IMG/VR virus record: IMGVR_UViG_3300037852_000136
Span: 1,665 to 65,664 of that record
Length of the DNA stretch: 64,000 bases
DNA from: a virus
Taxonomy: Duplodnaviria > Caudoviricetes
Direction: 5' to 3' (one strand)
Made by a program: the position numbers and the translations under genes. The notes under the pieces were generated by a model that saw only the letters and a list, made by a program, of their open reading frames with translations, was not told the origin of the DNA and did not search any database. Below, piece by piece: positions 1 through 64,000 of this stretch. The first letter of the stretch is position 1. Every line of letters starts with the position of its first letter.

Positions 1-1530
1 GGAGCTAGCGACGGAGGAAATTTCCGCGTTCAACTTCCGAGACAATCGTTTGTCTCTGGCTCAAGCATAACCCTTAATGGCACGAGCCAATACGCATCAA
101 TCCCAACCTTGTTGGACACTGAAGGCAACACGACGGTTTCTATATGGGTCAATCCGCCAGCCTTGAACTCAAATGGAGCAGTACTCTGGACAAAGGTTAA
201 CGCAGCCACTGATTTCATGACTGTTTCGTTCACTGCGGCCGGAACCCTATCGTATAATTTGACTGTTGGAGGTACCGCGCTGATTTCTGCGGCTGTGAAT
301 GGTCACGGAAGTCACGTACTTCCGCTTAACAAGTGGTCTCATGTGGCATTCACTTATGGCAGCGGAGGGTTTCGTGCCTACGTTGACGCTGAAGCTGATT
401 TGAACCTTCCAGCGATTACAAGCGTGCCTGGTAATGGAACAACTGCATCGACGCGTATTGGCGCGAGCTCAGCGGCTGCAAATTTTGGCAATTTCACATT
501 TGATGAACACGCGGTGTTCAGCCGTCAGCTTGCTGATTGGGAGATCAAAGCCCTATTCGAGCGTCGCCCTGATACGCAAATCAAGGACGCATTTTCCAAG
601 TTGTCGGTATCGTCAAAATTAATAACAAACAGCACTGACATTATCCTTGAACCAACGATTGTCGCCCTAACGCCTGGTTCGGTGTACCACGCATTTGTTC
701 ATGACGGCGGTACTAATTTTACGGTCAACCGTCTGGCACATTTTACCTCCACAAACGGCACGACATTCACCTTGGCATCTGCTGATGTTCTATCGGGGGC
801 AACGGCATTATCTCCTACTATATGGTATGGAGGAACTTACGGCAGCCCCGCCGACGGGCTGTTTCACATGCTGGTTAACAACACAAGTTACACAGCCCCC
901 AGCAATTTGTCTCATTGGACATCGCCGGACGGCACGACTTGGACCAATAATGGAACCATTCTAACGAGCGGAGGTCAGTTCACCGCCTACACGAATTCCG
1001 CCATATATTATCCCCCGAGTGGGGGTGTTGTTCTTTTAAACGAATACTGGAATGCTGCCATAGCGCAGTATGTCTCAGGAATGTGGACAGGAACATCACT
1101 GACCAGCCTATCGTTTGTTGGAAACACATCAGGCATGGTCTACGGCGGAGGCCCTGATATTCACGCGCTTGGCAGCGGAAAGTATCTTGTCCTAAATCAT
1201 GGTTCTTTGATTGGGGCGACAAACGGCATTCCGACAGTGGGTCACGCCTCGATCACGACAGATTTCCTTAATTACATCGATGCTGGAATAACGCCCCAGA
1301 TACAGCTTTACGGTCCAACATTTGATCAAGGTGACCAAACTGCTGATCTTTTCGCAATAGAGAATTTCGACGGCGCAGGAACCTCTATTGTCTACTTCGC
1401 TGGATCTAACGACGGGTCAACAGGGGGAAATAGTGCCAGTGGATATACAATAAATGCCGGAATCTTTACCGGGACTCTCGCGCAGTTGTTTTCCGATAAT
1501 CTATCTTCGACGTTTGGGACCGAGCACTGA
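1..1530 (+). CDS. LamG/concanavalin-like lectin domain plus beta-propeller (glycoside-hydrolase-like) protein, 5' partial
   Basis: Frame is open from base 1; LNGTSQY..TVSIWV..NKWSHVAFTY..YVD..FDEHAVFSRQL LamG pattern; Asp-box-like TSTNGTTF and TSPDGTTW repeats. Confidence 0.75.
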   Translation, partial: GASDGGNFRVQLPRQSFVSGSSITLNGTSQYASIPTLLDTEGNTTVSIWVNPPALNSNGAVLWTKVNAATDFMTVSFTAAGTLSYNLTVGGTALISAAVNGHGSHVLPLNKWSHVAFTYGSGGFRAYVDAEADLNLPAITSVPGNGTTASTRIGASSAAANFGNFTFDEHAVFSRQLADWEIKALFERRPDTQIKDAFSKLSVSSKLITNSTDIILEPTIVALTPGSVYHAFVHDGGTNFTVNRLAHFTSTNGTTFTLASADVLSGATALSPTIWYGGTYGSPADGLFHMLVNNTSYTAPSNLSHWTSPDGTTWTNNGTILTSGGQFTAYTNSAIYYPPSGGVVLLNEYWNAAIAQYVSGMWTGTSLTSLSFVGNTSGMVYGGGPDIHALGSGKYLVLNHGSLIGATNGIPTVGHASITTDFLNYIDAGITPQIQLYGPTFDQGDQTADLFAIENFDGAGTSIVYFAGSNDGSTGGNSASGYTINAGIFTGTLAQLFSDNLSSTFGTEH

Positions 1531-1751
1531 TGACCCGCGTCATCCTCATAACTCTCTTGCTCTCATTTCCGGCCCAAGCAGCCGACAAGATGCTGATTCT
1601 CAACGATCAAGAGCAGGCGGCCCTGCGAGCCATTCTCGATACCGCGATCCACGCCCAAGGACTTACCGCCGTCAGCCGCAACGCCTTCGTGTTTTCCGAC
1701 AAGCTGGATGCCGCCGGGCCGCCGCCACCTCCAAAGGAGCCTCCGCAATGA
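1530..1751 (+). CDS. Small exported protein with signal peptide
   Basis: MTRVILITLLLSFPAQA|AD; start overlaps the upstream stop. Confidence 0.7.
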   Translation: MTRVILITLLLSFPAQAADKMLILNDQEQAALRAILDTAIHAQGLTAVSRNAFVFSDKLDAAGPPPPPKEPPQ

Positions 1752-3166
1752 AACGCCTCCTCGCCCCGCTCTTAGCGGGGTTCGCGCTCCTCATTCCGCT
1801 CTTACCGGCCCCACAAGCTGCCGCCGTTGAAGCGCAACTATACTGCTACCAAGGGCCGACCAATCCGCAGTGGGCGCCTTGCAGTTCGACCAACCAGCTT
1901 CAGGTTAGCGCTTCGGTTTCGGCGTCAATCACCGGCTTCCCCGGCACGACGCAAACGACCGGCACCCCGATCGCGGTTACGACCGGCGGGGTTACCGGGA
2001 CACTTCCGGCCGGCACCGTGGTGGTGGCTTCGAATGTGGGCGCTACCAACGGCGCGTACTGCAAGCTCGGCGCGTCTGCCACCACTTCGGACCAGCTGAT
2101 CCCGCCCAATTCGTGGTTTGGCTTCACGGTCGGAACCAACACCCAGCTTACTTGCATCACCTCGACCTCGACCACCACCGTGAACATGGTGGGCGGAGCC
2201 GGACTTCCGACCGGATCTGGTGGCGGGGGAGGCGGGTCGGGAGGAGGCGTCGTCACCCAGCCGACAGCCTCCTTGCTCAACGCCACCGTGGTGGGAACCG
2301 GGACGTTCCCTACCCAGCTCACCGGCGCGACCAACAATATTAATAACATCGCCGGGACGATCTCGCTCCCAACGGGCGCAGCCACGTCGGCCCTGCAGAC
2401 GACCGGCAATACGACGCTCACGACGATCAACACCACGCTTGGCTCCCCGTTTCAGGCGGGTGGCAATATCGGTAATATCACGGGCACGATCACGCTCCCG
2501 ACTGGGGCGGCGACTTCGGCCAATCAATCGACAGAAATTACTTCGCTAGCCACGATTGCAACTAACACCGGCGCGGCTATTCCATCGCAGTCGCCGGCGG
2601 TTCCGATTGGCGGCATCGGTGTTTGCGATGGAGCGAACGGAGCCACCAACCCGTGTACCACGGCGATGACGGTTAAAGCCGTTTCTACGGCTCCTGTAAC
2701 AGCAACGGATAAAGCTGCGGTCACCGTGCTTCGACCGGATAGCCCTGGCATCATTACGCTTGGACCGGCAGCAGATACGAGCGCGGTGCCTGAGGTTCTT
2801 ACACCGACTGCAAATTCAAACTCTACATTGAGCCATGCCAGCACGACGGCGCTAGGGACATCTTTGGTCGCCAAGGCGTCAGCCGGCAATCTCTACGGTT
2901 TTAATTGCGCGGCAATTGCCGGCGCCAGTGGCGGTAATTGCATCGCCTATAACGGCACAACGGTCCCAGGAACCGGAGCGTTGACTGGCGCAAACGTGCT
3001 CGACTTTTGCACGTTCGATACCGGCTCTAAAGGTTGTTCTCTCTCGCGTATCCCGCTCCCGGTTAACTATGGAACCGGCATTGTGATTCTGATCAGCAGT
3101 GCTGCATCTCCATACACCTACACGACCGGCACTGACACCGGAGCTATCAGCGTGGATTACAAGTGA
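1748..3166 (+). CDS. Thr/Gly-rich fibre-like protein with signal peptide and 10 Cys
   Basis: ATG at 1748 (ATGA overlap); MKRLLAPLLAGFALLIPLLPAPQAAA; duplicated NIxGTIxLPTGAATSA; poly-Gly linker. Confidence 0.8.
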   Translation: MKRLLAPLLAGFALLIPLLPAPQAAAVEAQLYCYQGPTNPQWAPCSSTNQLQVSASVSASITGFPGTTQTTGTPIAVTTGGVTGTLPAGTVVVASNVGATNGAYCKLGASATTSDQLIPPNSWFGFTVGTNTQLTCITSTSTTTVNMVGGAGLPTGSGGGGGGSGGGVVTQPTASLLNATVVGTGTFPTQLTGATNNINNIAGTISLPTGAATSALQTTGNTTLTTINTTLGSPFQAGGNIGNITGTITLPTGAATSANQSTEITSLATIATNTGAAIPSQSPAVPIGGIGVCDGANGATNPCTTAMTVKAVSTAPVTATDKAAVTVLRPDSPGIITLGPAADTSAVPEVLTPTANSNSTLSHASTTALGTSLVAKASAGNLYGFNCAAIAGASGGNCIAYNGTTVPGTGALTGANVLDFCTFDTGSKGCSLSRIPLPVNYGTGIVILISSAASPYTYTTGTDTGAISVDYK

Positions 3167-3420
3167 TGCGCATCATCATAGCGTTTTTAACTGGCCTTTT
3201 GCTATCAGCCGCAGTGGCACAGAACGTCCAGTCGCCATCAACAAGCAACACCGTGCCCAAGACAGTCGTAGGCAGCCTGCCGGTATGTGCGGCCGGAACT
3301 GAAGGGCTGATGTACGGCGTGACTGACGCTCTTACGCCGGTTGCTCTTTCTGCCGTGACTGGCGGCGGAGCCATCCACGCTCTTGTGTACTGCAATGGAA
3401 CTTCCTGGATCGTCGGATGA
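3166..3420 (+). CDS. Small exported fibre-associated protein
   Basis: MRIIIAFLTGLLLSAAVA|Q; VGSLPVC..VTDA..YCNGTSW motif of the kind seen in phage fibre modules. Confidence 0.75.
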   Translation: MRIIIAFLTGLLLSAAVAQNVQSPSTSNTVPKTVVGSLPVCAAGTEGLMYGVTDALTPVALSAVTGGGAIHALVYCNGTSWIVG

Positions 3421-4301
3421 CCAAACGCATCGCCACTTTCTTCCTGCTGCTTTATGCGGCTTTCTTTTGCTTTCAGCAGCAAGGGCGAAGCGCGGGGTGG
3501 TTGCCGCTTGCCGCGTCTCCAACGGGAGGGTGTTCGCAGGCGACGACATTTCTTGCTCGTACATCTGGTCTAAGCGGCACACAATCAACCGCCTATACGA
3601 CTATGATCTGCGGTATGGTAACGGACGGCACCTACTGCGGAACAGTGCAGGATGGTTTTTATATTTTTGCCACTAATACGACAACGACAGCGAACCTTAA
3701 TCTTTGCTCGACTAGCTTCGGTTTGACTGCGACTGGATCACCAACTTTTACCGCAAACCAGGGATATACCGGAACAGGCGCGACAACCGACTATTTATCT
3801 ACCGGCTTCGTTCCGAGGACAGCCGGCGGGAATATGGTCCTTAATTCAACTTCCTTATCTGTTTGTGTTTTTACCAGTCGAACGACTAACAATAACTATG
3901 TTGAGGTTGGAGTCGGCGGTTCCGGTGGTGATTTTACTTATATAAAGCCTGAGGCTGGAAATTTCGAATCGGACATAAACAACGGAGCCTTTCCAACGGG
4001 CACAAACGCAAATGCGCAGGGTAATTGGATAATATCTAGAACCGGGTCAGCAAATTACGCAGTTTACAACAATGGCGTTGCGACATCATTTTCTCCGCGG
4101 ACCTCTACTTCTGATCAATTGCCAGATGTCGCGGGAATAGACATTCTTGTTTTGAATAATAATAATAGCATCCAATCGGCGACAGCAGATCAGCTTGGCG
4201 CTGTGTGGTTTGGTGCGGGAGTTGGTGCCACGCCAGCCGCAAATATCTCAACTCGTATTAGAGCCTATTTTGCGGCGGTGGGAGCACCAAGTGGTTGCTA
4301 G
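3417..4301 (+). CDS. Lectin-like (concanavalin-type beta-sandwich) virion-type protein with N-terminal signal/anchor
   Basis: Hydrophobic N-terminus; FTANQGYTG..DYLSTGF..ISRT..YNNG pattern; 6 mature Cys. Confidence 0.65.
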   Translation: MTKRIATFFLLLYAAFFCFQQQGRSAGWLPLAASPTGGCSQATTFLARTSGLSGTQSTAYTTMICGMVTDGTYCGTVQDGFYIFATNTTTTANLNLCSTSFGLTATGSPTFTANQGYTGTGATTDYLSTGFVPRTAGGNMVLNSTSLSVCVFTSRTTNNNYVEVGVGGSGGDFTYIKPEAGNFESDINNGAFPTGTNANAQGNWIISRTGSANYAVYNNGVATSFSPRTSTSDQLPDVAGIDILVLNNNNSIQSATADQLGAVWFGAGVGATPAANISTRIRAYFAAVGAPSGC

Positions 4302-7300
4302 GATCGCGCTAGCTCTTTGGATTTTCTGTTCGCCCGCATTTGCATGGACGCACGGCTCGTCAACTGCGAACACGGCACCAATCGGCTTCGGCCTCGGCGG
4401 CCTGACGATCAACGTCGACCAGCCGTTCCTCAACCTGATGCACGCAGGACAGTATTGGGGCGCCACCAGCGGCTCGATCGCCATTACGGGCGTTGGGGCC
4501 GGCGCGGTCGATGCCGCTAGCGGCACCGGAAGCGTGACGGGGACGGCGCTTACGATAACGACGGTTTCTACTGGCACGTATCGCAAGAACCAGACGGTGA
4601 CCGGAACCGGCATCACGGGAAGTTCTGTCATCACCTCCGGCGGTGATTGCAGCCACGGCAATGAGCCGTGCTCATTTACGCTCAGCCAGTCTTCGTCAGC
4701 GACGGGCTCGATCGCTGTAGCCGGCAGCGGACATCTCGTCCGCATCAGCCTTGCATCCAACGCACCTGTTGTGGAAGCGACGGTCACGGCTTCGATCTCG
4801 ACCGATCCCGAGCTGGGAAACCTCACGACCGCGACCGGAGTGACCGTCAGCGGCAACGTGATGACGGTGCCGAACACAAACATCATGGGCACGTTCGCGA
4901 CCACGAGCGGGACCACTTGTGGCGCCAATGGCTGCATCGTGACGGGCGCTGGGTTCCCGGCGAACACCGTGATCAACACGGACGGGTCGACTACCAACAC
5001 CGCCTGCGGTGGAGTGCAGTGCACGGGCAACAGAGTTGATCGTAGCGGCACGTTCGCGCTCAACAACTCGTTCACGGTCGCCTCAGGTGTGACCGTCACG
5101 GCGTCCAACACATTGACGCCAGTATTGCATGTCACAGCCGTCAGCAGCGGGCACATTCAGCAGGGTGCCTACGTCTCCGCGCCGGCAACGAACGGCACAA
5201 CGATCAATATTTCATACACGGCGCTGACCGGCACGACTGGGAACTACAGCCTATGTGACGCTTTTACGTGCGGAACCCCGGCCGCCCAGACGCAATCCTC
5301 ACAGACGTTCTTGATCAGCAGCATTCGCCCGAACGTATCAGGCGTGACGGGGCCGACGGAGGCCAACGGCTGCGGCTCCATCATCCCGGTTAACGACGGC
5401 GCGAGCTTCGACTGTGTTGGACTTGATTATTCCGGCACGACGTGGGGCGGCGCGGGGTCGATCTCGATCAGGTACGGCGAGTACAATTACGCTTTCAACC
5501 TCGATGCCAACGGCTATCCGCAATCGATGACCGGCAGCGGCATGGCCGCCGGCATCACTATGACGGAGTACGATCTAGGTAGTCTAAACCCATCAAGCGG
5601 GATCAACTCCAACGGCTACGACAACACGACGCAGACGGGGCCGTTCTATTCGGCCGGAAATTATCTCGTCCAGTACACAGGAGGCAGCGGAGGATGCGGC
5701 GGGACCGTCACCTATGGTGGCGATGCGGCGTGCTCGTCTACCGTCAGTCAAGGCACCGATGTAATAAACGTCGCGACGGCAACTGGTAGCGGCATCAGCG
5801 TTCAGATCAACAACATCACCGGCGGCTACGTCCACGGCATGTCGATGGTTTACTGTGGGACATATTCCGCAACGGCTTATTTACCATCGCATTGCAGCAC
5901 CGGCTACGACACGCTTCTGGCCAATGGGGAGAACTTCAACCCTGTCTTCGTCGCCAAGCTCAAGGCGGGCGGCACAACCCGTTTCATGGACTGGCTGCAG
6001 GCCAACAACACCGCGCAGGTTAATTTCACTCAGCGGCCGACGCTGACGCAGCTATTCTGGCACGGCATCTGGAGCGTTAATCAGACCGACCCGATGCCAA
6101 ACGGCACGCCAATCGAGGCGATGATTCAGCTTGCAAACGAAGCCGGTATGGACCCTTGGTTTAACATGCCGCTGCTGGCGACTGACGCTTACGTTACTTC
6201 GTTTGCCAACCTCGTGCACAGCAACTTGAACTCAAATCTTCGTGCCTATGTCGAGTGGGACAATGAAATTTGGAACGTCTGTAACGGTGCGAACCCGACG
6301 TACCGTCCTGGACTAGCTACCTCGATCGCGGCATTTCCGAACGCCGCGAACGTGTGCGGCGGATTTCGGGAGTATTTTGAATCATTGCGCGCAACGCAGG
6401 CGCGCTCACTGTGGAAAACTGCATGGGGCGCGGATGCTAACCGCGTCTTCGGCGTCATGGCAGGGCAGGGCGGCGGCGACGGCATCTGTTCGTTTGGGCC
6501 ACTGAATTGCGTGCTATTGCAGCTCGCGCCTGGGGCCGATGGAAGTAATATCGCGACGCAGTGGACCGCTTACGGACTGCGCACGGATAGCGGCTCCTCT
6601 ACCTCGGCCTCGATCACCGGCACGGTGATGACGGCGGGCGGCACTACCAGTGGCTTCAAGGTCGGGCAGTTTCTTACCGGCAACAACGTCACATCTCCCA
6701 CCACGATCGCCTTCGACGCTAACAACACAACTCCGACTTCGTGTGGTGGGTCGCCATGCACGGGGAATACCGGCAACGGCACCTACGGGCTCACGGCGTC
6801 TTCGACCGCTTCGGCTACGAGCATAACAGGGGTAGCTGGAGCCTCAACCAACATCGACATATTCGCGGTTGGGAAGTACCTGCAGCCGTGCGGACCAGTC
6901 AGCAGCTACGACGGCTTTACGAACGATCAGTATTTTACTCAGATGAACACCGGCGGCCTTGGATGCACCGGTGGATCGCTTGCGACGACGGTGGCCGAGG
7001 GGCAGCTTGACTACAATACGGTTCACGCCTTTGGCCTTCCGATTGTCGCTTATGAAATCGGGCAGCAGTTTATCGCTGGTGGCGACACGTCAGCCGCACA
7101 GGTGTTCGCCAACGGCACGCGCGACGCTCGCATGGGGACGACATTTCAAAGCCTGTTCGGTCAGCTTAAGAGCATTGGCTTTGACGTGATGAATTACTAC
7201 GTGCTGACGGGCCAAGCCACGCACTTCGGGGACTTCATCGGGCTCGAGAACATCAACCAGACGACTACGCCGACTTATGGTGGGATTTTGACTTTTAATG

Positions 7301-7362
7301 CCGCGAATCCATGCTGGTGGGGATCGCAGGCGCCGTGGGCGAGCGCGGGAGGATGTCGGTAA
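4291..7362 (+). CDS. Large exported tail-fibre/tailspike-like protein with C-terminal glycoside-hydrolase-like TIM barrel
   Basis: GTG 4291 after GGAG; MVARIALALWIFCSPAFA|W; RFMDW..PIEAMIQLANE..DPWFNMP..YVEWDNEIWN..AYEIGQ clan-A-like motifs; Thr/Gly beta repeats; many Cys. Confidence 0.78.
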   Translation: MVARIALALWIFCSPAFAWTHGSSTANTAPIGFGLGGLTINVDQPFLNLMHAGQYWGATSGSIAITGVGAGAVDAASGTGSVTGTALTITTVSTGTYRKNQTVTGTGITGSSVITSGGDCSHGNEPCSFTLSQSSSATGSIAVAGSGHLVRISLASNAPVVEATVTASISTDPELGNLTTATGVTVSGNVMTVPNTNIMGTFATTSGTTCGANGCIVTGAGFPANTVINTDGSTTNTACGGVQCTGNRVDRSGTFALNNSFTVASGVTVTASNTLTPVLHVTAVSSGHIQQGAYVSAPATNGTTINISYTALTGTTGNYSLCDAFTCGTPAAQTQSSQTFLISSIRPNVSGVTGPTEANGCGSIIPVNDGASFDCVGLDYSGTTWGGAGSISIRYGEYNYAFNLDANGYPQSMTGSGMAAGITMTEYDLGSLNPSSGINSNGYDNTTQTGPFYSAGNYLVQYTGGSGGCGGTVTYGGDAACSSTVSQGTDVINVATATGSGISVQINNITGGYVHGMSMVYCGTYSATAYLPSHCSTGYDTLLANGENFNPVFVAKLKAGGTTRFMDWLQANNTAQVNFTQRPTLTQLFWHGIWSVNQTDPMPNGTPIEAMIQLANEAGMDPWFNMPLLATDAYVTSFANLVHSNLNSNLRAYVEWDNEIWNVCNGANPTYRPGLATSIAAFPNAANVCGGFREYFESLRATQARSLWKTAWGADANRVFGVMAGQGGGDGICSFGPLNCVLLQLAPGADGSNIATQWTAYGLRTDSGSSTSASITGTVMTAGGTTSGFKVGQFLTGNNVTSPTTIAFDANNTTPTSCGGSPCTGNTGNGTYGLTASSTASATSITGVAGASTNIDIFAVGKYLQPCGPVSSYDGFTNDQYFTQMNTGGLGCTGGSLATTVAEGQLDYNTVHAFGLPIVAYEIGQQFIAGGDTSAAQVFANGTRDARMGTTFQSLFGQLKSIGFDVMNYYVLTGQATHFGDFIGLENINQTTTPTYGGILTFNAANPCWWGSQAPWASAGGCR

Positions 7363-7851
7363 ATGGGTGCGGTACTTCAAAGCGGTGCAGCAACTCCCGG
7401 CCACGCGGCCAAGTGGGTGACCGATGGCGTGATCGCGGATGCTGGCGGTATGCCGGCCGCCCAGCGTGTCCTCGCGAGCTTGCGCGGTGCCAATTTCAAC
7501 ACCACGAACGATCAGCCGATCGCCATCCCGCTCAACTTTACGGCGTTCCAGCTCAACTCGATCATCATCACGAACGCCTCCATTAGCCTGACGGCCGCCG
7601 TGGGAGGGTTCTACCCGCTGGCTGCTAAGGCGGGAACCCCGATTGTGGCGGCTTCGCAGGCGTATTCAGCACTTACCGGCATAAACTCGCTAATGACCGC
7701 CACGCTGGCAGCATTCGGTTCCGGCACCCGGTTCTCGTCAGCCAATCTCGGTAGCATCGGGGGGCTATTGGCAGTGTGGTTTTCATTAACGACCCCGCAG
7801 GGCGTTGCTGCGACTGCAGATATATACCTCATCGGTACGGACCTCTCATGA
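7363..7851 (+). CDS. Virion structural protein (no signal peptide, no Cys)
   Basis: N-terminal QSGAATPGHAAKWVTDGVIADAG motif shared with the next gene. Confidence 0.7.
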   Translation: MGAVLQSGAATPGHAAKWVTDGVIADAGGMPAAQRVLASLRGANFNTTNDQPIAIPLNFTAFQLNSIIITNASISLTAAVGGFYPLAAKAGTPIVAASQAYSALTGINSLMTATLAAFGSGTRFSSANLGSIGGLLAVWFSLTTPQGVAATADIYLIGTDLS

Positions 7852-9875
7852 AAAAAGTTATTGTCCTTGTTCTGCTGCTTTATCCCGCGGTCGCGGGAGG
7901 GCAGCCGGTGCAGCAAAGCGGAAATGTCACGCCTGGACACGTCCCCGTTTGGATCACCAATGGTGTTGTGGGTGACGGGGGCACAGCTGCGCAAGGCGCG
8001 CTGTCTAGCCTCGGCATCACGGCTTCGGGTCCAAGCTTCTGCATCAACAGCGACCTTACGTCCGCCGCCGGCTGGCAGCAGTTTTGTTTTGGCGTAACGA
8101 CCGCGGGCGGTGGTACGATCAGCGTTAAAAATTTCGGGACAGCTCCTGCCGAGCCGCTAAATATCACCGTTAACGGAACAAACTACAATTTCCCATTCGT
8201 AGCTTCAGGAATTATCGGACCAAATAGTACGACAGTAGGTGATTTGGCACTATGGAATAATACCTCCGGCACGCTACTAAAAGACGCCGCCATGTCGGGC
8301 GATGTCACGATGAACGGCAGCGGCGTCACTTCTCTTGCTTCTGTCGTGACCGCGGGTGGCCCCACCGGCTCCGCTACGACCACGCCCATCATCACGTATG
8401 ACGCTAAGGGGCGCCTCACTTTAGTGTCGGTGGCCACGATCGCACCGCCGTGGTCTGCGATCACTGGGACGCCGACAACTCTGGCAGGCTATGGAATCAC
8501 TTCTCCGCTGCCATATGCACAGGGCGGGTGCAACGCCACCACGCAAGCTGGATGCACCAACAACCTGTTTCCGACTCCCACTCGTGCTGGTGATATACCT
8601 TACTGGAACGGAACGACGTGGTTGTCGGTCGCGGGAAATAACAGCGGCAACGCCTGCCTGCAAGAAACTTCAGTCGGCGCCCCGAGCTGGACCCCGTGCA
8701 ACTTCACGGCCGGTGCCACCATCTACAACGTGGTTGCGGCCTACGGAGCCAAGAGGAACTATCTGGTTCTTCTAGACGGAGCAATGTCCGGCGCGTCAAC
8801 GACGCTGACCAGTGCTTCTGCGCATTTTGCCAGTGGGGATGTCGGTAAGTACATTGCGGTTGCAGGAGCGGGAGCCGGCGGTATTACGCTCTATACAACC
8901 ATCGCTACTTTCGTAAACTTGACAACGATCACGCTTACCAGCGGGAATATTTCTGGCGGAGCCATTTCCGGCAAGATCGTAGAGTACGGCAACGATGATG
9001 CCCCTGAGTTTCAAACCGCGTGGAATGCGTGCGTGACAGGAGGCGGCGGCACTGTTTATGTTCCGGTCGGGTCCTACTTTGTTTCGCAGTTGAATATGGC
9101 TAACACGCAAGTTTCTTGTGTCCTTAAGGGTGAAGGGCCGCAATCAACCAGAATATTCCCACTTGAAATTGGCGCTTACGGAACGGCGAACGGTCACGTT
9201 TTCGATATGACGGGATCGGCGTTCATCGGGCTGACCAACTTCCAGTTCGGTGCCTACTACACGCTCGCAGTGCCAACCACCGGCATAGCGATGATGCAAG
9301 TTGCAAGCAACGTGTCAAATCGCATGTCGATAAATCATGTCTATTTCAGCGGGCAATATTCCGGCACGACGTTTTACGATTACGGAGTGCCGTCGCTCTA
9401 TACGATTTCCGACTCCGACTTTTACAACTACTTTCCGGGAGCCGGTACTCACAATGCTTTATACCTCACGAGCACCAATATATTGAGCTACACATCATCT
9501 TTTGCAACCGTCACTAGTGGCACGATTTCGACTTCTGACATTCTGTTTTCTGGCGATGAATTTCATAAATTCGCGGGTACTGGGGCGGATAATTCGGTGG
9601 TCCTTCTTGACGGTGTTGGAAACGTCCATTTTCTGAGCGGGGTCATATCCGGTGGAGCGACTACATATGTCTGGCTCAACGGTACGAACGGCACCCTTGG
9701 GTTCCTCAACGTGACGATGGAAACGGAGGGCCAGCCAGTCGAGCCGACGTATGAATACTACAGTAACTCAGCTACGTGGTCTCAATTGTCAGACCCGCTT
9801 ACGACTGCTATCGTTACGACCTCGAAATACAACGTAGCTGTTACGACCAATACGGAGACCTTTTCCAACCACTAA
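7848..9875 (+). CDS. Tailspike-like protein with pectate-lyase-3-type beta-helix and signal peptide
   Basis: MKKVIVLVLLLYPAVAGG|Q; fibre motifs ITYDAKGRLT and TPTTLAGYGIT; NVVAAYGAK..NDDAPEFQTA..GGTVYVPVGSY..LKGEG beta-helix entry. Confidence 0.8.
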   Translation: MKKVIVLVLLLYPAVAGGQPVQQSGNVTPGHVPVWITNGVVGDGGTAAQGALSSLGITASGPSFCINSDLTSAAGWQQFCFGVTTAGGGTISVKNFGTAPAEPLNITVNGTNYNFPFVASGIIGPNSTTVGDLALWNNTSGTLLKDAAMSGDVTMNGSGVTSLASVVTAGGPTGSATTTPIITYDAKGRLTLVSVATIAPPWSAITGTPTTLAGYGITSPLPYAQGGCNATTQAGCTNNLFPTPTRAGDIPYWNGTTWLSVAGNNSGNACLQETSVGAPSWTPCNFTAGATIYNVVAAYGAKRNYLVLLDGAMSGASTTLTSASAHFASGDVGKYIAVAGAGAGGITLYTTIATFVNLTTITLTSGNISGGAISGKIVEYGNDDAPEFQTAWNACVTGGGGTVYVPVGSYFVSQLNMANTQVSCVLKGEGPQSTRIFPLEIGAYGTANGHVFDMTGSAFIGLTNFQFGAYYTLAVPTTGIAMMQVASNVSNRMSINHVYFSGQYSGTTFYDYGVPSLYTISDSDFYNYFPGAGTHNALYLTSTNILSYTSSFATVTSGTISTSDILFSGDEFHKFAGTGADNSVVLLDGVGNVHFLSGVISGGATTYVWLNGTNGTLGFLNVTMETEGQPVEPTYEYYSNSATWSQLSDPLTTAIVTTSKYNVAVTTNTETFSNH

Positions 9876-9921
9876 AACTGCCAGTTGCGGCGGTAAAGAA
9901 ACAGGCGTAAAGTCCCCGCCC

Positions 9922-10284
9922 ATGCGGCTCCCGCTCGCCATAGCTTTGTGCCTGTTGCCCAGCCTAGGGATAGCGCGGGACAACGGCCAATGGGGCAGCC
10001 AAACCAGCGTGCGCGAATGGTTCCAGGGCTTGCAGCAGCCGGACAATCCGCGCGTCTCGTGCTGCGGTGAAGCTGACGCGTTCGAGGCCGACACGTTCGA
10101 GGTTGAAGGCGACCACTACGTCGCGATAATCACGGACGGCAGGGGCGTTATCGCGAACGGCACTCGCATCAATGTTCCGAACTACAAGATGAAGTACGAC
10201 AGCGGCAACCCAACCGGCCACGGCATCATATTTCTCGACACCAAAATGTTGGTGTTCTGCTACGTCGCACCCGGAGGAGCTTAA
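9922..10284 (+). CDS. Exported Cys-containing protein (SCC motif)
   Basis: Signal peptide MRLPLAIALCLLPSLGIA; WFQGL..VSCCGEAD..GNPTGHGIIF..FCYV. Confidence 0.7.
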   Translation: MRLPLAIALCLLPSLGIARDNGQWGSQTSVREWFQGLQQPDNPRVSCCGEADAFEADTFEVEGDHYVAIITDGRGVIANGTRINVPNYKMKYDSGNPTGHGIIFLDTKMLVFCYVAPGGA

Positions 10285-10287
10285 ATC

Positions 10288-10917
10288 ATGCCCAACAAAC
10301 CCGTCGTCATCGATATCTATCACGGCGATCCGGTCGAGGATTTCCAGGCCGTCAAGGACTTCGGCATCGTCGGCGTGATCCACAAGGCGAGCGAGGGGCT
10401 GAACGACACTGACCCTCTCTACGATGTTCGCCGCCAGGCCTTCACCGCCATCGGCATGAAGTGGGGCGCATACCACTTCATGCACGACGGTAACGGTGCC
10501 GCGCAGGCAGATCACTTTCTTGAGGTCGCGAAGCCTGACGATGATACGCTGCTCGCCTGCGATTGGGAGAACAATTCCAGCGGTGGCGGCTATCCGTCCG
10601 TGCAAACCGTCAAGGATTTTTGCCAACGCATAAACGACAAGCTCGGGCGCTGGCCGGTCCTCTACTCCGGAAACGTCGCCAAGGAGGCCCTCAAGGGCAA
10701 GGACCCATTTTTCGCAAACCTGCGGCTTTGGCTGTGTCAGTACGGTGCCAAGTGGAAGGTGCAAACGAGCTGGACGACGCCATGGCTGTGGCAGCAGAAC
10801 GGGGATGACTTCGGTCCCGGCCCGCACCAGATCCCCGGCATCAAGGGCAACTGCGACAACAACTGCTTGGTCGACCCGATGACGGTGGATGATCTCCTTG
10901 CGGAGTGGGCGACATGA
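10288..10917 (+). CDS. Endolysin, glycoside hydrolase family 25 lysozyme
   Basis: IDIYHG, HKASEG, GAYHF, ACDWE, LWLCQY, WLWQ, CDNN motifs. Confidence 0.92.
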   Translation: MPNKPVVIDIYHGDPVEDFQAVKDFGIVGVIHKASEGLNDTDPLYDVRRQAFTAIGMKWGAYHFMHDGNGAAQADHFLEVAKPDDDTLLACDWENNSSGGGYPSVQTVKDFCQRINDKLGRWPVLYSGNVAKEALKGKDPFFANLRLWLCQYGAKWKVQTSWTTPWLWQQNGDDFGPGPHQIPGIKGNCDNNCLVDPMTVDDLLAEWAT

Positions 10918-11165
10918 ACGCCGTCTCGATTTTCGCCATCGTGGTGACAATCATCCTCGCCGGGATGCTGGCGGCCAGCAGCTCGGGGTTCTACCAGCCG
11001 GGATCGTTCTCGGGGCCGGAACCAACCAACGAGCAAGCCGCCGCTTGTCTCTCTGACGCACTGCGGCTTTGCGACATCAAGGTCGTGGACCGCACCGAGA
11101 TCAAGGCGTGCCTGATGCGGCACCGCAATCAGCTCAGCCCGGAATGCCGGAGCGCTTTCCGATGA
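10914..11165 (+). CDS. Exported cysteine-rich repeat protein
   Basis: Signal/anchor followed by C-x2-DALRLC..ACL..HRNQLSPECR. Confidence 0.7.
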   Translation: MNAVSIFAIVVTIILAGMLAASSSGFYQPGSFSGPEPTNEQAAACLSDALRLCDIKVVDRTEIKACLMRHRNQLSPECRSAFR

Positions 11166-11332
11166 GCCGTCCCGAATTCAAATACACCTGCTCACTCGCG
11201 GAGTTCCGGGCCGGAATGCCGAGCGATGAATATATCCGACGATACGAGGCATGGTGCTTCGGGCTGACGATTGAGGACTACCGGGCGCGAATCGCGGCCG
11301 GGCAGAGGCTGTTCACCAATCTCCGAAACTGA
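11162..11332 (+). CDS. Hypothetical protein
   Basis: ATGA overlap with upstream gene, 56 aa. Confidence 0.5.
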   Translation: MSRPEFKYTCSLAEFRAGMPSDEYIRRYEAWCFGLTIEDYRARIAAGQRLFTNLRN

Positions 11333-11343
11333 GGATCAAAGCC

Positions 11344-11544
11344 ATGGACACTCCCAATCTCGACAAGATGCTGCGAGACGCGGCAGGCGGCACCAGCATC
11401 TTCACGTTGGAAAAAGAAGTCCCGGCCGCTCTGAAAGAGTTTTCCGCTTGGAAGGCCGACATGGAAAGTCGGCTGACTGCGCTCGAAGGGCCGTCTAACG
11501 TCGTCGGCGGGCGTCATCCCGGATCAACAGGATCGGGCGATTGA
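11344..11544 (+). CDS. Hypothetical protein
   Basis: GAGGA SD; short coiled coil. Confidence 0.6.
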   Translation: MDTPNLDKMLRDAAGGTSIFTLEKEVPAALKEFSAWKADMESRLTALEGPSNVVGGRHPGSTGSGD

Positions 11545-11545
11545 C

Positions 11546-12592
11546 ATGGACACCCCGTCTCCGACCACTCCGCTTTCGACCATGACTTCGATTCTGACCA
11601 CGGCTGCTACTTTGGGGTTGACGGGGCTTGGCACCTTCCTGGCTACCCATGGCCTTATGAACTCAAGCGGCACCGAGGCACTGATCTCCCTCGCCCCGTT
11701 CGTAGCCGCCGCCGGAGTGGCTACATGGAGGGAATACGTGCGCCCCATCCTGACCGCCCAGCTTGAAGTGCTTAAGGCAAAATCGCTCGCCCAGGCTGCG
11801 GCGCTCAAAGCTGCCAACGCTCCCAAGGTCACGGTGGCGCAGATTGCCGCCCAGAGCCCCACCATGGACGCGACCCAGGTGGTCAAGGCTATCGCAACCC
11901 TGCCACCCGAGATCAAGGCAACCGTAGGACCTCCAGCGACGCCCGCGGCGAGCTTCCCGCCCCCGAAGGCTATCCTTGGCTTGGCTCTCGTGGCCGCGTT
12001 CCTAGGGCTGCTCGGCCCCGGCGCAGCCCATGCCCAGCAGGGCAACCGATCGAACCCGCCGATCCGCAATACCCCGGCCCTGACCGGCAATCCCATCCAG
12101 GACATCAAGAACGCCACCCAGCCGGCCGGCGCCAGCAGCGAGATCAAGCTGACTGGCGACCCGATCGCCGATCTGCACGCCGCCATCACCAAGGGGGGCG
12201 CCAAGCTGATCCTGCACCTGAAGCAAAGCTACGCGCTGGCCATGGCCAAGGGATCGAGCGGGAGCGCCGACAACACCTCGGCGATGTGCACGCGCGCGCT
12301 GGTTCCGATTGTCGATCTGGTCGTCAACGGCCCCAAGATGGGCACCCTCGATCCGGCCGACTCGATGAACCTGACCTCCGACGAGGTGACCGCGGCGGCC
12401 GACACCAGCGAGCCCGAGGGGCCGATCGTGGCGATTGAGAAGCTGCGCATCCTGCGGTTGGCGGTCACCAGCCCGGCGCTTAATGACGCCTGCGGAGCGC
12501 TGGTGCAGGATGAGGTCAAGAACGCGCAAGCTCTTGTCGGTAAGATTACGAGCCTGATCACGGGCGTCGGGCTGCTGCCGGCGGGGTTGTGA
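11546..12592 (+). CDS. Holin-like membrane protein fused to an exported domain
   Basis: Two N-terminal TM segments; third hydrophobic segment ending AHA|Q; helical C-domain with 2 Cys; lysis context. Confidence 0.55.
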   Translation: MDTPSPTTPLSTMTSILTTAATLGLTGLGTFLATHGLMNSSGTEALISLAPFVAAAGVATWREYVRPILTAQLEVLKAKSLAQAAALKAANAPKVTVAQIAAQSPTMDATQVVKAIATLPPEIKATVGPPATPAASFPPPKAILGLALVAAFLGLLGPGAAHAQQGNRSNPPIRNTPALTGNPIQDIKNATQPAGASSEIKLTGDPIADLHAAITKGGAKLILHLKQSYALAMAKGSSGSADNTSAMCTRALVPIVDLVVNGPKMGTLDPADSMNLTSDEVTAAADTSEPEGPIVAIEKLRILRLAVTSPALNDACGALVQDEVKNAQALVGKITSLITGVGLLPAGL

Positions 12593-12601
12593 TCTGGCGC
12601 C

Positions 12602-13072
12602 ATGGCTGATCAGCGCATCGTCCGCCCCGATCCCGATCCGACCGAGCGGACGATCGAGCAGTCGCTGCGGGAGATAGCGAACATCGAAAAATTCCTGTCG
12701 GGCGCGATTAAAGCCCTCCAGGATCTAATCGAGGAGAAGCTGATCGGTGTCGCCACACAATTCCTCATGCGCGATACGGCTCTCGCCGCCGCCTTCAAGG
12801 CTGCACAGGATGCAGTGACAGAACAAAATAAGGCAAGCGCAACGGCGATCTCTAAGAGCGAGCTGGCCACTGCAGAAAGTATCAAGCAATTGCAGACCAT
12901 TTTTCAGACCGCGAGCCAGGCGACCAACGACAAGATTGATGACCTGAAATCGCGGATGGACAAGGGCGAGGGACGGGCAAAAGGGCTCGGCGATGGATGG
13001 GGCTATCTGGTCGGCGGCATCGGTGTGGTTTGGGGAATTGTCGCGACTGTTGAATTGGTAACGAAACACTGA
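12602..13072 (+). CDS. Coiled-coil protein with C-terminal TM (lysis module)
   Basis: Heptad-rich; C-terminal WGYLVGGIGVVWGIV. Confidence 0.7.
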   Translation: MADQRIVRPDPDPTERTIEQSLREIANIEKFLSGAIKALQDLIEEKLIGVATQFLMRDTALAAAFKAAQDAVTEQNKASATAISKSELATAESIKQLQTIFQTASQATNDKIDDLKSRMDKGEGRAKGLGDGWGYLVGGIGVVWGIVATVELVTKH

Positions 13073-13169
13073 AGGATTCACTGTGTTGTCGAAAATGTTC
13101 CCGTAGAACTCGGCTAGGGACGCCGGACGCACCAAGCAAGTGCGCCTCTCTTTCGAAAGAGCTTTGGAG

Positions 13170-13484
13170 ATGTCTGATACGGGACTTATGGACTATGGGA
13201 AATTTGCCCTTGAATTTATAGCCGGAGGCGGGGCACTGGCGGCCATCTTGGTAAAAATGGGGAGAATGGCGGGGACGTTCGAGCAAGTGAGCGATCAGCA
13301 ATCGAAAGAGCTGTTGGAGCTAAAGGTCTCCATCGAAAAGCTGGAAGAGGTAGTAACGACCGTCGCTGTTCAGAAGGTGGTAATGGAGAACCTGCAAAGC
13401 CAGATCACCATGCTGACAAAGTGGTACGACGAATTGAGGCATGGGCGCGGACTGATCCGCAACGGCGAACACGCGAGTGATTAG
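13170..13484 (+). CDS. Membrane-anchored coiled-coil protein (lysis module)
   Basis: N-terminal TM followed by heptad repeats. Confidence 0.65.
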   Translation: MSDTGLMDYGKFALEFIAGGGALAAILVKMGRMAGTFEQVSDQQSKELLELKVSIEKLEEVVTTVAVQKVVMENLQSQITMLTKWYDELRHGRGLIRNGEHASD

Positions 13485-13564
13485 GCAAGAACTTCGTGAC
13501 AGCCGCAGTTGCAGCCGCCGAGGCATTTCCAATAGTCAAATACGTCGCTCATGGTGGTGCATCC

Positions 13565-13831
13565 TCAGGTAGGACTTTGCGTGGTGCTGGTCGGCCCTTG
13601 CCAACCATCGCCGCGCTGGCTGCGGTTCATCTCGTACAACCGCTCGATGGCTCGGTAGGCATCTCCGCAGGCTTTTCCGTCGTTGTCGAACCAAAACGTT
13701 ACCGTACACCAATGATTAGGATCATTGCTGTGAACAGATATGGCGATATCCTTAGCTTTGAGCATCGCGAGTGCGCCCGGTAATCGATTGCGCAATATGT
13801 CGATGGCAGTTCTGATGCCGCTGAACGTCAT
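13565..13831 (-). CDS. Hypothetical protein
   Basis: Last gene of the overlapping minus-strand operon. Confidence 0.55.
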   Translation of the reverse strand: MTFSGIRTAIDILRNRLPGALAMLKAKDIAISVHSNDPNHWCTVTFWFDNDGKACGDAYRAIERLYEMNRSQRGDGWQGPTSTTQSPT

Positions 13832-14031
13832 TTTTCCTCCTTCGCGCCGCCGACATCCTCACCGAGAGCGAGCGCTCGGCTTGCGATCTCGACGGCTTTT
13901 GCGAATTTGCCGTAGGCGCCCTGGCTTCCAGGGGGCAGTTCCACAATCATTCTCATCGACTGCTCAAGATATCCGACTCGACGAGCTAGCCGCTCCAGCC
14001 GCTCGAGGCTTTCTGCCGCCCGGTCTGTCAT
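13828..14031 (-). CDS. Hypothetical protein
   Basis: MTDRAAE start with ATGA overlaps on both sides. Confidence 0.55.
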   Translation of the reverse strand: MTDRAAESLERLERLARRVGYLEQSMRMIVELPPGSQGAYGKFAKAVEIASRALALGEDVGGAKEEK

Positions 14032-14228
14032 CGAATGTCTCCGGCAGGCGGTTCCGGTAGCAGCATCCAATGCGTCGGGTTGAAATCGTCGGTCTCGGGA
14101 ACTCGACATTTCCCCTCATCATCCATGCATCCGATTTGGATGGCACCCAGGGTCGCATCCCAATCTTCGTCGTAAACGAGAATTGCTTCCCATTTCGGCG
14201 CCGTATCGATTGCCTGCCACTCAGCCAC
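14028..14228 (-). CDS. DUF551-like phage protein
   Basis: WQAIDTAPK...PTHWMLLPEPP signature; strong SD. Confidence 0.8.
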   Translation of the reverse strand: MAEWQAIDTAPKWEAILVYDEDWDATLGAIQIGCMDDEGKCRVPETDDFNPTHWMLLPEPPAGDIR

Positions 14229-14255
14229 TGTCGCCTCCTCCTTTGATAGGACTCG

Positions 14256-14549
14256 CTATGGTATCGAGTTCAGGACGCTGATGAAGTGCTCAAGTGCCTG
14301 ATCAGACTTTTCCTTCGCTGCGGTCCATCGCCTTGCGATTTCATCCCCCAGGTCAGGAGCGAATTTGGTCACCGCCTCAGCAAGCGTAACGATCTCGTCG
14401 GCACCGATTGCCTCACGCAGCACGCGGACCACGCGAAGGCATTCGCACCCGGACATACCGCAGAGATCGTCGCCGTCTCCAACGTAATTTGAGCAGCCCT
14501 GTTCATGGGCGAGGATGATGACGAGTTCAGCGTCTGTTATCCGTTGCAT
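14256..14549 (-). CDS. Hypothetical protein (cassette-like array)
   Basis: SD AGGA supplied by the junction repeat. Confidence 0.65.
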   Translation of the reverse strand: MQRITDAELVIILAHEQGCSNYVGDGDDLCGMSGCECLRVVRVLREAIGADEIVTLAEAVTKFAPDLGDEIARRWTAAKEKSDQALEHFISVLNSIP

Positions 14550-14576
14550 GGCAGAGTCCTGTGATGAGACTATTAG

Positions 14577-14852
14577 TTACGCAGCGGTCGGCTCTTTCCG
14601 CCAAATGCGCTTCCAGCCTTCGAACATCAGGCCGCTGATTCCGCCCCTTTGCTGTGGCTTCACAATCTGCGGAGAGGGCGGGTAGTAGGGCATGGCTTGC
14701 GCTGCGGCATTGGCGGCTGGATTGCTTGACGGCACGTAGCCCTCTACGGCCTCGAACGTCACGGTCGGCTCGTGACATGTCATGACGCAGCGCCAGAGCT
14801 TGCCATGCTTGTCCACGTAGATGTCGTCTAGTTGCGCGTCGTGCACTGTCAT
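14577..14852 (-). CDS. Hypothetical protein (cassette-like array)
   Basis: AGGAGG SD; flanked by repeats. Confidence 0.7.
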   Translation of the reverse strand: MTVHDAQLDDIYVDKHGKLWRCVMTCHEPTVTFEAVEGYVPSSNPAANAAAQAMPYYPPSPQIVKPQQRGGISGLMFEGWKRIWRKEPTAA

Positions 14853-14906
14853 TTGATACCTCCTATTGCCGACACCCTACTGATGGCCCTGTGATGAGAG
14901 TCTGTG

Positions 14907-15086
14907 TCATTCTAGCGGCGTGATAGCGATGTGCCGCGCTCGTATAAACTGCCTAAAGCAAGTCTCATAGCACATCCACGGGCGCCAGTTTACGAACGTG
15001 CTCTGGCGACATCGTTTGCAGTAGAACCAGCCTGATTGTGGCTCGCCATCGACGGTAGCCTGTTGGCGTTCACATAAATTGCTCAT
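14907..15086 (-). CDS. Small Cys-rich hypothetical protein, 59 aa (not in ORF track)
   Basis: MSNLCERQQ..YCKRC..MCYETC; bounded by two repeats. Confidence 0.6.
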   Translation of the reverse strand: MSNLCERQQATVDGEPQSGWFYCKRCRQSTFVNWRPWMCYETCFRQFIRARHIAITPLE

Positions 15087-15125
15087 GCCAAGTCCCTACT
15101 GATGGCCCTGTGATGGGTGCTGGCG

Positions 15126-15389
15126 TTACGCGCGGGCTGTCGGCGCCAGCTTCAAATGGATCGAGAGCGTCCTGGCGCCGAGGGTGCGAGTAGCCAGGAC
15201 ATGCTTGCCGTCTTTCCTAACCATGGTTGCGCGCACCTTTTTACTGCGGTCGGTCTCGATATCGCAGAGCACGTCGCACGAAACCGGCTCCATTTCATCG
15301 CAGATTGGGGCAAACCAGCTTTTGATTGCGGCCTTGTCGCGCTCGGTCGCGCAACTCATGCCCTGCCATTCTGACTTAGCCACCGTCAC
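15126..15389 (-). CDS. Hypothetical protein (cassette-like array)
   Basis: AGGAGG SD; repeat follows the stop. Confidence 0.6.
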   Translation of the reverse strand: MTVAKSEWQGMSCATERDKAAIKSWFAPICDEMEPVSCDVLCDIETDRSKKVRATMVRKDGKHVLATRTLGARTLSIHLKLAPTARA

Positions 15390-15485
15390 CTCCTACGTCC
15401 TTATTTTTGGCCGGATGCTTCCTGTCCCCCGGCCGGGACGTTGGCGGTCGATTTGCCGATAGGCCCAGCAAGATCAACCTCGGAA

Positions 15486-15761
15486 TTACGAAGGGCCGAG
15501 ATAGCCGTCCGGCTTCTCGGGCTCCGGAAGTTGCTGCCCAACCATACCGTCCGAGATTCCGGTCCCAACGGTGGGGGAGCACTCTGCGCCATCCCACTTT
15601 GCCAAAAGACCAGATGGCGACATTACGCAGTCTGGATCGAGCGCCCACGCCCACGCCAGCGCCTGCTTAGCCATATAAGCCTTCTGGTGGGTCTCGTGTC
15701 CATTCGGGAGCGAGCAGCACAGTTCATGTAACTTGTCATGCTCACGTTGCAGAAAACCCAT
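15486..15761 (-). CDS. Hypothetical protein (cassette-like array)
   Basis: AAGGAG SD. Confidence 0.65.
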   Translation of the reverse strand: MGFLQREHDKLHELCCSLPNGHETHQKAYMAKQALAWAWALDPDCVMSPSGLLAKWDGAECSPTVGTGISDGMVGQQLPEPEKPDGYLGPS

Positions 15762-15836
15762 CTCATTTCTCCTTTGGTTGCTGATGTAACTTCGACATCC
15801 TACTGATGGCCCTGTGATGAGAGTCGGCGCTGTAAA

Positions 15837-16007
15837 CTACTGAGTTCCGGGCGACGCCCGTCTCCACTTGCGGACAAGCTCTTGCAGGCTGCTTCTGCAG
15901 CTATTGCAAAGATCGATGCCTTTCTCATCGTCCGGCATCGTGACGATGTTCCCCATAGTATATCCCTTTATGTCGGCATCGCACCGATCGCAAAAATTCC
16001 GTCTCAT
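15837..16007 (-). CDS. Small zinc-finger-like protein, 56 aa (not in ORF track)
   Basis: MRRNFCDRC..DLCNSC; GGAG SD. Confidence 0.65.
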   Translation of the reverse strand: MRRNFCDRCDADIKGYTMGNIVTMPDDEKGIDLCNSCRSSLQELVRKWRRASPGTQ

Positions 16008-16066
16008 CTCCGCTCTCCATTTTGCCTGTCCACCGGAACCGACCGAGACTCCTGTTGTGTGTCTAG

Positions 16067-16246
16067 CTAGTGGTCGGCGTTAAGCGCTTGATTGATTTTA
16101 TTGAGTGCAGCCTGCTGGATATCTTTGGCAGCCCCGATCTCTCCATAGGTCGCTATCCACGTTGCGGCGGCCTGTAGGGTGGCGCGCAATGTTTTGATCT
16201 CTCGAATTCTCGCCTGCCGCGTCGCCTCTTCAGGATTGGTCAGCAT
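16067..16246 (-). CDS. Hypothetical protein, 59 aa (not in ORF track)
   Basis: MLTNPEEATRQ...; GGAGGGGG SD. Confidence 0.6.
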   Translation of the reverse strand: MLTNPEEATRQARIREIKTLRATLQAAATWIATYGEIGAAKDIQQAALNKINQALNADH

Positions 16247-16309
16247 TGCCCCCTCCGACTTTCCAGTCCATCGATCTCTCCCGCCAAGTCTCTGTGATGA
16301 GAGTCGGTG

Positions 16310-16525
16310 TCAGCCTTCGGCCGCAAACTTGCGTTTAAGGCGCTCGTATTCCTTGCGATCGCGGTCATCCGCGGCCACATCGGTTGGCATTATCTGCCAG
16401 AAATCCCCCTCATTGACCCAGACGAGTATACAATCTCCAAGCGCTCGCAATGGTGACTGTGTCATCGCAGCGTGCATCTCTGCGGCCGTGCTGCCGGCGG
16501 CATGAATGTAGCGAAGCTGAGCCAT
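16310..16525 (-). CDS. Hypothetical protein
   Basis: AGGAG SD; C-terminal EYERLKRKF. Confidence 0.65.
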   Translation of the reverse strand: MAQLRYIHAAGSTAAEMHAAMTQSPLRALGDCILVWVNEGDFWQIMPTDVAADDRDRKEYERLKRKFAAEG

Positions 16526-16545
16526 TCCGTTCTCCTGCAAAGTCC

Positions 16546-16737
16546 CTACTGAGGATTGGCTTCCATTTCGTCAAAGTGGTCCTTGACGAAAGTCAGCACC
16601 CGCTCTTTGGTGCGCTGAGATTTGAGCGTACCGAGCGTCCCCATGACGCGAACGAACGCGCGCACGGCAGGATCAGATAGCCCAACTCGCAACTGTTCTG
16701 CTTCCTGGCGGTGCTCAACCTTGATCTTAGCGAGCAT
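16546..16737 (-). CDS. Hypothetical protein
   Basis: AGGAG SD; stop codon lies inside a repeat half-unit. Confidence 0.65.
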   Translation of the reverse strand: MLAKIKVEHRQEAEQLRVGLSDPAVRAFVRVMGTLGTLKSQRTKERVLTFVKDHFDEMEANPQ

Positions 16738-16776
16738 TTTTTAGTCTCCTGTGTATCCGTTGGTCTCGACCGATGA

Positions 16777-16938
16777 CTATGTGCCGACGCCAGCAGCTTG
16801 TTTGAGAGCCCGGACGATGGCATTCTTGAGAAGCTGTCTAGCCGTGCGCAGATCGCCTTCCTTGCCGTTACCGGCCGCGAGAGCGAAGGTCAGCCCCTCT
16901 TCGACGATGATCCGTTCGGCCGTCTTGTCGTAGTCCAT
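16777..16938 (-). CDS. Hypothetical protein, 53 aa (not in ORF track)
   Basis: MDYDKTAERII...; GGAGGG SD. Confidence 0.55.
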   Translation of the reverse strand: MDYDKTAERIIVEEGLTFALAAGNGKEGDLRTARQLLKNAIVRALKQAAGVGT

Positions 16939-16980
16939 AGTCACCCTCCCGCTTCCCTATCCGTGCTCAATAGCGCGTCT

Positions 16981-17262
16981 TCACAATTTGAACAGCCCAT
17001 TGCGTATCCCCATGATGTGGCTCTTGCGCGCGCGCGGCGACAGCCTCGGCAGCGGGAACCCTTTCTTCTTTTGTATAAGCGTCTCCATCAACCCGAGAAG
17101 CTCGTTCACATGCTCGATATCGTGCGGGCCGCCGCCGGGACGGGTGCCCTTGAGCACCCAGCCCCGGACGGTCGGATGGGGGCGATCGAACCAGCGGGCT
17201 AAATCCGCCACCCGCAGGTTGCCCCGCTTCATGCACACCTGCAAGCGCCTCTGGATCGTCAT
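16981..17262 (-). CDS. HTH DNA-binding protein
   Basis: LRVADLARWFDRPHPTVRGWV helix-turn-helix pattern. Confidence 0.7.
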   Translation of the reverse strand: MTIQRRLQVCMKRGNLRVADLARWFDRPHPTVRGWVLKGTRPGGGPHDIEHVNELLGLMETLIQKKKGFPLPRLSPRARKSHIMGIRNGLFKL

Positions 17263-17453
17263 TTCGGATACACCCTCAGTTCAACTACTCGCCCCACATA
17301 GAACGCCTTTTGGTGGGCAGCGGTAGCCGGTATTTCGATCGACTGCCGACCGAGAGGTCTCCAGTCGGCGGCTGAAGGCGGACTCCCTTGGAAAGACACT
17401 ACTAGCGTGTCTCCATGAGATTCCACCCACACCACTTCGCACCGGAGTTTCAC
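17259..17453 (-). CDS. Hypothetical protein
   Basis: Overlapping start and stop in operon. Confidence 0.55.
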   Translation of the reverse strand: MKLRCEVVWVESHGDTLVVSFQGSPPSAADWRPLGRQSIEIPATAAHQKAFYVGRVVELRVYPK

Positions 17454-18523
17454 TGCGGTTTCCCGAAGATGTTATCGAGCATCCCCTTCATGGCGGGATC
17501 CGGGTCGACCGCTTGGGTGGCGATGCCGAAGGGCGGCCCACCCCCGGGAGCGGGTTCAGGGCGGAAGGGAGCCGGGCCGGCTTGCCCGCCGCCAAAACCC
17601 GCTGGCTCGGGGTGAACCGCCTGTGCCGCGCCAGCGGCATTAGCGGCCTCGATCTCTGCCTTGGTCCGTCGGCGACGCCGCGCCGCGGGCTCAGCAGTGG
17701 GGGCAGCCGACGAGGGGCTCTTCCCAAAAGCAGGGGAGGCCGCAGTCGTAAAGCCCGGAGGCGTCTGGGCCTGAGCAGCTGGTGGGGACAAAGGGGGGGC
17801 TTGCCCGCCTCCGGCGGGTGGAGCCACCAGCGCCGCCTGAATCGGCCGATCGTTCCTGCCCACCAGTACGTCGGTCTTCTTCTCGATCGTTGCCGCCTCG
17901 CGGGCATTGAACAAAGTCTCGTCGATGTAGGCCGTGGCCTCGAACGTGAGCACGCCGTTCTTGCCCTTCTCGAAGGCGAGGCGGGTGACGACATCCGACA
18001 GGTCGGTCTGCTGACCCTTGAACTTGTCCGTGTAGCCCTTCCACGCCTTGAAGGACCCTGGCGTCACCCGGAACTGGAACACCATCGCGGGGTACTTGGG
18101 CAAGATCACTGCCGTCCACTTCTCGTCCCGACACGCCTTGATGGCCTTGCCGCTGATCTTGGACACGTCCGAGCCGCGGGCGTTCCACTCGCAAGTGGCG
18201 CACGTCGCGGATTGCGGAGTGATGGCTTCGATCGAGGGGGCAACGCCGTTGGCGGACCAGCAGGTGGGAGGCTCATTCGAGCCGTCCACATAGTCGTTCT
18301 CGTAATACTGCTTGCACACCAACTCGCTGCGATCGACGAAGCAAACGTCCAGGTACTTCTCGGGCACCTCCGCCTTGTTGCCGGCGGCATCCACCAAGGT
18401 GAACTCGTTGCCGCGGATCGAGATGTGCGGCGGCAGCGACCCGCCGATGCCGTCGGCAGCGCCTTCGGCGACGCGTTGGGATTGTCGATTTTGGAGGTAG
18501 GTGGGAAGGGCGAACTGGCTCAT
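17450..18523 (-). CDS. ssDNA-binding/annealing-like phage replication protein
   Basis: PHISIRG..CWSANG.AP..CATCEWN..GS..GKAIKACR; Pro/Ala-rich disordered C-terminus; position next to helicase. Confidence 0.6.
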   Translation of the reverse strand: MSQFALPTYLQNRQSQRVAEGAADGIGGSLPPHISIRGNEFTLVDAAGNKAEVPEKYLDVCFVDRSELVCKQYYENDYVDGSNEPPTCWSANGVAPSIEAITPQSATCATCEWNARGSDVSKISGKAIKACRDEKWTAVILPKYPAMVFQFRVTPGSFKAWKGYTDKFKGQQTDLSDVVTRLAFEKGKNGVLTFEATAYIDETLFNAREAATIEKKTDVLVGRNDRPIQAALVAPPAGGGQAPPLSPPAAQAQTPPGFTTAASPAFGKSPSSAAPTAEPAARRRRRTKAEIEAANAAGAAQAVHPEPAGFGGGQAGPAPFRPEPAPGGGPPFGIATQAVDPDPAMKGMLDNIFGKPQ

Positions 18524-18567
18524 TTGATCTTTCCTTTGTTGCGAAGATACCACTCGTGCTGCAGCTT

Positions 18568-18978
18568 CTAGGATTTCCTGATATTTATGTGTGTGTCAAA
18601 TTGACCTGTAACTCCGGGAGGAAATTCTTTATTGTGCGCGTCGAGATACTCTCGTAGAGGCTCGATGGCGGGCGCCCGCAACTGCATCAAAGCATTCCCG
18701 ACCGTATCCCAATTATCCAAGCAGAAGTCGAGGAACGTGTCGCGGTCCTCGATCTTGGGCGTAAGCGTGGTCTGCCGGTAGGCGGTGCCATGCTCGGTTC
18801 GGAAATTTTCCCACTTCTGGGAGATCGAGAGCGCCAGCAGCTGCTCGTCCATCTGCTGCAAGCGGGCACGGTACGGCGCAAAGTAGTCGCTCAGCCGCTT
18901 GCTCTCGGTCTTGAGCCAAGTGTCGAGCTGCACCCTTGCGGCGATGAGAGCGGCGGGGTCAGAGGGAAGGTCATTCAT
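18568..18978 (-). CDS. Conserved phage replication-module protein
   Basis: Coiled coil, then FRTEHGTAY..PPGV..INIRKS. Confidence 0.65.
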   Translation of the reverse strand: MNDLPSDPAALIAARVQLDTWLKTESKRLSDYFAPYRARLQQMDEQLLALSISQKWENFRTEHGTAYRQTTLTPKIEDRDTFLDFCLDNWDTVGNALMQLRAPAIEPLREYLDAHNKEFPPGVTGQFDTHINIRKS

Positions 18979-19126
18979 CGCAGTACCCTGCCAGTTCTAC
19001 TGCTGCTTCAAGCCGCTCGATTTCGGCAATGGCTTGCGTGACGAGATCGATATCGTCGTCACCCATACCAACAACTCGTCGCATACGCTCACGCAACTGC
19101 TTCAGTTCATAAATCAGGTTCGTCAT
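18971..19126 (-). CDS. Hypothetical protein, 51 aa
   Basis: Fills the gap with overlapping start and stop. Confidence 0.5.
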   Translation of the reverse strand: MTNLIYELKQLRERMRRVVGMGDDDIDLVTQAIAEIERLEAAVELAGYCDE

Positions 19127-20715
19127 AGCTCTCCCCTCTGCACCGCGTCCAGCAACGCGCCCTGCATGGACTGGTTATTCTCAAGGCGCTTGAAAATCTC
19201 CTGCTCCAGCTTGTTGCTCACCAGTTGCACGACCGTCACAGGATACTTCTGGCCAGGCCGGTGGGCGCGCTTGTTCGCCTGCATATATAGCTCGGCCTTG
19301 TCCGTAGGTCCGAACCACACAACTGTCTGAGCCATCCACAAGTTGAGCCCATGTGCCATCGTGCCAGGGTCAGCAACGAGTATTCTCGGCTCGGGTCCTT
19401 CCTGGAAGGCTGCGAAGATCCTGGAGCGTTCCTTCTGGCTGACATCGCCGTTCACCACGTCGCACGACCAGTGCTTGTGAAGCTCCTTGTAGACGAGGTT
19501 CACCACGTTCGTCAACCCCACGAAGCACAATATTTTCCCAGGCGCTTCCTGGATGACAGCCTTAAGCTCGTCCATCCGGGGCTTGGCGTCGAGCGTGTGG
19601 GAGACGTGGTTGTGATCGTAAATAGCGCCTAAACTGATCTGCAGGAACTTGGTGCGCACCGCCGCCTCGTTGACGGCCGTGATCGGCTGGCCTTGTTTAA
19701 CCACCACCTGCAGGTCCCGCTTGAGCGCCGCCATGTGGTGCTTCTGCTCGGTAGTCAGCTCCACCTGCCGCTGCTGCACCGTCATCTCAGGCCCGTCCCA
19801 CACGTCCTTGATGTCGTACCGGATCGAGGGCGTCAGCAGCTTGCGCGCCTTCTCGTAGCCGTCCCGCTGCGGCTTCCAGATAAATTGCGACACCTTGATC
19901 ATGGATTCGTTGCGGAACTGCTCCTTGCCCTTGCCGAAGGCGTTGTTTACCAGCTTGGCCAGCCCGTAGGCATCGGTGGGAGCGGTGGGGGTAGGAGTGC
20001 CGGTCAAGAGCCAGAGGTAGTCCCGCTTGCCGATGATCTGGCGGGCGAGCTTGTGCCGCTTGGTGCCGGCGTCTTTGTAGGCGCTGGCCTCGTCCACGAT
20101 TATGAGGCGAATGTCTTGGCGATCAGCCAGTCTTTTCGAAAAGCCGTCCAATTCAAATCGTTTGTGCGTGTGTGCGCCCACGCCCACTCCATCGAAATTG
20201 ACAATGTAAAAATCAACGTCCTTGGATAGCTCCGCATCACGACGGCTAGCAGAGCCGTGGAGGATAGCAAACGTGCGGCGGTTGAGGAAGTTCTTGAAGA
20301 TGGCATCAGCCCATACTCGCTGCATGATGGAAAGAGGACATACGATCAGGGCCTTCAACTCTGGTTGTTGCTTCATGAGCCAGTCGGCTGCCCACAAGGT
20401 CGCCAATGTTTTGCCAACTCCCATGTCGCTCAAGCAGAAGCAGCGAGGGTGCAGCACCAGGAAGTTGGCAGTGACCTTCTGACTGTCGTAAGGTTTGATG
20501 CCGGGGGCGTGCGGCCAGTCGTAGGATGAGTCGATGACGGGCACAACCGGGTGCCCCAGCCACCTCAACACCTGACTGTTGCGCAAGGTGCGCGGTACCC
20601 CAAATGCGTGCCCGTTAAGCTGCCGCGCCTCGGGAATGTGCGTCAAAATCGACTGCCCGGCTGCGTAAGGCAGATCAGGGTAGACGAGCACGTTGTGGGC
20701 TTGGTCGAAGATCAT
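19123..20715 (-). CDS. SNF2/SF2 DNA helicase
   Basis: DMGVGKT, IIVDEAS, LTGTP, HGLNL, QANKRAHRPGQ. Confidence 0.92.
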   Translation of the reverse strand: MIFDQAHNVLVYPDLPYAAGQSILTHIPEARQLNGHAFGVPRTLRNSQVLRWLGHPVVPVIDSSYDWPHAPGIKPYDSQKVTANFLVLHPRCFCLSDMGVGKTLATLWAADWLMKQQPELKALIVCPLSIMQRVWADAIFKNFLNRRTFAILHGSASRRDAELSKDVDFYIVNFDGVGVGAHTHKRFELDGFSKRLADRQDIRLIIVDEASAYKDAGTKRHKLARQIIGKRDYLWLLTGTPTPTAPTDAYGLAKLVNNAFGKGKEQFRNESMIKVSQFIWKPQRDGYEKARKLLTPSIRYDIKDVWDGPEMTVQQRQVELTTEQKHHMAALKRDLQVVVKQGQPITAVNEAAVRTKFLQISLGAIYDHNHVSHTLDAKPRMDELKAVIQEAPGKILCFVGLTNVVNLVYKELHKHWSCDVVNGDVSQKERSRIFAAFQEGPEPRILVADPGTMAHGLNLWMAQTVVWFGPTDKAELYMQANKRAHRPGQKYPVTVVQLVSNKLEQEIFKRLENNQSMQGALLDAVQRGEL

Positions 20716-21017
20716 TTTGAAGGGGGAGGCGTGAGGCCCCAGACCGACATGGCGATTAGGAATCCCTCGAATGAATCGGCCCAAAAGGCGGCGCCGCCCG
20801 CCGCGATGATGGCCTTCATGCACTGCTCCTGGCGAGGCGTAGGCTTCTGGCCCTGCGCCTTCGTCTCGATACCAACAAAACGCCCGTTGATGCAGCAGAG
20901 GAAGTCGAGAGTCTGCGTGCCGTAGCCGTGTGGCACGGGCATGTAGCGGTACATGCGGGGGAGTTGATCGAGGTAGCGCTTGACCTTGATCTTGAGCAAG
21001 CCCTCTTCGGTAGTCAC
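20712..21017 (-). CDS. VRR-NUC domain nuclease (Holliday junction resolvase-like)
   Basis: E..LDFLC..FVGIETKA..KPTPRQ. Confidence 0.85.
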   Translation of the reverse strand: MTTEEGLLKIKVKRYLDQLPRMYRYMPVPHGYGTQTLDFLCCINGRFVGIETKAQGQKPTPRQEQCMKAIIAAGGAAFWADSFEGFLIAMSVWGLTPPPSK

Positions 21018-21865
21018 TTCGGCCTCGCCACAAAATGGTTCTCGCAGTCTTCGACCGAGCAGTGACCGCAGAGGCCGCTCTTGCGCTTCTCGAACACTTC
21101 GCCGCCCCCCGGCAGTAGCCGTTCGAACTCCGCCACAAGCTTGGTCACCTTCTGCCAAGTGCCGTTGGTATCGGACAGCTCGAACATCGTCCCGAGACGA
21201 TTTTCCTTTAGCCACGCGTAAGAGCCAACGATCTTAGTGAGATGCGGGAACTTGCAGTGAAGCAGGAGCGCGTTGGTCTCCAGCTCGAACGGCGACTCGT
21301 AGCCGGAGGATCCCGTTTTCCAGTCGTTGATGTAGGCGGTCGCACCGTTAATGAGCGTCACGTCGATCTTGCCACGGAAGAACACTCCGTCGTCAAACCA
21401 CCCGCAAGGCTTGCCCTCGCGGGTGATGCCGAGCTTCTGCTCGGCCGTTGCACCGCGCCCGTCGAACGCGGCAACGATCGGCTCCCACTGTTGCATGTTG
21501 GGGGGGAGGGGCTTGCCGCCAAGGCGATATTCTAGTGCCGTGTGAACGGCATTGCCCCACTTCATCGCTTCGGTCTCGACGAACGGCTGGTCCTTCTTAA
21601 CGTAACGCCGCCAAGTCTGGTGGGGGCAGACGTTCGCGTAGTTATTAAGCAAAGTGTACGAATACACGAGGGGTTTACCCGCCTTTGGCGGGCGAACTAG
21701 CGAGGGCGGAATGGGGCCGGGATCGTAGGCTGCTGTCATCGCGGCTTCCTTGTTGACGATCTCATTAATCTCATGGATCGCACGGAAATAGCCAGTGCCC
21801 GTGCGCTTCATGTACTCGTCGGTATCGATCAGCTCGCCATTCAAGGAGAACTGCAAGCCGCTCAC
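21014..21865 (-). CDS. PD-(D/E)xK (Cas4/RecB-like) exonuclease
   Basis: YSYT..CP, GNAVH, RGKIDV, INDWKTG, C-terminal CGHC..C. Confidence 0.85.
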   Translation of the reverse strand: MSGLQFSLNGELIDTDEYMKRTGTGYFRAIHEINEIVNKEAAMTAAYDPGPIPPSLVRPPKAGKPLVYSYTLLNNYANVCPHQTWRRYVKKDQPFVETEAMKWGNAVHTALEYRLGGKPLPPNMQQWEPIVAAFDGRGATAEQKLGITREGKPCGWFDDGVFFRGKIDVTLINGATAYINDWKTGSSGYESPFELETNALLLHCKFPHLTKIVGSYAWLKENRLGTMFELSDTNGTWQKVTKLVAEFERLLPGGGEVFEKRKSGLCGHCSVEDCENHFVARPK

Positions 21866-22266
21866 GCAAACACCTTCGCGAGCGCTGCCACGATCCTGGC
21901 ACGCGCCGACTTGGGCGCCGTCTCGATTCGATGAACCAGATCGCTGAACAAGCCGCAGTCTTCATCCGCCAACCCGCGCGTCACTTGAAGGGCTTCGAAC
22001 AGCGTGAACTTGGGAGCGCGGGGTTGCTTAACCGCACGCTTGCGCGTGGGCACTTTGTCTGGCGGCAGGAGGCTATCAGCGCCCAGCGCCTTCACCTGTT
22101 TCGCAATGTCGTGCTTTGGTTTGCGCGTTGCCTTCGCCGACTTAGCGGTTTTTGGCTTACGACTCTTGCGCGTCTTCGGCGCTTCCTGCTCAAAGAGCGC
22201 GCCAGTCCCCAAAGCGTTGGGCGGAGGCTGAGTCGCAAACGGGGAGAACGCGGGGGTGTCGTTCAT
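21862..22266 (-). CDS. Lys/Arg-rich hypothetical protein
   Basis: AAGGA SD before MNDTP; basic low-complexity tract. Confidence 0.6.
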   Translation of the reverse strand: MNDTPAFSPFATQPPPNALGTGALFEQEAPKTRKSRKPKTAKSAKATRKPKHDIAKQVKALGADSLLPPDKVPTRKRAVKQPRAPKFTLFEALQVTRGLADEDCGLFSDLVHRIETAPKSARARIVAALAKVFA

Positions 22267-22462
22267 GGGGTTGATTCCTTTGTTGGCTAGCCCCGCTGAC
22301 GCGGGGTAAAGGGCAAGAACAAAGCCACTGAAGAAGTACACTATACTCACCATGATGAGCAAGGTCAACATTTGCGATGTGCCATCCGGTGTCGAGAAAG
22401 TCCTGCACGAGATGGTGGGGGACGAAGCAGAACCATCGCTCGCCCCGCGTTAACGGGGTCAT
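22190..22462 (-). CDS. Hypothetical protein
   Basis: ATGA overlap; FVPHH..GWH..HHGEYSVL..WLCSC. Confidence 0.5.
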   Translation of the reverse strand: MTPLTRGERWFCFVPHHLVQDFLDTGWHIANVDLAHHGEYSVLLQWLCSCPLPRVSGASQQRNQPHERHPRVLPVCDSASAQRFGDWRAL

Positions 22463-22641
22463 TTCGCGTTTCCCCGAATTGTTTTCACGGCGTCCAGTAT
22501 CCTCTCGGCCAAGATTTCAGGGTCCATGCCGGGAGACTGTCCTATCATGACGAACGCTCCAACCCCTCCCGCGGTCGCGGGATCCACATCCACGATCAAT
22601 ATGCCGGGAGGTTGCTGCACCACCGTTGCTAGTAGTTTCAT
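22459..22641 (-). CDS. Hypothetical protein
   Basis: Start overlaps the polymerase stop. Confidence 0.5.
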   Translation of the reverse strand: MKLLATVVQQPPGILIVDVDPATAGGVGAFVMIGQSPGMDPEILAERILDAVKTIRGNAK

Positions 22642-24512
22642 TTTGAGTATCTCTCTCCCAAATGAGCCTCGCAATCGAGCGGAAGGCCCGGCAACCACGG
22701 CACCTCGCGCTTCATCTCCGCAACGCAGCGCTCGACATGCCACGCTTCCTTGCCATCCTTGGGGATAAGTACCAGCAATTCGTCGTAGGGCCAGTTGAGA
22801 ACCCGATAACCCATGCGCGTGATTCGCACCATGGCTTGCGAGACGATAACGCGCGACACGCCCTCGCAGATGTTCTGCACCAGCTTGGATCCCCACATTT
22901 TCTTCCAGCCGTGCCGTGTCTTGACCCGCCAGTAGCCGCCGGCCTCGAACTCGCGCACCTCTTCGGTTTCATCGGGGTGGTGATATTCAAGGGTGTCGTA
23001 CAGCATGGCAATGCCGCTAGGAAGAATGAGCTTGTGATCGCGGACGGTCAACGGCCCCCACTGCATTTCCGCGCCTCCAGCGAGCCGCGCCAGCATCTTA
23101 CCGGCTTGCGCCCAGTAGCCGATGTTCTTGGCACAGACCGACGGGTTGTCCTCGCGGTACATCGCTACGAACCGAGTGGCGTCCTCGATCGAGATCTCCA
23201 CTGGTGGACCGTACAGCCCCGCCTTCGCGGTTGCCTTGAACTTCTTGCCCGCGGCACCATATCCGCACATGAGTCGCCCTTGCTTTCCCATTCCTCGCTT
23301 CGCTACCATCTCCTCGTAGCGGGGATCGCCATGCTCGGGCTTATATATTTCCTCCTCGTAGAACCGCGAGGCGACAGGAATGTAGACATCCTTGCCTTGG
23401 CGGAACTGCTGGATCACAGGCTCATCCGGGCCGCCCGCCAAGTAGTGCAGCACGCGGCATTCGATCTGACTCGAATCGATCGGCGCCAACAGGTAACCTT
23501 CAGGCGCCATAATTGAGCGCCTCAGATCGGACGCGCGCTTGAAGTTGAGCCAGTTGGCTCCATCCCCCCCTGATGGACGAAGAGTACCAGCTCCCGCGTA
23601 GCGCAGATAAACACACAGAGGTCCCCGACGAGCCATCCAGCCCAACGTTTCGGCACGTGTCTGCATGCCGGTGCTCTTGGCGCCGATGCGAGCCTCTGCC
23701 AGTCCTCTAACTCGGTCATTCTCATCCTCCAAAAGGTCGCGCATGAAATCGTCGGTCTTGGCGATGGCAGGAATAGGGCCGTTCTTGCCGTTCTTATATT
23801 CGATCTCGACCCCTTCGGCCTCCAAAAGAGCAATGAACTTGTCGGCCGACTGCAGCTCGGTCTCGCTGATGGCGAGCGCCTGCATCCGTGCTTGCTTCTG
23901 ATCGCGCTCGCGTTCCCAGATCTTGCCCAGCAGTTCGATGTCGGCGCCGAGCACGGGATTTACGAACATCTTGATGATCGTATCTATCACCTCGAACTCT
24001 TCAGGCGGCATCTGCGGGCCGAGCTTCTTAAACAAGTCCCACGTCAAATTCACATCATGGCAAGCACCGTCCGCCACTTGCTGTTTGACTTCCTCAGACA
24101 GTTCCCACCAATGCCGGCCCTTAAACAGTTGGTAAGGGACGGTTTTAGCCATCATCCCGTACTGCTTGGCAAGCGCATCAAGGCCGACAGACAAATGGTT
24201 GCCGATCAGCAGCCGCGCGCACGAAAGCGTATCGAACCAAAACTTCGGTCGCACGCCGTAGTGATGCGAGAGGATTAATCCGTCAAAGGCGGCGTGATGC
24301 GCCAGTATCGCGGTGTCCGACCAATCTTCTTCCTTAAAAATGTGAACGCACTCTTCGTGCGTATAAAAGCGCGGCTCGTGGTGTTCGCTCCACTTGATGG
24401 CCCAGCCGTGACATTCAAACTTCGGATCTCTGCAGTACGACTCCGTATTCATCTTGGACAGAGTCATAGTGTCGTCAAAGTACGTTTCTGCGTCAGCACA
24501 GATGATTCTCAC
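22638..24512 (-). CDS. DNA polymerase family A with 3'-5' exonuclease
   Basis: Exo DAETY, HHAAFD, ACHDV; motif A IDSSQIECRVL; motif B KRGMGKQGRLMCGYG; motif C PYDELLV. Confidence 0.92.
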   Translation of the reverse strand: MRIICADAETYFDDTMTLSKMNTESYCRDPKFECHGWAIKWSEHHEPRFYTHEECVHIFKEEDWSDTAILAHHAAFDGLILSHHYGVRPKFWFDTLSCARLLIGNHLSVGLDALAKQYGMMAKTVPYQLFKGRHWWELSEEVKQQVADGACHDVNLTWDLFKKLGPQMPPEEFEVIDTIIKMFVNPVLGADIELLGKIWERERDQKQARMQALAISETELQSADKFIALLEAEGVEIEYKNGKNGPIPAIAKTDDFMRDLLEDENDRVRGLAEARIGAKSTGMQTRAETLGWMARRGPLCVYLRYAGAGTLRPSGGDGANWLNFKRASDLRRSIMAPEGYLLAPIDSSQIECRVLHYLAGGPDEPVIQQFRQGKDVYIPVASRFYEEEIYKPEHGDPRYEEMVAKRGMGKQGRLMCGYGAAGKKFKATAKAGLYGPPVEISIEDATRFVAMYREDNPSVCAKNIGYWAQAGKMLARLAGGAEMQWGPLTVRDHKLILPSGIAMLYDTLEYHHPDETEEVREFEAGGYWRVKTRHGWKKMWGSKLVQNICEGVSRVIVSQAMVRITRMGYRVLNWPYDELLVLIPKDGKEAWHVERCVAEMKREVPWLPGLPLDCEAHLGERYSK

Positions 24513-24817
24513 AACGCCACCAACCGGTAAACCGCCCCATGTCCCATCGTCGAGTTGATGACGCATCCGAGCGAGCGGAGTTTCTGCTTGTTCATCTGCA
24601 TGATGTGCACGCTCACGATCGATAGCGATGTTGCTCCGCCGTCGGGATCATCAGCGTAAGCGTAACTCGCCACCTGATCGCGCGTGGCACCCTCGGGATG
24701 CTTAGCGATGAACTCGTAGATGCGCGCCTTGATGGGCGACTTCGGCGCAAACGGGTTGGCGGGCGGGAGGAGTTGGCCGCAGGTGGGACAATTCTTAGTC
24801 ACTATATTATTCCCCAC
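24509..24817 (-). CDS. Winged-helix (OmpR C-terminal-like) DNA-binding protein
   Basis: CPTCG; TRDQV..IVSVHIMQMNK..INSTMGHGAVYRL. Confidence 0.7.
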   Translation of the reverse strand: MGNNIVTKNCPTCGQLLPPANPFAPKSPIKARIYEFIAKHPEGATRDQVASYAYADDPDGGATSLSIVSVHIMQMNKQKLRSLGCVINSTMGHGAVYRLVAL

Positions 24818-25209
24818 CTGCGAAGGACCACGGCGGTTCCAATAATGAACATGACTACCAAAGACATTTCTACAAAATCTCCACTGAAATCCGAGTTGGG
24901 ATTGGCAACTCTTATCGCTTGCTCGGCTGCTACAATAGCTGGCGACGATGGACTTACGAAAATCGTCATCGTTGTTGTCCTTCCATCCTATGCTTAAGCC
25001 TCACGAAACCCCAAGCAACCGGCACCCAGAACAGAACCGCGAGGGCGTGGGAGAGGAGAAAGTGGATCACGCCGTCCCTCCTTCGCCTACCACCTGTAAA
25101 TCTGATGCCTGGCGTCGGCTTTCCGACCGGCTCGTGCGTCGTGCCGCAAGCCACGCCTTTTGTTCGTCGGTCATTTCCGGTTAGTCCTGTGATGAGAATC
25201 GCCGCTATT

Positions 25210-25428
25210 TCAACCCACCCGAACCACAAGAGGAGTTCGCCGGAAGACCCGGTAAAAACCCTCTTGTTTCTCGAAAAAGGCGCGGGAGCCGGCTGCGCGG
25301 ATGTCTCGCACCCGTTGTTTGGCCTGCTTACGCAGATCGCCACGCGATGTATCGCAAATATCGCAGTCGCATTCGTATCGAACTCCGTTCCGGGTGCGGA
25401 AGCTGTCAGTTTGGTGTTTGAATGGCAT
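25210..25428 (-). CDS. Hypothetical protein followed by junction repeat
   Basis: AGGAGG SD; repeat copy at 25183-25197. Confidence 0.6.
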   Translation of the reverse strand: MPFKHQTDSFRTRNGVRYECDCDICDTSRGDLRKQAKQRVRDIRAAGSRAFFEKQEGFYRVFRRTPLVVRVG

Positions 25429-25553
25429 TGCCGCCTCCTCCTGTTGCCTCTCTACTGAAATTCTTTCGACTCACGCCGCGACCCGGTAGTGACTCACCTG
25501 TTCGGCAATTTTAAGCGCCTTGATCGCAAGTTTCAGCTTTTGCTTATCAGAAG

Positions 25554-25811
25554 TCACCAATCGAACCTCCTCTTGTCCTTGAGCCACGCATCGATGCCAG
25601 CGCACGCGGCCTTGTAGCGGAGCCACACAGTTGGGTGGATCTTGCGACCCTTGCGCTCGGGCGAGCGCTCCCCCTTGTAAGTGCGGGGCGGCGTCTTGCC
25701 AACTTCCAGCCAATACAAAGAGCTTACAGAGTAACCAATGAGTGGGCCAAGCTCGGCATGGGACAGTCCGTGCCGCTCGCGCCATGCTTTTGCTTTCTCG
25801 CTTTCAGTCAT
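25554..25811 (-). CDS. XRE/Cro-type HTH regulator
   Basis: KAWRERHGLSHAELGPLIGYSVSSLYWLEVG; first gene of the leftward operon. Confidence 0.85.
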   Translation of the reverse strand: MTESEKAKAWRERHGLSHAELGPLIGYSVSSLYWLEVGKTPPRTYKGERSPERKGRKIHPTVWLRYKAACAGIDAWLKDKRRFDW

Positions 25812-25817
25812 AACTAC

Positions 25818-25863
25818 TCCCTACGATGTCGCAAAGAGTAAGTCAACCCCGCCGAGAGGCGGG
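25818..25863 (-). promoter_or_regulatory. Leftward sigma70-like promoter with upstream GC hairpin
   Basis: TTGACT-N17-TAGGGA; spacer contains TACTCTTT; CCCGCC-TCTC-GGCGGG upstream. Confidence 0.6.
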
Positions 25864-26076
25864 CAGGTCACACGAGATTGTGAACGTGGGATGACGGAAG
25901 TGAGGGGTAGCGTGTTCATCCCGCGCCAGCGGGGGAAAGAAGCGGCCCGCCGGGTGAGGGCGGGCCGAGAGGTGCTGCACAACAGGTTGTGTCCAGGGAG
26001 GACATACGCCAACCCAAGAGGAGGTCGACGCCACGTGTATTTGTGGCGTGCCTCCCTGAAAATGTCAAGGAGTAGT

Positions 26077-28485
26077 ATGTCACAAGAATCAGTCGCTTTC
26101 CTTCGCCACATCCTCCCGCCCGCCGGCCCCTACATCCTGACTTGTGCTCGCGGTGAGAAGAAGTGGAACGTCTTCGCCGCCACCATCAAGGAGCTGTGGG
26201 CCAAGATCGAGGCGGCCGACGCCTCCTCGCGCGTTAGCGCGGTCTACCACGCGTGCGCGAGTTTCCGGGTGGCCAAGCACGACCCGGCCGGCACCAAGCG
26301 CCCGGAACGGCGCCTAGGGCGCACGAAGCACAACGCCGCGGGCGCCAAGGCGCTATGGATGGATCTCGACGGCGGACCCGGCAAGCCCTACCCAAGCGGC
26401 GCTGACGCTGGGCGGGCCGTGCTGGAGTTCTCCCGCGCCGCGGGACTGCCGACGCCCCTGCTGGTATCCAGCGGCAACGGCTGTCATGCCTATTGGCCAC
26501 TCGCGGCGCCATTACCGCCTGCTGAATGGCTAAGGTACGCCAACGGCCTCAAGTCCCTCGCCAGTCAGCATAATCTCGCGCAAGACCCTGCCCGCACCGC
26601 CGACATCTCGTCCGTGCTCCGAACGCCCGGCACCCACAATCGCAAGATAGGTGTGAAACAAGTAAGGTGCGGGCCGCTCGTCGGTCCCTACGACATTACG
26701 TTATTTGCCAAGCTCTTAGAGCAACCCACTATATCTGCTAGTAAATCTCGCCCGCCTCTCGGCGGGTTAGGGCTTGGCCCGCTCCCCGCACACCTTCAAG
26801 CCCGACGCTCCAAGCGCACCGCCGAAGGGGCGGAAGTCGAGACCTACGACCTAGTACTTTCAGACCAAGTGGCAGAGGGTTGCGCGCAGGTCCGGGCGCT
26901 CCGCGATCAACACGGCGTGATGCCAGAGCCCCTATGGTACAAGGCGCTCGGGGTGCTGGCGTTCTGCCAGGACGGCGACGCCAAGGGGCACGAGTGGTCG
27001 CAGGGTCACGAGCACTACAGCCGGGAACAGACACAAGAGAAGCTAGACCGCGCGCGCGAACTGACGGGCGCCACGCGCTGCGAGAGCTTCCACGGCTTAG
27101 CGCCGGCCGCGTGCGAGGCGTGCCCGCTATGGGGGCGCATAACCTCCCCCATCCAAGCGGGGCGCGGGATCGAGAAGAAGCCGGCCACGTTGGATGGGCG
27201 GACCGGAGAGCCGGTAGGGAAGGCGAACGGCGCCCACGCCCTTCCGCCTGCTCTAACGGCAGCACCAGCGACAGACGCCTCGCAGTTCATCCGTTTTCCA
27301 GATACCGACAAAGCGGGCAAGAAACTCGCAACGTGCCGCAATGCGCGGGTCGCCATCAACGGGCTCGACATCGTGTGCGAGCACGACACGTTCCACGGCA
27401 AGATGCTGTTGGGAGGCCACGCCATCGATCAATGGGCGGGGGAGCTGTCAGACGAGGCTATCCAGATGCTTAGGGTAGTCATCGAGCAGGAGTTTCGCTT
27501 TGATCCTGGGCTAGTGCAAGCGCACGATGCCGCGGTGCAAGAATGCCTACAGCACGCGTTTGACCCGGTGGCTGACTATCTCGACTCGCTCGCTTGGGAT
27601 GGCGTCCCGCGCGTGGCGGGGTGGCTATCCACCTACCTAGGTGCCGAGGACACGCGGCTAAACCGGGCGATCGGAACGCTGACCCTCATGGCGGCGGTGC
27701 GCCGCGTGCGACAGCCAGGATGCAAGTTTGACCAGATTGTAGTGCTCGAGTCGCCAGAGGGGCGCGGCAAGTCATCAGCCATTGAGGTGTTGGCTGGCGC
27801 GGAGAATTTCAGCGACCAGACAATCCTGACGCTTGACGACAAGGCCCAGCAAGAGGCGGTGCAAGGCATATGGCTCTATGAAATAGCGGATCTATCGGGG
27901 ATGCACCGCGCGGATGTTGAAAAAGTGAAGGCGTTTGCGTCGCGCAAGGTCGACCGCGCCAGGCCGGCCTACGGACGCACCAGGGTGGACCGGCCACGGC
28001 GCTGCATATTCATCGCCACCACTAACGACGAGACTTACCTGAAGTCCCAGACGGGCAATCGTCGCTTCTGGCCAGTGCGAACGGGGCGCATCGATCTCGA
28101 CAGCTTGCGGCGCGATCGGGATCAGTTGTGGGCAGAGGCGAACGCCATGGAGGGGACCGGCCACCCGCTGAGTTTGCCTGAGAGCTTCTGGGAGGACGCG
28201 CGAGCGGTGCAAGATAGTCGGCAGGAACATGATCCATGGGAGGACGTGCTAGCCGCAATCAAGCTGGATAAGACCTATCAGACACTAACAGGGGGAGCAG
28301 AATGGCGCGTTTCTACCGCCTCGCTCCTTACAGGTCACCTCCAAATTCCGGCCGATCGCCAACACGGCCTTACAGGTAAGAGGCTCGCTTATGCCATGCG
28401 GAAGCTTGGATGGGACGGACCGAAGGTTTTATGGAGCGACGACAAATCGTTTAGAGGCTACACAATTAAGGCACCTAACAGGTGA
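26077..28485 (+). CDS. Primase (AEP/RepB-like) fused to VapE/VirE-type helicase
   Basis: AGGAG SD; WMDLD, SSGNGCHAYW, VLRTPGTHN; GCKFD..ESPEGRGKSS..EIADL..RPAYGR..TTND..TGNRRFWPV. Confidence 0.9.
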   Translation: MSQESVAFLRHILPPAGPYILTCARGEKKWNVFAATIKELWAKIEAADASSRVSAVYHACASFRVAKHDPAGTKRPERRLGRTKHNAAGAKALWMDLDGGPGKPYPSGADAGRAVLEFSRAAGLPTPLLVSSGNGCHAYWPLAAPLPPAEWLRYANGLKSLASQHNLAQDPARTADISSVLRTPGTHNRKIGVKQVRCGPLVGPYDITLFAKLLEQPTISASKSRPPLGGLGLGPLPAHLQARRSKRTAEGAEVETYDLVLSDQVAEGCAQVRALRDQHGVMPEPLWYKALGVLAFCQDGDAKGHEWSQGHEHYSREQTQEKLDRARELTGATRCESFHGLAPAACEACPLWGRITSPIQAGRGIEKKPATLDGRTGEPVGKANGAHALPPALTAAPATDASQFIRFPDTDKAGKKLATCRNARVAINGLDIVCEHDTFHGKMLLGGHAIDQWAGELSDEAIQMLRVVIEQEFRFDPGLVQAHDAAVQECLQHAFDPVADYLDSLAWDGVPRVAGWLSTYLGAEDTRLNRAIGTLTLMAAVRRVRQPGCKFDQIVVLESPEGRGKSSAIEVLAGAENFSDQTILTLDDKAQQEAVQGIWLYEIADLSGMHRADVEKVKAFASRKVDRARPAYGRTRVDRPRRCIFIATTNDETYLKSQTGNRRFWPVRTGRIDLDSLRRDRDQLWAEANAMEGTGHPLSLPESFWEDARAVQDSRQEHDPWEDVLAAIKLDKTYQTLTGGAEWRVSTASLLTGHLQIPADRQHGLTGKRLAYAMRKLGWDGPKVLWSDDKSFRGYTIKAPNR

Positions 28486-28690
28486 GCACCTGTAAGATCG
28501 CTCAGACCTGTAAGGCGTAAGCCATTGAAAATCCAATAATGTTACATGTCTTACATGTCTTACACCACTCTACTAGGTAGAGTTATGGATAGGACATGGA
28601 GTATAAACATAAATATAATAGTTATACCCGTAGTATGATTCCTATAGTCCTATAAGGAAACACCCGTCCTGTAGGGTAAGACGTGTAAGG
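28327..28690. repeat. Putative replication origin with CTTACA(G/T)GT iterons and AT-rich tract
   Basis: Copies at 28327, 28369, 28475, 28488(rc), 28506(rc), 28542, 28550, 28559, 28683(rc); AT-rich 28580-28660. Confidence 0.65.
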
Positions 28691-28703
28691 CGGTCGAAAG
28701 GGC

Positions 28704-28732
28704 TTGACTCTAAAATAATTACTCTTTATAAG
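28704..28732 (+). promoter_or_regulatory. sigma70-like early promoter
   Basis: TTGACT-N17-TATAAG; contains TACTCTTT. Confidence 0.7.
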
Positions 28733-28778
28733 GAAAGCACGGCTCGCGGTGGCGCGGGCTAAAGATAGGGGAAAGACG

Positions 28779-29078
28779 ATGCCGCGAATGAACAAGCTTT
28801 CAAATTACGCGACGACCGTGGCGAGTGGCGGCGATGGCGCTATGCGCGTTGTGTATCACAACACTTGCATTGTGGAATGGACCGATCGCGGCGTTACGCT
28901 GAACACTGGCGGTTGGCGCACGGTGACGACCAAGCGCAAAATGGAACAGGCATCGCGCCAATTCAATCTTGGCTATTCGATTTACGCCAAGGATTTCGCG
29001 TGGTTTGTGCGCTTGCCGAACGGGAAGGAAGTTCAGTTTGAGGATGACACTCTCACTTTCGCGAGGGTACGGGCATGA
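28779..29078 (+). CDS. Early hypothetical phage protein
   Basis: GGGGA SD; VYHNTCIV..LNTGGW.TVTTKRKM. Confidence 0.7.
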   Translation: MPRMNKLSNYATTVASGGDGAMRVVYHNTCIVEWTDRGVTLNTGGWRTVTTKRKMEQASRQFNLGYSIYAKDFAWFVRLPNGKEVQFEDDTLTFARVRA

Positions 29079-29272
29079 CAACCCTAACCCTCTACTCAGG
29101 CTCACCCGCCAAGAGGCGGGCTGAGTGGCCTATCTCCCCGAATCAGGCATGGGAGGTGCTGGCGGAGCCGCTAAACGCATGGGCGGCCCGCGCCAGGTCG
29201 CCTAGGGTGGTCCTGAGCGATGGCAAGGTGGCGTATTTGATCCCGTTGCGCGGGACAGAGGTAACAGGATAG
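29075..29272 (+). CDS. Early hypothetical protein
   Basis: ATGA overlap. Confidence 0.5.
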   Translation: MTTLTLYSGSPAKRRAEWPISPNQAWEVLAEPLNAWAARARSPRVVLSDGKVAYLIPLRGTEVTG

Positions 29273-29281
29273 GGGGAAGCG

Positions 29282-29497
29282 ATGTATTTTGCTCAAGCCG
29301 GTGCGATGCACGGTTCGTGGTTGAGCGGGGACTATGTTCCGGCTGCGAAGGTGACTCGCGTGTTATGCGCCAAGTGTGCGGCGTGCGAAGTTACGTTTGA
29401 ACCGAGTAGCGTGCTAGGACACTGGCACCAATGTGCCCCGTGGAAGTGGGCGCCGCGTTATGGTGCGCCGTGCGATAAATGCGGGAATGACTGTTAG
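29282..29497 (+). CDS. Early Cys-rich (zinc-binding) protein
   Basis: GGGGA SD; CAKC..CDKC. Confidence 0.6.
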   Translation: MYFAQAGAMHGSWLSGDYVPAAKVTRVLCAKCAACEVTFEPSSVLGHWHQCAPWKWAPRYGAPCDKCGNDC

Positions 29498-29519
29498 CCG
29501 TCCCTCCCCTGGACGGCGG

Positions 29520-29561
29520 AGAAAGGCGCCAGCTCTTAACCGGGCCGGCGCCTTTCTTTTT
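29520..29561 (+). terminator. Rho-independent terminator
   Basis: AGAAAGGCGCC...GGCGCCTTTCT followed by T-tract. Confidence 0.7.
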
Positions 29562-29585
29562 GCGCTTGACCCCGCCAACGGCGGG

Positions 29586-29616
29586 TTGACTTTGGGAATT
29601 GTAAAGAGTATGTAGG
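29586..29616 (+). promoter_or_regulatory. sigma70-like early promoter
   Basis: TTGACT-N17-TATGTA; GTAAAGAGTATGTAGG identical to 30244-30259. Confidence 0.7.
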
Positions 29617-29646
29617 GGGCGTGAACGCAAACAAAGGGGAAGTGAC

Positions 29647-30051
29647 ATGCGCAACGGTGAAGTGGTTTGGGAATTTTGCACCGCTCATTTTCGTATCTGT
29701 CTCGAAATCGAACCGGAAGAAATGGATCCGGCTGATAGCTTCCAATTCGAGGACGATATCGAAGCGGTTCGCAACGGAAGCGTGGAATGGTTTTGCGCCA
29801 GTGTAGTGGTGTACTTTGATGGTCGAGAGATTGCGCGCGATTCATTGGGCGGATGTGCCTATAACAGCGTGCGGGAGTTTTACACGTCGCACCGCGATCC
29901 AGATCCGACGAATCGCAATACGATCGAGACAAACAAGCGGCACCAAATCTGTCACTACTTTCCGAGCATGGTGACGGAAGCGGTATCGGAAGCGCGCAAA
30001 GCGTTTGCTCGGAAGCGTGAAGCGTTTAACGCCGTGAGTTTGCGGCAATAG
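29647..30051 (+). CDS. Early hypothetical protein
   Basis: AAGGGGAAGTGAC leader; DSLGGCAY..YFPSMV motif. Confidence 0.7.
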   Translation: MRNGEVVWEFCTAHFRICLEIEPEEMDPADSFQFEDDIEAVRNGSVEWFCASVVVYFDGREIARDSLGGCAYNSVREFYTSHRDPDPTNRNTIETNKRHQICHYFPSMVTEAVSEARKAFARKREAFNAVSLRQ

Positions 30052-30099
30052 CGAATGAATCGAAACCGCGCCTAGGGAGCATAAGGAAGGGGAAGTGAT

Positions 30100-30201
30100 A
30101 TGACGCTAGAGCAAGCAATTAACCGTGCGCAGCATGACGCGAAACGTGACGGGCGCAAATTAGCAGTGCCCTACGCTCGCCTCGAGACCTGGCCCGCTTA
30201 G
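30100..30201 (+). CDS. Short ORF, 33 aa (possibly truncated)
   Basis: Same AAGGGGAAGTGA leader as 29647; stop lies in the terminator loop. Confidence 0.4.
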   Translation: MTLEQAINRAQHDAKRDGRKLAVPYARLETWPA

Positions 30202-30220
30202 GAGCGGGCTTTTTCTTTTT
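30191..30220 (+). terminator. Rho-independent terminator
   Basis: GCCCGCT-TAGG-AGCGGGC plus T-tract. Confidence 0.8.
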
Positions 30221-30228
30221 GGGTGCTA

Positions 30229-30259
30229 TTGCGTTCGTGCTCGGTAAAGAGTATGTAGG
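30229..30259 (+). promoter_or_regulatory. sigma70-like early promoter
   Basis: TTGCGT-N17-TATGTA with the shared 16-mer. Confidence 0.65.
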
Positions 30260-30294
30260 TTGTGAGCGGTAGGGCTCAATGAGGGGAGATTCAG

Positions 30295-30492
30295 ATGAAA
30301 GTGGTTGTCAAAGGTACTTGGTTGAATGCTTGCGGCAAGGGCTCGGAAGATAAGGAATTTGAAGTTATCCGCGTCGAACCGACAATGGCTCGGGAGGGTT
30401 CCGGCTTTGAAGTGATGTATATCGTCAACGATCGTGGCCACGAATGGACCGTTGCCAAGCTTCGTTGCCAGGCTGTTTCGGATTGGCTGTGA
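30295..30492 (+). CDS. Early hypothetical protein
   Basis: GAGGGGAG SD. Confidence 0.6.
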   Translation: MKVVVKGTWLNACGKGSEDKEFEVIRVEPTMAREGSGFEVMYIVNDRGHEWTVAKLRCQAVSDWL

Positions 30493-30746
30493 AGCGGGCA
30501 AGTGCAAAGGTAACGGTCGCAGAGGCTTTGCGGCGCCGTGTTGCGCGTCAAGAGATTGAGCTTGAACGGATGGCGCAGGATTGAGCACGCGATCGACAAA
30601 GCTTTGGGCGATCGTTGCCTTTCACAAGCGGAAATGAAGGCGCAAGGCGCGCGTTGTGAGTGCAAAGGGCTTGACGACTATTGCGTCTGTCAGAACACGC
30701 GGCAGACCTAAGAACTCGCTACAGAGGCTTGCGACCAGGGGCCGGC

Positions 30747-31076
30747 TCAGTTGCCGGCCCTTTCCTTTTGAACGGCCCTGCGGGCTTGCCAAGCGGTTAG
30801 GGCGCGATGCGATCCGCCGCGCTTGCCGTCGGTGGCGATGCTTTCGAGCATCTTGGCGCTTTCATAGAGTCTATCGGCTTTCCAGCGCATATCGCTAGCG
30901 AGTAGTGCGGCCGCCCATTGGGGGATTGCGCGCTTGCCAGCTCGCCACAAGCTCACTGCCGTTTGGCTAGCGCGGTCGTTTAGGCGTTTGCGCACGGCGC
31001 TATTGGTTAGGCCGAGCATCTCGAAAGCGTCAATTACAATATGCCTGCGAGCCTCTGGCGCATATTTCGGTTGCAC
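30747..31076 (-). CDS. HTH-like hypothetical protein
   Basis: ASQTAVSLWRAGKRAIPQW resembles an XRE recognition helix; GGAG SD. Confidence 0.5.
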   Translation of the reverse strand: MQPKYAPEARRHIVIDAFEMLGLTNSAVRKRLNDRASQTAVSLWRAGKRAIPQWAAALLASDMRWKADRLYESAKMLESIATDGKRGGSHRALTAWQARRAVQKERAGN

Positions 31077-31456
31077 GTTTTCTCCGCTGGCGCACGGCGC
31101 CTTCGATCACGAAATCTAAGGCAGGTTCGTCCTCCGCGCGCGTGACCTCGCATGCTCGGCACCAGGCACCGAGGGCCGGATTCCCGCCAGCGGCGTTCCA
31201 CACTTACAAGTGTCGAACGACCTAGACCGCTGATTTGATTGAGATATTTTATAGGAGTTCACGGTTTGACGCGTCGCGTTCACTTTCCCGCGATCGAAAT
31301 GTGAAGATGACCGAACGGTCATTCTCACTTTCGAGCTAAGTTTTCCGACCTCCGCCGTGCGGAATTTTTCAACCGACCGGGACCGTGCTAAGAGGTTTCT
31401 GAGGTACGCACACCTCCACGCCCCCCAAAGAAAATTCAAAAAACCAAAAATCAAGC

Positions 31457-31485
31457 TTGCAAAGAGTAGTGCGTTTGACTACGCT
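31457..31485 (+). promoter_or_regulatory. Promoter with GTAGT-N7-ACTAC operator
   Basis: TTGCAA-N17-TACGCT, 6 nt before the ATG (near-leaderless). Confidence 0.55.
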
Positions 31486-31491
31486 TCCGAC

Positions 31492-32211
31492 ATGAAACAC
31501 GTTGTAGCTCTTTCGGGCGGCAAAGATTCAACTGCGATGGCGTTGCGCTTGGCGGAGATCGAGCCGCGCGATTACGTCTACGTTCTCACGCCGACCGGCA
31601 ATGAGCCGGCCGAGATGTTCGCGCATTGGCGCAAACTTGGCGCGCTTCTCGGCAAACCTCTTACGCCGATCACCTATCACACCGACTTGTACGGTTTGAT
31701 CAAGGAACAGAACGCTATTCCAAACTGGCGCGCTCGGTTCTGCACGCGTCTCCTCAAGATCGAGCCGTACGCCGCCTGGCTCGCAAAAAATTCGCCGTGC
31801 GTTTCGTATGTCGGGTTGCGCGTCGACGAAGAGGAGCGCGAAGGCGGCGACTATGCTAAGGTACCGAACGTTGAGATGGATTTTCCGATGCGCCGCTGGG
31901 GCTGGAATATCCAAACGATGTACGATTATCTTAAGCACCGCGGTGTTACGATCCCGACGCGCACCGACTGCAAGCTCTGTTTCTATCAGCGGCTTATTGA
32001 ATGGTGGGAGCTGTGGAAGCACGATCTTGAAAGCTATCTCGAAGGCGAGCGCATTGAAGCTGAGATGGGGCATACGTTCCGATCGCCGGGGCGCGACACG
32101 TGGCCCGCTGCACTCTCGGCGTTGCGCGCCCGGTTTGAAGCGGGCGACGTACCGCGTGAAACGCGCGCTGATCCAATCAACGGTATGAAATGCCGAGTAT
32201 GTAGAATCTGA
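31492..32211 (+). CDS. PAPS-reductase-like (PP-loop) protein
   Basis: VALSGGKDS, RFCTRLLKIEP, GLRVDE, RTDCKLCFYQ, C-terminal CRVC. Confidence 0.85.
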   Translation: MKHVVALSGGKDSTAMALRLAEIEPRDYVYVLTPTGNEPAEMFAHWRKLGALLGKPLTPITYHTDLYGLIKEQNAIPNWRARFCTRLLKIEPYAAWLAKNSPCVSYVGLRVDEEEREGGDYAKVPNVEMDFPMRRWGWNIQTMYDYLKHRGVTIPTRTDCKLCFYQRLIEWWELWKHDLESYLEGERIEAEMGHTFRSPGRDTWPAALSALRARFEAGDVPRETRADPINGMKCRVCRI

Positions 32212-32418
32212 GTACGCACTACACACTCTTTCCCCCGCCCCCTCGCCCCGCGATCGCGGGGTCGGCGCAAAACGAAAAGAGCTTCGCACCAACCGATGAG
32301 CCGACCATGCGCCACTATCACGTTCTGATTTACCCCGCATTAGCGTGGATCGCGTTCAATCTTGCCTTCTTCCTGTGGCGTCTCTACTGGTCGCCGGGCA
32401 AGGACCGCATCTAGGGAC

Positions 32419-32450
32419 TTGACAACCCTAAATGTAGTGACTAGCAATAC
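32419..32450 (+). promoter_or_regulatory. Promoter with degenerate GTAGT operator
   Basis: TTGACA-N17-TAGCAA; GTAGTGACTAGCAATAC. Confidence 0.55.
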
Positions 32451-32567
32451 ACCTGCGCAGACCCCATCCCCACTGCGCACCCGGCCCCGGCGGTGTTTCA
32501 ACCAGCCCCCCAGCCCCAACGCCGCCGGGGTCTTATCCCGCTAGCGCGGGACGAGCAGGATCAACGA

Positions 32568-32747
32568 ATGTCCAAGGAACCCGCCCTCTTCGACTTCGCC
32601 GCCGAGATCCGCCACGAGACCGACAAGGCGTATCTTTTGTTTGACGGCACCAAGGAGGGCTGGGTGCCGAAGTCTCAGACTGAGAACCACAACGACGGAA
32701 CGTTCACCATCCCGCAATGGCTTGCGGAGAAAGTAGGATTTGCATGA
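32568..32747 (+). CDS. Hypothetical phage protein
   Basis: HETDKAYL..WVPKSQ..IPQWLA.K.G motif; AGGA SD. Confidence 0.7.
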   Translation: MSKEPALFDFAAEIRHETDKAYLLFDGTKEGWVPKSQTENHNDGTFTIPQWLAEKVGFA

Positions 32748-33610
32748 AGCCCCTTTGTATCTACCATGGCGCTTGCGACGACGGCTTCGGCGCGGCTTGG
32801 TGTGTGCGCAAGGCGCTCGGCGATGAGGTAGAGTTCTTTTCCGGCGTCTACATGAAGGACCCGCCTCCGATCGAAGGCCGAGACGTGATCTTCGTGGATT
32901 TCAGCTACAAGCGTCCGGTTCTCGACACGATGGCGCGTCACGCGCACTCCGTTCTTATTCTTGACCACCACAAGACCGCACAGGAAGACTTGGCGGATAT
33001 CAAGGCGCCGCCTGACGCTCATGTTTGGCGCGAGGCGGCGTGGAATGGCAAGCTCTCGGGTTCGCTGCGCATGACCGCGCTGTTCGATATGAACCGCAGC
33101 GGCGCCGGGCTCGCGTGGGACTATTTTGTCGGTGGCGCGCGACCGAAGTTTATCGACTACCTCGAAGATCGCGACCTTTGGCGCAAGCAACTCCCTGGCG
33201 GCGACGAGTTCACGATCGCACTCCGGTCGTACCCGCAGGACTTCCTGATCTGGGACAAGCTCATTGATAGCGGCCCGCAAGCGCTCATCACCGAAGGTGG
33301 TGCGATCCAGCGCTACTATCGCCTGCGCGTCGAGGAGTTGAAGCGCAGCGCCTATCACGCTGAATTGGGTGGCGCCAAATGCCGGATCAGCAATGCGCCG
33401 TACTTCGCTGCCAGCGAGGTAGCAGGCGAGTTGTGTGAAGGCGCGGATTTCGGCGCCTGCTACTTCGAGGTGGAGCACGGACGATACCAGTATTCGCTTC
33501 GGTCGCGCGGTGACTTTGATGTGAGCACGATCGCTCGAAAGTTCGGCGGAGGGGGCCACAAGAACGCGGCCGGGTTCACCACGACCGGGACCGCGCACAA
33601 AGCAACCTGA
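32744..33610 (+). CDS. DHH/DHHA1 family phosphoesterase
   Basis: YHGACDDGFGAA, VDFS, LDHHKT, EDRDLW, SLRS, GGGHKNAAGF. Confidence 0.9.
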   Translation: MKPLCIYHGACDDGFGAAWCVRKALGDEVEFFSGVYMKDPPPIEGRDVIFVDFSYKRPVLDTMARHAHSVLILDHHKTAQEDLADIKAPPDAHVWREAAWNGKLSGSLRMTALFDMNRSGAGLAWDYFVGGARPKFIDYLEDRDLWRKQLPGGDEFTIALRSYPQDFLIWDKLIDSGPQALITEGGAIQRYYRLRVEELKRSAYHAELGGAKCRISNAPYFAASEVAGELCEGADFGACYFEVEHGRYQYSLRSRGDFDVSTIARKFGGGGHKNAAGFTTTGTAHKAT

Positions 33611-33798
33611 TGCCCTACCCCACCTCCATCCGCCTCCCCGAGGACGTTCGCCGCGTTCTGCGCAAGGTCGCCAAGCAGAACCGGCGGACAGTGACCGAGC
33701 AGATAAACTTTGTCTTGCAGGAGTGGATCCGTGCGGACCCCGCTATCGCGGGGCTAGGCCGGAAGATCAAACCGGAGGAAGCGCATGACGCGGGATGA
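33610..33798 (+). CDS. Arc/ribbon-helix-helix regulator
   Basis: TSIRLPEDVRRVLRKVAKQNRRTVTEQINFVL. Confidence 0.85.
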   Translation: MPYPTSIRLPEDVRRVLRKVAKQNRRTVTEQINFVLQEWIRADPAIAGLGRKIKPEEAHDAG

Positions 33799-34075
33799 GG
33801 CCAACAAGAAGCTGGTTCAGAACACAACTTGGCATCGCGATATGTGTGCTCAGATGGTGATCGCGCTTGAAGCGATCGGCCTCCTCCATCTCGAAACGAC
33901 GGAGGACAAGGTGCGCTTGGCGGCGGTGTCCCGTCTTGTAGGGGTGATAGCGGAAGTTACGCACTCTCGGAATGGTGTTACGGACGTGCGCGAGCCAGGG
34001 AGAATTACCCACGAAGGCGCCCTCGAAATTCTCGACGTGCTCACCAAGTCGGGGTTCAGGATCAGCCGTGAGTGA
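33785..34075 (+). CDS. Hypothetical protein
   Basis: GGAGG SD; operon continuity. Confidence 0.6.
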   Translation: MTRDEANKKLVQNTTWHRDMCAQMVIALEAIGLLHLETTEDKVRLAAVSRLVGVIAEVTHSRNGVTDVREPGRITHEGALEILDVLTKSGFRISRE

Positions 34076-34301
34076 CCCGCCTAGCGGCGGGCAAGTCCCG
34101 AAGCTCTTGCAGGTCCCCGATCGCGTGCACTCGGTCGAGGAGATGTGCGGTCTCGTTGCGAAGCTCCCTAATGTGGAACACGTTGTTGTGATCGTCGAGG
34201 ATCCCGAAGGCGTCTGGGTCATGACGGTGGATGGCACGACGCTTGAACGAATGAACTGGATGTTGGACCGCGCGAAGCTGCGCTTGCATAGGGTGGATTG
34301 A
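34068..34301 (+). CDS. Hypothetical protein
   Basis: GTG start; C-terminal NWMLDRAKLRL. Confidence 0.55.
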   Translation: MSDPPSGGQVPKLLQVPDRVHSVEEMCGLVAKLPNVEHVVVIVEDPEGVWVMTVDGTTLERMNWMLDRAKLRLHRVD

Positions 34302-34302
34302 G

Positions 34303-34512
34303 ATGGAAGAACCGTTTCGCTTGGTTGCTAGTTGGGGGCACCTCTTGCATGAGCTTCGACAAATGCCGGAAGCCGATTTTGCCAAGTACTGTTCGGCCGA
34401 CTTGCGTGCGATTCCGATGTATTGGTCGATGTCTCCTGAAGGTCCCGTTAAAGTTTGGCCAAAGCCATGCGATGGTTGCGAAGTGTTTCAATTGAGGAAG
34501 TTCAAGATATGA
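34303..34512 (+). CDS. Hypothetical protein
   Basis: Fills the operon gap; stop overlaps the next start. Confidence 0.45.
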   Translation: MEEPFRLVASWGHLLHELRQMPEADFAKYCSADLRAIPMYWSMSPEGPVKVWPKPCDGCEVFQLRKFKI

Positions 34513-35537
34513 AACTCGCCCTCATCACCACAACTATCAACATCCCGAGCGTGCTTGCGCTTTATCGTCGCTTCGATCTTTCGGCCGCGGTACGCTTCTT
34601 CGTGGCGATCGACGACAAGACCCCGCGTTCCGTTCCGGTCTTCTTGGACAGCCTCGGCAACTGCCAAGTGGTGGATCAAACGGATTATAAGTGCGATGCC
34701 ATCATCGGGCGCAACTCGATCCAGCGGCGTAACCTTGCTCTCTTAGAAGCTCTCAAGTGGGGTGCCGACATCATCGTGTCGGTCGACGACGATAACATTC
34801 CGATCGACCCCAACTACTTCCACCAGTTTGAGGCGGTATTTAATCCTCGTCGCTGGGACCACACGCTCATCGGGCGAAACTGGTCCGGCCTCTGCGCCCA
34901 CTCCGTGAACGGTTGGTTCGATCCCGGCGCCTTTCTCGTTCCCCCCGCCACTCACCGCGGCTTCCCCGCCCACATCGTCCCCGAGACCTACTTCGAAGCC
35001 ATCACCAACGCAAAAATAGGCGTGGCGGCCGGCATGGTGCTGGGCGATCCAGACATTTCAGCTGTTGAGCGGCTTGCCCGCGGCACGCGGGTCAGCGGGG
35101 TCGGTGAAATCCTCAAGGCCGGCATCGTGGTCGACCCGCAGACGCACACGGTCTTCAACAGCCAGAACACGGCGTTCCTGCGTCAGTTCGCTCCCGCCAT
35201 GATGATGTGGCCGGGCGTCTCCCGCTACGATGACATCATGGCGTCGCTCGTCACCCAGCGGGTGATGCGCGAGCATGGCTACCATGTTCACTTCGGCCGG
35301 CCGCTGGTTTACCAGCAACGCAACGCCCACGACCTCAGGCAAGACTTGGCGGGCGAGGTCTGGGGGATGCAGTACGCCGACAAAATTGCAGTCCTCCTTG
35401 ACGATATCGACGTGCGCGGATCGGTTATCGACGGCGTGCGCAACATCTTCCTGCAGCTCGGCAAGTACGACTTCATCCCGTCGATCGTGAGCGAGTGCGG
35501 GGCGGCGTGGTGTGATGACGTGGAGGGGGTGCTGTGA
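34509..35537 (+). CDS. STELLO/RGP (GT75-related) glycosyltransferase-like protein
   Basis: TTTINIP, DDKTP, RRNLALL, VDDDNIP, HRGFP, GDPDISA, FNSQNT, RYDDI, QRNAHDL..D...E. Confidence 0.8.
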   Translation: MKLALITTTINIPSVLALYRRFDLSAAVRFFVAIDDKTPRSVPVFLDSLGNCQVVDQTDYKCDAIIGRNSIQRRNLALLEALKWGADIIVSVDDDNIPIDPNYFHQFEAVFNPRRWDHTLIGRNWSGLCAHSVNGWFDPGAFLVPPATHRGFPAHIVPETYFEAITNAKIGVAAGMVLGDPDISAVERLARGTRVSGVGEILKAGIVVDPQTHTVFNSQNTAFLRQFAPAMMMWPGVSRYDDIMASLVTQRVMREHGYHVHFGRPLVYQQRNAHDLRQDLAGEVWGMQYADKIAVLLDDIDVRGSVIDGVRNIFLQLGKYDFIPSIVSECGAAWCDDVEGVL

Positions 35538-35710
35538 ACGTGACTCTTCGTCCGAATGGTATCGCTGACGTGTATATTCAAACTCTCGGAGAAGCCTGCA
35601 CACTCGCCGATCTGGAAAAACAAATACGGGCACTGTTGGTTGCGCGTGCGTGGCTGCGGCGGGAGATGAAGGGTCGCGAGACGAAACCAGAAAAGAAGCC
35701 TGCGAAATGA
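35534..35710 (+). CDS. Hypothetical protein, 58 aa
   Basis: GTGA and ATGA overlaps on both sides; GGAGG SD. Confidence 0.55.
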   Translation: MNVTLRPNGIADVYIQTLGEACTLADLEKQIRALLVARAWLRREMKGRETKPEKKPAK

Positions 35711-36963
35711 AACTCGCTTTGGCGTTACTCACCAAGGATAAGCCCGAGCTGACCAAGTGCTCGATCGAGCCCCTGCTTTGGCCCGACAAGTTTGACTTGT
35801 GGTGCGTTGACGGCAGTGTAACTGAGGACGGGCGGGCGTTTTTGCGCGAACCCGGCGCGAAGTTCAGTGAGCTGGCGATGGACGTGCGGGGCGGTCCCGA
35901 TGCGGCAATCGTGTTCGCGCTCACTAAGATGTTGGAGCCCTTTTATGGAATGGGGAGTGCGGAGTATTATACCCACGTAGGTCTGTGTGAGCAGGACGTT
36001 CTTCTCAAACCTTACTGGCTGAACCCAACCATGGCGCTGTTCGAGCGCGGCCAGTCCGAAGGTTTGCAGGTCGGTGCTGTCAGCGCCCGCGCCTACGAGG
36101 ATCGCATCCTGATCCAGCGTGACGGTTACGCCGTGATGCACAACCTCGGCGCCGGCATGGTGATCTTCACCCGCGAAGCTGCCCGCCTGATCCTCGACAA
36201 TTACCGAACGGGCTGGTGGACCGACAACCGCCTTACCTTCTGTGCTCTTTCAGGCCTGGATATTGGCCAGTGGGGATGCTTCCGCGGCAACGAGCAGCCG
36301 ATCACTGCCGACTGGCACTTCGATACGATTCTCGCCCGCCACGGCCTTGCCTCGCTTGCGCTTACGCCCTCCCTCGCGACGATGCTGGACCAGGACATCG
36401 CGGCACAAGGGCTAAAGATGGCGGACGGTCGCTACGATCTTCTTCGCGATAAGGCAGACGCATTTGCCAAGTTCGCCGGCCGCACCATGGAGATACGCAA
36501 CAGCGACTGGTCGCTTCCCGATCTACGCATCCAGTCCTCCGGCGGCATCTACACTTACTTTCCCCACCAGATCCCCGGTATTGGCGGAACGTATAGCGGA
36601 GACTGGCGGCTGAAGTGGTGTCAGGGATTCGGTCCGTTCGTTTGGGAGTCCGCTAACGCGGACCAAGGTGCCGCTTGCCTCGCGGAAGCGATGGTTCTCG
36701 GCCCCTGCGAAGTCCTGCTCGGCGGTCAAGGCAAAGTTCGCGTGACCGACACTCACTCTGGCTACAGCATCGTCTCTTCTCTTGCTGACGCGGGCGGCGC
36801 CATCCTACAGGTGCCGATCCCGTCCGGTGTCTCGTACCGCACTATCAGGGTGGAGGCGTTGTCTCCCGGCGCGTGCTTTTACGGTATCCGAACGCGCGAG
36901 ACGCAGCCGTGGCTGACGGGGTATAGGTTTGATCACTCACACTTGCCCGCCGTAGGCGGGTGA
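35707..36963 (+). CDS. GT-A fold (GT2-like) glycosyltransferase with C-terminal beta domain
   Basis: LLTKDKPELT..VDGS..VGLCEQDVLL..GAGMVIFTR..DW. Confidence 0.6.
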   Translation: MKLALALLTKDKPELTKCSIEPLLWPDKFDLWCVDGSVTEDGRAFLREPGAKFSELAMDVRGGPDAAIVFALTKMLEPFYGMGSAEYYTHVGLCEQDVLLKPYWLNPTMALFERGQSEGLQVGAVSARAYEDRILIQRDGYAVMHNLGAGMVIFTREAARLILDNYRTGWWTDNRLTFCALSGLDIGQWGCFRGNEQPITADWHFDTILARHGLASLALTPSLATMLDQDIAAQGLKMADGRYDLLRDKADAFAKFAGRTMEIRNSDWSLPDLRIQSSGGIYTYFPHQIPGIGGTYSGDWRLKWCQGFGPFVWESANADQGAACLAEAMVLGPCEVLLGGQGKVRVTDTHSGYSIVSSLADAGGAILQVPIPSGVSYRTIRVEALSPGACFYGIRTRETQPWLTGYRFDHSHLPAVGG

Positions 36964-37077
36964 ACCGAGGGCAGAATGAGCGGCTTGGAGATCGCCATGG
37001 TCGTTTATGGGCTCGTTCTGCTCGCTTGCATCGCGTGCCTTATTCATTCCGTGCTTGGGAACCTCCAAAAATAGCGG

Positions 37078-37105
37078 TTGACATCGTAGTCAAAGTCACT
37101 ACAGT
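37078..37105 (+). promoter_or_regulatory. Promoter with GTAGT-N7-ACTAC palindrome upstream of the resolvase
   Basis: TTGACA-N16-TACAGT; palindrome at 37086-37102. Confidence 0.6.
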
Positions 37106-37186
37106 ATGGGAATAACGAAAGCGTTTCGTTCTGAAGCTGCTTGCCGCGCGCTAGCGCGGTTCACTACGCCGGGGAGGCGCAAGCCC

Positions 37187-37933
37187 ATGCTGATCGGTTA
37201 CACCCGCTGCTCGACTGCCGACCAGGCGGACGGCTCCACCATCGCGGAGCAGGAGCGCATGATCCGCGGCGTCGCGATGATGCGCGGCGTCGACCAGTAC
37301 GACATCGTATTCTATTCCGACCCGGCGGTCTCGGGCTCGATCAGTCTCGCGCGCCGCCCGCAAGGCGCCGAGCTGGTGGCCAACCTCAAGAAGGGCGACA
37401 TCATCATCGCGGCCAAGCTAGACCGCCTGTTTCGCTCCGCCCAGGACGCTCTTTACGTGGCGGAGTACATGGCGGAGCGCGGGGTAGGGATCATCCTGGC
37501 CGACATGGGCCACACGCCCGTCACCGAGAACGGCGCCTCGAAGTTGTTCTTCACCATGCTGGCGGCGTTCGCCGAGTTCGAGCGCACGCGCATCAATGAG
37601 CGCACTGAGTCCGGCCGTGACGCCAAGCGAAAGCAGATGGGATGTGTGGGTGCGGTCCCCTACGGTTTCCGCAAGACGGGCAAGCGACGGGACTCGTTCC
37701 TGGTCGAGAACTTCTCCGAGCAGAAGAACATCCAGGCCATGTACGACCTCAAGTCGCAGGGGATGACCTACGAGCAGGTGGCGATCGAGCTGGCGGCCAA
37801 CGGCGTGTACAATCGCGCCGGCCGGCCATTCAACCGCGGTCAGATATTCTCGCTGGTGAAGGCGCATCGGCAGGGAGTGGGGGTAGCAGGTTTGCCCCGT
37901 GCTAGTGGGGCGGGGGAAGGAGCAACGGTGTAA
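37187..37933 (+). CDS. Serine recombinase (resolvase family with short recombinase domain)
   Basis: GYTRCSTADQ, DPAVSG, AKLDRLFRS, AAFAEFER..INERT, PYGF. Confidence 0.92.
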   Translation: MLIGYTRCSTADQADGSTIAEQERMIRGVAMMRGVDQYDIVFYSDPAVSGSISLARRPQGAELVANLKKGDIIIAAKLDRLFRSAQDALYVAEYMAERGVGIILADMGHTPVTENGASKLFFTMLAAFAEFERTRINERTESGRDAKRKQMGCVGAVPYGFRKTGKRRDSFLVENFSEQKNIQAMYDLKSQGMTYEQVAIELAANGVYNRAGRPFNRGQIFSLVKAHRQGVGVAGLPRASGAGEGATV

Positions 37934-38076
37934 TGGTTTGGATTAACTATAAAGGTGATTTACGTTCGGGCGTTAAGTGTCCGAAGTGCGGTTGTGCGCC
38001 TGCAGGAATATTGCGTTGTTGGAACTGTAAAACATGGCTGCTGTTAGCGTGGTTCGGGTGTAAAGCGGATGTCTGA
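37933..38076 (+). CDS. Small zinc-ribbon protein, 47 aa
   Basis: CPKCG..CWNC; AAGGAG SD. Confidence 0.45.
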   Translation: MVWINYKGDLRSGVKCPKCGCAPAGILRCWNCKTWLLLAWFGCKADV

Positions 38077-39463
38077 CCGCGCCGCCGCCACCCGCTTCTA
38101 CGAGCAGGCCGATAAGGTCCGCAAGGACACCTCGGACCCGCTCAACGCCAAGCGCTCGTATGAGATGTTCTCGGCCGCTTGCTACGCGGATCCGACATGG
38201 TGGCTAGCGTGGTATCAGCATGGGAACAACCACAACGACATCAAGCTTCATCACGCGGCCGTCGCCTGCTGGCGCCGCGCTTTGCATTGCGAGATCGAGA
38301 ACCCGATCGATCGCGCTAAGGTTCTCTCCAACTTCGGGTGGGGCCTCTCGCAGATCGGCGAGATCGATGCTGCTTTCACGGCCTTGACCGAAGCCACCAA
38401 GCTCAATCCGAAAAGCGGTAGCGCGTGGACCAACCTATCGACCATTCAAGGCCAGTTGGGCTCGCCTGCGGCAGCGGTGGGCTCGGCCCGCATCGGCAAG
38501 AACCTGGACCCCGAGAACCTCTCCGGCCAGATGGCGCTCAGCTTCGCCCTGCTGTTCAATCGTCAGTTTGTCGAGGGCTTCAAGGAGTTCGAGTGTCGCT
38601 ACGCCTACGCACTTCACAATTTCCTTCACTATCCCTACCCGAAGTGGTTGGGAGAAGAAAACCAGACCGTCTTTTTAGTGGCCGACCAGGGTTTGGGCGA
38701 CACGCTTTCGTTCGCCCGCTTTGTACCTTTAGCCGCCAGCAAGGCTCGCTTCCTCCATCTCTACGTGCAGCCTGAGCTGCTTCGCTTGTTCCAGCACGCA
38801 TTCATGTTCCTGAAGAACGTCAACATTATCCCGTTTCAGGTGCAGTGTCCCTACCCCGAGGCGGACGCGTGGACCACGTTCGTGAGCTTGCCGTTTGCCC
38901 TTGGCCTCACCGACGACCAGATCCGCAACGCGCCACCGATCCAGGCTCCGACCACCCGCTTACCCGCTTCTTGGCGAGTGCCCGGCCAGAAGCTTCACGT
39001 CGGCATCGCGTGGGCGGGCAGTGACTTGAACCTGATCAACAAGCACCGCTCGATCCCGCTCACCCACTTCTTCGATCTGGCGCGCGTCAAGGGGGCACAG
39101 CTCTACTCGCTCCAGATCGACCACCCCAAGATCAAGGAGATGAACGACCTCGGCGGCGGCGCGTTCATCCGCGACTTGTCGAGCTACGTGCGCGATATCG
39201 TCGACACCATGAGCCTCCTGCGCGATCTCGACCTTGTGATCACGTGCGAGAGCGCGCTCGGGCATATCTGTGCGACGATCGGTAAGGAGTGCTGGATTCC
39301 CTACTCATTCCTTGGTCGCGATTATCGCATTTCTCACAACGGAGACGATCGCATATGGACCCCCAGTCATCGCATCTTCCCTCAAGGCAAAAACCAAAGG
39401 TGGGAGCCGGTCTTCGAAAGGATCGAGCAAGCGCTGGCCATGAAGCTGCGCGCGAAGTCGTGA
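38069..39463 (+). CDS. TPR-repeat plus GT-B (GT9-like) glycosyltransferase
   Basis: N-terminal TPRs; ADQGLGDTLSFARF, VGIAWAG, HRSIPL, LDLVITCESALGH. Confidence 0.85.
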   Translation: MSDRAAATRFYEQADKVRKDTSDPLNAKRSYEMFSAACYADPTWWLAWYQHGNNHNDIKLHHAAVACWRRALHCEIENPIDRAKVLSNFGWGLSQIGEIDAAFTALTEATKLNPKSGSAWTNLSTIQGQLGSPAAAVGSARIGKNLDPENLSGQMALSFALLFNRQFVEGFKEFECRYAYALHNFLHYPYPKWLGEENQTVFLVADQGLGDTLSFARFVPLAASKARFLHLYVQPELLRLFQHAFMFLKNVNIIPFQVQCPYPEADAWTTFVSLPFALGLTDDQIRNAPPIQAPTTRLPASWRVPGQKLHVGIAWAGSDLNLINKHRSIPLTHFFDLARVKGAQLYSLQIDHPKIKEMNDLGGGAFIRDLSSYVRDIVDTMSLLRDLDLVITCESALGHICATIGKECWIPYSFLGRDYRISHNGDDRIWTPSHRIFPQGKNQRWEPVFERIEQALAMKLRAKS

Positions 39464-39590
39464 CCTATTCGGGGCCTGACATTTTATCGCGTCTCGATTC
39501 GGTGACGATTTGCGGTGTCGTGATTCAACGGCCGGCGCATATCCAGCGCTCGTTGTGGACGCGTTTTTGGGAAGAAAGATCGTGGATCGT

Positions 39591-40439
39591 ATGACTGAAC
39601 ACACCATCGCGCTGCGCCACCCCGCCGGCCGCCAGATCGCATTTAAGATGCTTTTGGACCCCGAGTTCGTGTCGGACCAGTACATCATCGAGTACTGCAA
39701 CAAGCAGGCGTGCTACGAGCCCGAGGTGGCGTGGGTCATGATGCGGGCGCTTCGTCCCGGCGACAAGGCGGTGGATGTCGGCGCTTGCGTGGGCTTCTTC
39801 ACCCTGCTGGCGTCTCAGCTCGTCGGGCCGACCGGTGAAGTGGTGGCGGTAGAGCCCGGCCTTGACAATCTCCCAAAGCTGAAGGCTAACCTCGCTTTGA
39901 ACCTGTTTCCTCCCGAGCACGGCTCCGGCAAGCCGATCAGCAACGTGGCGATCGTGGAGCAGCCGTTGTTCGCGCGGGCGGAGCTAGTCAAATTTTACCA
40001 GAACAGTGATAGCAGTGGCGGCCACGCTCTATGGGATCCGGCCCTTTGGGAGGGCAACACGAAGACTCGTGCGGCACTCCCGCATACTGTTAATTGGGCC
40101 GCTACCACCCTCAACCGTATCACGCCCTCCCCCTGCCGCCTGATCAAGCTTGACACCGAGGGGGCGGAGGAGCGCATCCTGCAGGGCGGCAACAACGTTT
40201 TGATTGTGCAACACCCGCCCTTCATCGTCGCCGAGATCAACCAGTTCGGTCTGAACCAGATGATGTGCTCGCCCGACAGTTTACGAGCTTACATGCGGGT
40301 ACATGGGTATGATACCTTCGTGCTGTATCCTGATGGCGCTTACCCCGAACTGGTGCCGCCCCGCAAGACGATTGTGTGTGAGCACATTTGGAACGTCCTG
40401 TTCAGCTCTGTCTCTGACGTAGCGAGCATTTGGCGATGA
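39591..40439 (+). CDS. FkbM family SAM-dependent methyltransferase
   Basis: YEPEV, VDVGACVGFFT, AVEP, IKLDTEGAEERILQG. Confidence 0.9.
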   Translation: MTEHTIALRHPAGRQIAFKMLLDPEFVSDQYIIEYCNKQACYEPEVAWVMMRALRPGDKAVDVGACVGFFTLLASQLVGPTGEVVAVEPGLDNLPKLKANLALNLFPPEHGSGKPISNVAIVEQPLFARAELVKFYQNSDSSGGHALWDPALWEGNTKTRAALPHTVNWAATTLNRITPSPCRLIKLDTEGAEERILQGGNNVLIVQHPPFIVAEINQFGLNQMMCSPDSLRAYMRVHGYDTFVLYPDGAYPELVPPRKTIVCEHIWNVLFSSVSDVASIWR

Positions 40440-40768
40440 CCCTTACTGCCGACGAGTTCGCGGTTCTCATGATCGCCATGCAGGGCGAGTCGATGATGGC
40501 GATCGGACGGTGGCAAAAGCCGACTGAGAGCCTTATCGAGAAGGGGTATCTCCAATCCCGCGGCGGCGACAACTTCAATTGCGTCATCACTCCAGAAGGA
40601 CGAGCAGCCTGCGAGGCGCGGGATCGAGAGGGCATGGATGCGTTGAAAGTGGCAGTTAATAAGCCCAGACCGGCAACCGAAACGGAGGAAAAGAAAACTG
40701 TCATGTTTGGCGGGGCACTTGCTACAGTTCCTAAGCGCTGCCCCCATTGCGGAGGTGTTCTTGAGTAA
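40436..40768 (+). CDS. Hypothetical protein (winged-helix-like, C-terminal CPHC)
   Basis: SLIEKGYL..ITPEGR; ATGA overlap. Confidence 0.55.
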   Translation: MTLTADEFAVLMIAMQGESMMAIGRWQKPTESLIEKGYLQSRGGDNFNCVITPEGRAACEARDREGMDALKVAVNKPRPATETEEKKTVMFGGALATVPKRCPHCGGVLE

Positions 40769-41102
40769 GCCCGGCGTTGAAGTCAGCCTGCCGAAGTCCT
40801 GGATCGACAAGCAGGATGTCGGGTTCTTCTTCGATCATCCCGACCGGCACGCGCACATCCGCGCCCCCCTTGGGGACGAGATGAAGGGCGAGTTCTGGTC
40901 TCTCGGCGAGCACCAGCGGGATCGCCGTCGCGTTTTATTGTGGCGCGTGCCGCAGGACAACCCGTACTATCGGCAGGACCGTTCGTTCTTGAAGATTCCT
41001 TTCCTTCTGTTTTCGGACGAAACGGTGGAAGACACCGACGAGATTCTCCTTCCTATTCTCAGGGAAATGATGAACAATGCTGCGGAGGGTTTTGCGAGAT
41101 GA
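40761..41102 (+). CDS. Hypothetical protein
   Basis: GGAGG SD, TTG start. Confidence 0.55.
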   Translation: MSKPGVEVSLPKSWIDKQDVGFFFDHPDRHAHIRAPLGDEMKGEFWSLGEHQRDRRRVLLWRVPQDNPYYRQDRSFLKIPFLLFSDETVEDTDEILLPILREMMNNAAEGFAR

Positions 41103-41332
41103 AAAATTTCATTGCTGGTATTTTCACAGCTTTTGCGCTGGTTAGCGGGGTTGCTTTTGCAGTTGAAGGGACCCCCGGAACATCCCTGCCTCTTGTTGGG
41201 TCTATACCGATAGAAAGTTATCCAGGCGCGTATTTGAACGCGCTAGCGCACGGACGTTTTGGCAACAAAATGATAGTCATCCAAGTCGACGAAATCGGCC
41301 GAGTCATTTGTTCTGATAGGAGTCAGCCATGA
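41099..41332 (+). CDS. Small exported protein
   Basis: MKNFIAGIFTAFALVSGVAFA|VE. Confidence 0.55.
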   Translation: MKNFIAGIFTAFALVSGVAFAVEGTPGTSLPLVGSIPIESYPGAYLNALAHGRFGNKMIVIQVDEIGRVICSDRSQP

Positions 41333-41541
41333 GTTGGACCAAATCCGTTTTCAGTTCCCATGTCGACGAGATCGGGTACGACTCCGACAAGCAGGAGCTG
41401 ACCGTTACTTGGAAGAACGGTCGCATGTCCGCCTACGAGGGGGTTGATGAGCAGACCGCGCATCAGGCCGCCAATGCCCCTTCGGTCGGGCAGTTCCTCC
41501 ATAGTGAGATCAAACCGAACTATCGGCACAAATACATATGA
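41329..41541 (+). CDS. KTSC domain protein
   Basis: SSHVDEIGYD..L.VTWKNG..Y.GV..APSVGQFL..IK..Y. Confidence 0.9.
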   Translation: MSWTKSVFSSHVDEIGYDSDKQELTVTWKNGRMSAYEGVDEQTAHQAANAPSVGQFLHSEIKPNYRHKYI

Positions 41542-41807
41542 CCCAACCCCTCGTCGAGCCCCGCTCCAACGATCCCGCCCTGCGTTTCGCCGCCATGGCG
41601 GAGCGCATAACGCACAACGCCAACCAGTCCTTTGGCGGAGCGGTGGTGATTGTTCCCCCCAGCGGTGACCCGATCGAGATTTTGATGCTCGACCCGCACT
41701 CGGACATCGCAATGTTCTGGGGTACGATCCGCTCCAAGATCGATATCCTGCTGGCGACGGCGGAAGCCGAGAAGCGCCGGCAACAGGGCTTCGGCCAAGG
41801 AAGGTAG
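41538..41807 (+). CDS. Hypothetical protein
   Basis: ATGA overlap. Confidence 0.6.
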   Translation: MTQPLVEPRSNDPALRFAAMAERITHNANQSFGGAVVIVPPSGDPIEILMLDPHSDIAMFWGTIRSKIDILLATAEAEKRRQQGFGQGR

Positions 41808-41954
41808 CGCATGAGCTGGAACATCGCCGGTTTTTTTGAAACCCACCTTTTTAGGCATGGCTATCGCGGGCACGTCGTGCTATTTGTCAATAACGTCGGC
41901 ATCATTCTCAACCCCGCTGGACGCGGGGGCAACCCACACGAAAGGGCTCACCTC

Positions 41955-42266
41955 ATGGTAACCGTCACCGTCGGCCACAAGATCAATTGCAGCATCGGCT
42001 TCCTCGACACCAACGGCAACCCGATGATCACCCCGCCCGTGCCGGACGCCGTTCCGACCTGGACCAACACCACGCCCGCCACCGAGACCTTGGTGGCATC
42101 CGGCGACGGCCTGACGGCCGTGGCGACCGCACTGGTGGCCGGCTCCGACGAGATCGACCTTGCGCTAGCGGTGGGCGGTGTTGCCTTCAAGGCCCTCGTA
42201 GCGGTCACCGTGCAGGCGGCGCCGCAGACGCTTGGTTCCGTCACCATCAACACGACGGTCGTCTAG
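41955..42266 (+). CDS. Ig-like beta-rich protein (frame also open from 41811)
   Basis: Val/Thr-rich; DTNGNP..PTWT..DGLTA. Confidence 0.55.
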   Translation: MVTVTVGHKINCSIGFLDTNGNPMITPPVPDAVPTWTNTTPATETLVASGDGLTAVATALVAGSDEIDLALAVGGVAFKALVAVTVQAAPQTLGSVTINTTVV

Positions 42267-42353
42267 TCCTGCCGGTGCATGGTAGGCCGCGAGGGCGGTC
42301 TGGATTGTGGGGAAACGCAACCCCAGACCGCCCTCTGCTTCTAGGAGGTTACA

Positions 42354-42590
42354 ATGATCGGCACGCTCATCGGGTTGATCTTCCTGTGCATCATTGTCGG
42401 CTTCGTTTGGTGGGCAGTTGTCGGGCAGCTGTTTCCGATGATCGCGCCCTACATCGGCGAGCCCTTCATGACGTTTATCAGGATCATCCTGGCATTCATC
42501 ATCCTGTGCATCGTTTTGTACGTCATCGCTATCATGCTCGGTTTTGCCGGCATCCATGTTGGCGGGCCGTTTTCCGGCGGGATTCACTGA
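42354..42590 (+). CDS. Small membrane protein (2 TM)
   Basis: AGGAGG SD; two long hydrophobic helices. Confidence 0.75.
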   Translation: MIGTLIGLIFLCIIVGFVWWAVVGQLFPMIAPYIGEPFMTFIRIILAFIILCIVLYVIAIMLGFAGIHVGGPFSGGIH

Positions 42591-42602
42591 TAGCTTTGCT
42601 AC

Positions 42603-44504
42603 ATGGCAGGTTGGTCCGCTCGCAAGCGACAGACGGTCGAGAAGGCGTTTTACGCGTATCTCGCCCAATGCGTCGTCAACTCCAAGGACTTGGGCAAGAT
42701 CAATCTCGGCGAGCACCTGTTTTATGGGCAGCGCTGGGCGATCACTGAAATATTCGACGCGCTCGAAGACGATATCCGTTTCATCTACATCCTCAAGTCC
42801 CGCCAGCTCGGCATCTCCACCCTCATTCGCGTCCTCATCGCTTTCCTACAGGGGGTCTTCCCCGGCCTGAAGGGCGCGATCGTGTTCGACACGGACTCCA
42901 ACAAATCGAAGGCGCACGTCGAGCTTAAGTCGGTCATCGACAATCTTCCTGCGCATCTCAAGTTCCCCAAGGTCATAAAGGACAACCGCGAGGGCATGAT
43001 CCTCGCGAACGAGTCCAGCATCTTGTTCATGTCGGCCGGCGTGCGCGAGAGCAAGAGCAGCGGCACGCTCGGCCGGTCGACCGACTTGACGGTCAGCCAC
43101 TGTTCGGAGCTGTGCTCGTGGTCGAACGCGACTGGCGTAGTGGCGCTGGAGAACGCCTACAGTGAGGTGCACCCTGACCGCCTTTACATCTACGAGTCCA
43201 CGGCGCGCGGCTTCAATTCGTGGCACGTAATGTGGAAAAATGCGCGCTTGGATACAGCGCATTGCAAGTGCATTTTCCTGGGGTGGTGGAGCAAAGACAG
43301 CCAGCGGATCGAGCAGTCGCACCCCGATTTCGCCCTTTATGGAACGCTACCGCCTTCTCCTCGCGAGGCTGAGAAAATCTCGAACGTCAAGGAACTGTAC
43401 GATTTCGACGTTTCGGTTGAGCAGCTTGCTTGGGTTCGTCGGAAGATGGATCCCGCGGCACAAAGTCTAGGTGATGCTGATCCTGAGTTCGATGGCGACA
43501 CGACGAAGATTCAAGAGCAGCCATGGACGGAATCTGAAGCGTTCCAGCAAACGGGCTCCGCCTTCTTCGCGTCCGAGAACCTAACGGATCTAACCAACAA
43601 GTACGTCTCGGACGACTTCCAGACATATATGTACCATTGCGGCGCTGAGTTTGCCGACATGCGGGTTTTCAAGGCCGACAACATGAAGTCGGTGGAACTG
43701 AAAGTTTGGGAGGAACCAGATCATGATGGCGTCTACGTTATCGGAATCGACCCGGCTTATGGCGAAAATGAGAAAAATTGTCGAAGCGCTATACAAGTCC
43801 TTCGATGCTACGCCGATGGAATCGATCAGGTGGCAGAGTATGCGTGGCCTCTTGTCACGACACGCCAGCTCTCTTGGGCAATTGCGTCCCTGCTGGGCTG
43901 GTACGGGGCTGGAAGAGGGCAGGTGCGATATATACTGGAGCTTAACGGTCCAGGCCAAGCCGTCCTCAACTCTCTCAAAGATCTGAAATTCCAGATCGAG
44001 AACGGTTACCAGTTCGAGAAACTCGACGCCAAGGGCTTGCGTGATATTTTTCGTAACGTTTCGCAGTACATCTACAGTCGCGTCGACGCGATTGGGCCAG
44101 GGCACAATGTACATTTCAAAACGGATCTCCAGCGCAAGATCCTAATTATGGAGCGGTTGCGAGATTTCACCTCCAACGGTAATCTTCGGGTTAGGTCGAT
44201 GGAGCTGATCGAGGAGATGGTGTCGATCTCTCGGGACGGCGACAAAATTGCCGGTAGCGACAAGGACGATAGGGTGATAGCCTTGGCGCTGGCGTCGTAC
44301 TATTGGGAGACCAAGATCAGACGCGACCTCATTGTGAGGAAGATGACGCGCGACTCGGAGGCGGCTCGCCGCAGGCTTAGCATCGTGGACCAGGTGACGC
44401 TTTTCAACCAGAACAACCTCGAACAGTTCTTTGCCGGCAAGCGCATGGAACGCATCTCGGCGGCACGCAACGTGAACCGGCAGCGATGGCGTTATGGCAG
44501 GTAG
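42603..44504 (+). CDS. terL: Terminase large subunit
   Basis: ILKSRQLGIST Walker A, HCSE Walker B, YESTARG, GIDPAYG, ILELNGPG, DDRVIALALA. Confidence 0.92.
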   Translation: MAGWSARKRQTVEKAFYAYLAQCVVNSKDLGKINLGEHLFYGQRWAITEIFDALEDDIRFIYILKSRQLGISTLIRVLIAFLQGVFPGLKGAIVFDTDSNKSKAHVELKSVIDNLPAHLKFPKVIKDNREGMILANESSILFMSAGVRESKSSGTLGRSTDLTVSHCSELCSWSNATGVVALENAYSEVHPDRLYIYESTARGFNSWHVMWKNARLDTAHCKCIFLGWWSKDSQRIEQSHPDFALYGTLPPSPREAEKISNVKELYDFDVSVEQLAWVRRKMDPAAQSLGDADPEFDGDTTKIQEQPWTESEAFQQTGSAFFASENLTDLTNKYVSDDFQTYMYHCGAEFADMRVFKADNMKSVELKVWEEPDHDGVYVIGIDPAYGENEKNCRSAIQVLRCYADGIDQVAEYAWPLVTTRQLSWAIASLLGWYGAGRGQVRYILELNGPGQAVLNSLKDLKFQIENGYQFEKLDAKGLRDIFRNVSQYIYSRVDAIGPGHNVHFKTDLQRKILIMERLRDFTSNGNLRVRSMELIEEMVSISRDGDKIAGSDKDDRVIALALASYYWETKIRRDLIVRKMTRDSEAARRRLSIVDQVTLFNQNNLEQFFAGKRMERISAARNVNRQRWRYGR

Positions 44505-44694
44505 ACCCGCCATGAACGTCTATCCACGAGCGACGATTGTTGGCGCGGTTGCCGACTATCTTCTAGGTATGAAGTACAAGGGTATCTGTGCTAAGTGGGG
44601 TATCAGCGGTGGGGTGCTGTCTTACTACCTTCGCAAGGTAAAGTGTTTCAAACGTCGGAGTAGCCGTGGCAAAGTTCTCAGCAAAATGCCCTGA
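44494..44694 (+). CDS. Small HTH-like hypothetical protein
   Basis: DYLLGMKYKGICAKWGISGGVLSYYLRK. Confidence 0.45.
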   Translation: MAGRPAMNVYPRATIVGAVADYLLGMKYKGICAKWGISGGVLSYYLRKVKCFKRRSSRGKVLSKMP

Positions 44695-45211
44695 ATGCGC
44701 CAGCAAGTTCCCGTGGGAGCCCACTAAGGGCTACCCCAAGGCGTGCCCCCTTTGTGGGTTCGACACCTCGATCGACGAGGACGCCACCGCCATCGTGATC
44801 CCGGCGTTCCTCTCCGCCAAGTCAAAGGCCAACGACAAGCTCTACCGGGACATGGAGAAGGGATCGGAGTTCAGGGCGCACGCGGCGGCTGAAGCGGCTG
44901 GTGTGCCGGTATCCGAGATGGCGGGGTTGAAGATCACCGATCTCAATGACCGGCGCGACGCTGAGATTTCAGCCAAGGACACCGAGGCGAGGGCGGCGGC
45001 TGCGCGCCTTGGGATGAAGTCGCTTGATGCACCCTTCCAGCAGAACGGCGCGTCTTATAGTCCGGCCGTCCAAGCAGGACCCTTCGCCAATTCGGGAGCT
45101 AAGTTCCAGACGGTGTTGCGCGAACAGCACGCCAACGCCACCAACTACGCGGGGATCAGCGATCAGCCGGCCGCGGAGGTGATGAACCCCGGCTATAGGC
45201 GCCGCGGATGA
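44666..45211 (+). CDS. Zinc-ribbon protein of head module
   Basis: CPEC..CPLC; lies between terL and portal. Confidence 0.65.
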   Translation: MAKFSAKCPECASKFPWEPTKGYPKACPLCGFDTSIDEDATAIVIPAFLSAKSKANDKLYRDMEKGSEFRAHAAAEAAGVPVSEMAGLKITDLNDRRDAEISAKDTEARAAAARLGMKSLDAPFQQNGASYSPAVQAGPFANSGAKFQTVLREQHANATNYAGISDQPAAEVMNPGYRRRG

Positions 45212-46914
45212 TCCCTGTCCCCACGAACAAGAATGAGATCGTCGACCTCGCCAAGGAGCTGATCGAGCAGTGCCGGGTGAGCGCGGGGCCGCGGTCCAAC
45301 TATTACCGGCTGATGAGCATCCTGGCGGAGACAGGACGTTATGACGGGCAGAAGTCCCTTATCAACCTCCTCTATAAAATACTTGATCGTACTGCAGCTC
45401 ATCTGTTCAGCCCTGTGGAGCTTCGCTTCGCGATCGACTTCGAGAAGCCGGTGCCGGCGCACTTCCTTGAGAAGGCCAAGGTGGTGGCGGGGCACTTGAC
45501 GAGGAGCTGGGAGCTATCGAGTACCGATACGACCTTCGGGCGCGGCGTGTTCGACTCCCTCAAATACGGTGTTGCGATCCTCAAGCAGTGGCCGGAGACC
45601 AGCGGCCCTCCGAAGGAGGAGCATACCAGCTACGAGCGCAAGCTGGTGATGCCGTGGAATTTCGGGGTGTACCGCGAGGATGAGAACGATCTCAGCAAAC
45701 AGGAGGTGCTGTGCGAAACGTCTACTTTAACGATGCCGGAAATCTGGCGGCGTATTTGGCATCTGGACGACAAGAAGAAGCTCTACGACCGGATCAAGAC
45801 GCATTCCCGCAAGGGCGCGGTAGTGTCCGATCCTGCCAGCATGTTCCATCAAGTGCTCTCCACCTCGCAGCTTCAGACTGGTGTGAACACCAACACCTTG
45901 CCGGGCGGTATCGTTCAGATCGGTAACGATCCCAACTACGCTGTCATGGGTCCGGTGATCGGCGCCGAGACGGTGGAGTTTCACGAGCTGTGGGTGAAGG
46001 ATGAGGAGGACTACACCACCATCCAGATTGTCGAGCCTGACATTCTAATCGCCCCCATTCACAAGAAGGCGAACCTGCTGGGCGTGCCCAAGAAGCAGCC
46101 GTACCGGAAGATCCAGCCGAACGAGGTGACGAACTGGTTCTGGGGTCGTAGCGAGCTGATCGACTTGATCGAATCGCAAGGCTTCTTGTCCGGGATATGC
46201 GACGACCTCAAGCGCATGTTTGGGCTGCAGATCGATAAGATACTGGCGTTTTCAGGCGACACCACGATCCAGGATGAACAATACGCGCAGTTCCGCCAGG
46301 CCGGCTACGTGAACCTTGGTCAGTCCGGCAAGGTGGAGGACTTGACGCCTGCGATTCCCCCGGAGGCGCTGCAGCTGGTAGAGTTCCTGATCAATCAGAT
46401 CAACGAGATGGCGGGCTTCCCGAAGATCATGCAGGGGCAGGGCGAGTCCGGGGTGCGGGCCGGCAACCACGCCAACCTCATCCAGAAGATGGCCTCACCG
46501 ACGCTGCGCGACCGCGCCCTACTGGTGGAGCGGCAGTGTGCGGAGTGCGCCGACCTCGATCTCAGCATCAAGGAAGCCAAGGATCCGCACAAATACTGGA
46601 CCAAGGCCGACGATGCCGTGAAGGACGTAGACGAGACTTCGTTCCTGCTGACTGATCTCCCCGATGACTGGCGCGTGACGGTTGACTCTCACAGCTCCAG
46701 TCCGATCTTCTCGGACGAGAACACGCAGCTCGTGATGGCGGCGCACAAGACCGGCATCGTGCAGACCGAGTACGTGATCGACAACGTGGCGCTGCCCAAC
46801 AAGGCGGAAGCGAAGGCGCAGAACCGCAAGCATGAGGCCGAGCAGGCCAAGCTGTTCAAGGAGCACCCCGAGCTGCTTGTGGAGTCGTTCAAGCATGGGG
46901 GAGGGAAGCGTTAG
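45208..46914 (+). CDS. Portal protein
   Basis: 568 aa after terL; FWGRSELIDL, INEMAGFPKIMQGQ portal-like motifs. Confidence 0.82.
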   Translation: MIPVPTNKNEIVDLAKELIEQCRVSAGPRSNYYRLMSILAETGRYDGQKSLINLLYKILDRTAAHLFSPVELRFAIDFEKPVPAHFLEKAKVVAGHLTRSWELSSTDTTFGRGVFDSLKYGVAILKQWPETSGPPKEEHTSYERKLVMPWNFGVYREDENDLSKQEVLCETSTLTMPEIWRRIWHLDDKKKLYDRIKTHSRKGAVVSDPASMFHQVLSTSQLQTGVNTNTLPGGIVQIGNDPNYAVMGPVIGAETVEFHELWVKDEEDYTTIQIVEPDILIAPIHKKANLLGVPKKQPYRKIQPNEVTNWFWGRSELIDLIESQGFLSGICDDLKRMFGLQIDKILAFSGDTTIQDEQYAQFRQAGYVNLGQSGKVEDLTPAIPPEALQLVEFLINQINEMAGFPKIMQGQGESGVRAGNHANLIQKMASPTLRDRALLVERQCAECADLDLSIKEAKDPHKYWTKADDAVKDVDETSFLLTDLPDDWRVTVDSHSSSPIFSDENTQLVMAAHKTGIVQTEYVIDNVALPNKAEAKAQNRKHEAEQAKLFKEHPELLVESFKHGGGKR

Positions 46915-46933
46915 CCCCGCGTCAGCGGGGCTA
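46912..46933. repeat. GC hairpin TAGCCCCGC-GTCA-GCGGGGCTA between convergent genes (member of a dispersed family)
   Basis: Perfect 9-bp stem whose ends are the two stop codons; near-identical copies at 22287 and 57451. Confidence 0.8.
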
Positions 46934-47272
46934 GCTCATTCTCCCATTGTTGTTCGGCACGAACACGCTTGGTCCTTGTCCTCCTTGTCGCAAGGCGGGT
47001 TCTGTTCGGGCGATGGTTTGCGCCACCGCTTGCGTGCGCGCGTTGTGCAACATCATCTCGGCGCCTGCTTGTTTGGACTGATCGAGGTCTTCGAGCATCC
47101 AGCCGAGAATTCGTTCTGATAGCAGCGAGCACTGCTGTCCGAAGTCGTCGACGATATTGACGCTAGGAATTGCGATGAGCCCAACACAGGCGTTTTGGGC
47201 AGCGTGTTCTGTCTTGAACAGCAGCCGCCACATCGCGGGTGTCTCTCCGAAGGCGATTGTCAAGCTATACAT
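46931..47272 (-). CDS. Hypothetical protein (antisense to head operon)
   Basis: MYSLTIAFG start after AAGGGA; overlaps the HTH gene. Confidence 0.65.
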   Translation of the reverse strand: MYSLTIAFGETPAMWRLLFKTEHAAQNACVGLIAIPSVNIVDDFGQQCSLLSERILGWMLEDLDQSKQAGAEMMLHNARTQAVAQTIARTEPALRQGGQGPSVFVPNNNGRMS

Positions 47273-47531
47273 TTTGAAACTTCCCTTGGTTGGAAGCGGC
47301 CCACTGGATGACGGCTTCGCGGCTGAACCGGATGACGCTCTTGCTGAGATGGATCGAGGGGAGGGGTTTCTTCTTGCGCGCGGCGTATTCCATGATGACT
47401 TTGCGCGAGACACGAAGCAGGTAGGCGACCTCGTGGGAAGTGAGAAATTCAATGTCGGCCGGCGGTTGGCGCGGGCTGTTGTACTTGAGGTAAAGCTCGC
47501 GTGAATTTTTATTGCGCTGTGCTGCCGGCAT
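47265..47531 (-). CDS. Excisionase/AlpA-like HTH (HTH_17) regulator
   Basis: FLTSHEVAYLLRVSRKVIMEYA..LPSIHL..IRFSREAVIQW. Confidence 0.8.
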   Translation of the reverse strand: MPAAQRNKNSRELYLKYNSPRQPPADIEFLTSHEVAYLLRVSRKVIMEYAARKKKPLPSIHLSKSVIRFSREAVIQWAASNQGKFQNV

Positions 47532-47651
47532 GAAGACTCCGCAAAACGGATAAAAAAGCACTTAAGCGCACAATTACCAGTGATTGTTTTGGGCGTCAAT
47601 AGAGCCGACCCTGACGCACCCGCAATTCTGCGTGGCAAATGGAGGCTCTCC

Positions 47652-47696
47652 ATGATCGTTCGTAACCGCAAGGGCCGCCGGCACGGTCGCAAGTAA
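47652..47696 (+). CDS. 14-aa Arg/Lys-rich micropeptide MIVRNRKGRRHGRK
   Basis: GGAGG SD 6 nt upstream; stop 2 nt before the next ATG. Confidence 0.6.
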   Translation: MIVRNRKGRRHGRK

Positions 47697-47698
47697 TC

Positions 47699-48115
47699 AT
47701 GCCGGATGCGATCCCAGCTTCTGCTCCTGGCGCCCCCCCGTCCCTCCCGACAGCGCCAGGACAGCCTCCCGCCAAGCAGGCGCCGTTCGGTTCGTCTCCG
47801 GCAACGGGGCCGACACCGAACCGCGGCTATGAGGCGGCGGCTGCGCAGAAGTTGGGACTCGTCCTCAAGCAGCTTGGCGAGATGATCCCGCTGGCCGGAG
47901 CCACCTCCGAGATGGGCATGGCCATCATGGACATGATCAAGAAGGGCTCGAAGTTCGTGCCGCAAGGTTCGGTCACGCCGGCCGCCGAGAAGAACCAGAT
48001 CGACAACATGGCGATGAAGAACACGCAGAACAATCAGCAGATGCAGGCCATCATGGCGCAGCGGGCGCAACCCGCCGCAGGCGGGCAAGCGCCGGGACAG
48101 GAAGCTGCCGCATGA
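47699..48115 (+). CDS. Pro/Gln/Ala-rich head-module protein
   Basis: Operon position; low complexity. Confidence 0.7.
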   Translation: MPDAIPASAPGAPPSLPTAPGQPPAKQAPFGSSPATGPTPNRGYEAAAAQKLGLVLKQLGEMIPLAGATSEMGMAIMDMIKKGSKFVPQGSVTPAAEKNQIDNMAMKNTQNNQQMQAIMAQRAQPAAGGQAPGQEAAA

Positions 48116-48300
48116 GCCGCGAGACCATCTTCGAGAACAAGACCACGATGGCGGATGCTCTCGCCGAGCATCCCTGCCGCACCGATCAGACTTCCGATGA
48201 AGCTCGCGCGTATCGCAAGACGCCGCCGCCGGGAGAACGCAAGAATCCCATGATGGAAACCCGCTCGGTCGATCGGCCGCGGCGCGGGCACGGGTACTAG
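48112..48300 (+). CDS. Hypothetical protein
   Basis: ATGA overlap. Confidence 0.55.
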   Translation: MSRETIFENKTTMADALAEHPCRTDQTSDEARAYRKTPPPGERKNPMMETRSVDRPRRGHGY

Positions 48301-48330
48301 CCCCGCCTTTGGCGGGTAAAGGAGCACACC

Positions 48331-48519
48331 ATGAGCAACGTAAACATCTTCCAGAACTCCGCCAAGTCGATCCCGACCAGCGATGAGCAGATCGTGCGCG
48401 TCAACATGGAGGAGATCGAAATCGGCGGTCGTAAGTCGCATCTGCCCGCGCAGGCGAAGTCGGGCGTCCTCGGCGTGTCGCACGTCGCGAACGCCGGCAC
48501 CAACACGGGCGGGAAGTAA
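48331..48519 (+). CDS. Hypothetical head-module protein
   Basis: AAGGAG SD. Confidence 0.65.
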   Translation: MSNVNIFQNSAKSIPTSDEQIVRVNMEEIEIGGRKSHLPAQAKSGVLGVSHVANAGTNTGGK

Positions 48520-48522
48520 GTC

Positions 48523-49113
48523 ATGCCGAAGGTCGAAGTCGACGAAGCCGAGATCCTCGAAGCCCGTCGCCTGAAGGGCGTGCTCGCCGCCATCACGGCC
48601 GACCCCAAGCGCAAGGCGCGGCTGGAGCTGCTTCACAAGGAAGTGGATCCGAACGTTCCCACCCCGACCAACGATATGCTCAAGCCGGTCGACGACGCGG
48701 TGGCGGGCGTGTCGAAGCAGATCGCCGACCTTCAGAAGCAACTCGCCGACGAGAAGGCGGAGAGCGAGAAGCAGCGCAACCTCGCGCAGCTCACGCAGCG
48801 CGTCGACTCCGGCCTCGCTTCGTTGAAGCAAGCCGGCTGGATGGACGAAGGGATCGCCAAGGTGAAGGCGATCATGGAGGAGAAGGGTCTGCTCGACGTG
48901 GAGGACGCGGTGGCGATCTTCGAGCGCCGCAACCCGCCTACGACGCCGATCGCGCCGGGAGGGTCCGGCGCGTGGAATTTCATGGATGACGCGAGCGGCG
49001 ACGCCGATGCGGACATCAAGAAGATGATCGAGACCAAGGGCAACAGCGAGGCGCTGTTGAACTCTATGGTCAACAAGACTTTACAGGAAGTCAGAGGGAC
49101 TCAGCGACGCTGA
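48523..49113 (+). CDS. Capsid scaffolding protein (putative)
   Basis: Charged coiled coil directly upstream of the capsid gene. Confidence 0.65.
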   Translation: MPKVEVDEAEILEARRLKGVLAAITADPKRKARLELLHKEVDPNVPTPTNDMLKPVDDAVAGVSKQIADLQKQLADEKAESEKQRNLAQLTQRVDSGLASLKQAGWMDEGIAKVKAIMEEKGLLDVEDAVAIFERRNPPTTPIAPGGSGAWNFMDDASGDADADIKKMIETKGNSEALLNSMVNKTLQEVRGTQRR

Positions 49114-49138
49114 GTAGCTCTTGCGCAGGAGTTAGGTA

Positions 49139-50191
49139 ATGCCCCTTCCCGGTATAGGCGTGGCTCCGGCCGCAGGTTCACTGTACAACGAGTTGGCCGC
49201 GACCACGCGCCGCTGTTTCGTGCCGCGTCTCTTCGTCCAGATTTATTTCGGAAGCCCCACGCTTTTCTACATGACGGGCAACGCGCAACGCGCGGCCGGC
49301 GGCCTGAACCAAGTGACCATTCCTTTGCAAGGACAAAGCATGGTCCAGGGGTCTTTTACTGGCTACGGCGGCGGGTTCAACTCTCCCGTCATCACTCCCG
49401 GGATTCAAAACGGCCAGTGGAACCTCGCCTACTGGGTGGTTCCGGTTCCGCTCCCGTTCGGCGAGACCGTGCTGCAGGCTACGGATCGGGAAATCTCGAT
49501 CCTCAAGGCCCGCATGAACGACGTGCACGCGGTGACGCGCCAGAATATGGCGCGTCTGTCGTTCACCAACAACTCCGCGAATCCGCTGCTGCCCGACAGC
49601 TTCCAAGGCGCCTTCGACAACGGCACGAACTTCCCGACCTACGGCGGCATCAACCGCCTTGCGCCCGGCAACTCGGCCTTCCAGGGCCAGTACATCAACG
49701 CGAACACGATCACGACGGGCGCCACGACCTCGCCCGCGACGGTCGGCTTCACGCGCTCCAGCATGGCGACCGTGCTGGCGCAGATCACGGACGCGGCCGG
49801 CGGCGAGGCTCCCACCTTCGGAGTCATGGCGCCTGGCGATCTCGCGACCCTGAACAGCAACTTCATCGGGAACGAGCAGCAGTTCGTCAATCCGGGCGGC
49901 GGCTACTCAATGGATACCGCGGTGCGGTCTTCGTTCCCGAATATCAATGTTTCCGGCATTCCGATTTTCGCCGACCACTTCTGCCCGAAGGGCAGCGCCT
50001 TCTTTCCGAACGTCAAGTACACGGCGATGTATTTGTCGGAGGATGCCGCGTTCGATTTCAGCGGCTTCTACTCACTGGTGCCCTTGGGGCAGATCGGGCA
50101 GCAGGGCGTGGTCGTGGTCGGATACGATATCGTGTCGGCCAAGTCGAGTTCAGGCGCCTGGATTTACAATATCGGCGCAGCACAGTTCTGA
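49139..50191 (+). CDS. Major capsid protein
   Basis: 350 aa after scaffold; ELAATTRR..QIYFGSP, YGGINR, NVSGIPIFADHFCP pattern. Confidence 0.8.
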   Translation: MPLPGIGVAPAAGSLYNELAATTRRCFVPRLFVQIYFGSPTLFYMTGNAQRAAGGLNQVTIPLQGQSMVQGSFTGYGGGFNSPVITPGIQNGQWNLAYWVVPVPLPFGETVLQATDREISILKARMNDVHAVTRQNMARLSFTNNSANPLLPDSFQGAFDNGTNFPTYGGINRLAPGNSAFQGQYINANTITTGATTSPATVGFTRSSMATVLAQITDAAGGEAPTFGVMAPGDLATLNSNFIGNEQQFVNPGGGYSMDTAVRSSFPNINVSGIPIFADHFCPKGSAFFPNVKYTAMYLSEDAAFDFSGFYSLVPLGQIGQQGVVVVGYDIVSAKSSSGAWIYNIGAAQF

Positions 50192-50203
50192 GGAGCACGC
50201 ACA

Positions 50204-51406
50204 ATGCCGTCTTTTCTTTCCGGCCCCGGTCTTGGCCTAGCTCTGCCTCAGAACCTTTACCCGACTGAGCTGCAGAACGCGCCCTACGACTTCTCGAACT
50301 CGCGCGTCACGCTCGCGCCGGGGGCCTGCATTCAGTTTCCGGCCGGCGACTGGTACTACAGTCTCGGGATGTATCTCGTTCTCCAGTACCTTGATCCGGT
50401 CACCGGCGTATGGGTGACCGGCGCCTCGGGCGGCTGGGAATCGGGCGTAGGGCACGTCTCGTCGGACGGCTTCAATGTCCGCATCGCCAATCTGACCGGC
50501 TGCGTGGTTGCGGCCAGCATCACGGCTGCCGGCTCGGGCTATGCTCAGGCTACGACGACCATCACCGTGACCTCGGCGGCCCTGCAGGGCAATGCGGCGC
50601 CGACTATCCTGCCGATTATCGGCGGCGCACTCGTGGCTTCCGGCGGCACGCTCGCCGCCAACGGCGCCGGCTACGGCGTTGCTCCGATCGCGTTCATCCC
50701 GGCCCCGCCGCCGGCCGCCAATAACCCCAACGGGGTCGGCGGCATTCCGGCCAGCGGTTATCCGGTCTTGTCGAGTGGCACGCTGACGGGCTTCACGTTC
50801 ACCAATCAGGGTGCGGGCTACCCTTCGGCGCCCCCGATCGTGCTCTTGCCGAGCCCTTTCGACCCGAACCTGCTGGCTGGATCCAGCATCACGCTCGCGT
50901 CCCTTGTGGTTACCTTGACGGCCTCGGGCTCGCTAACGGGCGCGCTGGTGACCAACAACGGGGCACCGCTCGCCAACGGCTCGCTCGCCAACATCACCTT
51001 GACGGTGGGGGGCGCCGGTTCGGCGGCTTCGTTGACTGCGGTCGTGATGCAGACGGTGGCGGCTGCCTCCGTGGTGGCGGGCGGCACAGGGTATAGTTCG
51101 CTGGTGCCGGCTGCGATCACGTCGGTGGGCGGTGTGCCGCCCGCGGGCGCCATCACGGCCAGCCCGGATGCCAACCAACTAGCATGGAAGCCGCGGCCGT
51201 TGCAGGCGTCGATCGGCAACGCCAACGGCACCACCACCCTGGCGGTCGGACAGCTCGCCACCATCTACGACGGCGGGTTGTTCGAAGGTGCGCCGGTTTT
51301 GATCCTGGGCGCCCCGCAGGGCGTTGCGGCCCCCACCACGCTCGCTTCTCTCGCCCTCGTGATGGGCAGCCGTCCCGATGTCGCGATTCTTCAGCCAGCC
51401 CCCTGA
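50204..51406 (+). CDS. Virion structural protein with (I/F)TxxGxGY repeats
   Basis: Ala/Gly/Thr-rich; ITAAGSGY, ANGAGY, FTNQGAGY, VAGGTGY. Confidence 0.7.
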   Translation: MPSFLSGPGLGLALPQNLYPTELQNAPYDFSNSRVTLAPGACIQFPAGDWYYSLGMYLVLQYLDPVTGVWVTGASGGWESGVGHVSSDGFNVRIANLTGCVVAASITAAGSGYAQATTTITVTSAALQGNAAPTILPIIGGALVASGGTLAANGAGYGVAPIAFIPAPPPAANNPNGVGGIPASGYPVLSSGTLTGFTFTNQGAGYPSAPPIVLLPSPFDPNLLAGSSITLASLVVTLTASGSLTGALVTNNGAPLANGSLANITLTVGGAGSAASLTAVVMQTVAAASVVAGGTGYSSLVPAAITSVGGVPPAGAITASPDANQLAWKPRPLQASIGNANGTTTLAVGQLATIYDGGLFEGAPVLILGAPQGVAAPTTLASLALVMGSRPDVAILQPAP

Positions 51407-51427
51407 CGCGGGCAAGGAAAGGCAGTC

Positions 51428-51859
51428 ATGAGCACTTTGATCAAGGTCACCGGCAAGGATAGCGGGCAGACGATCCTCGTCAACACCGATGAGGTGCAGA
51501 CGATTGAGAAGGTGCCGGCGACGCTTGCCAAGCCCGCCAATCCCGGCAGTCCTGCCATTGCGGCGATCCCGTCCGTCCCCGGCCGCCCGTCCCGCCCCGC
51601 GGTTGAGGGTCGGCCGGCGATGCCCGAGATCAAGGATGCGACCGGCAAGGTGATCGCCCCGGCCATCCCCGAGGTGAAGCCGCTGCCGGCCATCCCCGAG
51701 GTGCCTGACAGTCCGGCCTACCCGGCGCATGATGAGGTGCCGCCTACGCCCGCTATCGCGGCGCAGCCCGAGAGCGCGATCATCAAGTTCGTCAACGGCT
51801 CCATGCTGGCGGTGAAAGAGACGCAGGACCAGCTGATCGCCATGAAGCCGGCGGTGTGA
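51428..51859 (+). CDS. FlbD-like fold protein with long Pro-rich insertion
   Basis: LIKVT..ILVNTDEVQTIEKVP and SAIIKFVNG..LAVKETQDQL flank PAIP repeats. Confidence 0.55.
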   Translation: MSTLIKVTGKDSGQTILVNTDEVQTIEKVPATLAKPANPGSPAIAAIPSVPGRPSRPAVEGRPAMPEIKDATGKVIAPAIPEVKPLPAIPEVPDSPAYPAHDEVPPTPAIAAQPESAIIKFVNGSMLAVKETQDQLIAMKPAV

Positions 51860-51860
51860 C

Positions 51861-52094
51861 GTGGCGGCGACGTATAGCCAGACGACCTCGGGCTTGAACT
51901 CGACGTTGTTCGAGGTGGATGAACTGTACGTTCTCAATGATGCGCAGGCGCAGCAGGGCAACATACAGGCTGCGATGCAGACCGGTTTGGCGTTCCTGGT
52001 GCAAGGGCCGGACGGCGCGCAGGGTCTTTATCAGATTGACGCCGAGCGCTCGATACCGGGACAGCCGCCGATCCTGAGGGCACTGTTTCCATAA
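51861..52094 (+). CDS. Hypothetical virion-module protein
   Basis: Operon continuity. Confidence 0.6.
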   Translation: MAATYSQTTSGLNSTLFEVDELYVLNDAQAQQGNIQAAMQTGLAFLVQGPDGAQGLYQIDAERSIPGQPPILRALFP

Positions 52095-52105
52095 GGAGAC
52101 GTGCC

Positions 52106-52882
52106 ATGCTTACCTCCTACGAGACCCGCACCCGCCAGCTCTTACAAAACCCTTCGGCGCCGACCTCGCTATACGCGACGGTTGACATTGACTCGTGGAT
52201 CAATCAGGCGCGCGGGCAGCTTGCGGCTGAGACCGAGTGTATCCGGGTCATTGGCACGATCCAGACCGTCATCGGGCAGCGTAACTACAATTTTTCGGCT
52301 ATCAATATCGGCACGCCCTCGGTCACGGGAGCGCAGGGCGTTATTCATGTCCGGCGCATCATGTACAACGTGGCCTCCGGCCAGAAGATGGTGTACTCGC
52401 GCGGCTGGGAGTATTTCGATCAATTTTTTCTGAATAACCCGGTGCCGCAGAACGGGCCGCCATCGGAGTGGAGTCAGTACGGGCAAGGGTCTTCCGGGCA
52501 AGGCACGATTACGGGGCAAGGCACGGGTACGATGTCGACCGGCAGCTTCTATCTCGACCCGCCGCCGGATTTGGTCTACACTTTGAATTGCGACTGCACC
52601 TGCTATCCACAGGCTTTGGCGGCCGATGCGGACGTGGAGGCGATACCGTACATCTTTACGGATGCGATTCCCTACTTCGCGGGATATCTGGCGCTGCTGT
52701 CGGCGCAGACCTCCGCCCGGCAGGCGGATGCTGAACGTTTATTCGGATATTACGAGACATTCGTGCAACGGGCGCGGCGCTTCTCGAACCCCTCCGTGTT
52801 GCGCGGGCAGTACCAGCAGAGCCCCGATCCTACGACGCCGAACAAGCTCGGGCTGCAGAAGGCCGCCAATGGCAACGCTTAA
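52106..52882 (+). CDS. Head-tail adaptor protein
   Basis: IDSWINQAR..TVIGQRNY..GPP..YLDPPPD..Y; AAGGAG SD. Confidence 0.7.
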   Translation: MLTSYETRTRQLLQNPSAPTSLYATVDIDSWINQARGQLAAETECIRVIGTIQTVIGQRNYNFSAINIGTPSVTGAQGVIHVRRIMYNVASGQKMVYSRGWEYFDQFFLNNPVPQNGPPSEWSQYGQGSSGQGTITGQGTGTMSTGSFYLDPPPDLVYTLNCDCTCYPQALAADADVEAIPYIFTDAIPYFAGYLALLSAQTSARQADAERLFGYYETFVQRARRFSNPSVLRGQYQQSPDPTTPNKLGLQKAANGNA

Positions 52883-53795
52883 CACCTACCTTAAGGCCGC
52901 CCAGAAGCTTCTACACGAGAAGCGGCAGGAAGAACTCAACCCGCGCGATCTGATCGACTATATCAACGAGGGGCGGCGCGAGGTGGCGGAGCGGACGCAG
53001 TGTGTCCGCAGGCTCACGCCTATCTGCGGCTCGATCAGCGGGTGGACGATAACCAACGGAGGGCATGGATATACTGCGCCGACTTTTACGGTGAGCCCAC
53101 CCGACTTCCCGAGCGGCAACCCGATCAATCCGAACGGCTTGCAAGCGACTGCGACCGGCGTTGTTGCTGGCGGCGTTATCACGTCGATCTTTAGCCAAGC
53201 GGGAGGCGCTGGCTACTTCCAACCGCAACTGACAATCACAGATTCTACGGGAAGCGGAGCGACCGCGACCCCGATCATTCCGGGCGTTAACAAGCTCAAT
53301 CCCGGCCAGGAGAGCTACAACTTTTCCGACATCGACGTGAGCATGTTTCCCGGCATCGCTTCGATCTTCGCGATAAAATCGGTCAGCGTGATCTACGCGA
53401 ACTACCGCTATTCACTGCCGATGTACGCCTTCAGCGTTTATCAGGCAAAGATTAGGCAATACCCATTCCAGTACCAGTACGTCCCCTGCTTCGCTTCCCA
53501 GTTTGGGCAAGGCAACCAAGGTTCGTTTTACGCTTATCCGATTCCGTCTCAGACCTACCAATGGGAGTTCGATCTATTTTGCGAGCCGCAGGATCTGGTC
53601 GACGATCAGAGCGTGGACGTGATCCCAAACCCGTGGTCAGACGTGGTGCAATACTGGGCCGCATTCAAAGGCTACTCGGAGCTGCAAAATTTCAACGCGG
53701 CAAGATACTATCTAGATATGTTCGACAATATGACGCAGCGCAAGTCAAACTACGCTCGGATTGGACGGTCGGTTTCGCAATATGGACGATACTGA
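52869..53795 (+). CDS. Second adaptor paralogue with inserted GxGY repeat domain
   Basis: LIDYINEGRREVAERTQCVR aligns with 52106; GQESY; YPIPSQTY. Confidence 0.7.
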   Translation: MATLNTYLKAAQKLLHEKRQEELNPRDLIDYINEGRREVAERTQCVRRLTPICGSISGWTITNGGHGYTAPTFTVSPPDFPSGNPINPNGLQATATGVVAGGVITSIFSQAGGAGYFQPQLTITDSTGSGATATPIIPGVNKLNPGQESYNFSDIDVSMFPGIASIFAIKSVSVIYANYRYSLPMYAFSVYQAKIRQYPFQYQYVPCFASQFGQGNQGSFYAYPIPSQTYQWEFDLFCEPQDLVDDQSVDVIPNPWSDVVQYWAAFKGYSELQNFNAARYYLDMFDNMTQRKSNYARIGRSVSQYGRY

Positions 53796-53977
53796 TGCTC
53801 ACCGAGGACGAAGCCGCAACCAAGTGGTGCCCGTTCAACGTCGCACGCTCGACATCATCGCGCTGCATTGGTTCTGAGTGCATGATGTGGCAGTGGGGTC
53901 TTAAGCCGACCCCGCCAGACGCTTCCGCTCCCAAGGGTTATTGTGGGCTGTGCAATACGCAGTGGCGGCCGCAATGA
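53795..53977 (+). CDS. Small Cys-rich protein
   Basis: EAATKWCPF..CIGSECMMWQW..GYCGL. Confidence 0.65.
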   Translation: MLTEDEAATKWCPFNVARSTSSRCIGSECMMWQWGLKPTPPDASAPKGYCGLCNTQWRPQ

Positions 53978-56262
53978 GTTTGGAGAAGCCCTCCCCTCCA
54001 GAATCCGAGCAGCCAAATCCCTACTACCCTATTGGGCCATCCCCGCTGCTGTTCGAAGAGTTCAAGGGCATCTCCACCGATGTTCCACGCATCGGCGTGG
54101 ACGACCGACAAATGAGTTGGTGCGACGGCTTCATGCCGATCAAGAAGCGCAACTTGCGCACGCTTTACGGTAAAGGCCCGCTATTTTACACCGCCCCTGG
54201 CATTCTGACGATTGCGTTGTTCGGCTTCTATGAGATTGGCGCGATCCCTTACGCGGTCGTGTTCTTGAGCGACGGCAGCATCGTGCAGGTGCAGGTATCG
54301 AACGGGGCGACGATACCGATTGCGCCTGCCGGCACAATCATAAATCCTGTCATAACGAATGTCGGTTTTGATAACTATAGCAACCAGTACCTGATTATAG
54401 TTGCCAACCAAACGAACGGATACTGGTTGTGGGACGGGGCGTTGTTCTACCAATCGGGAACTCTTGGACCGACTGTTACGCTTACAAATGTGGGCGCTGG
54501 CTATAAGACGGTTCCTGTTGTAGTAGCGACAGGAGGAAGTGGAACAGGTGCTACTTTCGTGGCGTCGATCGCGAACGGCGTAGTGACCAACGTGGTCGAA
54601 ACCAATCCCGGAACGGGATATCTGCCGGGGCAGACGATCACGTTGGTCTTTTCAGGAGGCAATTCAGGTGGCTCGGGCGCTTCTTTGACCGCGGTTCTCA
54701 GTTCGACTGGCGGCGGCAGTGGTGCCACGTTTACGGTGGGGTTCACTGCCATATCAGGAAACCCCAATCACTGGAGAATATCTTCAGTCGGAGTCACGAG
54801 TGGCGGCAGCGGGTATTCACAATTTGCCACGCTTAATGTAACACTAACGTCCAGCAACAGTACCGTTTTTACAAGCGCGACTCTTCAGCCTGTTGTCGCT
54901 TCTGGGGCGATAACCGGAGTGACGATCGTAAACGGCGGCGATTACGAGCGCAGTTTTACCTCAAGTCCTCCGACTGCGACGTTATCAACGTCTGATCCTG
55001 GAAACTTTCACGTCACGTCGGTCACGATCGGCAGTGGCGGCAGCAATTATAGCGGTTCGACCACCATCTTGGCTTCCGCTGGCGGCTCACCGGTTCAGCA
55101 GGCGACTTTACAACCCATCATCACCGGCGGCGTCATCACGGGGGTGACCGTGGCGAGCGGCGGACTCTACGGCAGCAATACGCCGCCGACTCTTACGGTC
55201 AGCGACCCCGTTGTGAACGCGTCCGCCACGGTGGAGCTGATGCCATTTGGCGTTCAAGGCACCGCGGTTGAGACTTATGCGGGGCATGTGTGGGTGACGA
55301 ACGGATCCGAGGTCAACGCTACTGCCCCCGGCAGTGTGGTGGACTTCGCCACGAGCGACGGCGGCGTTAGCTTCACGTCGCCTAGCAATATCTTCACGGC
55401 CCTTGTTTCGACCAACGGCTTCCTGTTCATGATTGGCGATTCAGCCACTGACTATATTTCGGGTGTGACCACCAGCGGCACCCCGCCGACTACGACTTAC
55501 ACCTATCTCAACGCCGATCCTGAGATCGGCACGCCTTACCCAGCGTCGGTGCTGCCCTTTGGAAATCTCCCGATGCTCGCCAATTCGATTGGCGTTTATC
55601 AGCTTGCGGGTTCGACCTTCACCAAGGTCAGCGACGACCTCGACGGCTCGGGCATCCCCAACGGCTTGTGGAACTCGGTCGCCAATTTTGGCGGTAACCA
55701 GATCAGTTCTTCGAAGGCTACGGTCTTCGGCAAAAAAGTGTGGCTGTCGCTTGCTACCATCCTCGATCCGATCAGCGGCCTCCAAGTCAATAAGCTGTTC
55801 ATGTGGAACGGCTCATATTGGTGGGCCACGATGCAGGATGTCACGCTTACGTTTATTGCGTCCTACGAAAATAATTCTGTTCTCACGGCTTACGGGACGG
55901 ACGGCACGCGTATCTATCCGCTGTTCCAAACGCCTTCCGTCGGGTTCAGTAAGACAGTGCAGTCTCGCTTGTGGGACGCGCCCGGCGGTTACACGCACGT
56001 CAAGGCGGCCACTCGGCTTTGGGGCATCGCCTACGTTTATGCGAACACAAGCCCAACTTTCACGGTGAGCATCGACAACGAGAACGGAGTGATGGGAACG
56101 CCTTACACGATCACTCCCTCGGCGATCGGTTACTTCGAAATTCCACCTGAGGCAGTGGGGCAGCAGGGCATCATGACGGGCTTGACCATCACCACGTCCG
56201 CGGCCGACATGAGTCTGGTGAGCGTGGCGCTGCAGGATGAAATCGTGGGGTACAGAGGATGA
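53974..56262 (+). CDS. Tail nozzle/stabilisation protein (beta-propeller type) with GxGY repeat insert
   Basis: ~760 aa beta-rich protein after the adaptors; central TxxGxGY repeats. Confidence 0.68.
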   Translation: MSLEKPSPPESEQPNPYYPIGPSPLLFEEFKGISTDVPRIGVDDRQMSWCDGFMPIKKRNLRTLYGKGPLFYTAPGILTIALFGFYEIGAIPYAVVFLSDGSIVQVQVSNGATIPIAPAGTIINPVITNVGFDNYSNQYLIIVANQTNGYWLWDGALFYQSGTLGPTVTLTNVGAGYKTVPVVVATGGSGTGATFVASIANGVVTNVVETNPGTGYLPGQTITLVFSGGNSGGSGASLTAVLSSTGGGSGATFTVGFTAISGNPNHWRISSVGVTSGGSGYSQFATLNVTLTSSNSTVFTSATLQPVVASGAITGVTIVNGGDYERSFTSSPPTATLSTSDPGNFHVTSVTIGSGGSNYSGSTTILASAGGSPVQQATLQPIITGGVITGVTVASGGLYGSNTPPTLTVSDPVVNASATVELMPFGVQGTAVETYAGHVWVTNGSEVNATAPGSVVDFATSDGGVSFTSPSNIFTALVSTNGFLFMIGDSATDYISGVTTSGTPPTTTYTYLNADPEIGTPYPASVLPFGNLPMLANSIGVYQLAGSTFTKVSDDLDGSGIPNGLWNSVANFGGNQISSSKATVFGKKVWLSLATILDPISGLQVNKLFMWNGSYWWATMQDVTLTFIASYENNSVLTAYGTDGTRIYPLFQTPSVGFSKTVQSRLWDAPGGYTHVKAATRLWGIAYVYANTSPTFTVSIDNENGVMGTPYTITPSAIGYFEIPPEAVGQQGIMTGLTITTSAADMSLVSVALQDEIVGYRG

Positions 56263-56606
56263 AGCTTACAGAACTAGAACCACGTTGGATCGTGCTAGAC
56301 GGGCGCAAGGTAGGGATGCTGTTCCGTTGTCCGCATTGCAGAGAAACATGGCTTTCGTGCTTTTTTGAAAAGATGCCAATCCTGAATGGCGGCCAATGGC
56401 CGAACCAAGTTGCGCTATTCAAAACGCTGGTCGGCGAGGATGAAGCGCATAATGTGGTTCCGTGCAAGAAGGACAAAGCTTGGAATTTAGCAGGGGCCGA
56501 TCTTTCGAATTTATTTGATTTTTCAACGCTAACTGTTACTCCGTCACTTGACGCGAGTGCTTCGGGCCATTGGCACGGCTTTATAACGAATGGCGCGGCG
56601 CGATAA
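56259..56606 (+). CDS. DUF6527-like protein
   Basis: FRCPHC..W..LTVTPSLDASASGHWHGFITNG. Confidence 0.6.
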   Translation: MKLTELEPRWIVLDGRKVGMLFRCPHCRETWLSCFFEKMPILNGGQWPNQVALFKTLVGEDEAHNVVPCKKDKAWNLAGADLSNLFDFSTLTVTPSLDASASGHWHGFITNGAAR

Positions 56607-56953
56607 TGCCTCTTGCTCAACTCAGCGCCGTTCCCCACACTCCGGTTGAGACGCAGCAGTGGCAGTTTGCGAACGTTGCTTCGCATAGGGACATCATACG
56701 CCTCGTGGGCGTCACTAAGGGCATCCAGCTTGTGGAATACCCTCTTGAGCCGTTCGACCCGAACGACCCTAACAGCTTGCAGAACTTCTTGAATCTTCAT
56801 GCCGACATGCACCAGCAGATGGACAAGGCTCTCGGGCTGCCTAGTTACGCCTTGAGCGAGCTTGCCTGGACTGATAGTGTCGCCTTGGCGCAATGGATCA
56901 GCCAGCATTATGTTGAGCACCAAGCCGCCAGCTCGCTTTTAGGAGTCTCATGA
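56606..56953 (+). CDS. His-containing virion-module protein
   Basis: TAATG overlap; H..MH..H..EH pattern. Confidence 0.65.
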   Translation: MPLAQLSAVPHTPVETQQWQFANVASHRDIIRLVGVTKGIQLVEYPLEPFDPNDPNSLQNFLNLHADMHQQMDKALGLPSYALSELAWTDSVALAQWISQHYVEHQAASSLLGVS

Positions 56954-57450
56954 TGGCCACAGCCGAAGCCGTTCGGCAAACCACCAAGATGCCCAACGCC
57001 GCCGCGGTCGCTGGTAATCCGCCGTTGGCGGGCGCGCCCGTCACCCGCCGCTTCGATATCGCCGACCTGCAAAAGCATGGCGGCTGGATCATGGCCCGCC
57101 TCCAGAAGGCCCGACCAACCCTGAGCGAGCCGCAGATCATGCAGTGGCTCAGGAGCATGATCTACTCGAACGAGCATCTTTTCCTCTACCAGGAGCACGG
57201 CTGCGCGCTCGCCCAGACGGTGCGGGAGGAGACGCTCGCCGGCACTCCGGTGGTGCGGGAGCGGTTCGTGTTCGCCGAGGAGGGCCATGCCGAGGGTGCT
57301 GCCGAGTTTTATACCCACATCTTGCAGTGGGCCAAGAACCAGGGTGTGACCACCATCGTGGTGGAAGAGATGACGGACGTGCCGCACGACTTGATCAAGG
57401 AGAAGCTCGGCCGCCTGTTCGAGCGCAAGCAGGTGTTCGCCCGCCTGTGA
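56950..57450 (+). CDS. GNAT-like protein (position of podovirus internal-virion/acetyltransferase gene)
   Basis: RRFDIADL..FVFA..ILQWAKNQGVTTIVV. Confidence 0.5.
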   Translation: MMATAEAVRQTTKMPNAAAVAGNPPLAGAPVTRRFDIADLQKHGGWIMARLQKARPTLSEPQIMQWLRSMIYSNEHLFLYQEHGCALAQTVREETLAGTPVVRERFVFAEEGHAEGAAEFYTHILQWAKNQGVTTIVVEEMTDVPHDLIKEKLGRLFERKQVFARL

Positions 57451-57479
57451 CCCCGCTGACGCGGGGCTAGGAGTTGCCC

Positions 57480-58172
57480 ATGGCCTTCGACCCCAACTTC
57501 AACCTGACTGACCCGACCGGCGGCAACCAGACGCCCTCGCTCGACGGCAATATTGCCGGTGGCGCGGCCTCTAGCGGAGCTGGGGGCATCGCGTCCAGCC
57601 TGGGCAATATCGCGGGGCCGGGGCTCGCCCTCGGGGTGGGGGCCTACGACATCCTCAAGGGCGATCCGAACTCGGCGCCTGTGAACGCCCTCACCCAGGA
57701 GGCCGGCCAGCTTGGCGCAGAAGCCTCCCAGTTGACCACCCAGGGGCAGGGCCTCCAGTCGTACCTGGAGCAGGGCACGCTCCCTCCGGCCCAGCAGGCG
57801 CAGCTGGAGCTGGCTCAGAACGCCGCCAGGGCCTCCACCATCCAGGGGGCGGCCCAGCGCGGGCAGAACACCTCCCCGCTGGGGAACAGCGGCCTGAACC
57901 AGGATCTGAACTCGATCGGGCTGCAGACCGAGGTGGAGCGGGGGGCCTTGGAGAAGCAGCTGTTCGATGCCGGCAACAGCCTCATCACTCAGGGCAACCA
58001 GGCGCTTGGGATGGAGGTGGGCATCCAGGAGAAGCTCGCCGCGATCGACGCTCAGCAGCAACAGGACACCACCAACGCCATCATGGGGTTCGCCAAGTCG
58101 CTTGGGAGCATGGACTGGGGTAAGATCGGATCCTCCTTGACCCCCCTCTTGGCGCCTCTAGCGGCGGCGTAA
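57480..58172 (+). CDS. Internal virion/DNA ejection protein
   Basis: Gly/Ala/Gln-rich, amphipathic; position. Confidence 0.6.
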   Translation: MAFDPNFNLTDPTGGNQTPSLDGNIAGGAASSGAGGIASSLGNIAGPGLALGVGAYDILKGDPNSAPVNALTQEAGQLGAEASQLTTQGQGLQSYLEQGTLPPAQQAQLELAQNAARASTIQGAAQRGQNTSPLGNSGLNQDLNSIGLQTEVERGALEKQLFDAGNSLITQGNQALGMEVGIQEKLAAIDAQQQQDTTNAIMGFAKSLGSMDWGKIGSSLTPLLAPLAAA

Positions 58173-58187
58173 CCCCAAAGGGGCCAA

Positions 58188-59765
58188 ATGGCTGGTTTGC
58201 AGGGTGAGACGATCACGGGCGTCGAGGTGGACGGGGTGCCGACCTCTGGGCCGCCGATCGGTGGGGGAGACAATATCGCGGCGCCCGACAAGGTGACCTC
58301 GGGGCTTGCCGATATCCAGCAGCAAGGAAACACCGCCAAGGAGGGGTTGTACGGCAACATCGCTCACATGGCGAACGAGGATGCGTTTCGCGCGCATCAC
58401 GCCTATGACGCCGAAGCTGCTACTGCGCACGACATTCCGACGTGGAACGAGGAGGAGCAGAAACAGAAGTTTGCCACCGACCCGGTGAGGGCGTTCGGCT
58501 CCGTGGGCAGCGTGTTCGCCATGATCGCCGCGGCTTTCACGCATCGCCCTATGATCAACGCCCTGCAAGGCTCGGCCGCCGCCATGGACGCCATCAAGGC
58601 GGGCGACGATAAAGCCTACGACCAAGCATTCACCGCCTATAAGACCAATGCGGACCTCGCCATTAAGCGTCACCAGATGATGCACGAGGAGTATCAGGAT
58701 GCGCTGTCCTTGATGCACACCGACATGGCGGTTGGGGAAGCCCAGCTCAAGATGGCGGCCATGAAGTACGACGACAAGCAGATGCTGTTTCTGACCGAAA
58801 ACGGTCTCAGCGATCTGCGCGACAAGCTCATCACGGGACGTGCCAAGGCGCTCGAATCGACCGTGGAGGCGAACAACAAGATTGACGCGTTGTCACTGCG
58901 CCGTCAGACATTCGACAGCATGAAGGCGGACGTAGAGAAGTCCGGTATCCCGAAGGACGATCCGCGCTATGCCGCCCTCATGGCGGAAGCTGGACGCCGG
59001 GCGTTCGCCGGTAAGGAAACCCCCATCGATCCGCAGATGTGGCAGTGGGAGATGCAGCACGCGCAGGATCATGATGGCAAGGGGCCGACCGCCGAGGAGC
59101 GGCAGAAGTTTTACCAGGGCTTTCGGCTGACGGGCGCTGGTGTGGCAGGTGGCGCTGGCTCGAATCTTACCAAGGCGGTAGGCGCTTTGGAGGAGGATAT
59201 CTACAAAGACAATATCGCGGCCGGGATGCCGGAGACTGCCGCGCGTGCGGACGCGATCAAGCGGGCCAAGGAGGCGAACGCGCCACCCATCACCGGCAAC
59301 GAGCGCGAGAAGCTTGAAGCGCATCTCGGGCAGTTCACCGAGGCCGACACCCTGATCGATCGAGTCACCAGTACGCTCGATCGATACGTCGGGGCGGCGG
59401 GCGTCGCCGGCAAGGCGACCCGCATGGGCGAGCGGCTGAGCAACCTTGCGGGCGGCAAGGAAACCGATCGGGTGCAGTTGATGCGCGACATCAGCGAGTT
59501 GCAACTGATGGCTCCGCGCCTCTTGCTCGACGCTTCCGGCCGTCCGCTTGCCGCGGAGGCGGGTCACGTCAATGATGTGATTGCCGGGTTGAGCGCGGGC
59601 GATACCACTGCCAACACGCTACGCTCCATGAAGGAGATCAAGGAGCAACTGGCGCGCATGAAGCAGCGGCAGGAGCAGCGTTTGGGAGAGACACCAAAAT
59701 CTACTCCTGCTGCACCAGCTAAGCCGAAGGCTGCCCCGTGGGCGAACGATCCTGAAGTGCAATGA
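58188..59765 (+). CDS. Internal virion/DNA ejection protein
   Basis: 525 aa, helical, Ala-rich; position. Confidence 0.62.
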   Translation: MAGLQGETITGVEVDGVPTSGPPIGGGDNIAAPDKVTSGLADIQQQGNTAKEGLYGNIAHMANEDAFRAHHAYDAEAATAHDIPTWNEEEQKQKFATDPVRAFGSVGSVFAMIAAAFTHRPMINALQGSAAAMDAIKAGDDKAYDQAFTAYKTNADLAIKRHQMMHEEYQDALSLMHTDMAVGEAQLKMAAMKYDDKQMLFLTENGLSDLRDKLITGRAKALESTVEANNKIDALSLRRQTFDSMKADVEKSGIPKDDPRYAALMAEAGRRAFAGKETPIDPQMWQWEMQHAQDHDGKGPTAEERQKFYQGFRLTGAGVAGGAGSNLTKAVGALEEDIYKDNIAAGMPETAARADAIKRAKEANAPPITGNEREKLEAHLGQFTEADTLIDRVTSTLDRYVGAAGVAGKATRMGERLSNLAGGKETDRVQLMRDISELQLMAPRLLLDASGRPLAAEAGHVNDVIAGLSAGDTTANTLRSMKEIKEQLARMKQRQEQRLGETPKSTPAAPAKPKAAPWANDPEVQ

Positions 59766-62700
59766 CTGACACCAACACCATTGATCCCAAAGGCACCGAT
59801 GCGTACTTCGGCCCGGTCACGCGCCGCGGGGCGGAAGCTGCCGACGCGCTTCCTGATAAGCCGCCAACTAAGATCGCGGGCGAGGACGATTACGCTGCGC
59901 TCAAGCCTGGCACCACGTTTGTGGATCCCGACGGCAAGACCCGCAAGAAGGCGTACGCGGTCACAGACGACGCCAGCTACGAGGCGGTGCCGGAGGGTGA
60001 GCACTACACCGACCCCGAGGGAAAGACGCGCCAGAAGCCCAAATATGAGGGCATCGATGTCACGGCGCAGACCCTTTACGATATGTCGATCAACGACAAG
60101 GAGCGGCAGAAGGCGCTTGAGCGCTCCTACCCCGGCAAGGTCAAGAAAAAGGGTGACGACTTCTACGTGGAGGACGAAGGCGGCGTGCTGCGCAAGCCAG
60201 GCCGCGGGCCATCGGCTGTAGGCGGTTTCATAGCCTCTCAGGTAGCTCCTGTAGGAGGGGCGATCGGCGGCTCGATCGGCGGTGCTGCGGTCGGTAGCGT
60301 GGCTCCCGGCCCCGGCACGGTCGCGGGGGGTATCGCGGGCGCGGCAGGCGGATCGGCCCTAGGTCAAGGCTTCAACGACGCCATCCTTCAGCTCGCGGGC
60401 GTCTACGACCGGTCAGGCAGCGAGGAAGCCGCGAACCTGGGCGAAGCAGCCGCCTTCGGGGCCGTCGGCGAGGGCGCGGGACGCGCTATTGCGGGTGCGG
60501 CGCCGTTCATCAAAGGGAAGATAGCAAACACTCTTCCGGCTGCTGCCGCCAAGTTCCTGGGTGCTGATCCTGCCGGGTTGGAGCAGGCGATCGGTTTGAG
60601 CGAGAAGGGCGTCCTGGTGCCCCCATCAGGCTGGGCCAAAGAAGCGCCGCATATTCAGAACGTCGTAGAGGTGTTCGACCCGGCCTTCCACACTCAGAAG
60701 CCGCTGCTGCAGTCGGCGACCGAGCACTACGAGGAGAGCGCCACCAACATCGCAGAGAGCGTGGGCGCCAAGCCGGCCGGTAAATTCAGCGATCCACAGG
60801 CGGCGGTGTCGACCGAGAAGGCGGGTGAATCCATTCTGGGGCGTACCCGCGAGGAGTCGCGCATTGCGGACGAAAATTTGCGCAGGGCTCTGGAGTTGCG
60901 CAGAGGTGCAGCATCGGCTGATCTTGCTTCGAAGGAGGTAGCGGCTGGATCCCACATGGAGGCGCTCAAGCGCGCAGAGGTCGAAAGTCGCAAGGCCGCT
61001 GAAGCCGTGATCGACGAAGGCTTCAAGCACATTCAGGGCGATATCGACACCGCCATGAAGGTTGCGAAGGCAGGCGGCAATAGCGGCGACCTCTGGTGGA
61101 ACGTGGGCGAGAAGCTCAAGGCGGTGAAGCAGGGCATAGCGGCGCGGGCGTCCAAGATGTACGGCGAGGCGGATGCGCTGGCGGGCGATCATTTACCTAA
61201 TGTTGAGGGGTTATCGGAATCCGCTGCCGATTTTCTTGCGCAATTGCCTGAAGGGTTTGAAGGGCGATACCCTTCGATCGTTAAGCAACTTCGCGATTTG
61301 GCGGGGGTGGAGAAACCACCACAACCTCCGAAGCCCATAGTTCAAGATAATCAACCGCGTCCTCCCACAGTGCCAAAATATGATCAGGCTGTGCAGGATC
61401 AGTGGTTCGAAAATGAATTGCGTACCAATTTCGGAACAAGTAGCAAAGCACTGGACGCTCAATCGAAATTGAGAGGGACTTCTCCAGATCAAATGCTTGA
61501 TAGGTTGGCGCAACGACTTCAATTGGAAGCAGAAGCTGCGCGATGGTTAAAACCGCCAGTCAAGCCGACGTTCGGGCAGTTGCATGAGATGCGCTCGATC
61601 ATTCGTCAGAACATCAACTATCACGACCTCACCCCCGGCATCCGGGAAGGCGTCTATAAGTTCTTTGCCAAGAAGGTGGATGAGATACTGCACGATCCCG
61701 AGGCGGTGCCAGCCCTGAAGGACGCATCTCAGGCGTTGAAGTTGGCTGACGCCTTCTATCGCGAAAATATGCGCCCCCTGACCGACAAGAATATTCAGGC
61801 GGTGGTGAGTGGGCTGGAGTCGGGGTTGCCGGCCGATCCCAAGAACCTGTTTGACACCTTGGTGAAGGAAGGTCGATCGGACTTGACCAACAAGGTAAAA
61901 ACATTGGTAGGTCCGAATTTGTGGGCTGGCGTGAAGGCGGCCGACACGCAGGAAATGCTGGATCAGGCCAAGACCCTGGTGCCGGGCCAGATCGATGGCA
62001 AGCGTTTCGCCCGGCAGGTGGTAGATCGGGTGCGTTCCGGGATGCTGGAGGCTGTGCACGGCAAGGAGGCATCCGCCAAGCTATTGGAGCAGGCGCAACG
62101 TGTCGCCATGCTGGACGGCAAGCTCGACATTTCGGCTCGCCCTGGTGACACCATTACGACCATCATCGGCAAGGCAAGAGCTGCCAAGGAGGCGGCTCAA
62201 GCGGCTGCCAAGGCGGATCCCCTCAAAACCTTGAGCAAGGAGATGCAAGGTATCGAGCGGGAATTTGCCGCCGAACGAAAAAAACTGCAAGCGATACGCA
62301 GTAACGATCCGCTGGCGTTCCTCTACAAACCGACAACCGGCGCTTCCGAAGCAGTGGATCATATCTTGGGAAAGGAAGACTTGATCTTGGCAGCGGCGAG
62401 CAAGTTTGGGGATAAGTCGCCCGAGTTCAACATGCTGCGCCAAGTGTGGGTGCAACGCGTGTTGCAGGGCACGCTGGATCCCGGCAAGAAGCTGGCGGGC
62501 GTGTCCGAAGAAGTGCAGCGCATCATGTTCCCTGGTGTGAGCCTTGACCAGATGAAAACGCTTGCCAAGGAGATGGACTTCTTGATGTCGAGTCGCGGCG
62601 TAAAGACGACTGCTACTTCGATGGCGGCGGTGTCTAAGGTGGAGCATCCGTGGGCATCCATCCCCGGCGGCAAGTTGGCGGGCAAAGTGCTGCCCGGTTT

Positions 62701-62929
62701 TGATGCCGGCGGGCGCGCTATGCTCGGGGCGTACTACAAGATGGTGCGCAACCTTTCGAACAACACGGCGCTGCTGCGTTGGATCGAGCGCGGCCTGAAG
62801 GGCGATCCGGTAGCGCGTGAGCGCTCGCGGTTGCAGGTAGAGCGCGCCATGCAGATGGGCGGGACCGTCGGGGCGGGGGCAACTGAATCGCTTGAGCAGG
62901 TGTCCAACGCACCCGGAGAAGGTCCCTAA
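59762..62929 (+). CDS. Large internal virion/DNA ejection protein
   Basis: 1055 aa; duplicated Y..x.PG..DP.GKTR.K; Gly-rich hydrophobic hairpin; long helical body. Confidence 0.68.
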   Translation: MTDTNTIDPKGTDAYFGPVTRRGAEAADALPDKPPTKIAGEDDYAALKPGTTFVDPDGKTRKKAYAVTDDASYEAVPEGEHYTDPEGKTRQKPKYEGIDVTAQTLYDMSINDKERQKALERSYPGKVKKKGDDFYVEDEGGVLRKPGRGPSAVGGFIASQVAPVGGAIGGSIGGAAVGSVAPGPGTVAGGIAGAAGGSALGQGFNDAILQLAGVYDRSGSEEAANLGEAAAFGAVGEGAGRAIAGAAPFIKGKIANTLPAAAAKFLGADPAGLEQAIGLSEKGVLVPPSGWAKEAPHIQNVVEVFDPAFHTQKPLLQSATEHYEESATNIAESVGAKPAGKFSDPQAAVSTEKAGESILGRTREESRIADENLRRALELRRGAASADLASKEVAAGSHMEALKRAEVESRKAAEAVIDEGFKHIQGDIDTAMKVAKAGGNSGDLWWNVGEKLKAVKQGIAARASKMYGEADALAGDHLPNVEGLSESAADFLAQLPEGFEGRYPSIVKQLRDLAGVEKPPQPPKPIVQDNQPRPPTVPKYDQAVQDQWFENELRTNFGTSSKALDAQSKLRGTSPDQMLDRLAQRLQLEAEAARWLKPPVKPTFGQLHEMRSIIRQNINYHDLTPGIREGVYKFFAKKVDEILHDPEAVPALKDASQALKLADAFYRENMRPLTDKNIQAVVSGLESGLPADPKNLFDTLVKEGRSDLTNKVKTLVGPNLWAGVKAADTQEMLDQAKTLVPGQIDGKRFARQVVDRVRSGMLEAVHGKEASAKLLEQAQRVAMLDGKLDISARPGDTITTIIGKARAAKEAAQAAAKADPLKTLSKEMQGIEREFAAERKKLQAIRSNDPLAFLYKPTTGASEAVDHILGKEDLILAAASKFGDKSPEFNMLRQVWVQRVLQGTLDPGKKLAGVSEEVQRIMFPGVSLDQMKTLAKEMDFLMSSRGVKTTATSMAAVSKVEHPWASIPGGKLAGKVLPGFDAGGRAMLGAYYKMVRNLSNNTALLRWIERGLKGDPVARERSRLQVERAMQMGGTVGAGATESLEQVSNAPGEGP

Positions 62930-63205
62930 ATGTTTGAAACCGACATCAAGAACCTGGCTTCCGCTATCGTGGCGCAGGCTCTCAAGGAAGGAACAAGTTT
63001 CCAAGATAAGGTGGACGCCTTCAAGGCGGTCACCACCTATTATGGCTTACTGCTGAAGAACCGGGACTCTGCTGACGCGGAGCAAGTTCCTGCTGGGCCT
63101 AGCTTCCTGGATTTCAGCGAGGCCGTAGCGGGAGACCAGGATGGCAGAAGCAAAGCGGTTCGAACTGGTTCAGGAAGACGAGCCCGCCCCCGAGCCGACA
63201 GCTAG
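62930..63205 (+). CDS. Hypothetical protein
   Basis: Starts directly after the upstream stop. Confidence 0.6.
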   Translation: MFETDIKNLASAIVAQALKEGTSFQDKVDAFKAVTTYYGLLLKNRDSADAEQVPAGPSFLDFSEAVAGDQDGRSKAVRTGSGRRARPRADS

Positions 63206-63431
63206 TTCACCACGCGACAGCGTGGCTACCGACTTTCTTCTTTTCTCCCTGCAAGCCCTCTCCAAGCGGACCCTCATTGCCCTCAGTAACCTCTTTTGCT
63301 TGCTGACGGTCGGCTCCGTGTTCGTGCTGTTCTACAGCATCGTTCCGTCCCCCAACGCCTTCCAAATCGTCTCCGCCACCATCTACGCCGTTTTCGTCCT
63401 GGCGGCGAACGCCATCGTGAGGAGAATGTGA
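63141..63431 (+). CDS. Small membrane protein (2 TM)
   Basis: Two hydrophobic helices; GGAG SD. Confidence 0.65.
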   Translation: MAEAKRFELVQEDEPAPEPTASSPRDSVATDFLLFSLQALSKRTLIALSNLFCLLTVGSVFVLFYSIVPSPNAFQIVSATIYAVFVLAANAIVRRM

Positions 63432-63826
63432 TGCGCTTCGTTGCCGCGTTTCTTTTAGGGCTTGTCCTGCTAACAGCGGGACCAGCTCTCGCCCAGCAAG
63501 GGCTCCCGCTCACAACCGTGTCGTCGCAGGTGGCTTCTGCCCCGCTGAAGCTGCCGGCCGTTGTGGCGTCCGGCAGATCGGTCGCGAGCTACGGCATTGT
63601 TGTTGCTCTCTCGTCCGGGGCAAGCCTGACCTACAGTGTCGAAGTGACGGCGGATCCGAACCCAAGCTCGACCGGAAACTGGGTGGCGCATGACGTGCTC
63701 GTCGCCAAGACCGCAAGCGCGGTCAGCAACATCGGCTACCCGATCACCGGCATCCGCCTCAACGTGACGACCTGGGCTTCCGGCACCGCGACCATGGGGG
63801 TGGCGCTATGGGGCGAAGTGCCGTGA
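63431..63826 (+). CDS. Exported beta-sandwich virion-type protein with signal peptide
   Basis: MRFVAAFLLGLVLLTAGPALA|Q; YSVEVTAD..W..YPITGIRLNVT. Confidence 0.72.
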   Translation: MRFVAAFLLGLVLLTAGPALAQQGLPLTTVSSQVASAPLKLPAVVASGRSVASYGIVVALSSGASLTYSVEVTADPNPSSTGNWVAHDVLVAKTASAVSNIGYPITGIRLNVTTWASGTATMGVALWGEVP

Positions 63827-64000
63827 ACTGGAGAGCCTGGGTTGCGAGTGGGCTGATTGCGCTGTGCGCCAGTTTGGCCCTCGCTCAATCCGGTCCGAAC
63901 GGCGGCATCGCTAAGCTGAACAACGGGATCGCCGGAAAAAACGGTGGAATCTCAGGTTCTACCGCTGGCATCTCCGGCCCTGGCGGGGGCATCTCCGGCC
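63823..64000 (+). CDS. Exported Gly-rich protein with signal peptide, 3' partial
   Basis: MNWRAWVASGLIALCASLALA|QSGPNGGIAKLNNGIAGKNGGISG...; open to window end. Confidence 0.6.
   Translation, partial: MNWRAWVASGLIALCASLALAQSGPNGGIAKLNNGIAGKNGGISGSTAGISGPGGGISG

Follow-up and report, generated by a model that had tools for sequence, protein, structure and literature searches.

The window, the whole stretch of DNA analysed here, covers 64,000 nt from an uncultured soil phage (IMGVR_UViG_3300037852_000136), and the circularly overlapping ends of the contig indicate a circular genome of ∼65.4 kb. The head genes are of the HK97 type and are accompanied by internal ejection proteins. Between two ejection-type proteins and the endolysin lies a module of ∼12 kb in all, in which nine leader-bearing genes on the same strand are translationally coupled (Table 1), placing the array in the late structural module, as expected of genes for tail fibres or tailspikes. 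The conserved membrane protein that heads the module matched no Pfam or PHROG family; by tblastn it was present in 44 related loci (35–77% identity), always just 5′ of leader-bearing genes. The initial annotation had listed a series of ORFs here, and an ORF was present at each of the starts that it gave. The one at 63823, however, is not a separate gene: together with the 5′-open ORF at 1–1530 it forms a single 1053-aa gene that crosses the contig junction. The long form of this gene (63300–64000) is identical in contigs of runs X1 and X2, which extend past the last base of the window.

Table 1. Genes of the leader-bearing module and its borders, with leaders, predicted cleavage sites and cysteine counts (total/mature)
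Coordinates	Strand	Product	Leader and predicted cut	Cys	Remarks
58188, 59762	+	Ejection-type proteins			Upstream border of the module
63141..63431	+	96-aa conserved membrane protein, two hydrophobic segments	None		Heads the module
63431..63826	+	131-aa protein	MRFVAAFLLGLVLLTAGPALA, cut ALA/QQG	0	GAGGAG upstream of ATG
63808..64000	+	1053-aa giant protein, N-terminal part: leader, then Gly-rich repeats	Ends AWVASGLIALCASLALA, cut ALA/QSG (63808/63823)	5/4	Continues into 1..1530
1..1530	+	1053-aa giant protein, C-terminal 509 aa, lectin-type domain			
1530..1751	+	73-aa protein	Ends SFPAQA, cut AQA/ADK	0	TGATG overlap with upstream gene
1748..3166	+	472-aa fibre-like protein	MKRLLAPLLAGFALLIPLLPAPQAAAVEA, cut before QLYC	10/10	
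3166..3420	+	84-aa protein	Ends SAAVA, cut AVA/QNV	2/2	
3417..4301	+	294-aa protein	MTKRIATFFLLLYAAFFCF, hydrophobic; no clean AxA site	7/6	
4291..7362	+	1023-aa protein	Ends CSPAFA, cut AFA/WTHG	25/24	GTG start
7363..7851	+	162-aa protein	None	0	
7848..9875	+	675-aa tailspike-like protein: leader, hairpin motif, N-domain, pectate-lyase-like body	MKKVIVLVLLLYPAVAGG, cut before QPVQ	8/8	
9922..10284	+	120-aa protein	MRLPLAIALCLLPSLGIA, cut before RDN	4/3	Last gene ahead of the lysis genes
10288..10917	+	GH25 endolysin	None		Downstream border; Pfam Glyco_hydro_25 1.7e-26; endolysin PHROGs

Leaders were scored with a hand-made rule (n-region of ≤12 aa with net positive charge, best 8-residue Kyte–Doolittle mean ≥2.3, small residues at −3/−1). 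With these thresholds, which were chosen after the array had been seen, 9 of the 10 array proteins passed, the exception being the 162-aa protein at 7363–7851, compared with 0 of 68 non-array ORFs at their first start (three passed only at internal alternative starts), in agreement with the signal peptides initially proposed for the array. The GH25 endolysin failed the rule. In all nine leaders the n-region spans 2–9 residues with a net charge of +1 or +2, the best 8-residue hydropathy is 2.6–4.0, and an AxA-like cleavage site is present in all except that of 3417. No lipobox or twin-arginine motif was found in the nine. Overlapping stop and start codons (ATGA or TGATG) at 1530, 3166, 3417 and 7848, and Shine–Dalgarno-like sequences upstream of 63431, 1748 and 7363, lend support to the chosen starts, and an independent protein-database gene call agrees on the starts of the 675-aa and 1023-aa proteins. 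A recount also reproduced the even mature cysteine numbers reported earlier for 1748, 3166, 3417 and 7848. One cysteine lies inside the leader in each of 3417, 4291, 9922 and 63808, and the mature count is even in six of the seven cysteine-containing array proteins, with 9922 being odd.

The 675-aa tailspike belongs to a large family. Directly after its leader it carries a hairpin motif, Q-S-G-x-x-T-P-G-H...W-x-T-x-G-V, followed by an N-domain with a Cys65–Cys80 pair, for which we found 1280 representatives of 50%-identity clusters (E ≤ 1e-3). Among the best 150 of these, 141 passed the leader rule, with the match mostly beginning at residues 19–36; the survey of relatives suggested by the initial annotation thus revealed conserved putative signal peptides. 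The nine failures comprised two fragments, four over-long starts with an internal leader, one sequence just under the threshold, one starting at the motif and one fusion. In 28 aligned tailspikes the leaders vary, but three positions do not: C65, C80 and Q19, which directly follows the predicted cut. In 139 tailspike relatives a median of 25 residues separates Met from the conserved motif, too short a stretch for the leaders to be membrane anchors; 11 of the 139 leaders are lipobox-like and three RR-like. Gln occupies +1 in only 49 of 153 leaders, and the Bacteroidetes Q-rule is therefore not evident. The architecture is modular: residues 1–150 of the tailspike recur in many loci at 38–53% identity, joined to unrelated bodies. 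In a predicted model of the N-domain, C65 (strand 61–67) and C80 (strand 75–84) lie in strands that are consecutive in the chain. This model had no Foldseek match among solved structures at E ≤ 0.001 (best VIA Z 3.3), and no solved phage anchor was matched. Since the N-domain was found in 0 of 400 other genomes of one carrier MAG's phylum and in 0 of 400 genomes of another carrier MAG's class, we regard it as viral.

The 472-aa protein shows the same pattern of a conserved N-terminus (∼residues 24–148) and a shuffled C-terminal part, which is typical of receptor-binding proteins. It has 778 homologues (E ≤ 1e-3), 105 of the best 120 of which passed the leader rule, and the Atlas clusters nearest to it are 87–96% viral. 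The initial annotation had described the bodies of the array proteins as receptor-binding-like, and this was borne out in part, for the giant protein (Pfam Laminin_G_3 at 1.6e-18 in the 1–1530 part; DUF2341 at 1.4e-12 over the whole mature chain) and for the tailspike, which matched phrog_32881 (1.6e-20), annotated as 'pectin lyase activity'. That match is the only one to a family on the tailspike body, and its PHROG category is 'moron, auxiliary metabolic gene and host takeover' rather than 'tail'. A weak GH32-like match of the giant protein (E 0.05) was not significant. The GH-like barrel proposed for the 1023-aa protein was not recovered: no Pfam family matched at E ≤ 0.01 and no PDB sequence at E ≤ 0.1, and the predicted structure alternates strands and helices with a mean pLDDT of 41.8, too low for use. 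N658–E659 and E922 are invariant in nine sequences, and the protein is possibly a clan GH-A-like enzyme; its relatives also keep WTHG right after leaders of differing sequence. Among the smaller proteins, the last ∼45 aa of the 84-aa protein are found again in relatives, where they terminate larger proteins with leaders, and the 294-aa protein matches phrog_18498 (function unknown; 6.6e-8) and has homologues in nine loci, aligned from residue 27 on. The two PHROG families named here are the only ones that the array proteins of the window matched. The 131-aa and 120-aa proteins had no Pfam or PHROG match, and the latter had no tblastn match in the fetched loci either. The leaderless 162-aa protein begins directly with the hairpin motif of the tailspike. 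Present in 32 loci (59–79% identity in the best 12 of 32), it exceeds all other genes of the module in conservation and, in the loci inspected, immediately precedes the gene for the leader-bearing tailspike, making it a candidate cytoplasmic adaptor.

Database searches returned no cultured relative. At least one leader-flagged ORF was present in 42 of 49 loci with the tailspike N-domain and, downstream of the ejection protein (47–53% identity), in 11 of 12 loci, although some of the latter ORFs are small and of uncertain status. In relatives whose capsid protein is 69–76% identical to that of the window, the core tail operon has the order capsid / 400-aa / 258-aa / 308-aa / [fibre] / 773-aa. 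The fibre slot is occupied either by a leader-bearing, cysteine-rich copy (20 cysteines in loci L035 and L048) or by a leaderless, cysteine-free one (L045, L055/L056 and L059). Leaderless full-domain homologues start directly at the hairpin motif and lack both cysteines. Homologues starting downstream of the hydrophobic segment had been named at the outset as an observation that would speak against export, and a few relatives do start there; because these also lack the cysteine pair, we consider the leader an add-on rather than take them as counter-evidence. When eight relatives were scanned against PHROGs, three, all of them leaderless carriers of the N-domain, matched tail fibre, tail spike and EPS depolymerase families, and the other five matched nothing.

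The cysteines of the N-domain come and go in pairs. Across 191 non-redundant copies, positions 65/80 carry both cysteines in 157 copies, a single one in 9 copies and neither in 25; the corresponding numbers are 19, 0 and 172 for positions 34/44 and 65, 6 and 120 for positions 135/147 (phi 0.83–1.00 for the three pairs). All 164 leader-bearing copies have Cys80, compared with 2 of 27 leaderless copies. The leaderless copies are mostly members of the 162-aa family, which diverge after ∼28 residues; the like-for-like set of leaderless full-domain copies is small (seven non-redundant copies on six contigs). An even number of cysteines in the mature chain was counted for 129 of 139 tailspike relatives and for 104 of 106 members of the 472-aa family. 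In loci L022–L070, with ORFs called crudely as in the other related loci (+ strand, longest non-overlapping, up to four alternative starts as rescue), leader-bearing ORFs were even in 93 cases, odd in 16 and without cysteine in eight, whereas the other ORFs were even in 112, odd in 143 and without cysteine in 158 (Fisher p = 4e-14). The covariation, parity and leader tallies all count sequences that share ancestry, not independent events.

Taken together, these comparisons speak strongly for export to an oxidising compartment in which folding involves disulfides: the leaders are kept in property rather than in sequence across hundreds of divergent relatives, an invariant residue follows the predicted cut, the cysteine pairs come and go together and are almost confined to leader-bearing copies, and a strong excess of even counts marks leader-bearing proteins, unlike leaderless ones. 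The comparative evidence from leaders, cysteine pairs and parity supports the part of the earlier proposal that concerned periplasmic export and disulfide folding, and nearly all the host-recognition proteins very probably fold in the periplasm, away from the remaining parts of the particle. The hydrophobic N-termini could instead be uncleaved membrane anchors, assembly helices or artefacts of start-codon choice, with the proteins folding in the cytoplasm like ordinary fibres. The missing −3/−1 site of 3417 fits this explanation, as does the database gene caller's choice of a downstream start for the 1748 gene (297-aa call), yet homologues align through the 1748 leader region, several starts are fixed by gene overlaps, the leaders are short, with an invariant Q at +1 in the aligned tailspikes, and covarying cysteine pairs and strongly even parity go almost exclusively with leader-bearing copies, making it improbable. 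Still less probable is a host that is not an ordinary diderm, with leaders that would target the cell surface or the medium instead of a closed periplasm, or a phage or host oxidase that forms disulfides inside the cell. The three MAG contigs carrying the ejection protein were binned to Terracidiphilus, Solirubrobacteraceae and Hyphomicrobium, and no lipobox-bearing spanin was recognised in the first reading of the sequence, both of which would suit an unusual host. The short leaders are, however, of the type usual in diderms, the leaderless ORFs of the same genomes lack the parity bias that an oxidising cytoplasm should impose, and fibres secreted into soil water would be diluted, which would hardly favour assembly.

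What the putatively exported proteins do is a separate matter. We give a probability of roughly 0.55 to the reading that the block starting at 63431 and continuing over the contig junction as far as 10284 represents a receptor-binding and depolymerase module, nine of whose ten proteins are Sec-exported, disulfide-locked and most likely parts of the virion, the last because the tailspike keeps the anchor domain of its leaderless relatives' fibres. Virion membership is plausible in view of this shared N-terminal domain and of the swap in the same slot of the core tail operon. A less likely alternative is that the proteins are exported and disulfide-bonded without joining the virion, as free periplasmic or released factors: possibly enzymes and lectins that act from within to remove or cover the polysaccharide receptor on the host surface, or that prevent superinfection or the adhesion of progeny to debris, or loosen the matrix. 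Leaders, cysteine pairs and parity fit such factors equally well, and so does the carbohydrate-directed look of the bodies (Laminin_G_3, DUF2341, the moron-category pectin lyase, the possible GH-A signature); leader-bearing genes of other phages have also been read as host-envelope modifiers, in the closest publication found (PMC10367356). A free enzyme, however, would need neither an N-terminal anchor domain, which leaderless relatives carry on tail-fibre and tail-spike bodies, nor the fibre slot within that operon of core tail genes, and both large families show the conserved N-terminus and shuffled C-terminus of receptor-binding proteins. Within the module, moreover, no leaderless fibre candidate was seen besides the 162-aa protein, whose degree of conservation is too high for a determinant of host range.

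In the favoured reading, nine of the ten products of the block would be synthesised as Sec preproteins and translocated to the periplasm of a diderm host, where signal peptidase I would cut the leaders, mostly after AxA and often exposing Gln, and disulfide bonds would lock the chains. The 675-aa tailspike would then present, as its new N-terminus, the domain that leaderless relatives apparently use as an ordinary tail-fibre anchor, and the 162-aa protein, with the same hairpin motif, would be the component that is mounted in the cytoplasm. The exported proteins could meet the cytoplasmic head–tail particle only once holin and endolysin merge the compartments; judging solely from topology, docking on virions would take place during or after lysis, as first proposed. 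More tentatively, these loci may represent a large uncultured clade of tailed soil phages that build their particles in two compartments and join the parts only at lysis, with the route switched by leader and cysteine pairs. The head, tail core and small adaptor would be made in the cytoplasm and the whole variable host-recognition apparatus would be Sec-exported, trimmed and disulfide-locked in the periplasm, and close relatives would move one fibre between the two routes by gain or loss of the leader and cysteine pairs.

We found no published description of leader-bearing tail fibres of this type in the literature searched. A known precedent for an exported adsorption protein is g3p of the filamentous Ff phages, which, like the coat protein g8p, is made with a Sec leader and processed by leader peptidase; g3p is disulfide-bonded in the periplasm and stays membrane-anchored until it joins the particle, which is assembled at the membrane and extruded through the envelope. 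The array described here resembles g3p in that its putative adsorption proteins carry leaders and are probably disulfide-bonded. Unlike in Ff, the genes for head, portal, terminase and ejection proteins are of the kind found in tailed, lysing phages, and no C-terminal anchor was noticed in the array proteins.

Tailed phages provide a second point of reference. P22-type tailspikes and branched adaptor systems such as G7C gp66/gp63.1, CBA120 and SP6/K1-5 have receptor-binding proteins that lack a leader and fold in the cytoplasm. In these systems the enzyme that binds the receptor attaches to the finished particle at a late step; its N-terminal part, which contacts the particle, is conserved, whereas its body can be exchanged. 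The conserved N-domain joined to variable bodies and the small conserved candidate adaptor gene adjoining a variable spike gene are reminiscent of these systems, from which the module departs in the leaders of its proteins and in an N-domain that matched no solved structure in the search described above. Other late phage proteins are known to be exported through host Sec and to stay in or at the periplasm up to the time of lysis, namely signal-peptide endolysins, SAR endolysins and spanins. These, however, are lysis proteins and not virion parts, and the endolysin of this phage is the leaderless GH25 enzyme.

Secreted or lipoprotein morons also occur next to tail genes, as in the case of lambda Bor and T5 Llp. 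Lambda Lom is likewise described as a secreted moron beside tail genes (PMC12309495). With these three the module has in common that leader-bearing genes lie among tail-fibre genes. Whereas Lom, Bor and Llp are outer-membrane proteins or lipoproteins, each encoded by a lone accessory gene, the nine coupled genes found here have no lipobox and constitute the module itself. Predicted Sec leaders, often with Gln exposed after the cut, have further been reported for tailed-phage genes of Porphyromonas gingivalis phages (Matrishin et al. 2023, PMC10367356); the passages of that article on leader-bearing genes take those of unknown function as modifiers of the host envelope and leave tail fibres unmentioned. 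In the phage studied here, by comparison, the leaders precede proteins with a tail-fibre anchor domain.

All the ORFs that the initial annotation had read as exported tail-fibre genes exist in the window. The ORF at 63823 and the 5′-open ORF at 1–1530 are likewise both real, although they are not separate genes but parts of a single gene for a 1053-aa giant protein. Using a hand-made rule with thresholds tuned by eye (positive n-region of ≤12 residues, best 8-residue hydropathy ≥2.3 and a small −3/−1 site), we predicted Sec-type signal peptides (leaders) for nine of the ten proteins encoded from 63431, across the contig junction, to 10284; the exception was the 162-aa protein at 7363–7851. None of the 68 other ORFs, which come from a crude gene call, passed at its first start, and three passed only at internal start codons. 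The leader-defining starts are backed by stop/start overlaps at 1530, 3166, 3417 and 7848, and ribosome-binding-like sequences precede 63431, 1748 and 7363. Furthermore, the genes at 7848 and 4291 have the same lengths in independent database gene calls, and homologues of the protein at 1748 align right through the leader region. The leader at 3417 is without a clean cleavage site, and no lipobox or twin-arginine motif was found in the nine leaders.

Two observations on related gene calls and leaders stand beside these results. For window 1748–3166, a database gene call (P0001) covers only 297 aa from an internal TTG start; the homologues align from residue 1, leader included, and automatic calls can miss such leaders. 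A lipobox-like L-[IL]-A-S-C, a few positions ahead of the A-L-A|Q cleavage site, is present in 11 of 139 relatives' leaders (including the database relatives P0130, P0148 and P0162), and some tailspike relatives might, from their sequences, be lipoproteins, with none in the window.

Features of the window and fibre genes in the corresponding slot of sister genomes. Mature cysteine counts in the window are totals minus leader cysteines read from the N-termini.
Sequence	Position	Feature	Cysteines
Window	58188, 59762	Large internal proteins, ejection-type, read from position	
Window	63431	Leader-bearing module gene	0 mature
Window	63808 and 1–1530	Giant protein	4 mature
Window	1530	Leader-bearing module gene	0 mature
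Window	1748	472-aa fibre-like protein	10 mature
Window	3166	Leader-bearing module gene	2 mature
Window	3417	Leader-bearing module gene	6 mature
Window	4291	1023-aa protein	24 mature
Window	7848	675-aa tailspike	8 mature
Window	9922	Leader-bearing module gene	3 mature
Window	10288 (start)	GH25 endolysin	
L035	7998–10808	Slot fibre, leader	20
L048	7932–11210	Slot fibre, leader	20
L045	8025–8843	Slot fibre, no leader	no pair
L055/L056	L056: 7941–10580	Slot fibre, no leader	no pair
L059	7983–8432	Slot fibre, no leader	no pair

The window corresponds to bases 1665–65664 of one 65,664-nt virus contig, whose last 275 nt recur as its first 225 nt, a 50-nt indel aside. Because the contig ends repeat, the genome, ∼65.4 kb long, is circular or circularly permuted. 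Among the encoded proteins are a helicase, a DNA polymerase, a primase-helicase and a major head protein; the large terminase gave a weak match, and no tRNA genes were found. The junction region was present in contigs of two soil-metagenome runs, and two further runs (X3 and X4, 3% of sampled words) were uninformative on habitat. The two copies of the overlap (window 63726–64000 and genome bases 1–225, with the 50-nt indel between them) read differently: the contig-end copy contains both the stop codon that closes gene 63431 and the giant gene's own start and leader, and the lack of 50 nt in the contig-start copy fuses gene 63431 and the giant ORF in frame, so that the giant protein would take over the leader of its upstream neighbour. 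As contigs of the metagenome runs X1 and X2 contain the long form alone, the short form may have arisen in assembly or represent a minor variant.

Predicted leaders were also widespread among related loci, where gene calls are crude and counts refer to related sequences rather than independent events. The ejection protein at 59762 led to 12 IMG/VR loci at 47–53% identity, 11 of which had at least one rule-passing ORF downstream of it, with a maximum of six leader-flagged genes in one locus. In several of the 12, the flagged genes lay directly behind a conserved small membrane protein; in a few, flagged ORFs were only small or further downstream. The tailspike of one related locus (L011) has a GTG-initiated leader, outside the first start choice. 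The 472-aa protein had 778 homologues at E ≤ 1e-3, and 105 of the best 120 passed the leader rule; those that did not were mainly fragments, over-long starts and clear leaders just below threshold. The N-terminal domain of the tailspike (N-domain, residues 19–150) retrieved 1280 50%-identity cluster representatives at E ≤ 1e-3 (836 at E ≤ 1e-10). Most of the best 150 matches start at protein residues 19–36, and 141 of these 150 representatives passed the rule. Scanning IMG/VR with the N-domain alignment yielded 49 loci, mostly on contigs of 57–68 kb, with at least one leader-flagged ORF in 42. Predicted leaders characterise a large clade of viruses.

Megablast and three tblastn searches found no close relative among 50,697 GenBank phage records, two of which gave the best portal protein identity, 25–26%, and the N-domain was absent from the GenBank phages searched. 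As to the host, three contigs of metagenome-assembled genomes (MAGs) from the contig scan were binned to three different phyla. The N-domain occurred in one of 401 genomes from the phylum of one carrier MAG and in one of 401 from the class of a second. Judged from these searches, the N-domain family is abundant and uncultured, and it is viral, since each match was the carrier's own phage-like contig.

The cysteines of these proteins proved to be tied to the leaders. The alignment of 28 tailspikes shows freely varying leaders but invariant Q19 (directly after the predicted cut), C65 and C80. Conserved predicted mature N-termini in these families read Q-x-V-x-Q-S-G, Q-Q-V-N-x-Y-C and W-T-H-G. 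Across 191 non-redundant N-domain copies, cysteines came and went largely in pairs: columns 65/80 held both in 157 copies, one in 9 and neither in 25; columns 34/44 both in 19, one in none and neither in 172; and columns 135/147 both in 65, one in 6 and neither in 120. C80 was present in 164/164 leader-bearing copies versus 2/27 leaderless ones, and of these two exceptions one is a fusion with cysteines in an internal leader and the other starts exactly at the hairpin motif that opens the N-domain, possibly through a truncated gene call. Mature cysteine counts were even for 129 of the 139 tailspike representatives and for 104 of the 106 proteins in the 472-aa family; in the window, the protein at 9922 departs from this with three. 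In the loci L022–L070, leader-flagged ORFs of ≥100 aa were even, odd or cysteine-free in 93, 16 and 8 cases, compared with 112, 143 and 158 for all other ORFs (Fisher p = 4e-14), with 1.65 versus 0.81 cysteines per 100 residues. This parity and pairing is the signature expected if all cysteines were oxidised outside the cytoplasm, and it is absent from leaderless proteins of the same genomes.

The hairpin motif, H-x-x-x-W-x-T-x-G-V-x-x-D-x-G, occurs at window 7363–7440 and 7914–7990, and within the tailspike domain it appears to recur ∼100 residues further on, around residues 130–150 of the 7848 protein. Pairs 34/44 and 135/147 flank the N-terminal and the second copy in this domain, and in leader-bearing relatives each copy can be bracketed by two cysteines, in the manner of a staple (34/44 in 19/191, 135/147 in 65/191). 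A 562-aa database relative, P0122, begins with ∼45 residues resembling the leaderless 162-aa protein, followed by an internal leader and the N-domain at 87–215; it may stem from natural fusion of the two adjacent genes or from a frameshift in the assembly. We also considered Bacteroidota-style glycosylated fibres for this phage. Gln occupies +1 in 49 of 153 leaders, and the Bacteroidota O-glycosylation sequon, D-[ST]-[AILVMT], was observed twice in the nine leader proteins versus ∼11.7 expected (summed shuffle means), hence without enrichment. On these counts we rejected the candidate; the apparent depletion may reflect dipeptide bias.

If the leaders act as predicted, the proteins would be translocated by Sec, processed by signal peptidase I, oxidised by the host disulfide machinery and retained in the periplasm. 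Their N-terminal domain would then bind the tail once the holin and the GH25 endolysin had merged the compartments. Tail binding after lysis is biochemically plausible, because spikes of P22-type phages are added late and autonomously to finished particles. The chief alternative has these exported proteins as free enzymes and lectins acting on the host's own surface, a role that their carbohydrate-directed domains would fit. It leaves unexplained, however, why there should be an N-terminal anchor domain. In both the 7848 and the 1748 families the N-terminal part is conserved and the C-terminal bodies are unrelated, which speaks for virion parts.

The free-enzyme view equally leaves unexplained a swap within one gene slot. 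Six loci (L035, L045, L048, L055, L056 and L059) have a capsid protein 69–76% identical to that of the window, and their fibre gene belongs to the core tail operon, in the place flanked by counterparts of window 52869–53795 and 53941–56262, where the window itself has only a 145-nt gap. This gene comes after a homologue of the window's 308-aa protein in all but L059, in which the 308-aa match is weak and the fibre gene comes after a homologue of the 258-aa protein; a homologue of the 773-aa protein is downstream in L035, L045, L048 and L056, and the sequences of L055 and L059 stop with the fibre gene. Leader and cysteines are present or missing together in this slot (table). A slot gene with the N-domain anchor is, from its sequence context, difficult to interpret other than as a tail fibre. 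Full N-domain copies without a leader form a small like-for-like set of seven non-redundant copies (L045, L055/L056, L059, two in L064 and two in L068), which begin at the motif and carry Gly, Ala or a similar residue at both cysteine positions. The bodies of three scanned leaderless copies matched PHROG tail fibre, tail spike or EPS depolymerase families. What the sequences demonstrate is the presence of predicted Sec-type leaders and of cysteine pairs tied to them.

Two small proteins accompany the module. The leaderless, cysteine-free 162-aa protein carries the same hairpin motif at its start, and no gene of the module is better conserved (32 loci, the 12 best 59–79% identical); in the loci inspected it lies directly upstream of the leader-bearing tailspike. 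The predicted complex of this protein with tailspike residues 19–150 scored 0.00 and 0.01, where the mark is 0.32; this counts neither way. The 96-aa protein of window 63141–63431 has two hydrophobic segments. Conserved across 44 related loci, it is always encoded after the ejection genes and ahead of the first gene with a leader; it had no family match and could be a holin-like or assembly-related membrane protein.

Structural searches added little. The AlphaFold2 model of the N-domain, from a 31-row alignment, had a mean pLDDT of 69.6. No known anchor fold can be named from it, because Foldseek gave no match at E ≤ 0.001 in PDB or BFVD, VIA-align against 48,161 chains reached a best Z of 3.3 and the N-domain profile found nothing below E 0.09 among PDB sequences; fold novelty does not follow. 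The 'GH-like barrel' proposed for the 1023-aa protein stays unproven, with no PDB sequence match, a mean model pLDDT of 41.8 and a best Atlas score of 0.83 that is a lead only. The 675-aa protein had no match among PDB sequences, and the giant protein matched GH32 at E 0.05 only.

In the textbook view, tailed phages assemble wholly in the reducing cytoplasm. Sec and disulfide routing of receptor-binding proteins, if true, would mean a second compartment for assembly, turn the host's genes for secretion and oxidative folding into phage dependency factors, and account for how soil-phage fibres could be disulfide-stabilised once outside the cell. Such fibres would require periplasmic expression for their active form. 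Annotation pipelines tend to class phage genes with leaders as morons or as genes of host interaction. The switch of leader and cysteine pair between close relatives is a natural experiment for which expression suffices, with no need for phage culture.

Fibres and Sec export are each known; their combination was not found described in the literature searched, which held no report of Sec leaders on tailed-phage fibres, although supplementary signal-peptide tables might. The nearest in print are leader-bearing proteins without assigned function in some Porphyromonas phages, read there as envelope modifiers (PMC10367356). The present analysis adds the linkage between leader and cysteine pair, as well as the swap within one slot. 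In function, the adsorption protein of filamentous phages comes closest: its export and disulfide bonding precede assembly.

Follow-up and report, generated by a model that had tools for sequence, protein, structure and literature searches.

The window is a 64,000-nt stretch (positions 1,665 to 65,664) of the 65.7-kb IMG/VR record IMGVR_UViG_3300037852_000136, a soil phage genome of ~58% G+C in which a leftward early/replication operon ends in a tail of small genes. This tail consists of 13 small co-oriented ORFs, g2 to g14 (13565–16938, minus strand), which encode 53–97 aa and have a GC3 of 0.57–0.75. It adjoins g1 (16981–17262, minus strand), a conserved 93-aa HTH gene that is the last of the core module and belongs to no Pfam or PHROG family. 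As the earlier note on this DNA had described, the ORFs that flank the repeat reported below are unrelated to one another, the best pair in an all-versus-all blastp comparison being g6 and g9 (E 0.022), and several of them are Cys-rich, with five array ORFs containing 4–5 Cys each. None of g2 to g11 matched a Pfam or PHROG family above the cut-off, and g12 was assigned to DUF551 by family match. These results speak neither for nor against the anti-defence or host-takeover roles that the earlier note proposed for the cargo.

To place the array among its relatives, g1 was used as the anchor for fetching related sequences, and 13 contigs (10 viral contigs and 3 shorter metagenome contigs) were compared. 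The core module, from cro to g1, is syntenic in all 13 as far as the fetched stretches reach: the 10 viral contigs have polA, the nuclease, SNF2, p136 and the ssb-like gene alongside g1, and the 3 metagenome contigs, as far as these extend, have the last three of these genes. At E <= 1e-3, tblastn found no homologue of g2 to g14 in any of the 13 contigs. Thus, g2 to g14 form a hypervariable ORFan tail beside a conserved core. In addition, g10 has no close relative in the viral_contigs collection, blastn against named phages gave nothing, and tblastn of the ssb-like protein against named phages returned only matches of ~30% identity, in Rhizobium, Xanthomonas, Pseudomonas and Acinetobacter phages. 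The search for prophage relatives in genomes yielded nothing beyond a partial match of 19 residues in a Pirellulales MAG, and therefore provides no clue to the host.

The junctions between these small genes carry a repeat with a 12-nt core, CCATCA[C/GT]AGG, which is asymmetric and strand-specific and is either single or tandemly doubled (33 nt). Exact copies of TCTCATCACAGR are found on the minus strand at 14558–14569, 14888–14899, 15811–15822, 16291–16302 and 25186–25197, and these five are all that the whole 65.7-kb record contains; a degenerate copy with 2 mismatches lies at 15107–15118, also on the minus strand. The second unit, CATCAGTAGGR, occurs with at most one mismatch at 14875, 15094, 15798 and 16544, as well as at 46517, where the lone match is probably due to chance. 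The junction repeat described in the earlier note is real, as exact copies, strand bias and shuffled sequences all attest, and its copies stand, with their positions mended from 14889 to 14888, from 25185 to 25186 and from 16540–16552 to 16544–16554. CATCACAGR has six matches, all six on the minus strand, against 0.91 expected, and 0 of 100 shuffles reach six, while the five matches of the second unit compare with 1.3 expected and are reached by 2 of 100 shuffles. When up to 2 mismatches are allowed in the 12-mer, the count (nine against 7.6 expected) is not significant; thus, the signal sits in the exact copies.

Each of the seven junction copies in the window lies between genes or overlaps a stop codon, and each is oriented along transcription. 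Six of them, packed into 2.5 kb, account for 6 of the 13 junctions between g1 and g14, and the seventh, at 25186, for one of the 13 junctions examined upstream of g1. When the copies are aligned, the common sequence extends between the stop codon (TAA/TGA plus 7 nt) and the start codon, and TCTC, or its equivalent, starts 7 nt past the stop codon in 4 of 6 window copies. Some copies comprise unit 1 alone, others unit 2 alone and still others the two together, and their flanks vary.

The individual junctions, all on the minus strand, differ in how the repeat is placed relative to the genes. Junction A (g10 to g11, 14550–14576) reads TAA, 7 nt, TCTCATCACAGG, ACTCTGCC and ATG, with a single unit 1, and its AGGA, 7 nt 5' of the ATG, is the sole Shine-Dalgarno (SD)-like sequence there, in agreement with the earlier proposal that the repeat at 14558 supplies the SD. 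Junction B (g9 to g10, 14870–14902) contains the doubled form, GACTCTCATCACAGGGCCATCAGTAGGGTGTCG, and a separate AGGAGG SD downstream. Junction C (g8 to g9, 15089–15121) is doubled as well, with a degenerate 5' end, ACCCATCACAGGGCCATCAGTAGGGACTTGGC, followed by ATG and with AGGGA as the SD. Junction D (g6 to g7, 15793–15825) is doubled and identical to B at 32 of 33 nt. Because this match includes flank positions at which C deviates, the sequences of B and D point to recent common ancestry or conversion of the two junctions, and not to selection alone. Junction E (g4 to g5, 16284–16305) has a single unit 1 and reads TGA, 7 nt, TCTCATCACAGA and GACTTGGC, and junction F (g3 to g4, 16536–16556) has the second unit only, CCTCAGTAGGGACTTTGC, in which, as noted earlier, the lone unit (16544–16554) holds the TAG stop codon (16546–16548) of g3, a 63-aa ORF. 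Junction G (25179–25200), which separates a 72-aa ORF from one of 34 codons close to where the same leftward operon begins, reads TCTCATCACAGGACTAACC and is followed by ATG at 25173. Reading by eye, possible degenerate copies are also seen at the junctions g2 to g3 (16738–16776; ACACAGGAGACT, compare CACAGAGACT in E) and g5 to g6 (16008–16066; AACAGGAGTCT).

At junctions A, C and G, and at one junction of the related contig L017, the AGGA or AGGGA of the motif is 6–10 nt away from the ATG, the motif itself ends 7–11 nt ahead of it, and there is no further SD-like sequence. This arrangement suggests that the motif acts in translation initiation. At B, D, E and F, the downstream gene has its own SD farther downstream and the motif ends 19–51 nt before the start codon; it is not the SD at these four junctions, so that a role in translation would not be general. 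The doubled form had been read in the earlier note as an empty cassette, but it is a tandem repeat of the 12-nt core and does not represent two complete junctions, because the 3' tail is missing between the units.

Among the 13 relatives, the motif is absent from 12 and present in L017, in which g1 has 88% amino acid identity and ~82% identity at the DNA level. There, TAA, 6 nt, the 16-mer TCTCATCACAGGACTC (identical to that in the window), CCC and ATG follow one another between a 106-aa ORF and a 78-aa ORF that resemble no window gene. No comparable repeat was found in the equivalent arrays of the relatives. In the closest pair of relatives, L017 and L018 (92% nucleotide identity), divergence starts inside an ORF and not at a junction. 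Moreover, homologues of g3 and g4 occur in other phages without the motif, that of g4 in the equivalent array of L120; thus, arrays of this phage family shuffle without the motif.

In the wider collections, the doubled 21-mer has no match in either viral_contigs or genome_contigs, and the 16-mer has five matches in viral_contigs. The match in L021, whose flanks are identical in L024, was rejected as a related junction, since it sits inside a gene of an unrelated structural module, and the remaining three, single copies in contigs of 35–56% G+C, were rejected as well. A 14-mer gave 87 single-copy stretches in viral_contigs, equal to the number that the 16-mer count predicts by chance, and among the 80 of these that were screened, none combined a second copy with relatedness to the window and tblastn gave no matches. 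The most promising copy, in L036, which is intergenic and precedes an ATG, is the sole one in its 61.8-kb record and was set aside.

A natural variant of the array is found in a third soil metagenome (X3), where a 305-nt contig with a depth of 2.7 joins 15799 to 16546. The skipped segment of 746 nt (15800–16545, minus strand) carries g4, g5 and g6 and is present in the window and in two source-like runs, X1 and X2, neither of which shows a variant joint in the array. The contig is identical to the window at 224 of 225 nt over 16546–16770 and has 78 nt on the far side of the joint; it was matched at a likeness threshold of 85, a setting at which joints may stem from other organisms. Both breakpoints lie in copies of the second unit, the left-hand one in F and the right-hand one in D (15798–15808), with 7–8 nt shared, and the joint is in register, preserving the stop codon of g3 and the leader of g7. 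The earlier note had asked whether breakpoints in gene content fall in the repeat, and in this one variant without g4 to g6 both ends do. It is a single event in one low-depth contig, which counts only where X3 covers the array, and it may represent a deletion or an insertion. As a separate observation, contigs of core genes in X3 show ~88–93% identity, as against the near-identical g3 region.

Maximal direct repeats of at least 8 nt form 132 pairs in the array, and by a midpoint test both copies are intergenic in 15 of these. Pairs of motif copies account for 13 of the 132; 12 of these are flagged intergenic, and the thirteenth is the pair used by the indel. If all direct repeats of at least 8 nt are taken as equally likely to recombine, the chance that an indel falls at a motif pair is still p ~0.1, because 13 of the 132 pairs are motif pairs, which limits the weight of the one indel.

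We give about an even chance to the reading in which the repeat is a leader for translation initiation, unstructured and shared by several genes, that is at the same time a point of short-homology crossover. It appears to be a lineage-specific junction module that fills the short spacers between unrelated ORFans either completely or in their 5' part. Its AGGA/AGGGA is the only SD-like element for half of the downstream genes and, because the repeat is almost the only homology between unrelated neighbours, it could serve as a crossover point for short-homology recombination, either by single-strand annealing or by replication slippage. Recombination at the repeat would delete, insert or reassort whole genes in register, and the stop codon of the upstream gene and the ribosome site of the next gene would be left intact. 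We infer that such recombination is driven by homology and not targeted by an enzyme. The shuffling of gene-plus-site units proposed in the earlier note can be kept in part, as microhomology recombination, for which the X3 indel and the 16-mer between unrelated genes in L017 speak, but not in its site-specific, integron-like form.

Several other explanations of the repeat deserve consideration. It may be a regulatory site at which a DNA- or RNA-binding factor of the phage or the host acts, recombination being incidental, which we regard as possible but rather unlikely. Such a site would be asymmetric and co-oriented like the stoperators (where a repressor blocks elongation), the translation-associated SAS or the TLS repeats, classes similar in anatomy as far as the consulted sections of the reports describe them (SAS, PMC3203893; TLS, PMC11447400; stoperators, PMC9283540). 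The doubled form, with direct repeats 12 nt apart, or about one helical turn, would then hold two protomers, and strict strand bias, intergenic position and the retention of the 12-mer between the window and L017 despite the ~82% DNA identity in g1 are all consistent with a binding site. However, the copies are limited to one 2.5-kb tail plus one site and do not extend across operons, they lie anywhere between 6 and 51 nt from the start codon, and no candidate binder was identified; since 12 of 13 relatives share the same conserved core genes and lack the motif, no conserved core protein is a dedicated binder. Possible resemblances to a DnaA box, an IHF site, a CsrA site (A(N)GGA) and a sigma-54 site were dropped, as none seems to fit all copies. 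The patchy occurrence among relatives and the degenerate copies (at C, g2 to g3 and g5 to g6) could also be those of a functionless relic, the leftover ends of duplications or of acquisitions from a donor rich in this spacer. Yet the five exact 12-mers and the identical 16-mer in L017, at ~82% nucleotide identity in g1, all lie between unrelated genes, and neutral spacers would have decayed, which makes a relic improbable. An RNA-level signal on the polycistronic early transcript, such as an endoribonuclease processing site, an antitermination site or a Rho-related element, would explain the restriction to the sense strand just past stop codons and the C-rich, G-poor 5' half (UCUCAUCAC), but is quite improbable in view of the RNA analyses. 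With RNA parameters, the eight junction RNAs do not fold beyond their shuffles (z -1.02, +1.26, +0.91, +1.53, -0.58, +0.60, +0.29 and +1.82) and share no common fold or stem, Rfam has no match at E <= 1, and the copies have no terminator-like site for an antiterminator (13 in the region against 12.5 in shuffles). Moreover, known nut- or put-type sites are far sparser than six copies in 2.5 kb.

A conserved, co-oriented intergenic element of 20–33 nt upstream of genes could equally be a phage-specific promoter or a middle-gene activator site, and promoters of single-subunit RNA polymerases that end in GGG loosely resemble the motif. This is very improbable: a search of the record for T7-type RNA polymerase (PF00940) gave no match, though it is weak, being positive in 0 of 14 control genomes, and none of the 10 largest ORFs matched this family; no Sigma70_r2 or r4_2 match was found, while control genomes were positive; and the only sites in 13000–26500 that resemble the E. 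coli-type sigma-70 consensus, at 22368 and 25536, are not at a copy. We give equally little credit to a dedicated site-specific cassette system, in which a recombinase would move gene-plus-site units via the 12-nt site, even though the promoterless ORFs are each followed by a co-oriented site ~7 nt past the stop codon, one precise in-register indel joins two sites and the genome has a resolvase-family gene. The only recombinase is this 275-aa resolvase-type serine enzyme (37106–37933), which lies 20 kb from the array with no motif copy nearby, and no tyrosine integrase (PF00589) was matched in the whole record by a search that was positive in 14 of 14 control genomes. In addition, the site is asymmetric and has no attC-like fold, serine-recombinase crossover sites typically have a dyad and the repeat has none, and the mixture of unit 1, unit 2 and both, with variable flanks, fits homology-driven crossovers in different registers and not a fixed cleavage. 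Similarly, we hold little hope for the idea that the phage has a dedicated mechanism of cassette exchange with the 12-nt core as its minimal recognition site, in which crossovers are targeted by a phage enzyme, possibly the resolvase-type recombinase or the PD-(D/E)XK exonuclease with an unrecognised annealing partner. If it were true, ORFans would move with their translation leader as units within or between co-infecting relatives, in a "mini-integron" of lytic phages without integrase or attC fold, and the near-identity of g3 in X3 next to a more diverged core would reflect a recent cassette transfer.

Among known systems, integrons have attC sites of ~57–141 bp, which are imperfect inverted repeats (R''-L''/L'-R') and fold in single-stranded form, and CALIN arrays are by definition without IntI. 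The array is similar to both in that its small ORFs share one orientation, mostly lack promoters and are each succeeded by a repeated site (here at 6 of 13 junctions), but the likeness to an integron drawn in the earlier note does not hold, as there is no IntI or other tyrosine integrase and no attC-type palindrome or fold, and the site is asymmetric and 12–33 nt long. Stoperators are present at many sites across a genome and are bound by the immunity repressor. In Cluster A mycobacteriophages they are asymmetric repressor sites of 13–14 bp (PMC9283540), and they share with the repeat the position in short intergenic spaces and the orientation with transcription; in contrast, the repeat is found at 7 junctions, 6 of them within 2.5 kb, in a phage where neither a repressor nor a lysogeny module was identified. 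Coliphage TLS and T1-like phages have AT-rich 21-nt intergenic direct repeats, which number 18 over the genome and precede start codons by ~76 nt, and for which the sections consulted report no link with gene gain or loss (PMC11447400); like our repeat, they sit between genes, co-oriented and 5' of start codons, in a phage that encodes neither an RNA polymerase nor a sigma factor.

By analogy, the repeat may best be read as resembling promoter-early stem-loops (PeSLs) in effect and Start-Associated Sequences (SAS) in anatomy. The SAS of Cluster K mycobacteriophages are asymmetric 13-bp repeats, 11–19 per genome and conserved cluster-wide, that nearly always lie 3–7 bp before the start codon in the part of the report consulted (Pope et al. 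2011, PMC3203893). Like the 12-nt core, they are short, have one orientation, occur only among non-structural genes, precede the start codons of unrelated families, contain an SD-like core and sometimes overlap the upstream stop codon. By comparison, the repeat has 7 copies at 6–51 nt from the start, is present in front of an unrelated gene in L017 and absent from the other 12 relatives, and has no ESAS-like inverted repeats beside it. PeSLs of T4-type phages, as portrayed in the text available from Arbiol et al. (2010, PMC2839356), are mobile regulatory cassettes of ~100 bp, with a strong sigma-70 promoter and a stem-loop terminator, that mediate modular shuffling and have excised mini-circles as a further feature. 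Both elements are intergenic repeats that extend from the upstream stop codon to the downstream SD or start in ORFan-rich, hyperplastic regions; both bound ORFans that differ between close relatives, so that whole genes are gained or lost in register; and both leave a chimeric element at the joint, here in one case, the low-depth X3 contig, from unit 2 of F to unit 2 of D. However, our repeat is only 12–33 nt, has no promoter-like or terminator-like site and no stable fold, lies within one operon of a non-T4-like phage and has one differential event, compared with 10 of 14 in the phi1/RB49 PeSLs (PMC2839356).

In summary, because the evidence consists of one natural indel and one shared junction, the repeat as a leader and crossover point is a good lead and not a demonstrated system. 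The turnover of small phage ORFans is usually ascribed to random illegitimate recombination followed by selection. PeSLs of T4-type phages are one documented case, on the parts of the report consulted, in which a repeated regulatory junction channels this turnover (PMC2839356). The present locus suggests the same logic with a far smaller element, a translation leader of 12–33 nt without promoter or hairpin, in an unrelated soil lineage. Should this be confirmed, in-register gene shuffling would have a general substrate that is easily missed, namely short ribosome-site leaders shared between genes, and leaders of this repeat type would be of practical use for locating hot spots of accessory genes in phage genomes from metagenomes.

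The small-gene array of this phage carries a real and statistically solid junction repeat, which is lineage-specific and lies in a hypervariable ORFan tail. The minus-strand 12-mer TCTCATCACAGR occurs exactly five times, at 14558, 14888, 15811, 16291 and 25186, and never on the plus strand, with a degenerate copy at 15107. Its 9-mer core has six matches against 0.91 expected, a number reached in none of 100 shuffles, and a second unit (CATCAGTAGGR, one mismatch allowed) has five against 1.3 expected. This second unit follows the first at three junctions; at 16544 it occurs by itself and provides the TAG stop of g3, and another lone match at 46517 is probably due to chance. The copies at junctions B (g9/g10, 14870-14902) and D (g6/g7, 15793-15825) are identical at 32 of 33 nt. 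Every copy sits in a spacer between ORFs, and the copies can be aligned from the stop codon of one gene to the start codon of the next: TAA or TGA, about 7 nt, the core, the tail GACTTGGC and, in some copies, then ATG. The 5' half of the repeat is rich in C and A. The flanking ORFs have coding-type GC3 values (0.57-0.75) and are not paralogues, their best pair (g6/g9) reaching E 0.022. Because of the counts relative to shuffles, the spacer location, the stop-to-start alignment and the non-paralogous, coding-type ORFs, the repeat claimed in the earlier note is borne out, with its coordinates corrected by one to four bases.

The array belongs to a leftward (minus-strand) operon of a 65,664-bp IMG/VR virus record rated complete by CheckV, the window being its bases 1665-65664; G+C content is about 58% in the window, where no tRNAs were found. 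The first gene of the operon encodes a Cro-like HTH protein (HTH_31, 25554-25811), and the same strand encodes a family-A DNA polymerase (22638-24566), a PD-(D/E)XK exonuclease (21014-21865), a SNF2 helicase (about 19123-20700), an ssb-like 367-aa protein (17450-18553; a working label without support from any Pfam family), a 136-aa protein (p136) between these last two, and the conserved 93-aa protein g1 (16981-17262), the last of the conserved genes. After g1, 13 small ORFs of 53-97 aa (g2-g14) run on the same strand from 16938 down to 13565, and the array terminates where it converges with rightward genes. As listed, the SNF2 ORF spans 19123-21138 (671 aa from a TTG) and shares over 100 nt with the upstream nuclease gene; its first ~150 codons appear non-coding, and the true start is probably near 20700. 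Unlike the upstream array genes, g12 (14028-14228, a DUF551 match at E 1e-5, above the cut-off), g13 (13828-14031) and g14 (13565-13831) are linked by ATGA overlaps with no repeat between them. On the plus strand, a near-copy of the second unit and tail (ATCCTCAGGTAGGACTTTGC) at 13561-13580 overlaps the 3' end of g14 and forms an inverted pair with junction F (g3/g4), matching it ungapped at 17 of 20 nt. This may be chance, other 20-nt inverted pairs in the list scoring equally high; if real, it would bracket g4-g14 together with F in inverted orientation.

Relatives anchored on g1 comprise ten viral contigs (L007-L016, 35-86% amino acid identity) and three metagenome contigs (L017, L018 and L020), L019 being the same record as L007 and not counted among the 13. 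The genes for polymerase, nuclease, SNF2, p136 and the ssb-like protein are syntenic with g1 in the ten viral contigs, where the fetched stretch covers them, and those for SNF2, p136 and the ssb-like protein in the three shorter metagenome contigs, to their ends. With tblastn at E <= 1e-3, none of g2-g14 was matched in these 13 contigs, and the tail position holds other small ORFs, from about 2 to about 10 by a rough gene call. On these comparative grounds, the tail after g1 is hypervariable in this phage family and made up of ORFans. The motif is absent from 12 of the 13 relatives, and these show no comparable repeat at their own junctions. The only relative with the motif is L017 (1658 nt), whose g1 is 88% identical in amino acids and ~82% in nucleotides. 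About 580 nt downstream of g1, it has TAA, 6 nt, TCTCATCACAGGACTC, CCC and ATG, between ORFs of 106 and 78 aa that show no likeness to any window gene. The 5' flank of this junction (TAACGCCAC) is like copy C (g8/g9), and its core and tail are like copy A (g10/g11). Outside the lineage, neither viral_contigs nor genome_contigs contains the doubled 21-mer, and the 16-mer and 14-mer have single, chance-level matches only.

The relatives have peculiarities of their own. The family-A DNA polymerase of L013 (1293-3956) matches that of the window in two pieces (1293-2261 and 3051-3956), and the ~790-nt gap might reflect a split gene or the insertion of an intein, an intron or a homing endonuclease. 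In the post-g1 tail of L008 (12367-13080), direct repeats of 33-50 nt occur in five and three copies, 62-79% identical and spaced 69-359 nt apart; this cluster looks iteron- or origin-like and unrelated to the window motif. Tandem arrays are present in L007 near the Cro side (958-1300; 15-nt period, CCTCGCGGGCGCCGA-like, at least 14 copies) and at the contig start of L011 (1-110; 12-nt period).

Does the repeat serve as a site of gene exchange? The earlier note proposed gene cassettes shuffled at the repeat by integron-like or microhomology recombination. The phage stretch is present in three soil-metagenome runs, complete in X1 and X2, which may be its source and where no array variants were seen, and as fragments in X3, from another study. 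In X3, a contig of 305 nt at depth 2.7 agrees with 16546-16770 at all but one position and from there jumps to 15799, thus skipping 746 nt, with seven letters fitting both sides; the far arm of the joint is 78 nt, its identity not reported. Both 15799-15806 and 16545-16552 read CCTACTGA (minus strand TCAGTAGG), an 8-nt stretch of the repeat's second unit at D and F. The contig therefore represents a variant without exactly g4, g5 and g6, which retains the g3 TAG and the g7 leader. Its g3 is 99.6% identical to that of the window; if this gene sits in an otherwise 88-93% identical backbone, cassette transfer would be indicated. It is one contig at low depth, and X3 contigs were aligned at 85% likeness, a setting at which joints may come from foreign organisms; nine other joints recorded over 14.5 kb lie in core genes and come from more divergent or short-armed contigs. 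The array contains 132 maximal pairs of direct repeats (8 nt or longer), and 13 of these are motif-motif; if deletions arose at random microhomologies, about one in ten would therefore involve a motif pair. A midpoint test leaves only 15 pairs with both copies intergenic; 12 of the 13 motif-motif pairs are so flagged, and the remaining one, at which the indel occurred, overlaps the stop codon of g3. Since intergenic pairs are few and mostly motif-motif, the repeat is nearly the sole homology permitting a viable in-register event. Microhomology shuffling thus gains one direct but thin line of support.

Exchange in this family also takes place away from such repeats. L017 (250-635) and L018 (2700-3085) are 92% identical in nucleotides through g1 and ~100 nt of the next ORF, and become unrelated inside that ORF; mosaic joints in the family are therefore not tied to junction repeats. 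In addition, homologues of g3 (16546-16737; 53-56% identity) and g4 (16310-16525; 46-64%) are found in several unrelated viral contigs (L113-L116 and L118-L121), none of which has the motif near them. The g4 homologue of L120, a distant family member, occupies the corresponding tail, ~3 kb downstream from a g1 homologue that is itself distant. Judged by these homologues, array genes move without the motif.

The integron half of the proposal fails. No tyrosine recombinase is encoded in the whole record, and the sole recombinase is a 275-aa resolvase-family serine recombinase (37106-37933, plus strand) with no motif copies nearby. This gene and that of an FkbM-type methyltransferase (39510-40439, plus strand) both lie in the rightward half of the genome. 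A whole-record search found no T7-type RNA polymerase domain, a negative that is weak alone, as control genomes were also all negative, and the ten largest ORFs have no match to that family. Sigma-70 region 2 and region 4 domains were not found either, with controls positive. Neither of the two sigma-70-like sites in 13000-26500 coincides with a copy of the repeat or with any junction, and the frequency of terminator-like sites does not exceed that in shuffled sequence. When folded, eight junction RNAs are not more stable than their dinucleotide shuffles (z -1.0 to +1.8) and have no common stem. Rfam yields no match at E <= 1. Given these negatives, an integron-, terminator- or phage-promoter-type element, or a promoter-early stem-loop (PeSL) with promoter plus hairpin, is not supported.

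PeSLs of T4-type phages are nevertheless the closest system in effect. They are stop-to-start cassettes repeated in the intergenic spaces of hyperplastic ORFan regions, and recombination between them deletes or inserts ORFans (PMC2839356). The repeat likewise runs from stop to start in a hypervariable ORFan tail, but has neither promoter nor stem-loop, so it is PeSL-like in its working and not a PeSL. Closest in anatomy are the Start-Associated Sequences of Cluster K mycobacteriophages, asymmetric 13-bp repeats that contain an SD, share one orientation and precede unrelated non-structural genes; unlike the repeat, they are conserved throughout their cluster and sit 3-7 bp from the start codon (PMC3203893). 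Stoperators (PMC9283540) and the 21-nt repeats of phage TLS (PMC11447400) are further co-oriented intergenic repeats. A full-text search of literature outside subscription journals returned no description of this motif, a weak negative.

In A, C, the distant copy G near 25186 and L017, the AGGA or AGGGA of the motif lies 6-10 nt before ATG and is the only SD-like element there, whereas B, D, E (g4/g5) and F have a separate AGGAG-type SD further downstream. This sole SD-like element, the unstructured sequence and the C- and A-rich 5' half suggest that the module may be a shared, unstructured translation-initiation leader. Alternatively, it could be a protein- or RNA-binding regulatory site at which recombination is incidental, which we consider less likely; RNA processing, a phage promoter, a dedicated site-specific system and a neutral relic jointly share the remaining probability. 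If the repeat is a leader, a second SD in a copy would mark a junction at which a gene bringing its own ribosome site had been joined behind the leader. The mixed forms (unit 1 only, unit 2 only or both), the way copies combine 5' flanks and 3' tails as a mosaic, and the close agreement of B with D, even at positions not shared by C, all look like the product of crossovers in different registers. Although the phage encodes the PD-(D/E)XK exonuclease, no annealing protein was recognised in it, and recombination would presumably proceed by phage enzymes, host enzymes or replication slippage. Repeated crossovers between copies may thus generate the diversity of junctions, and we see roughly an even chance that the repeat is a translation leader doubling as a short-homology junction.
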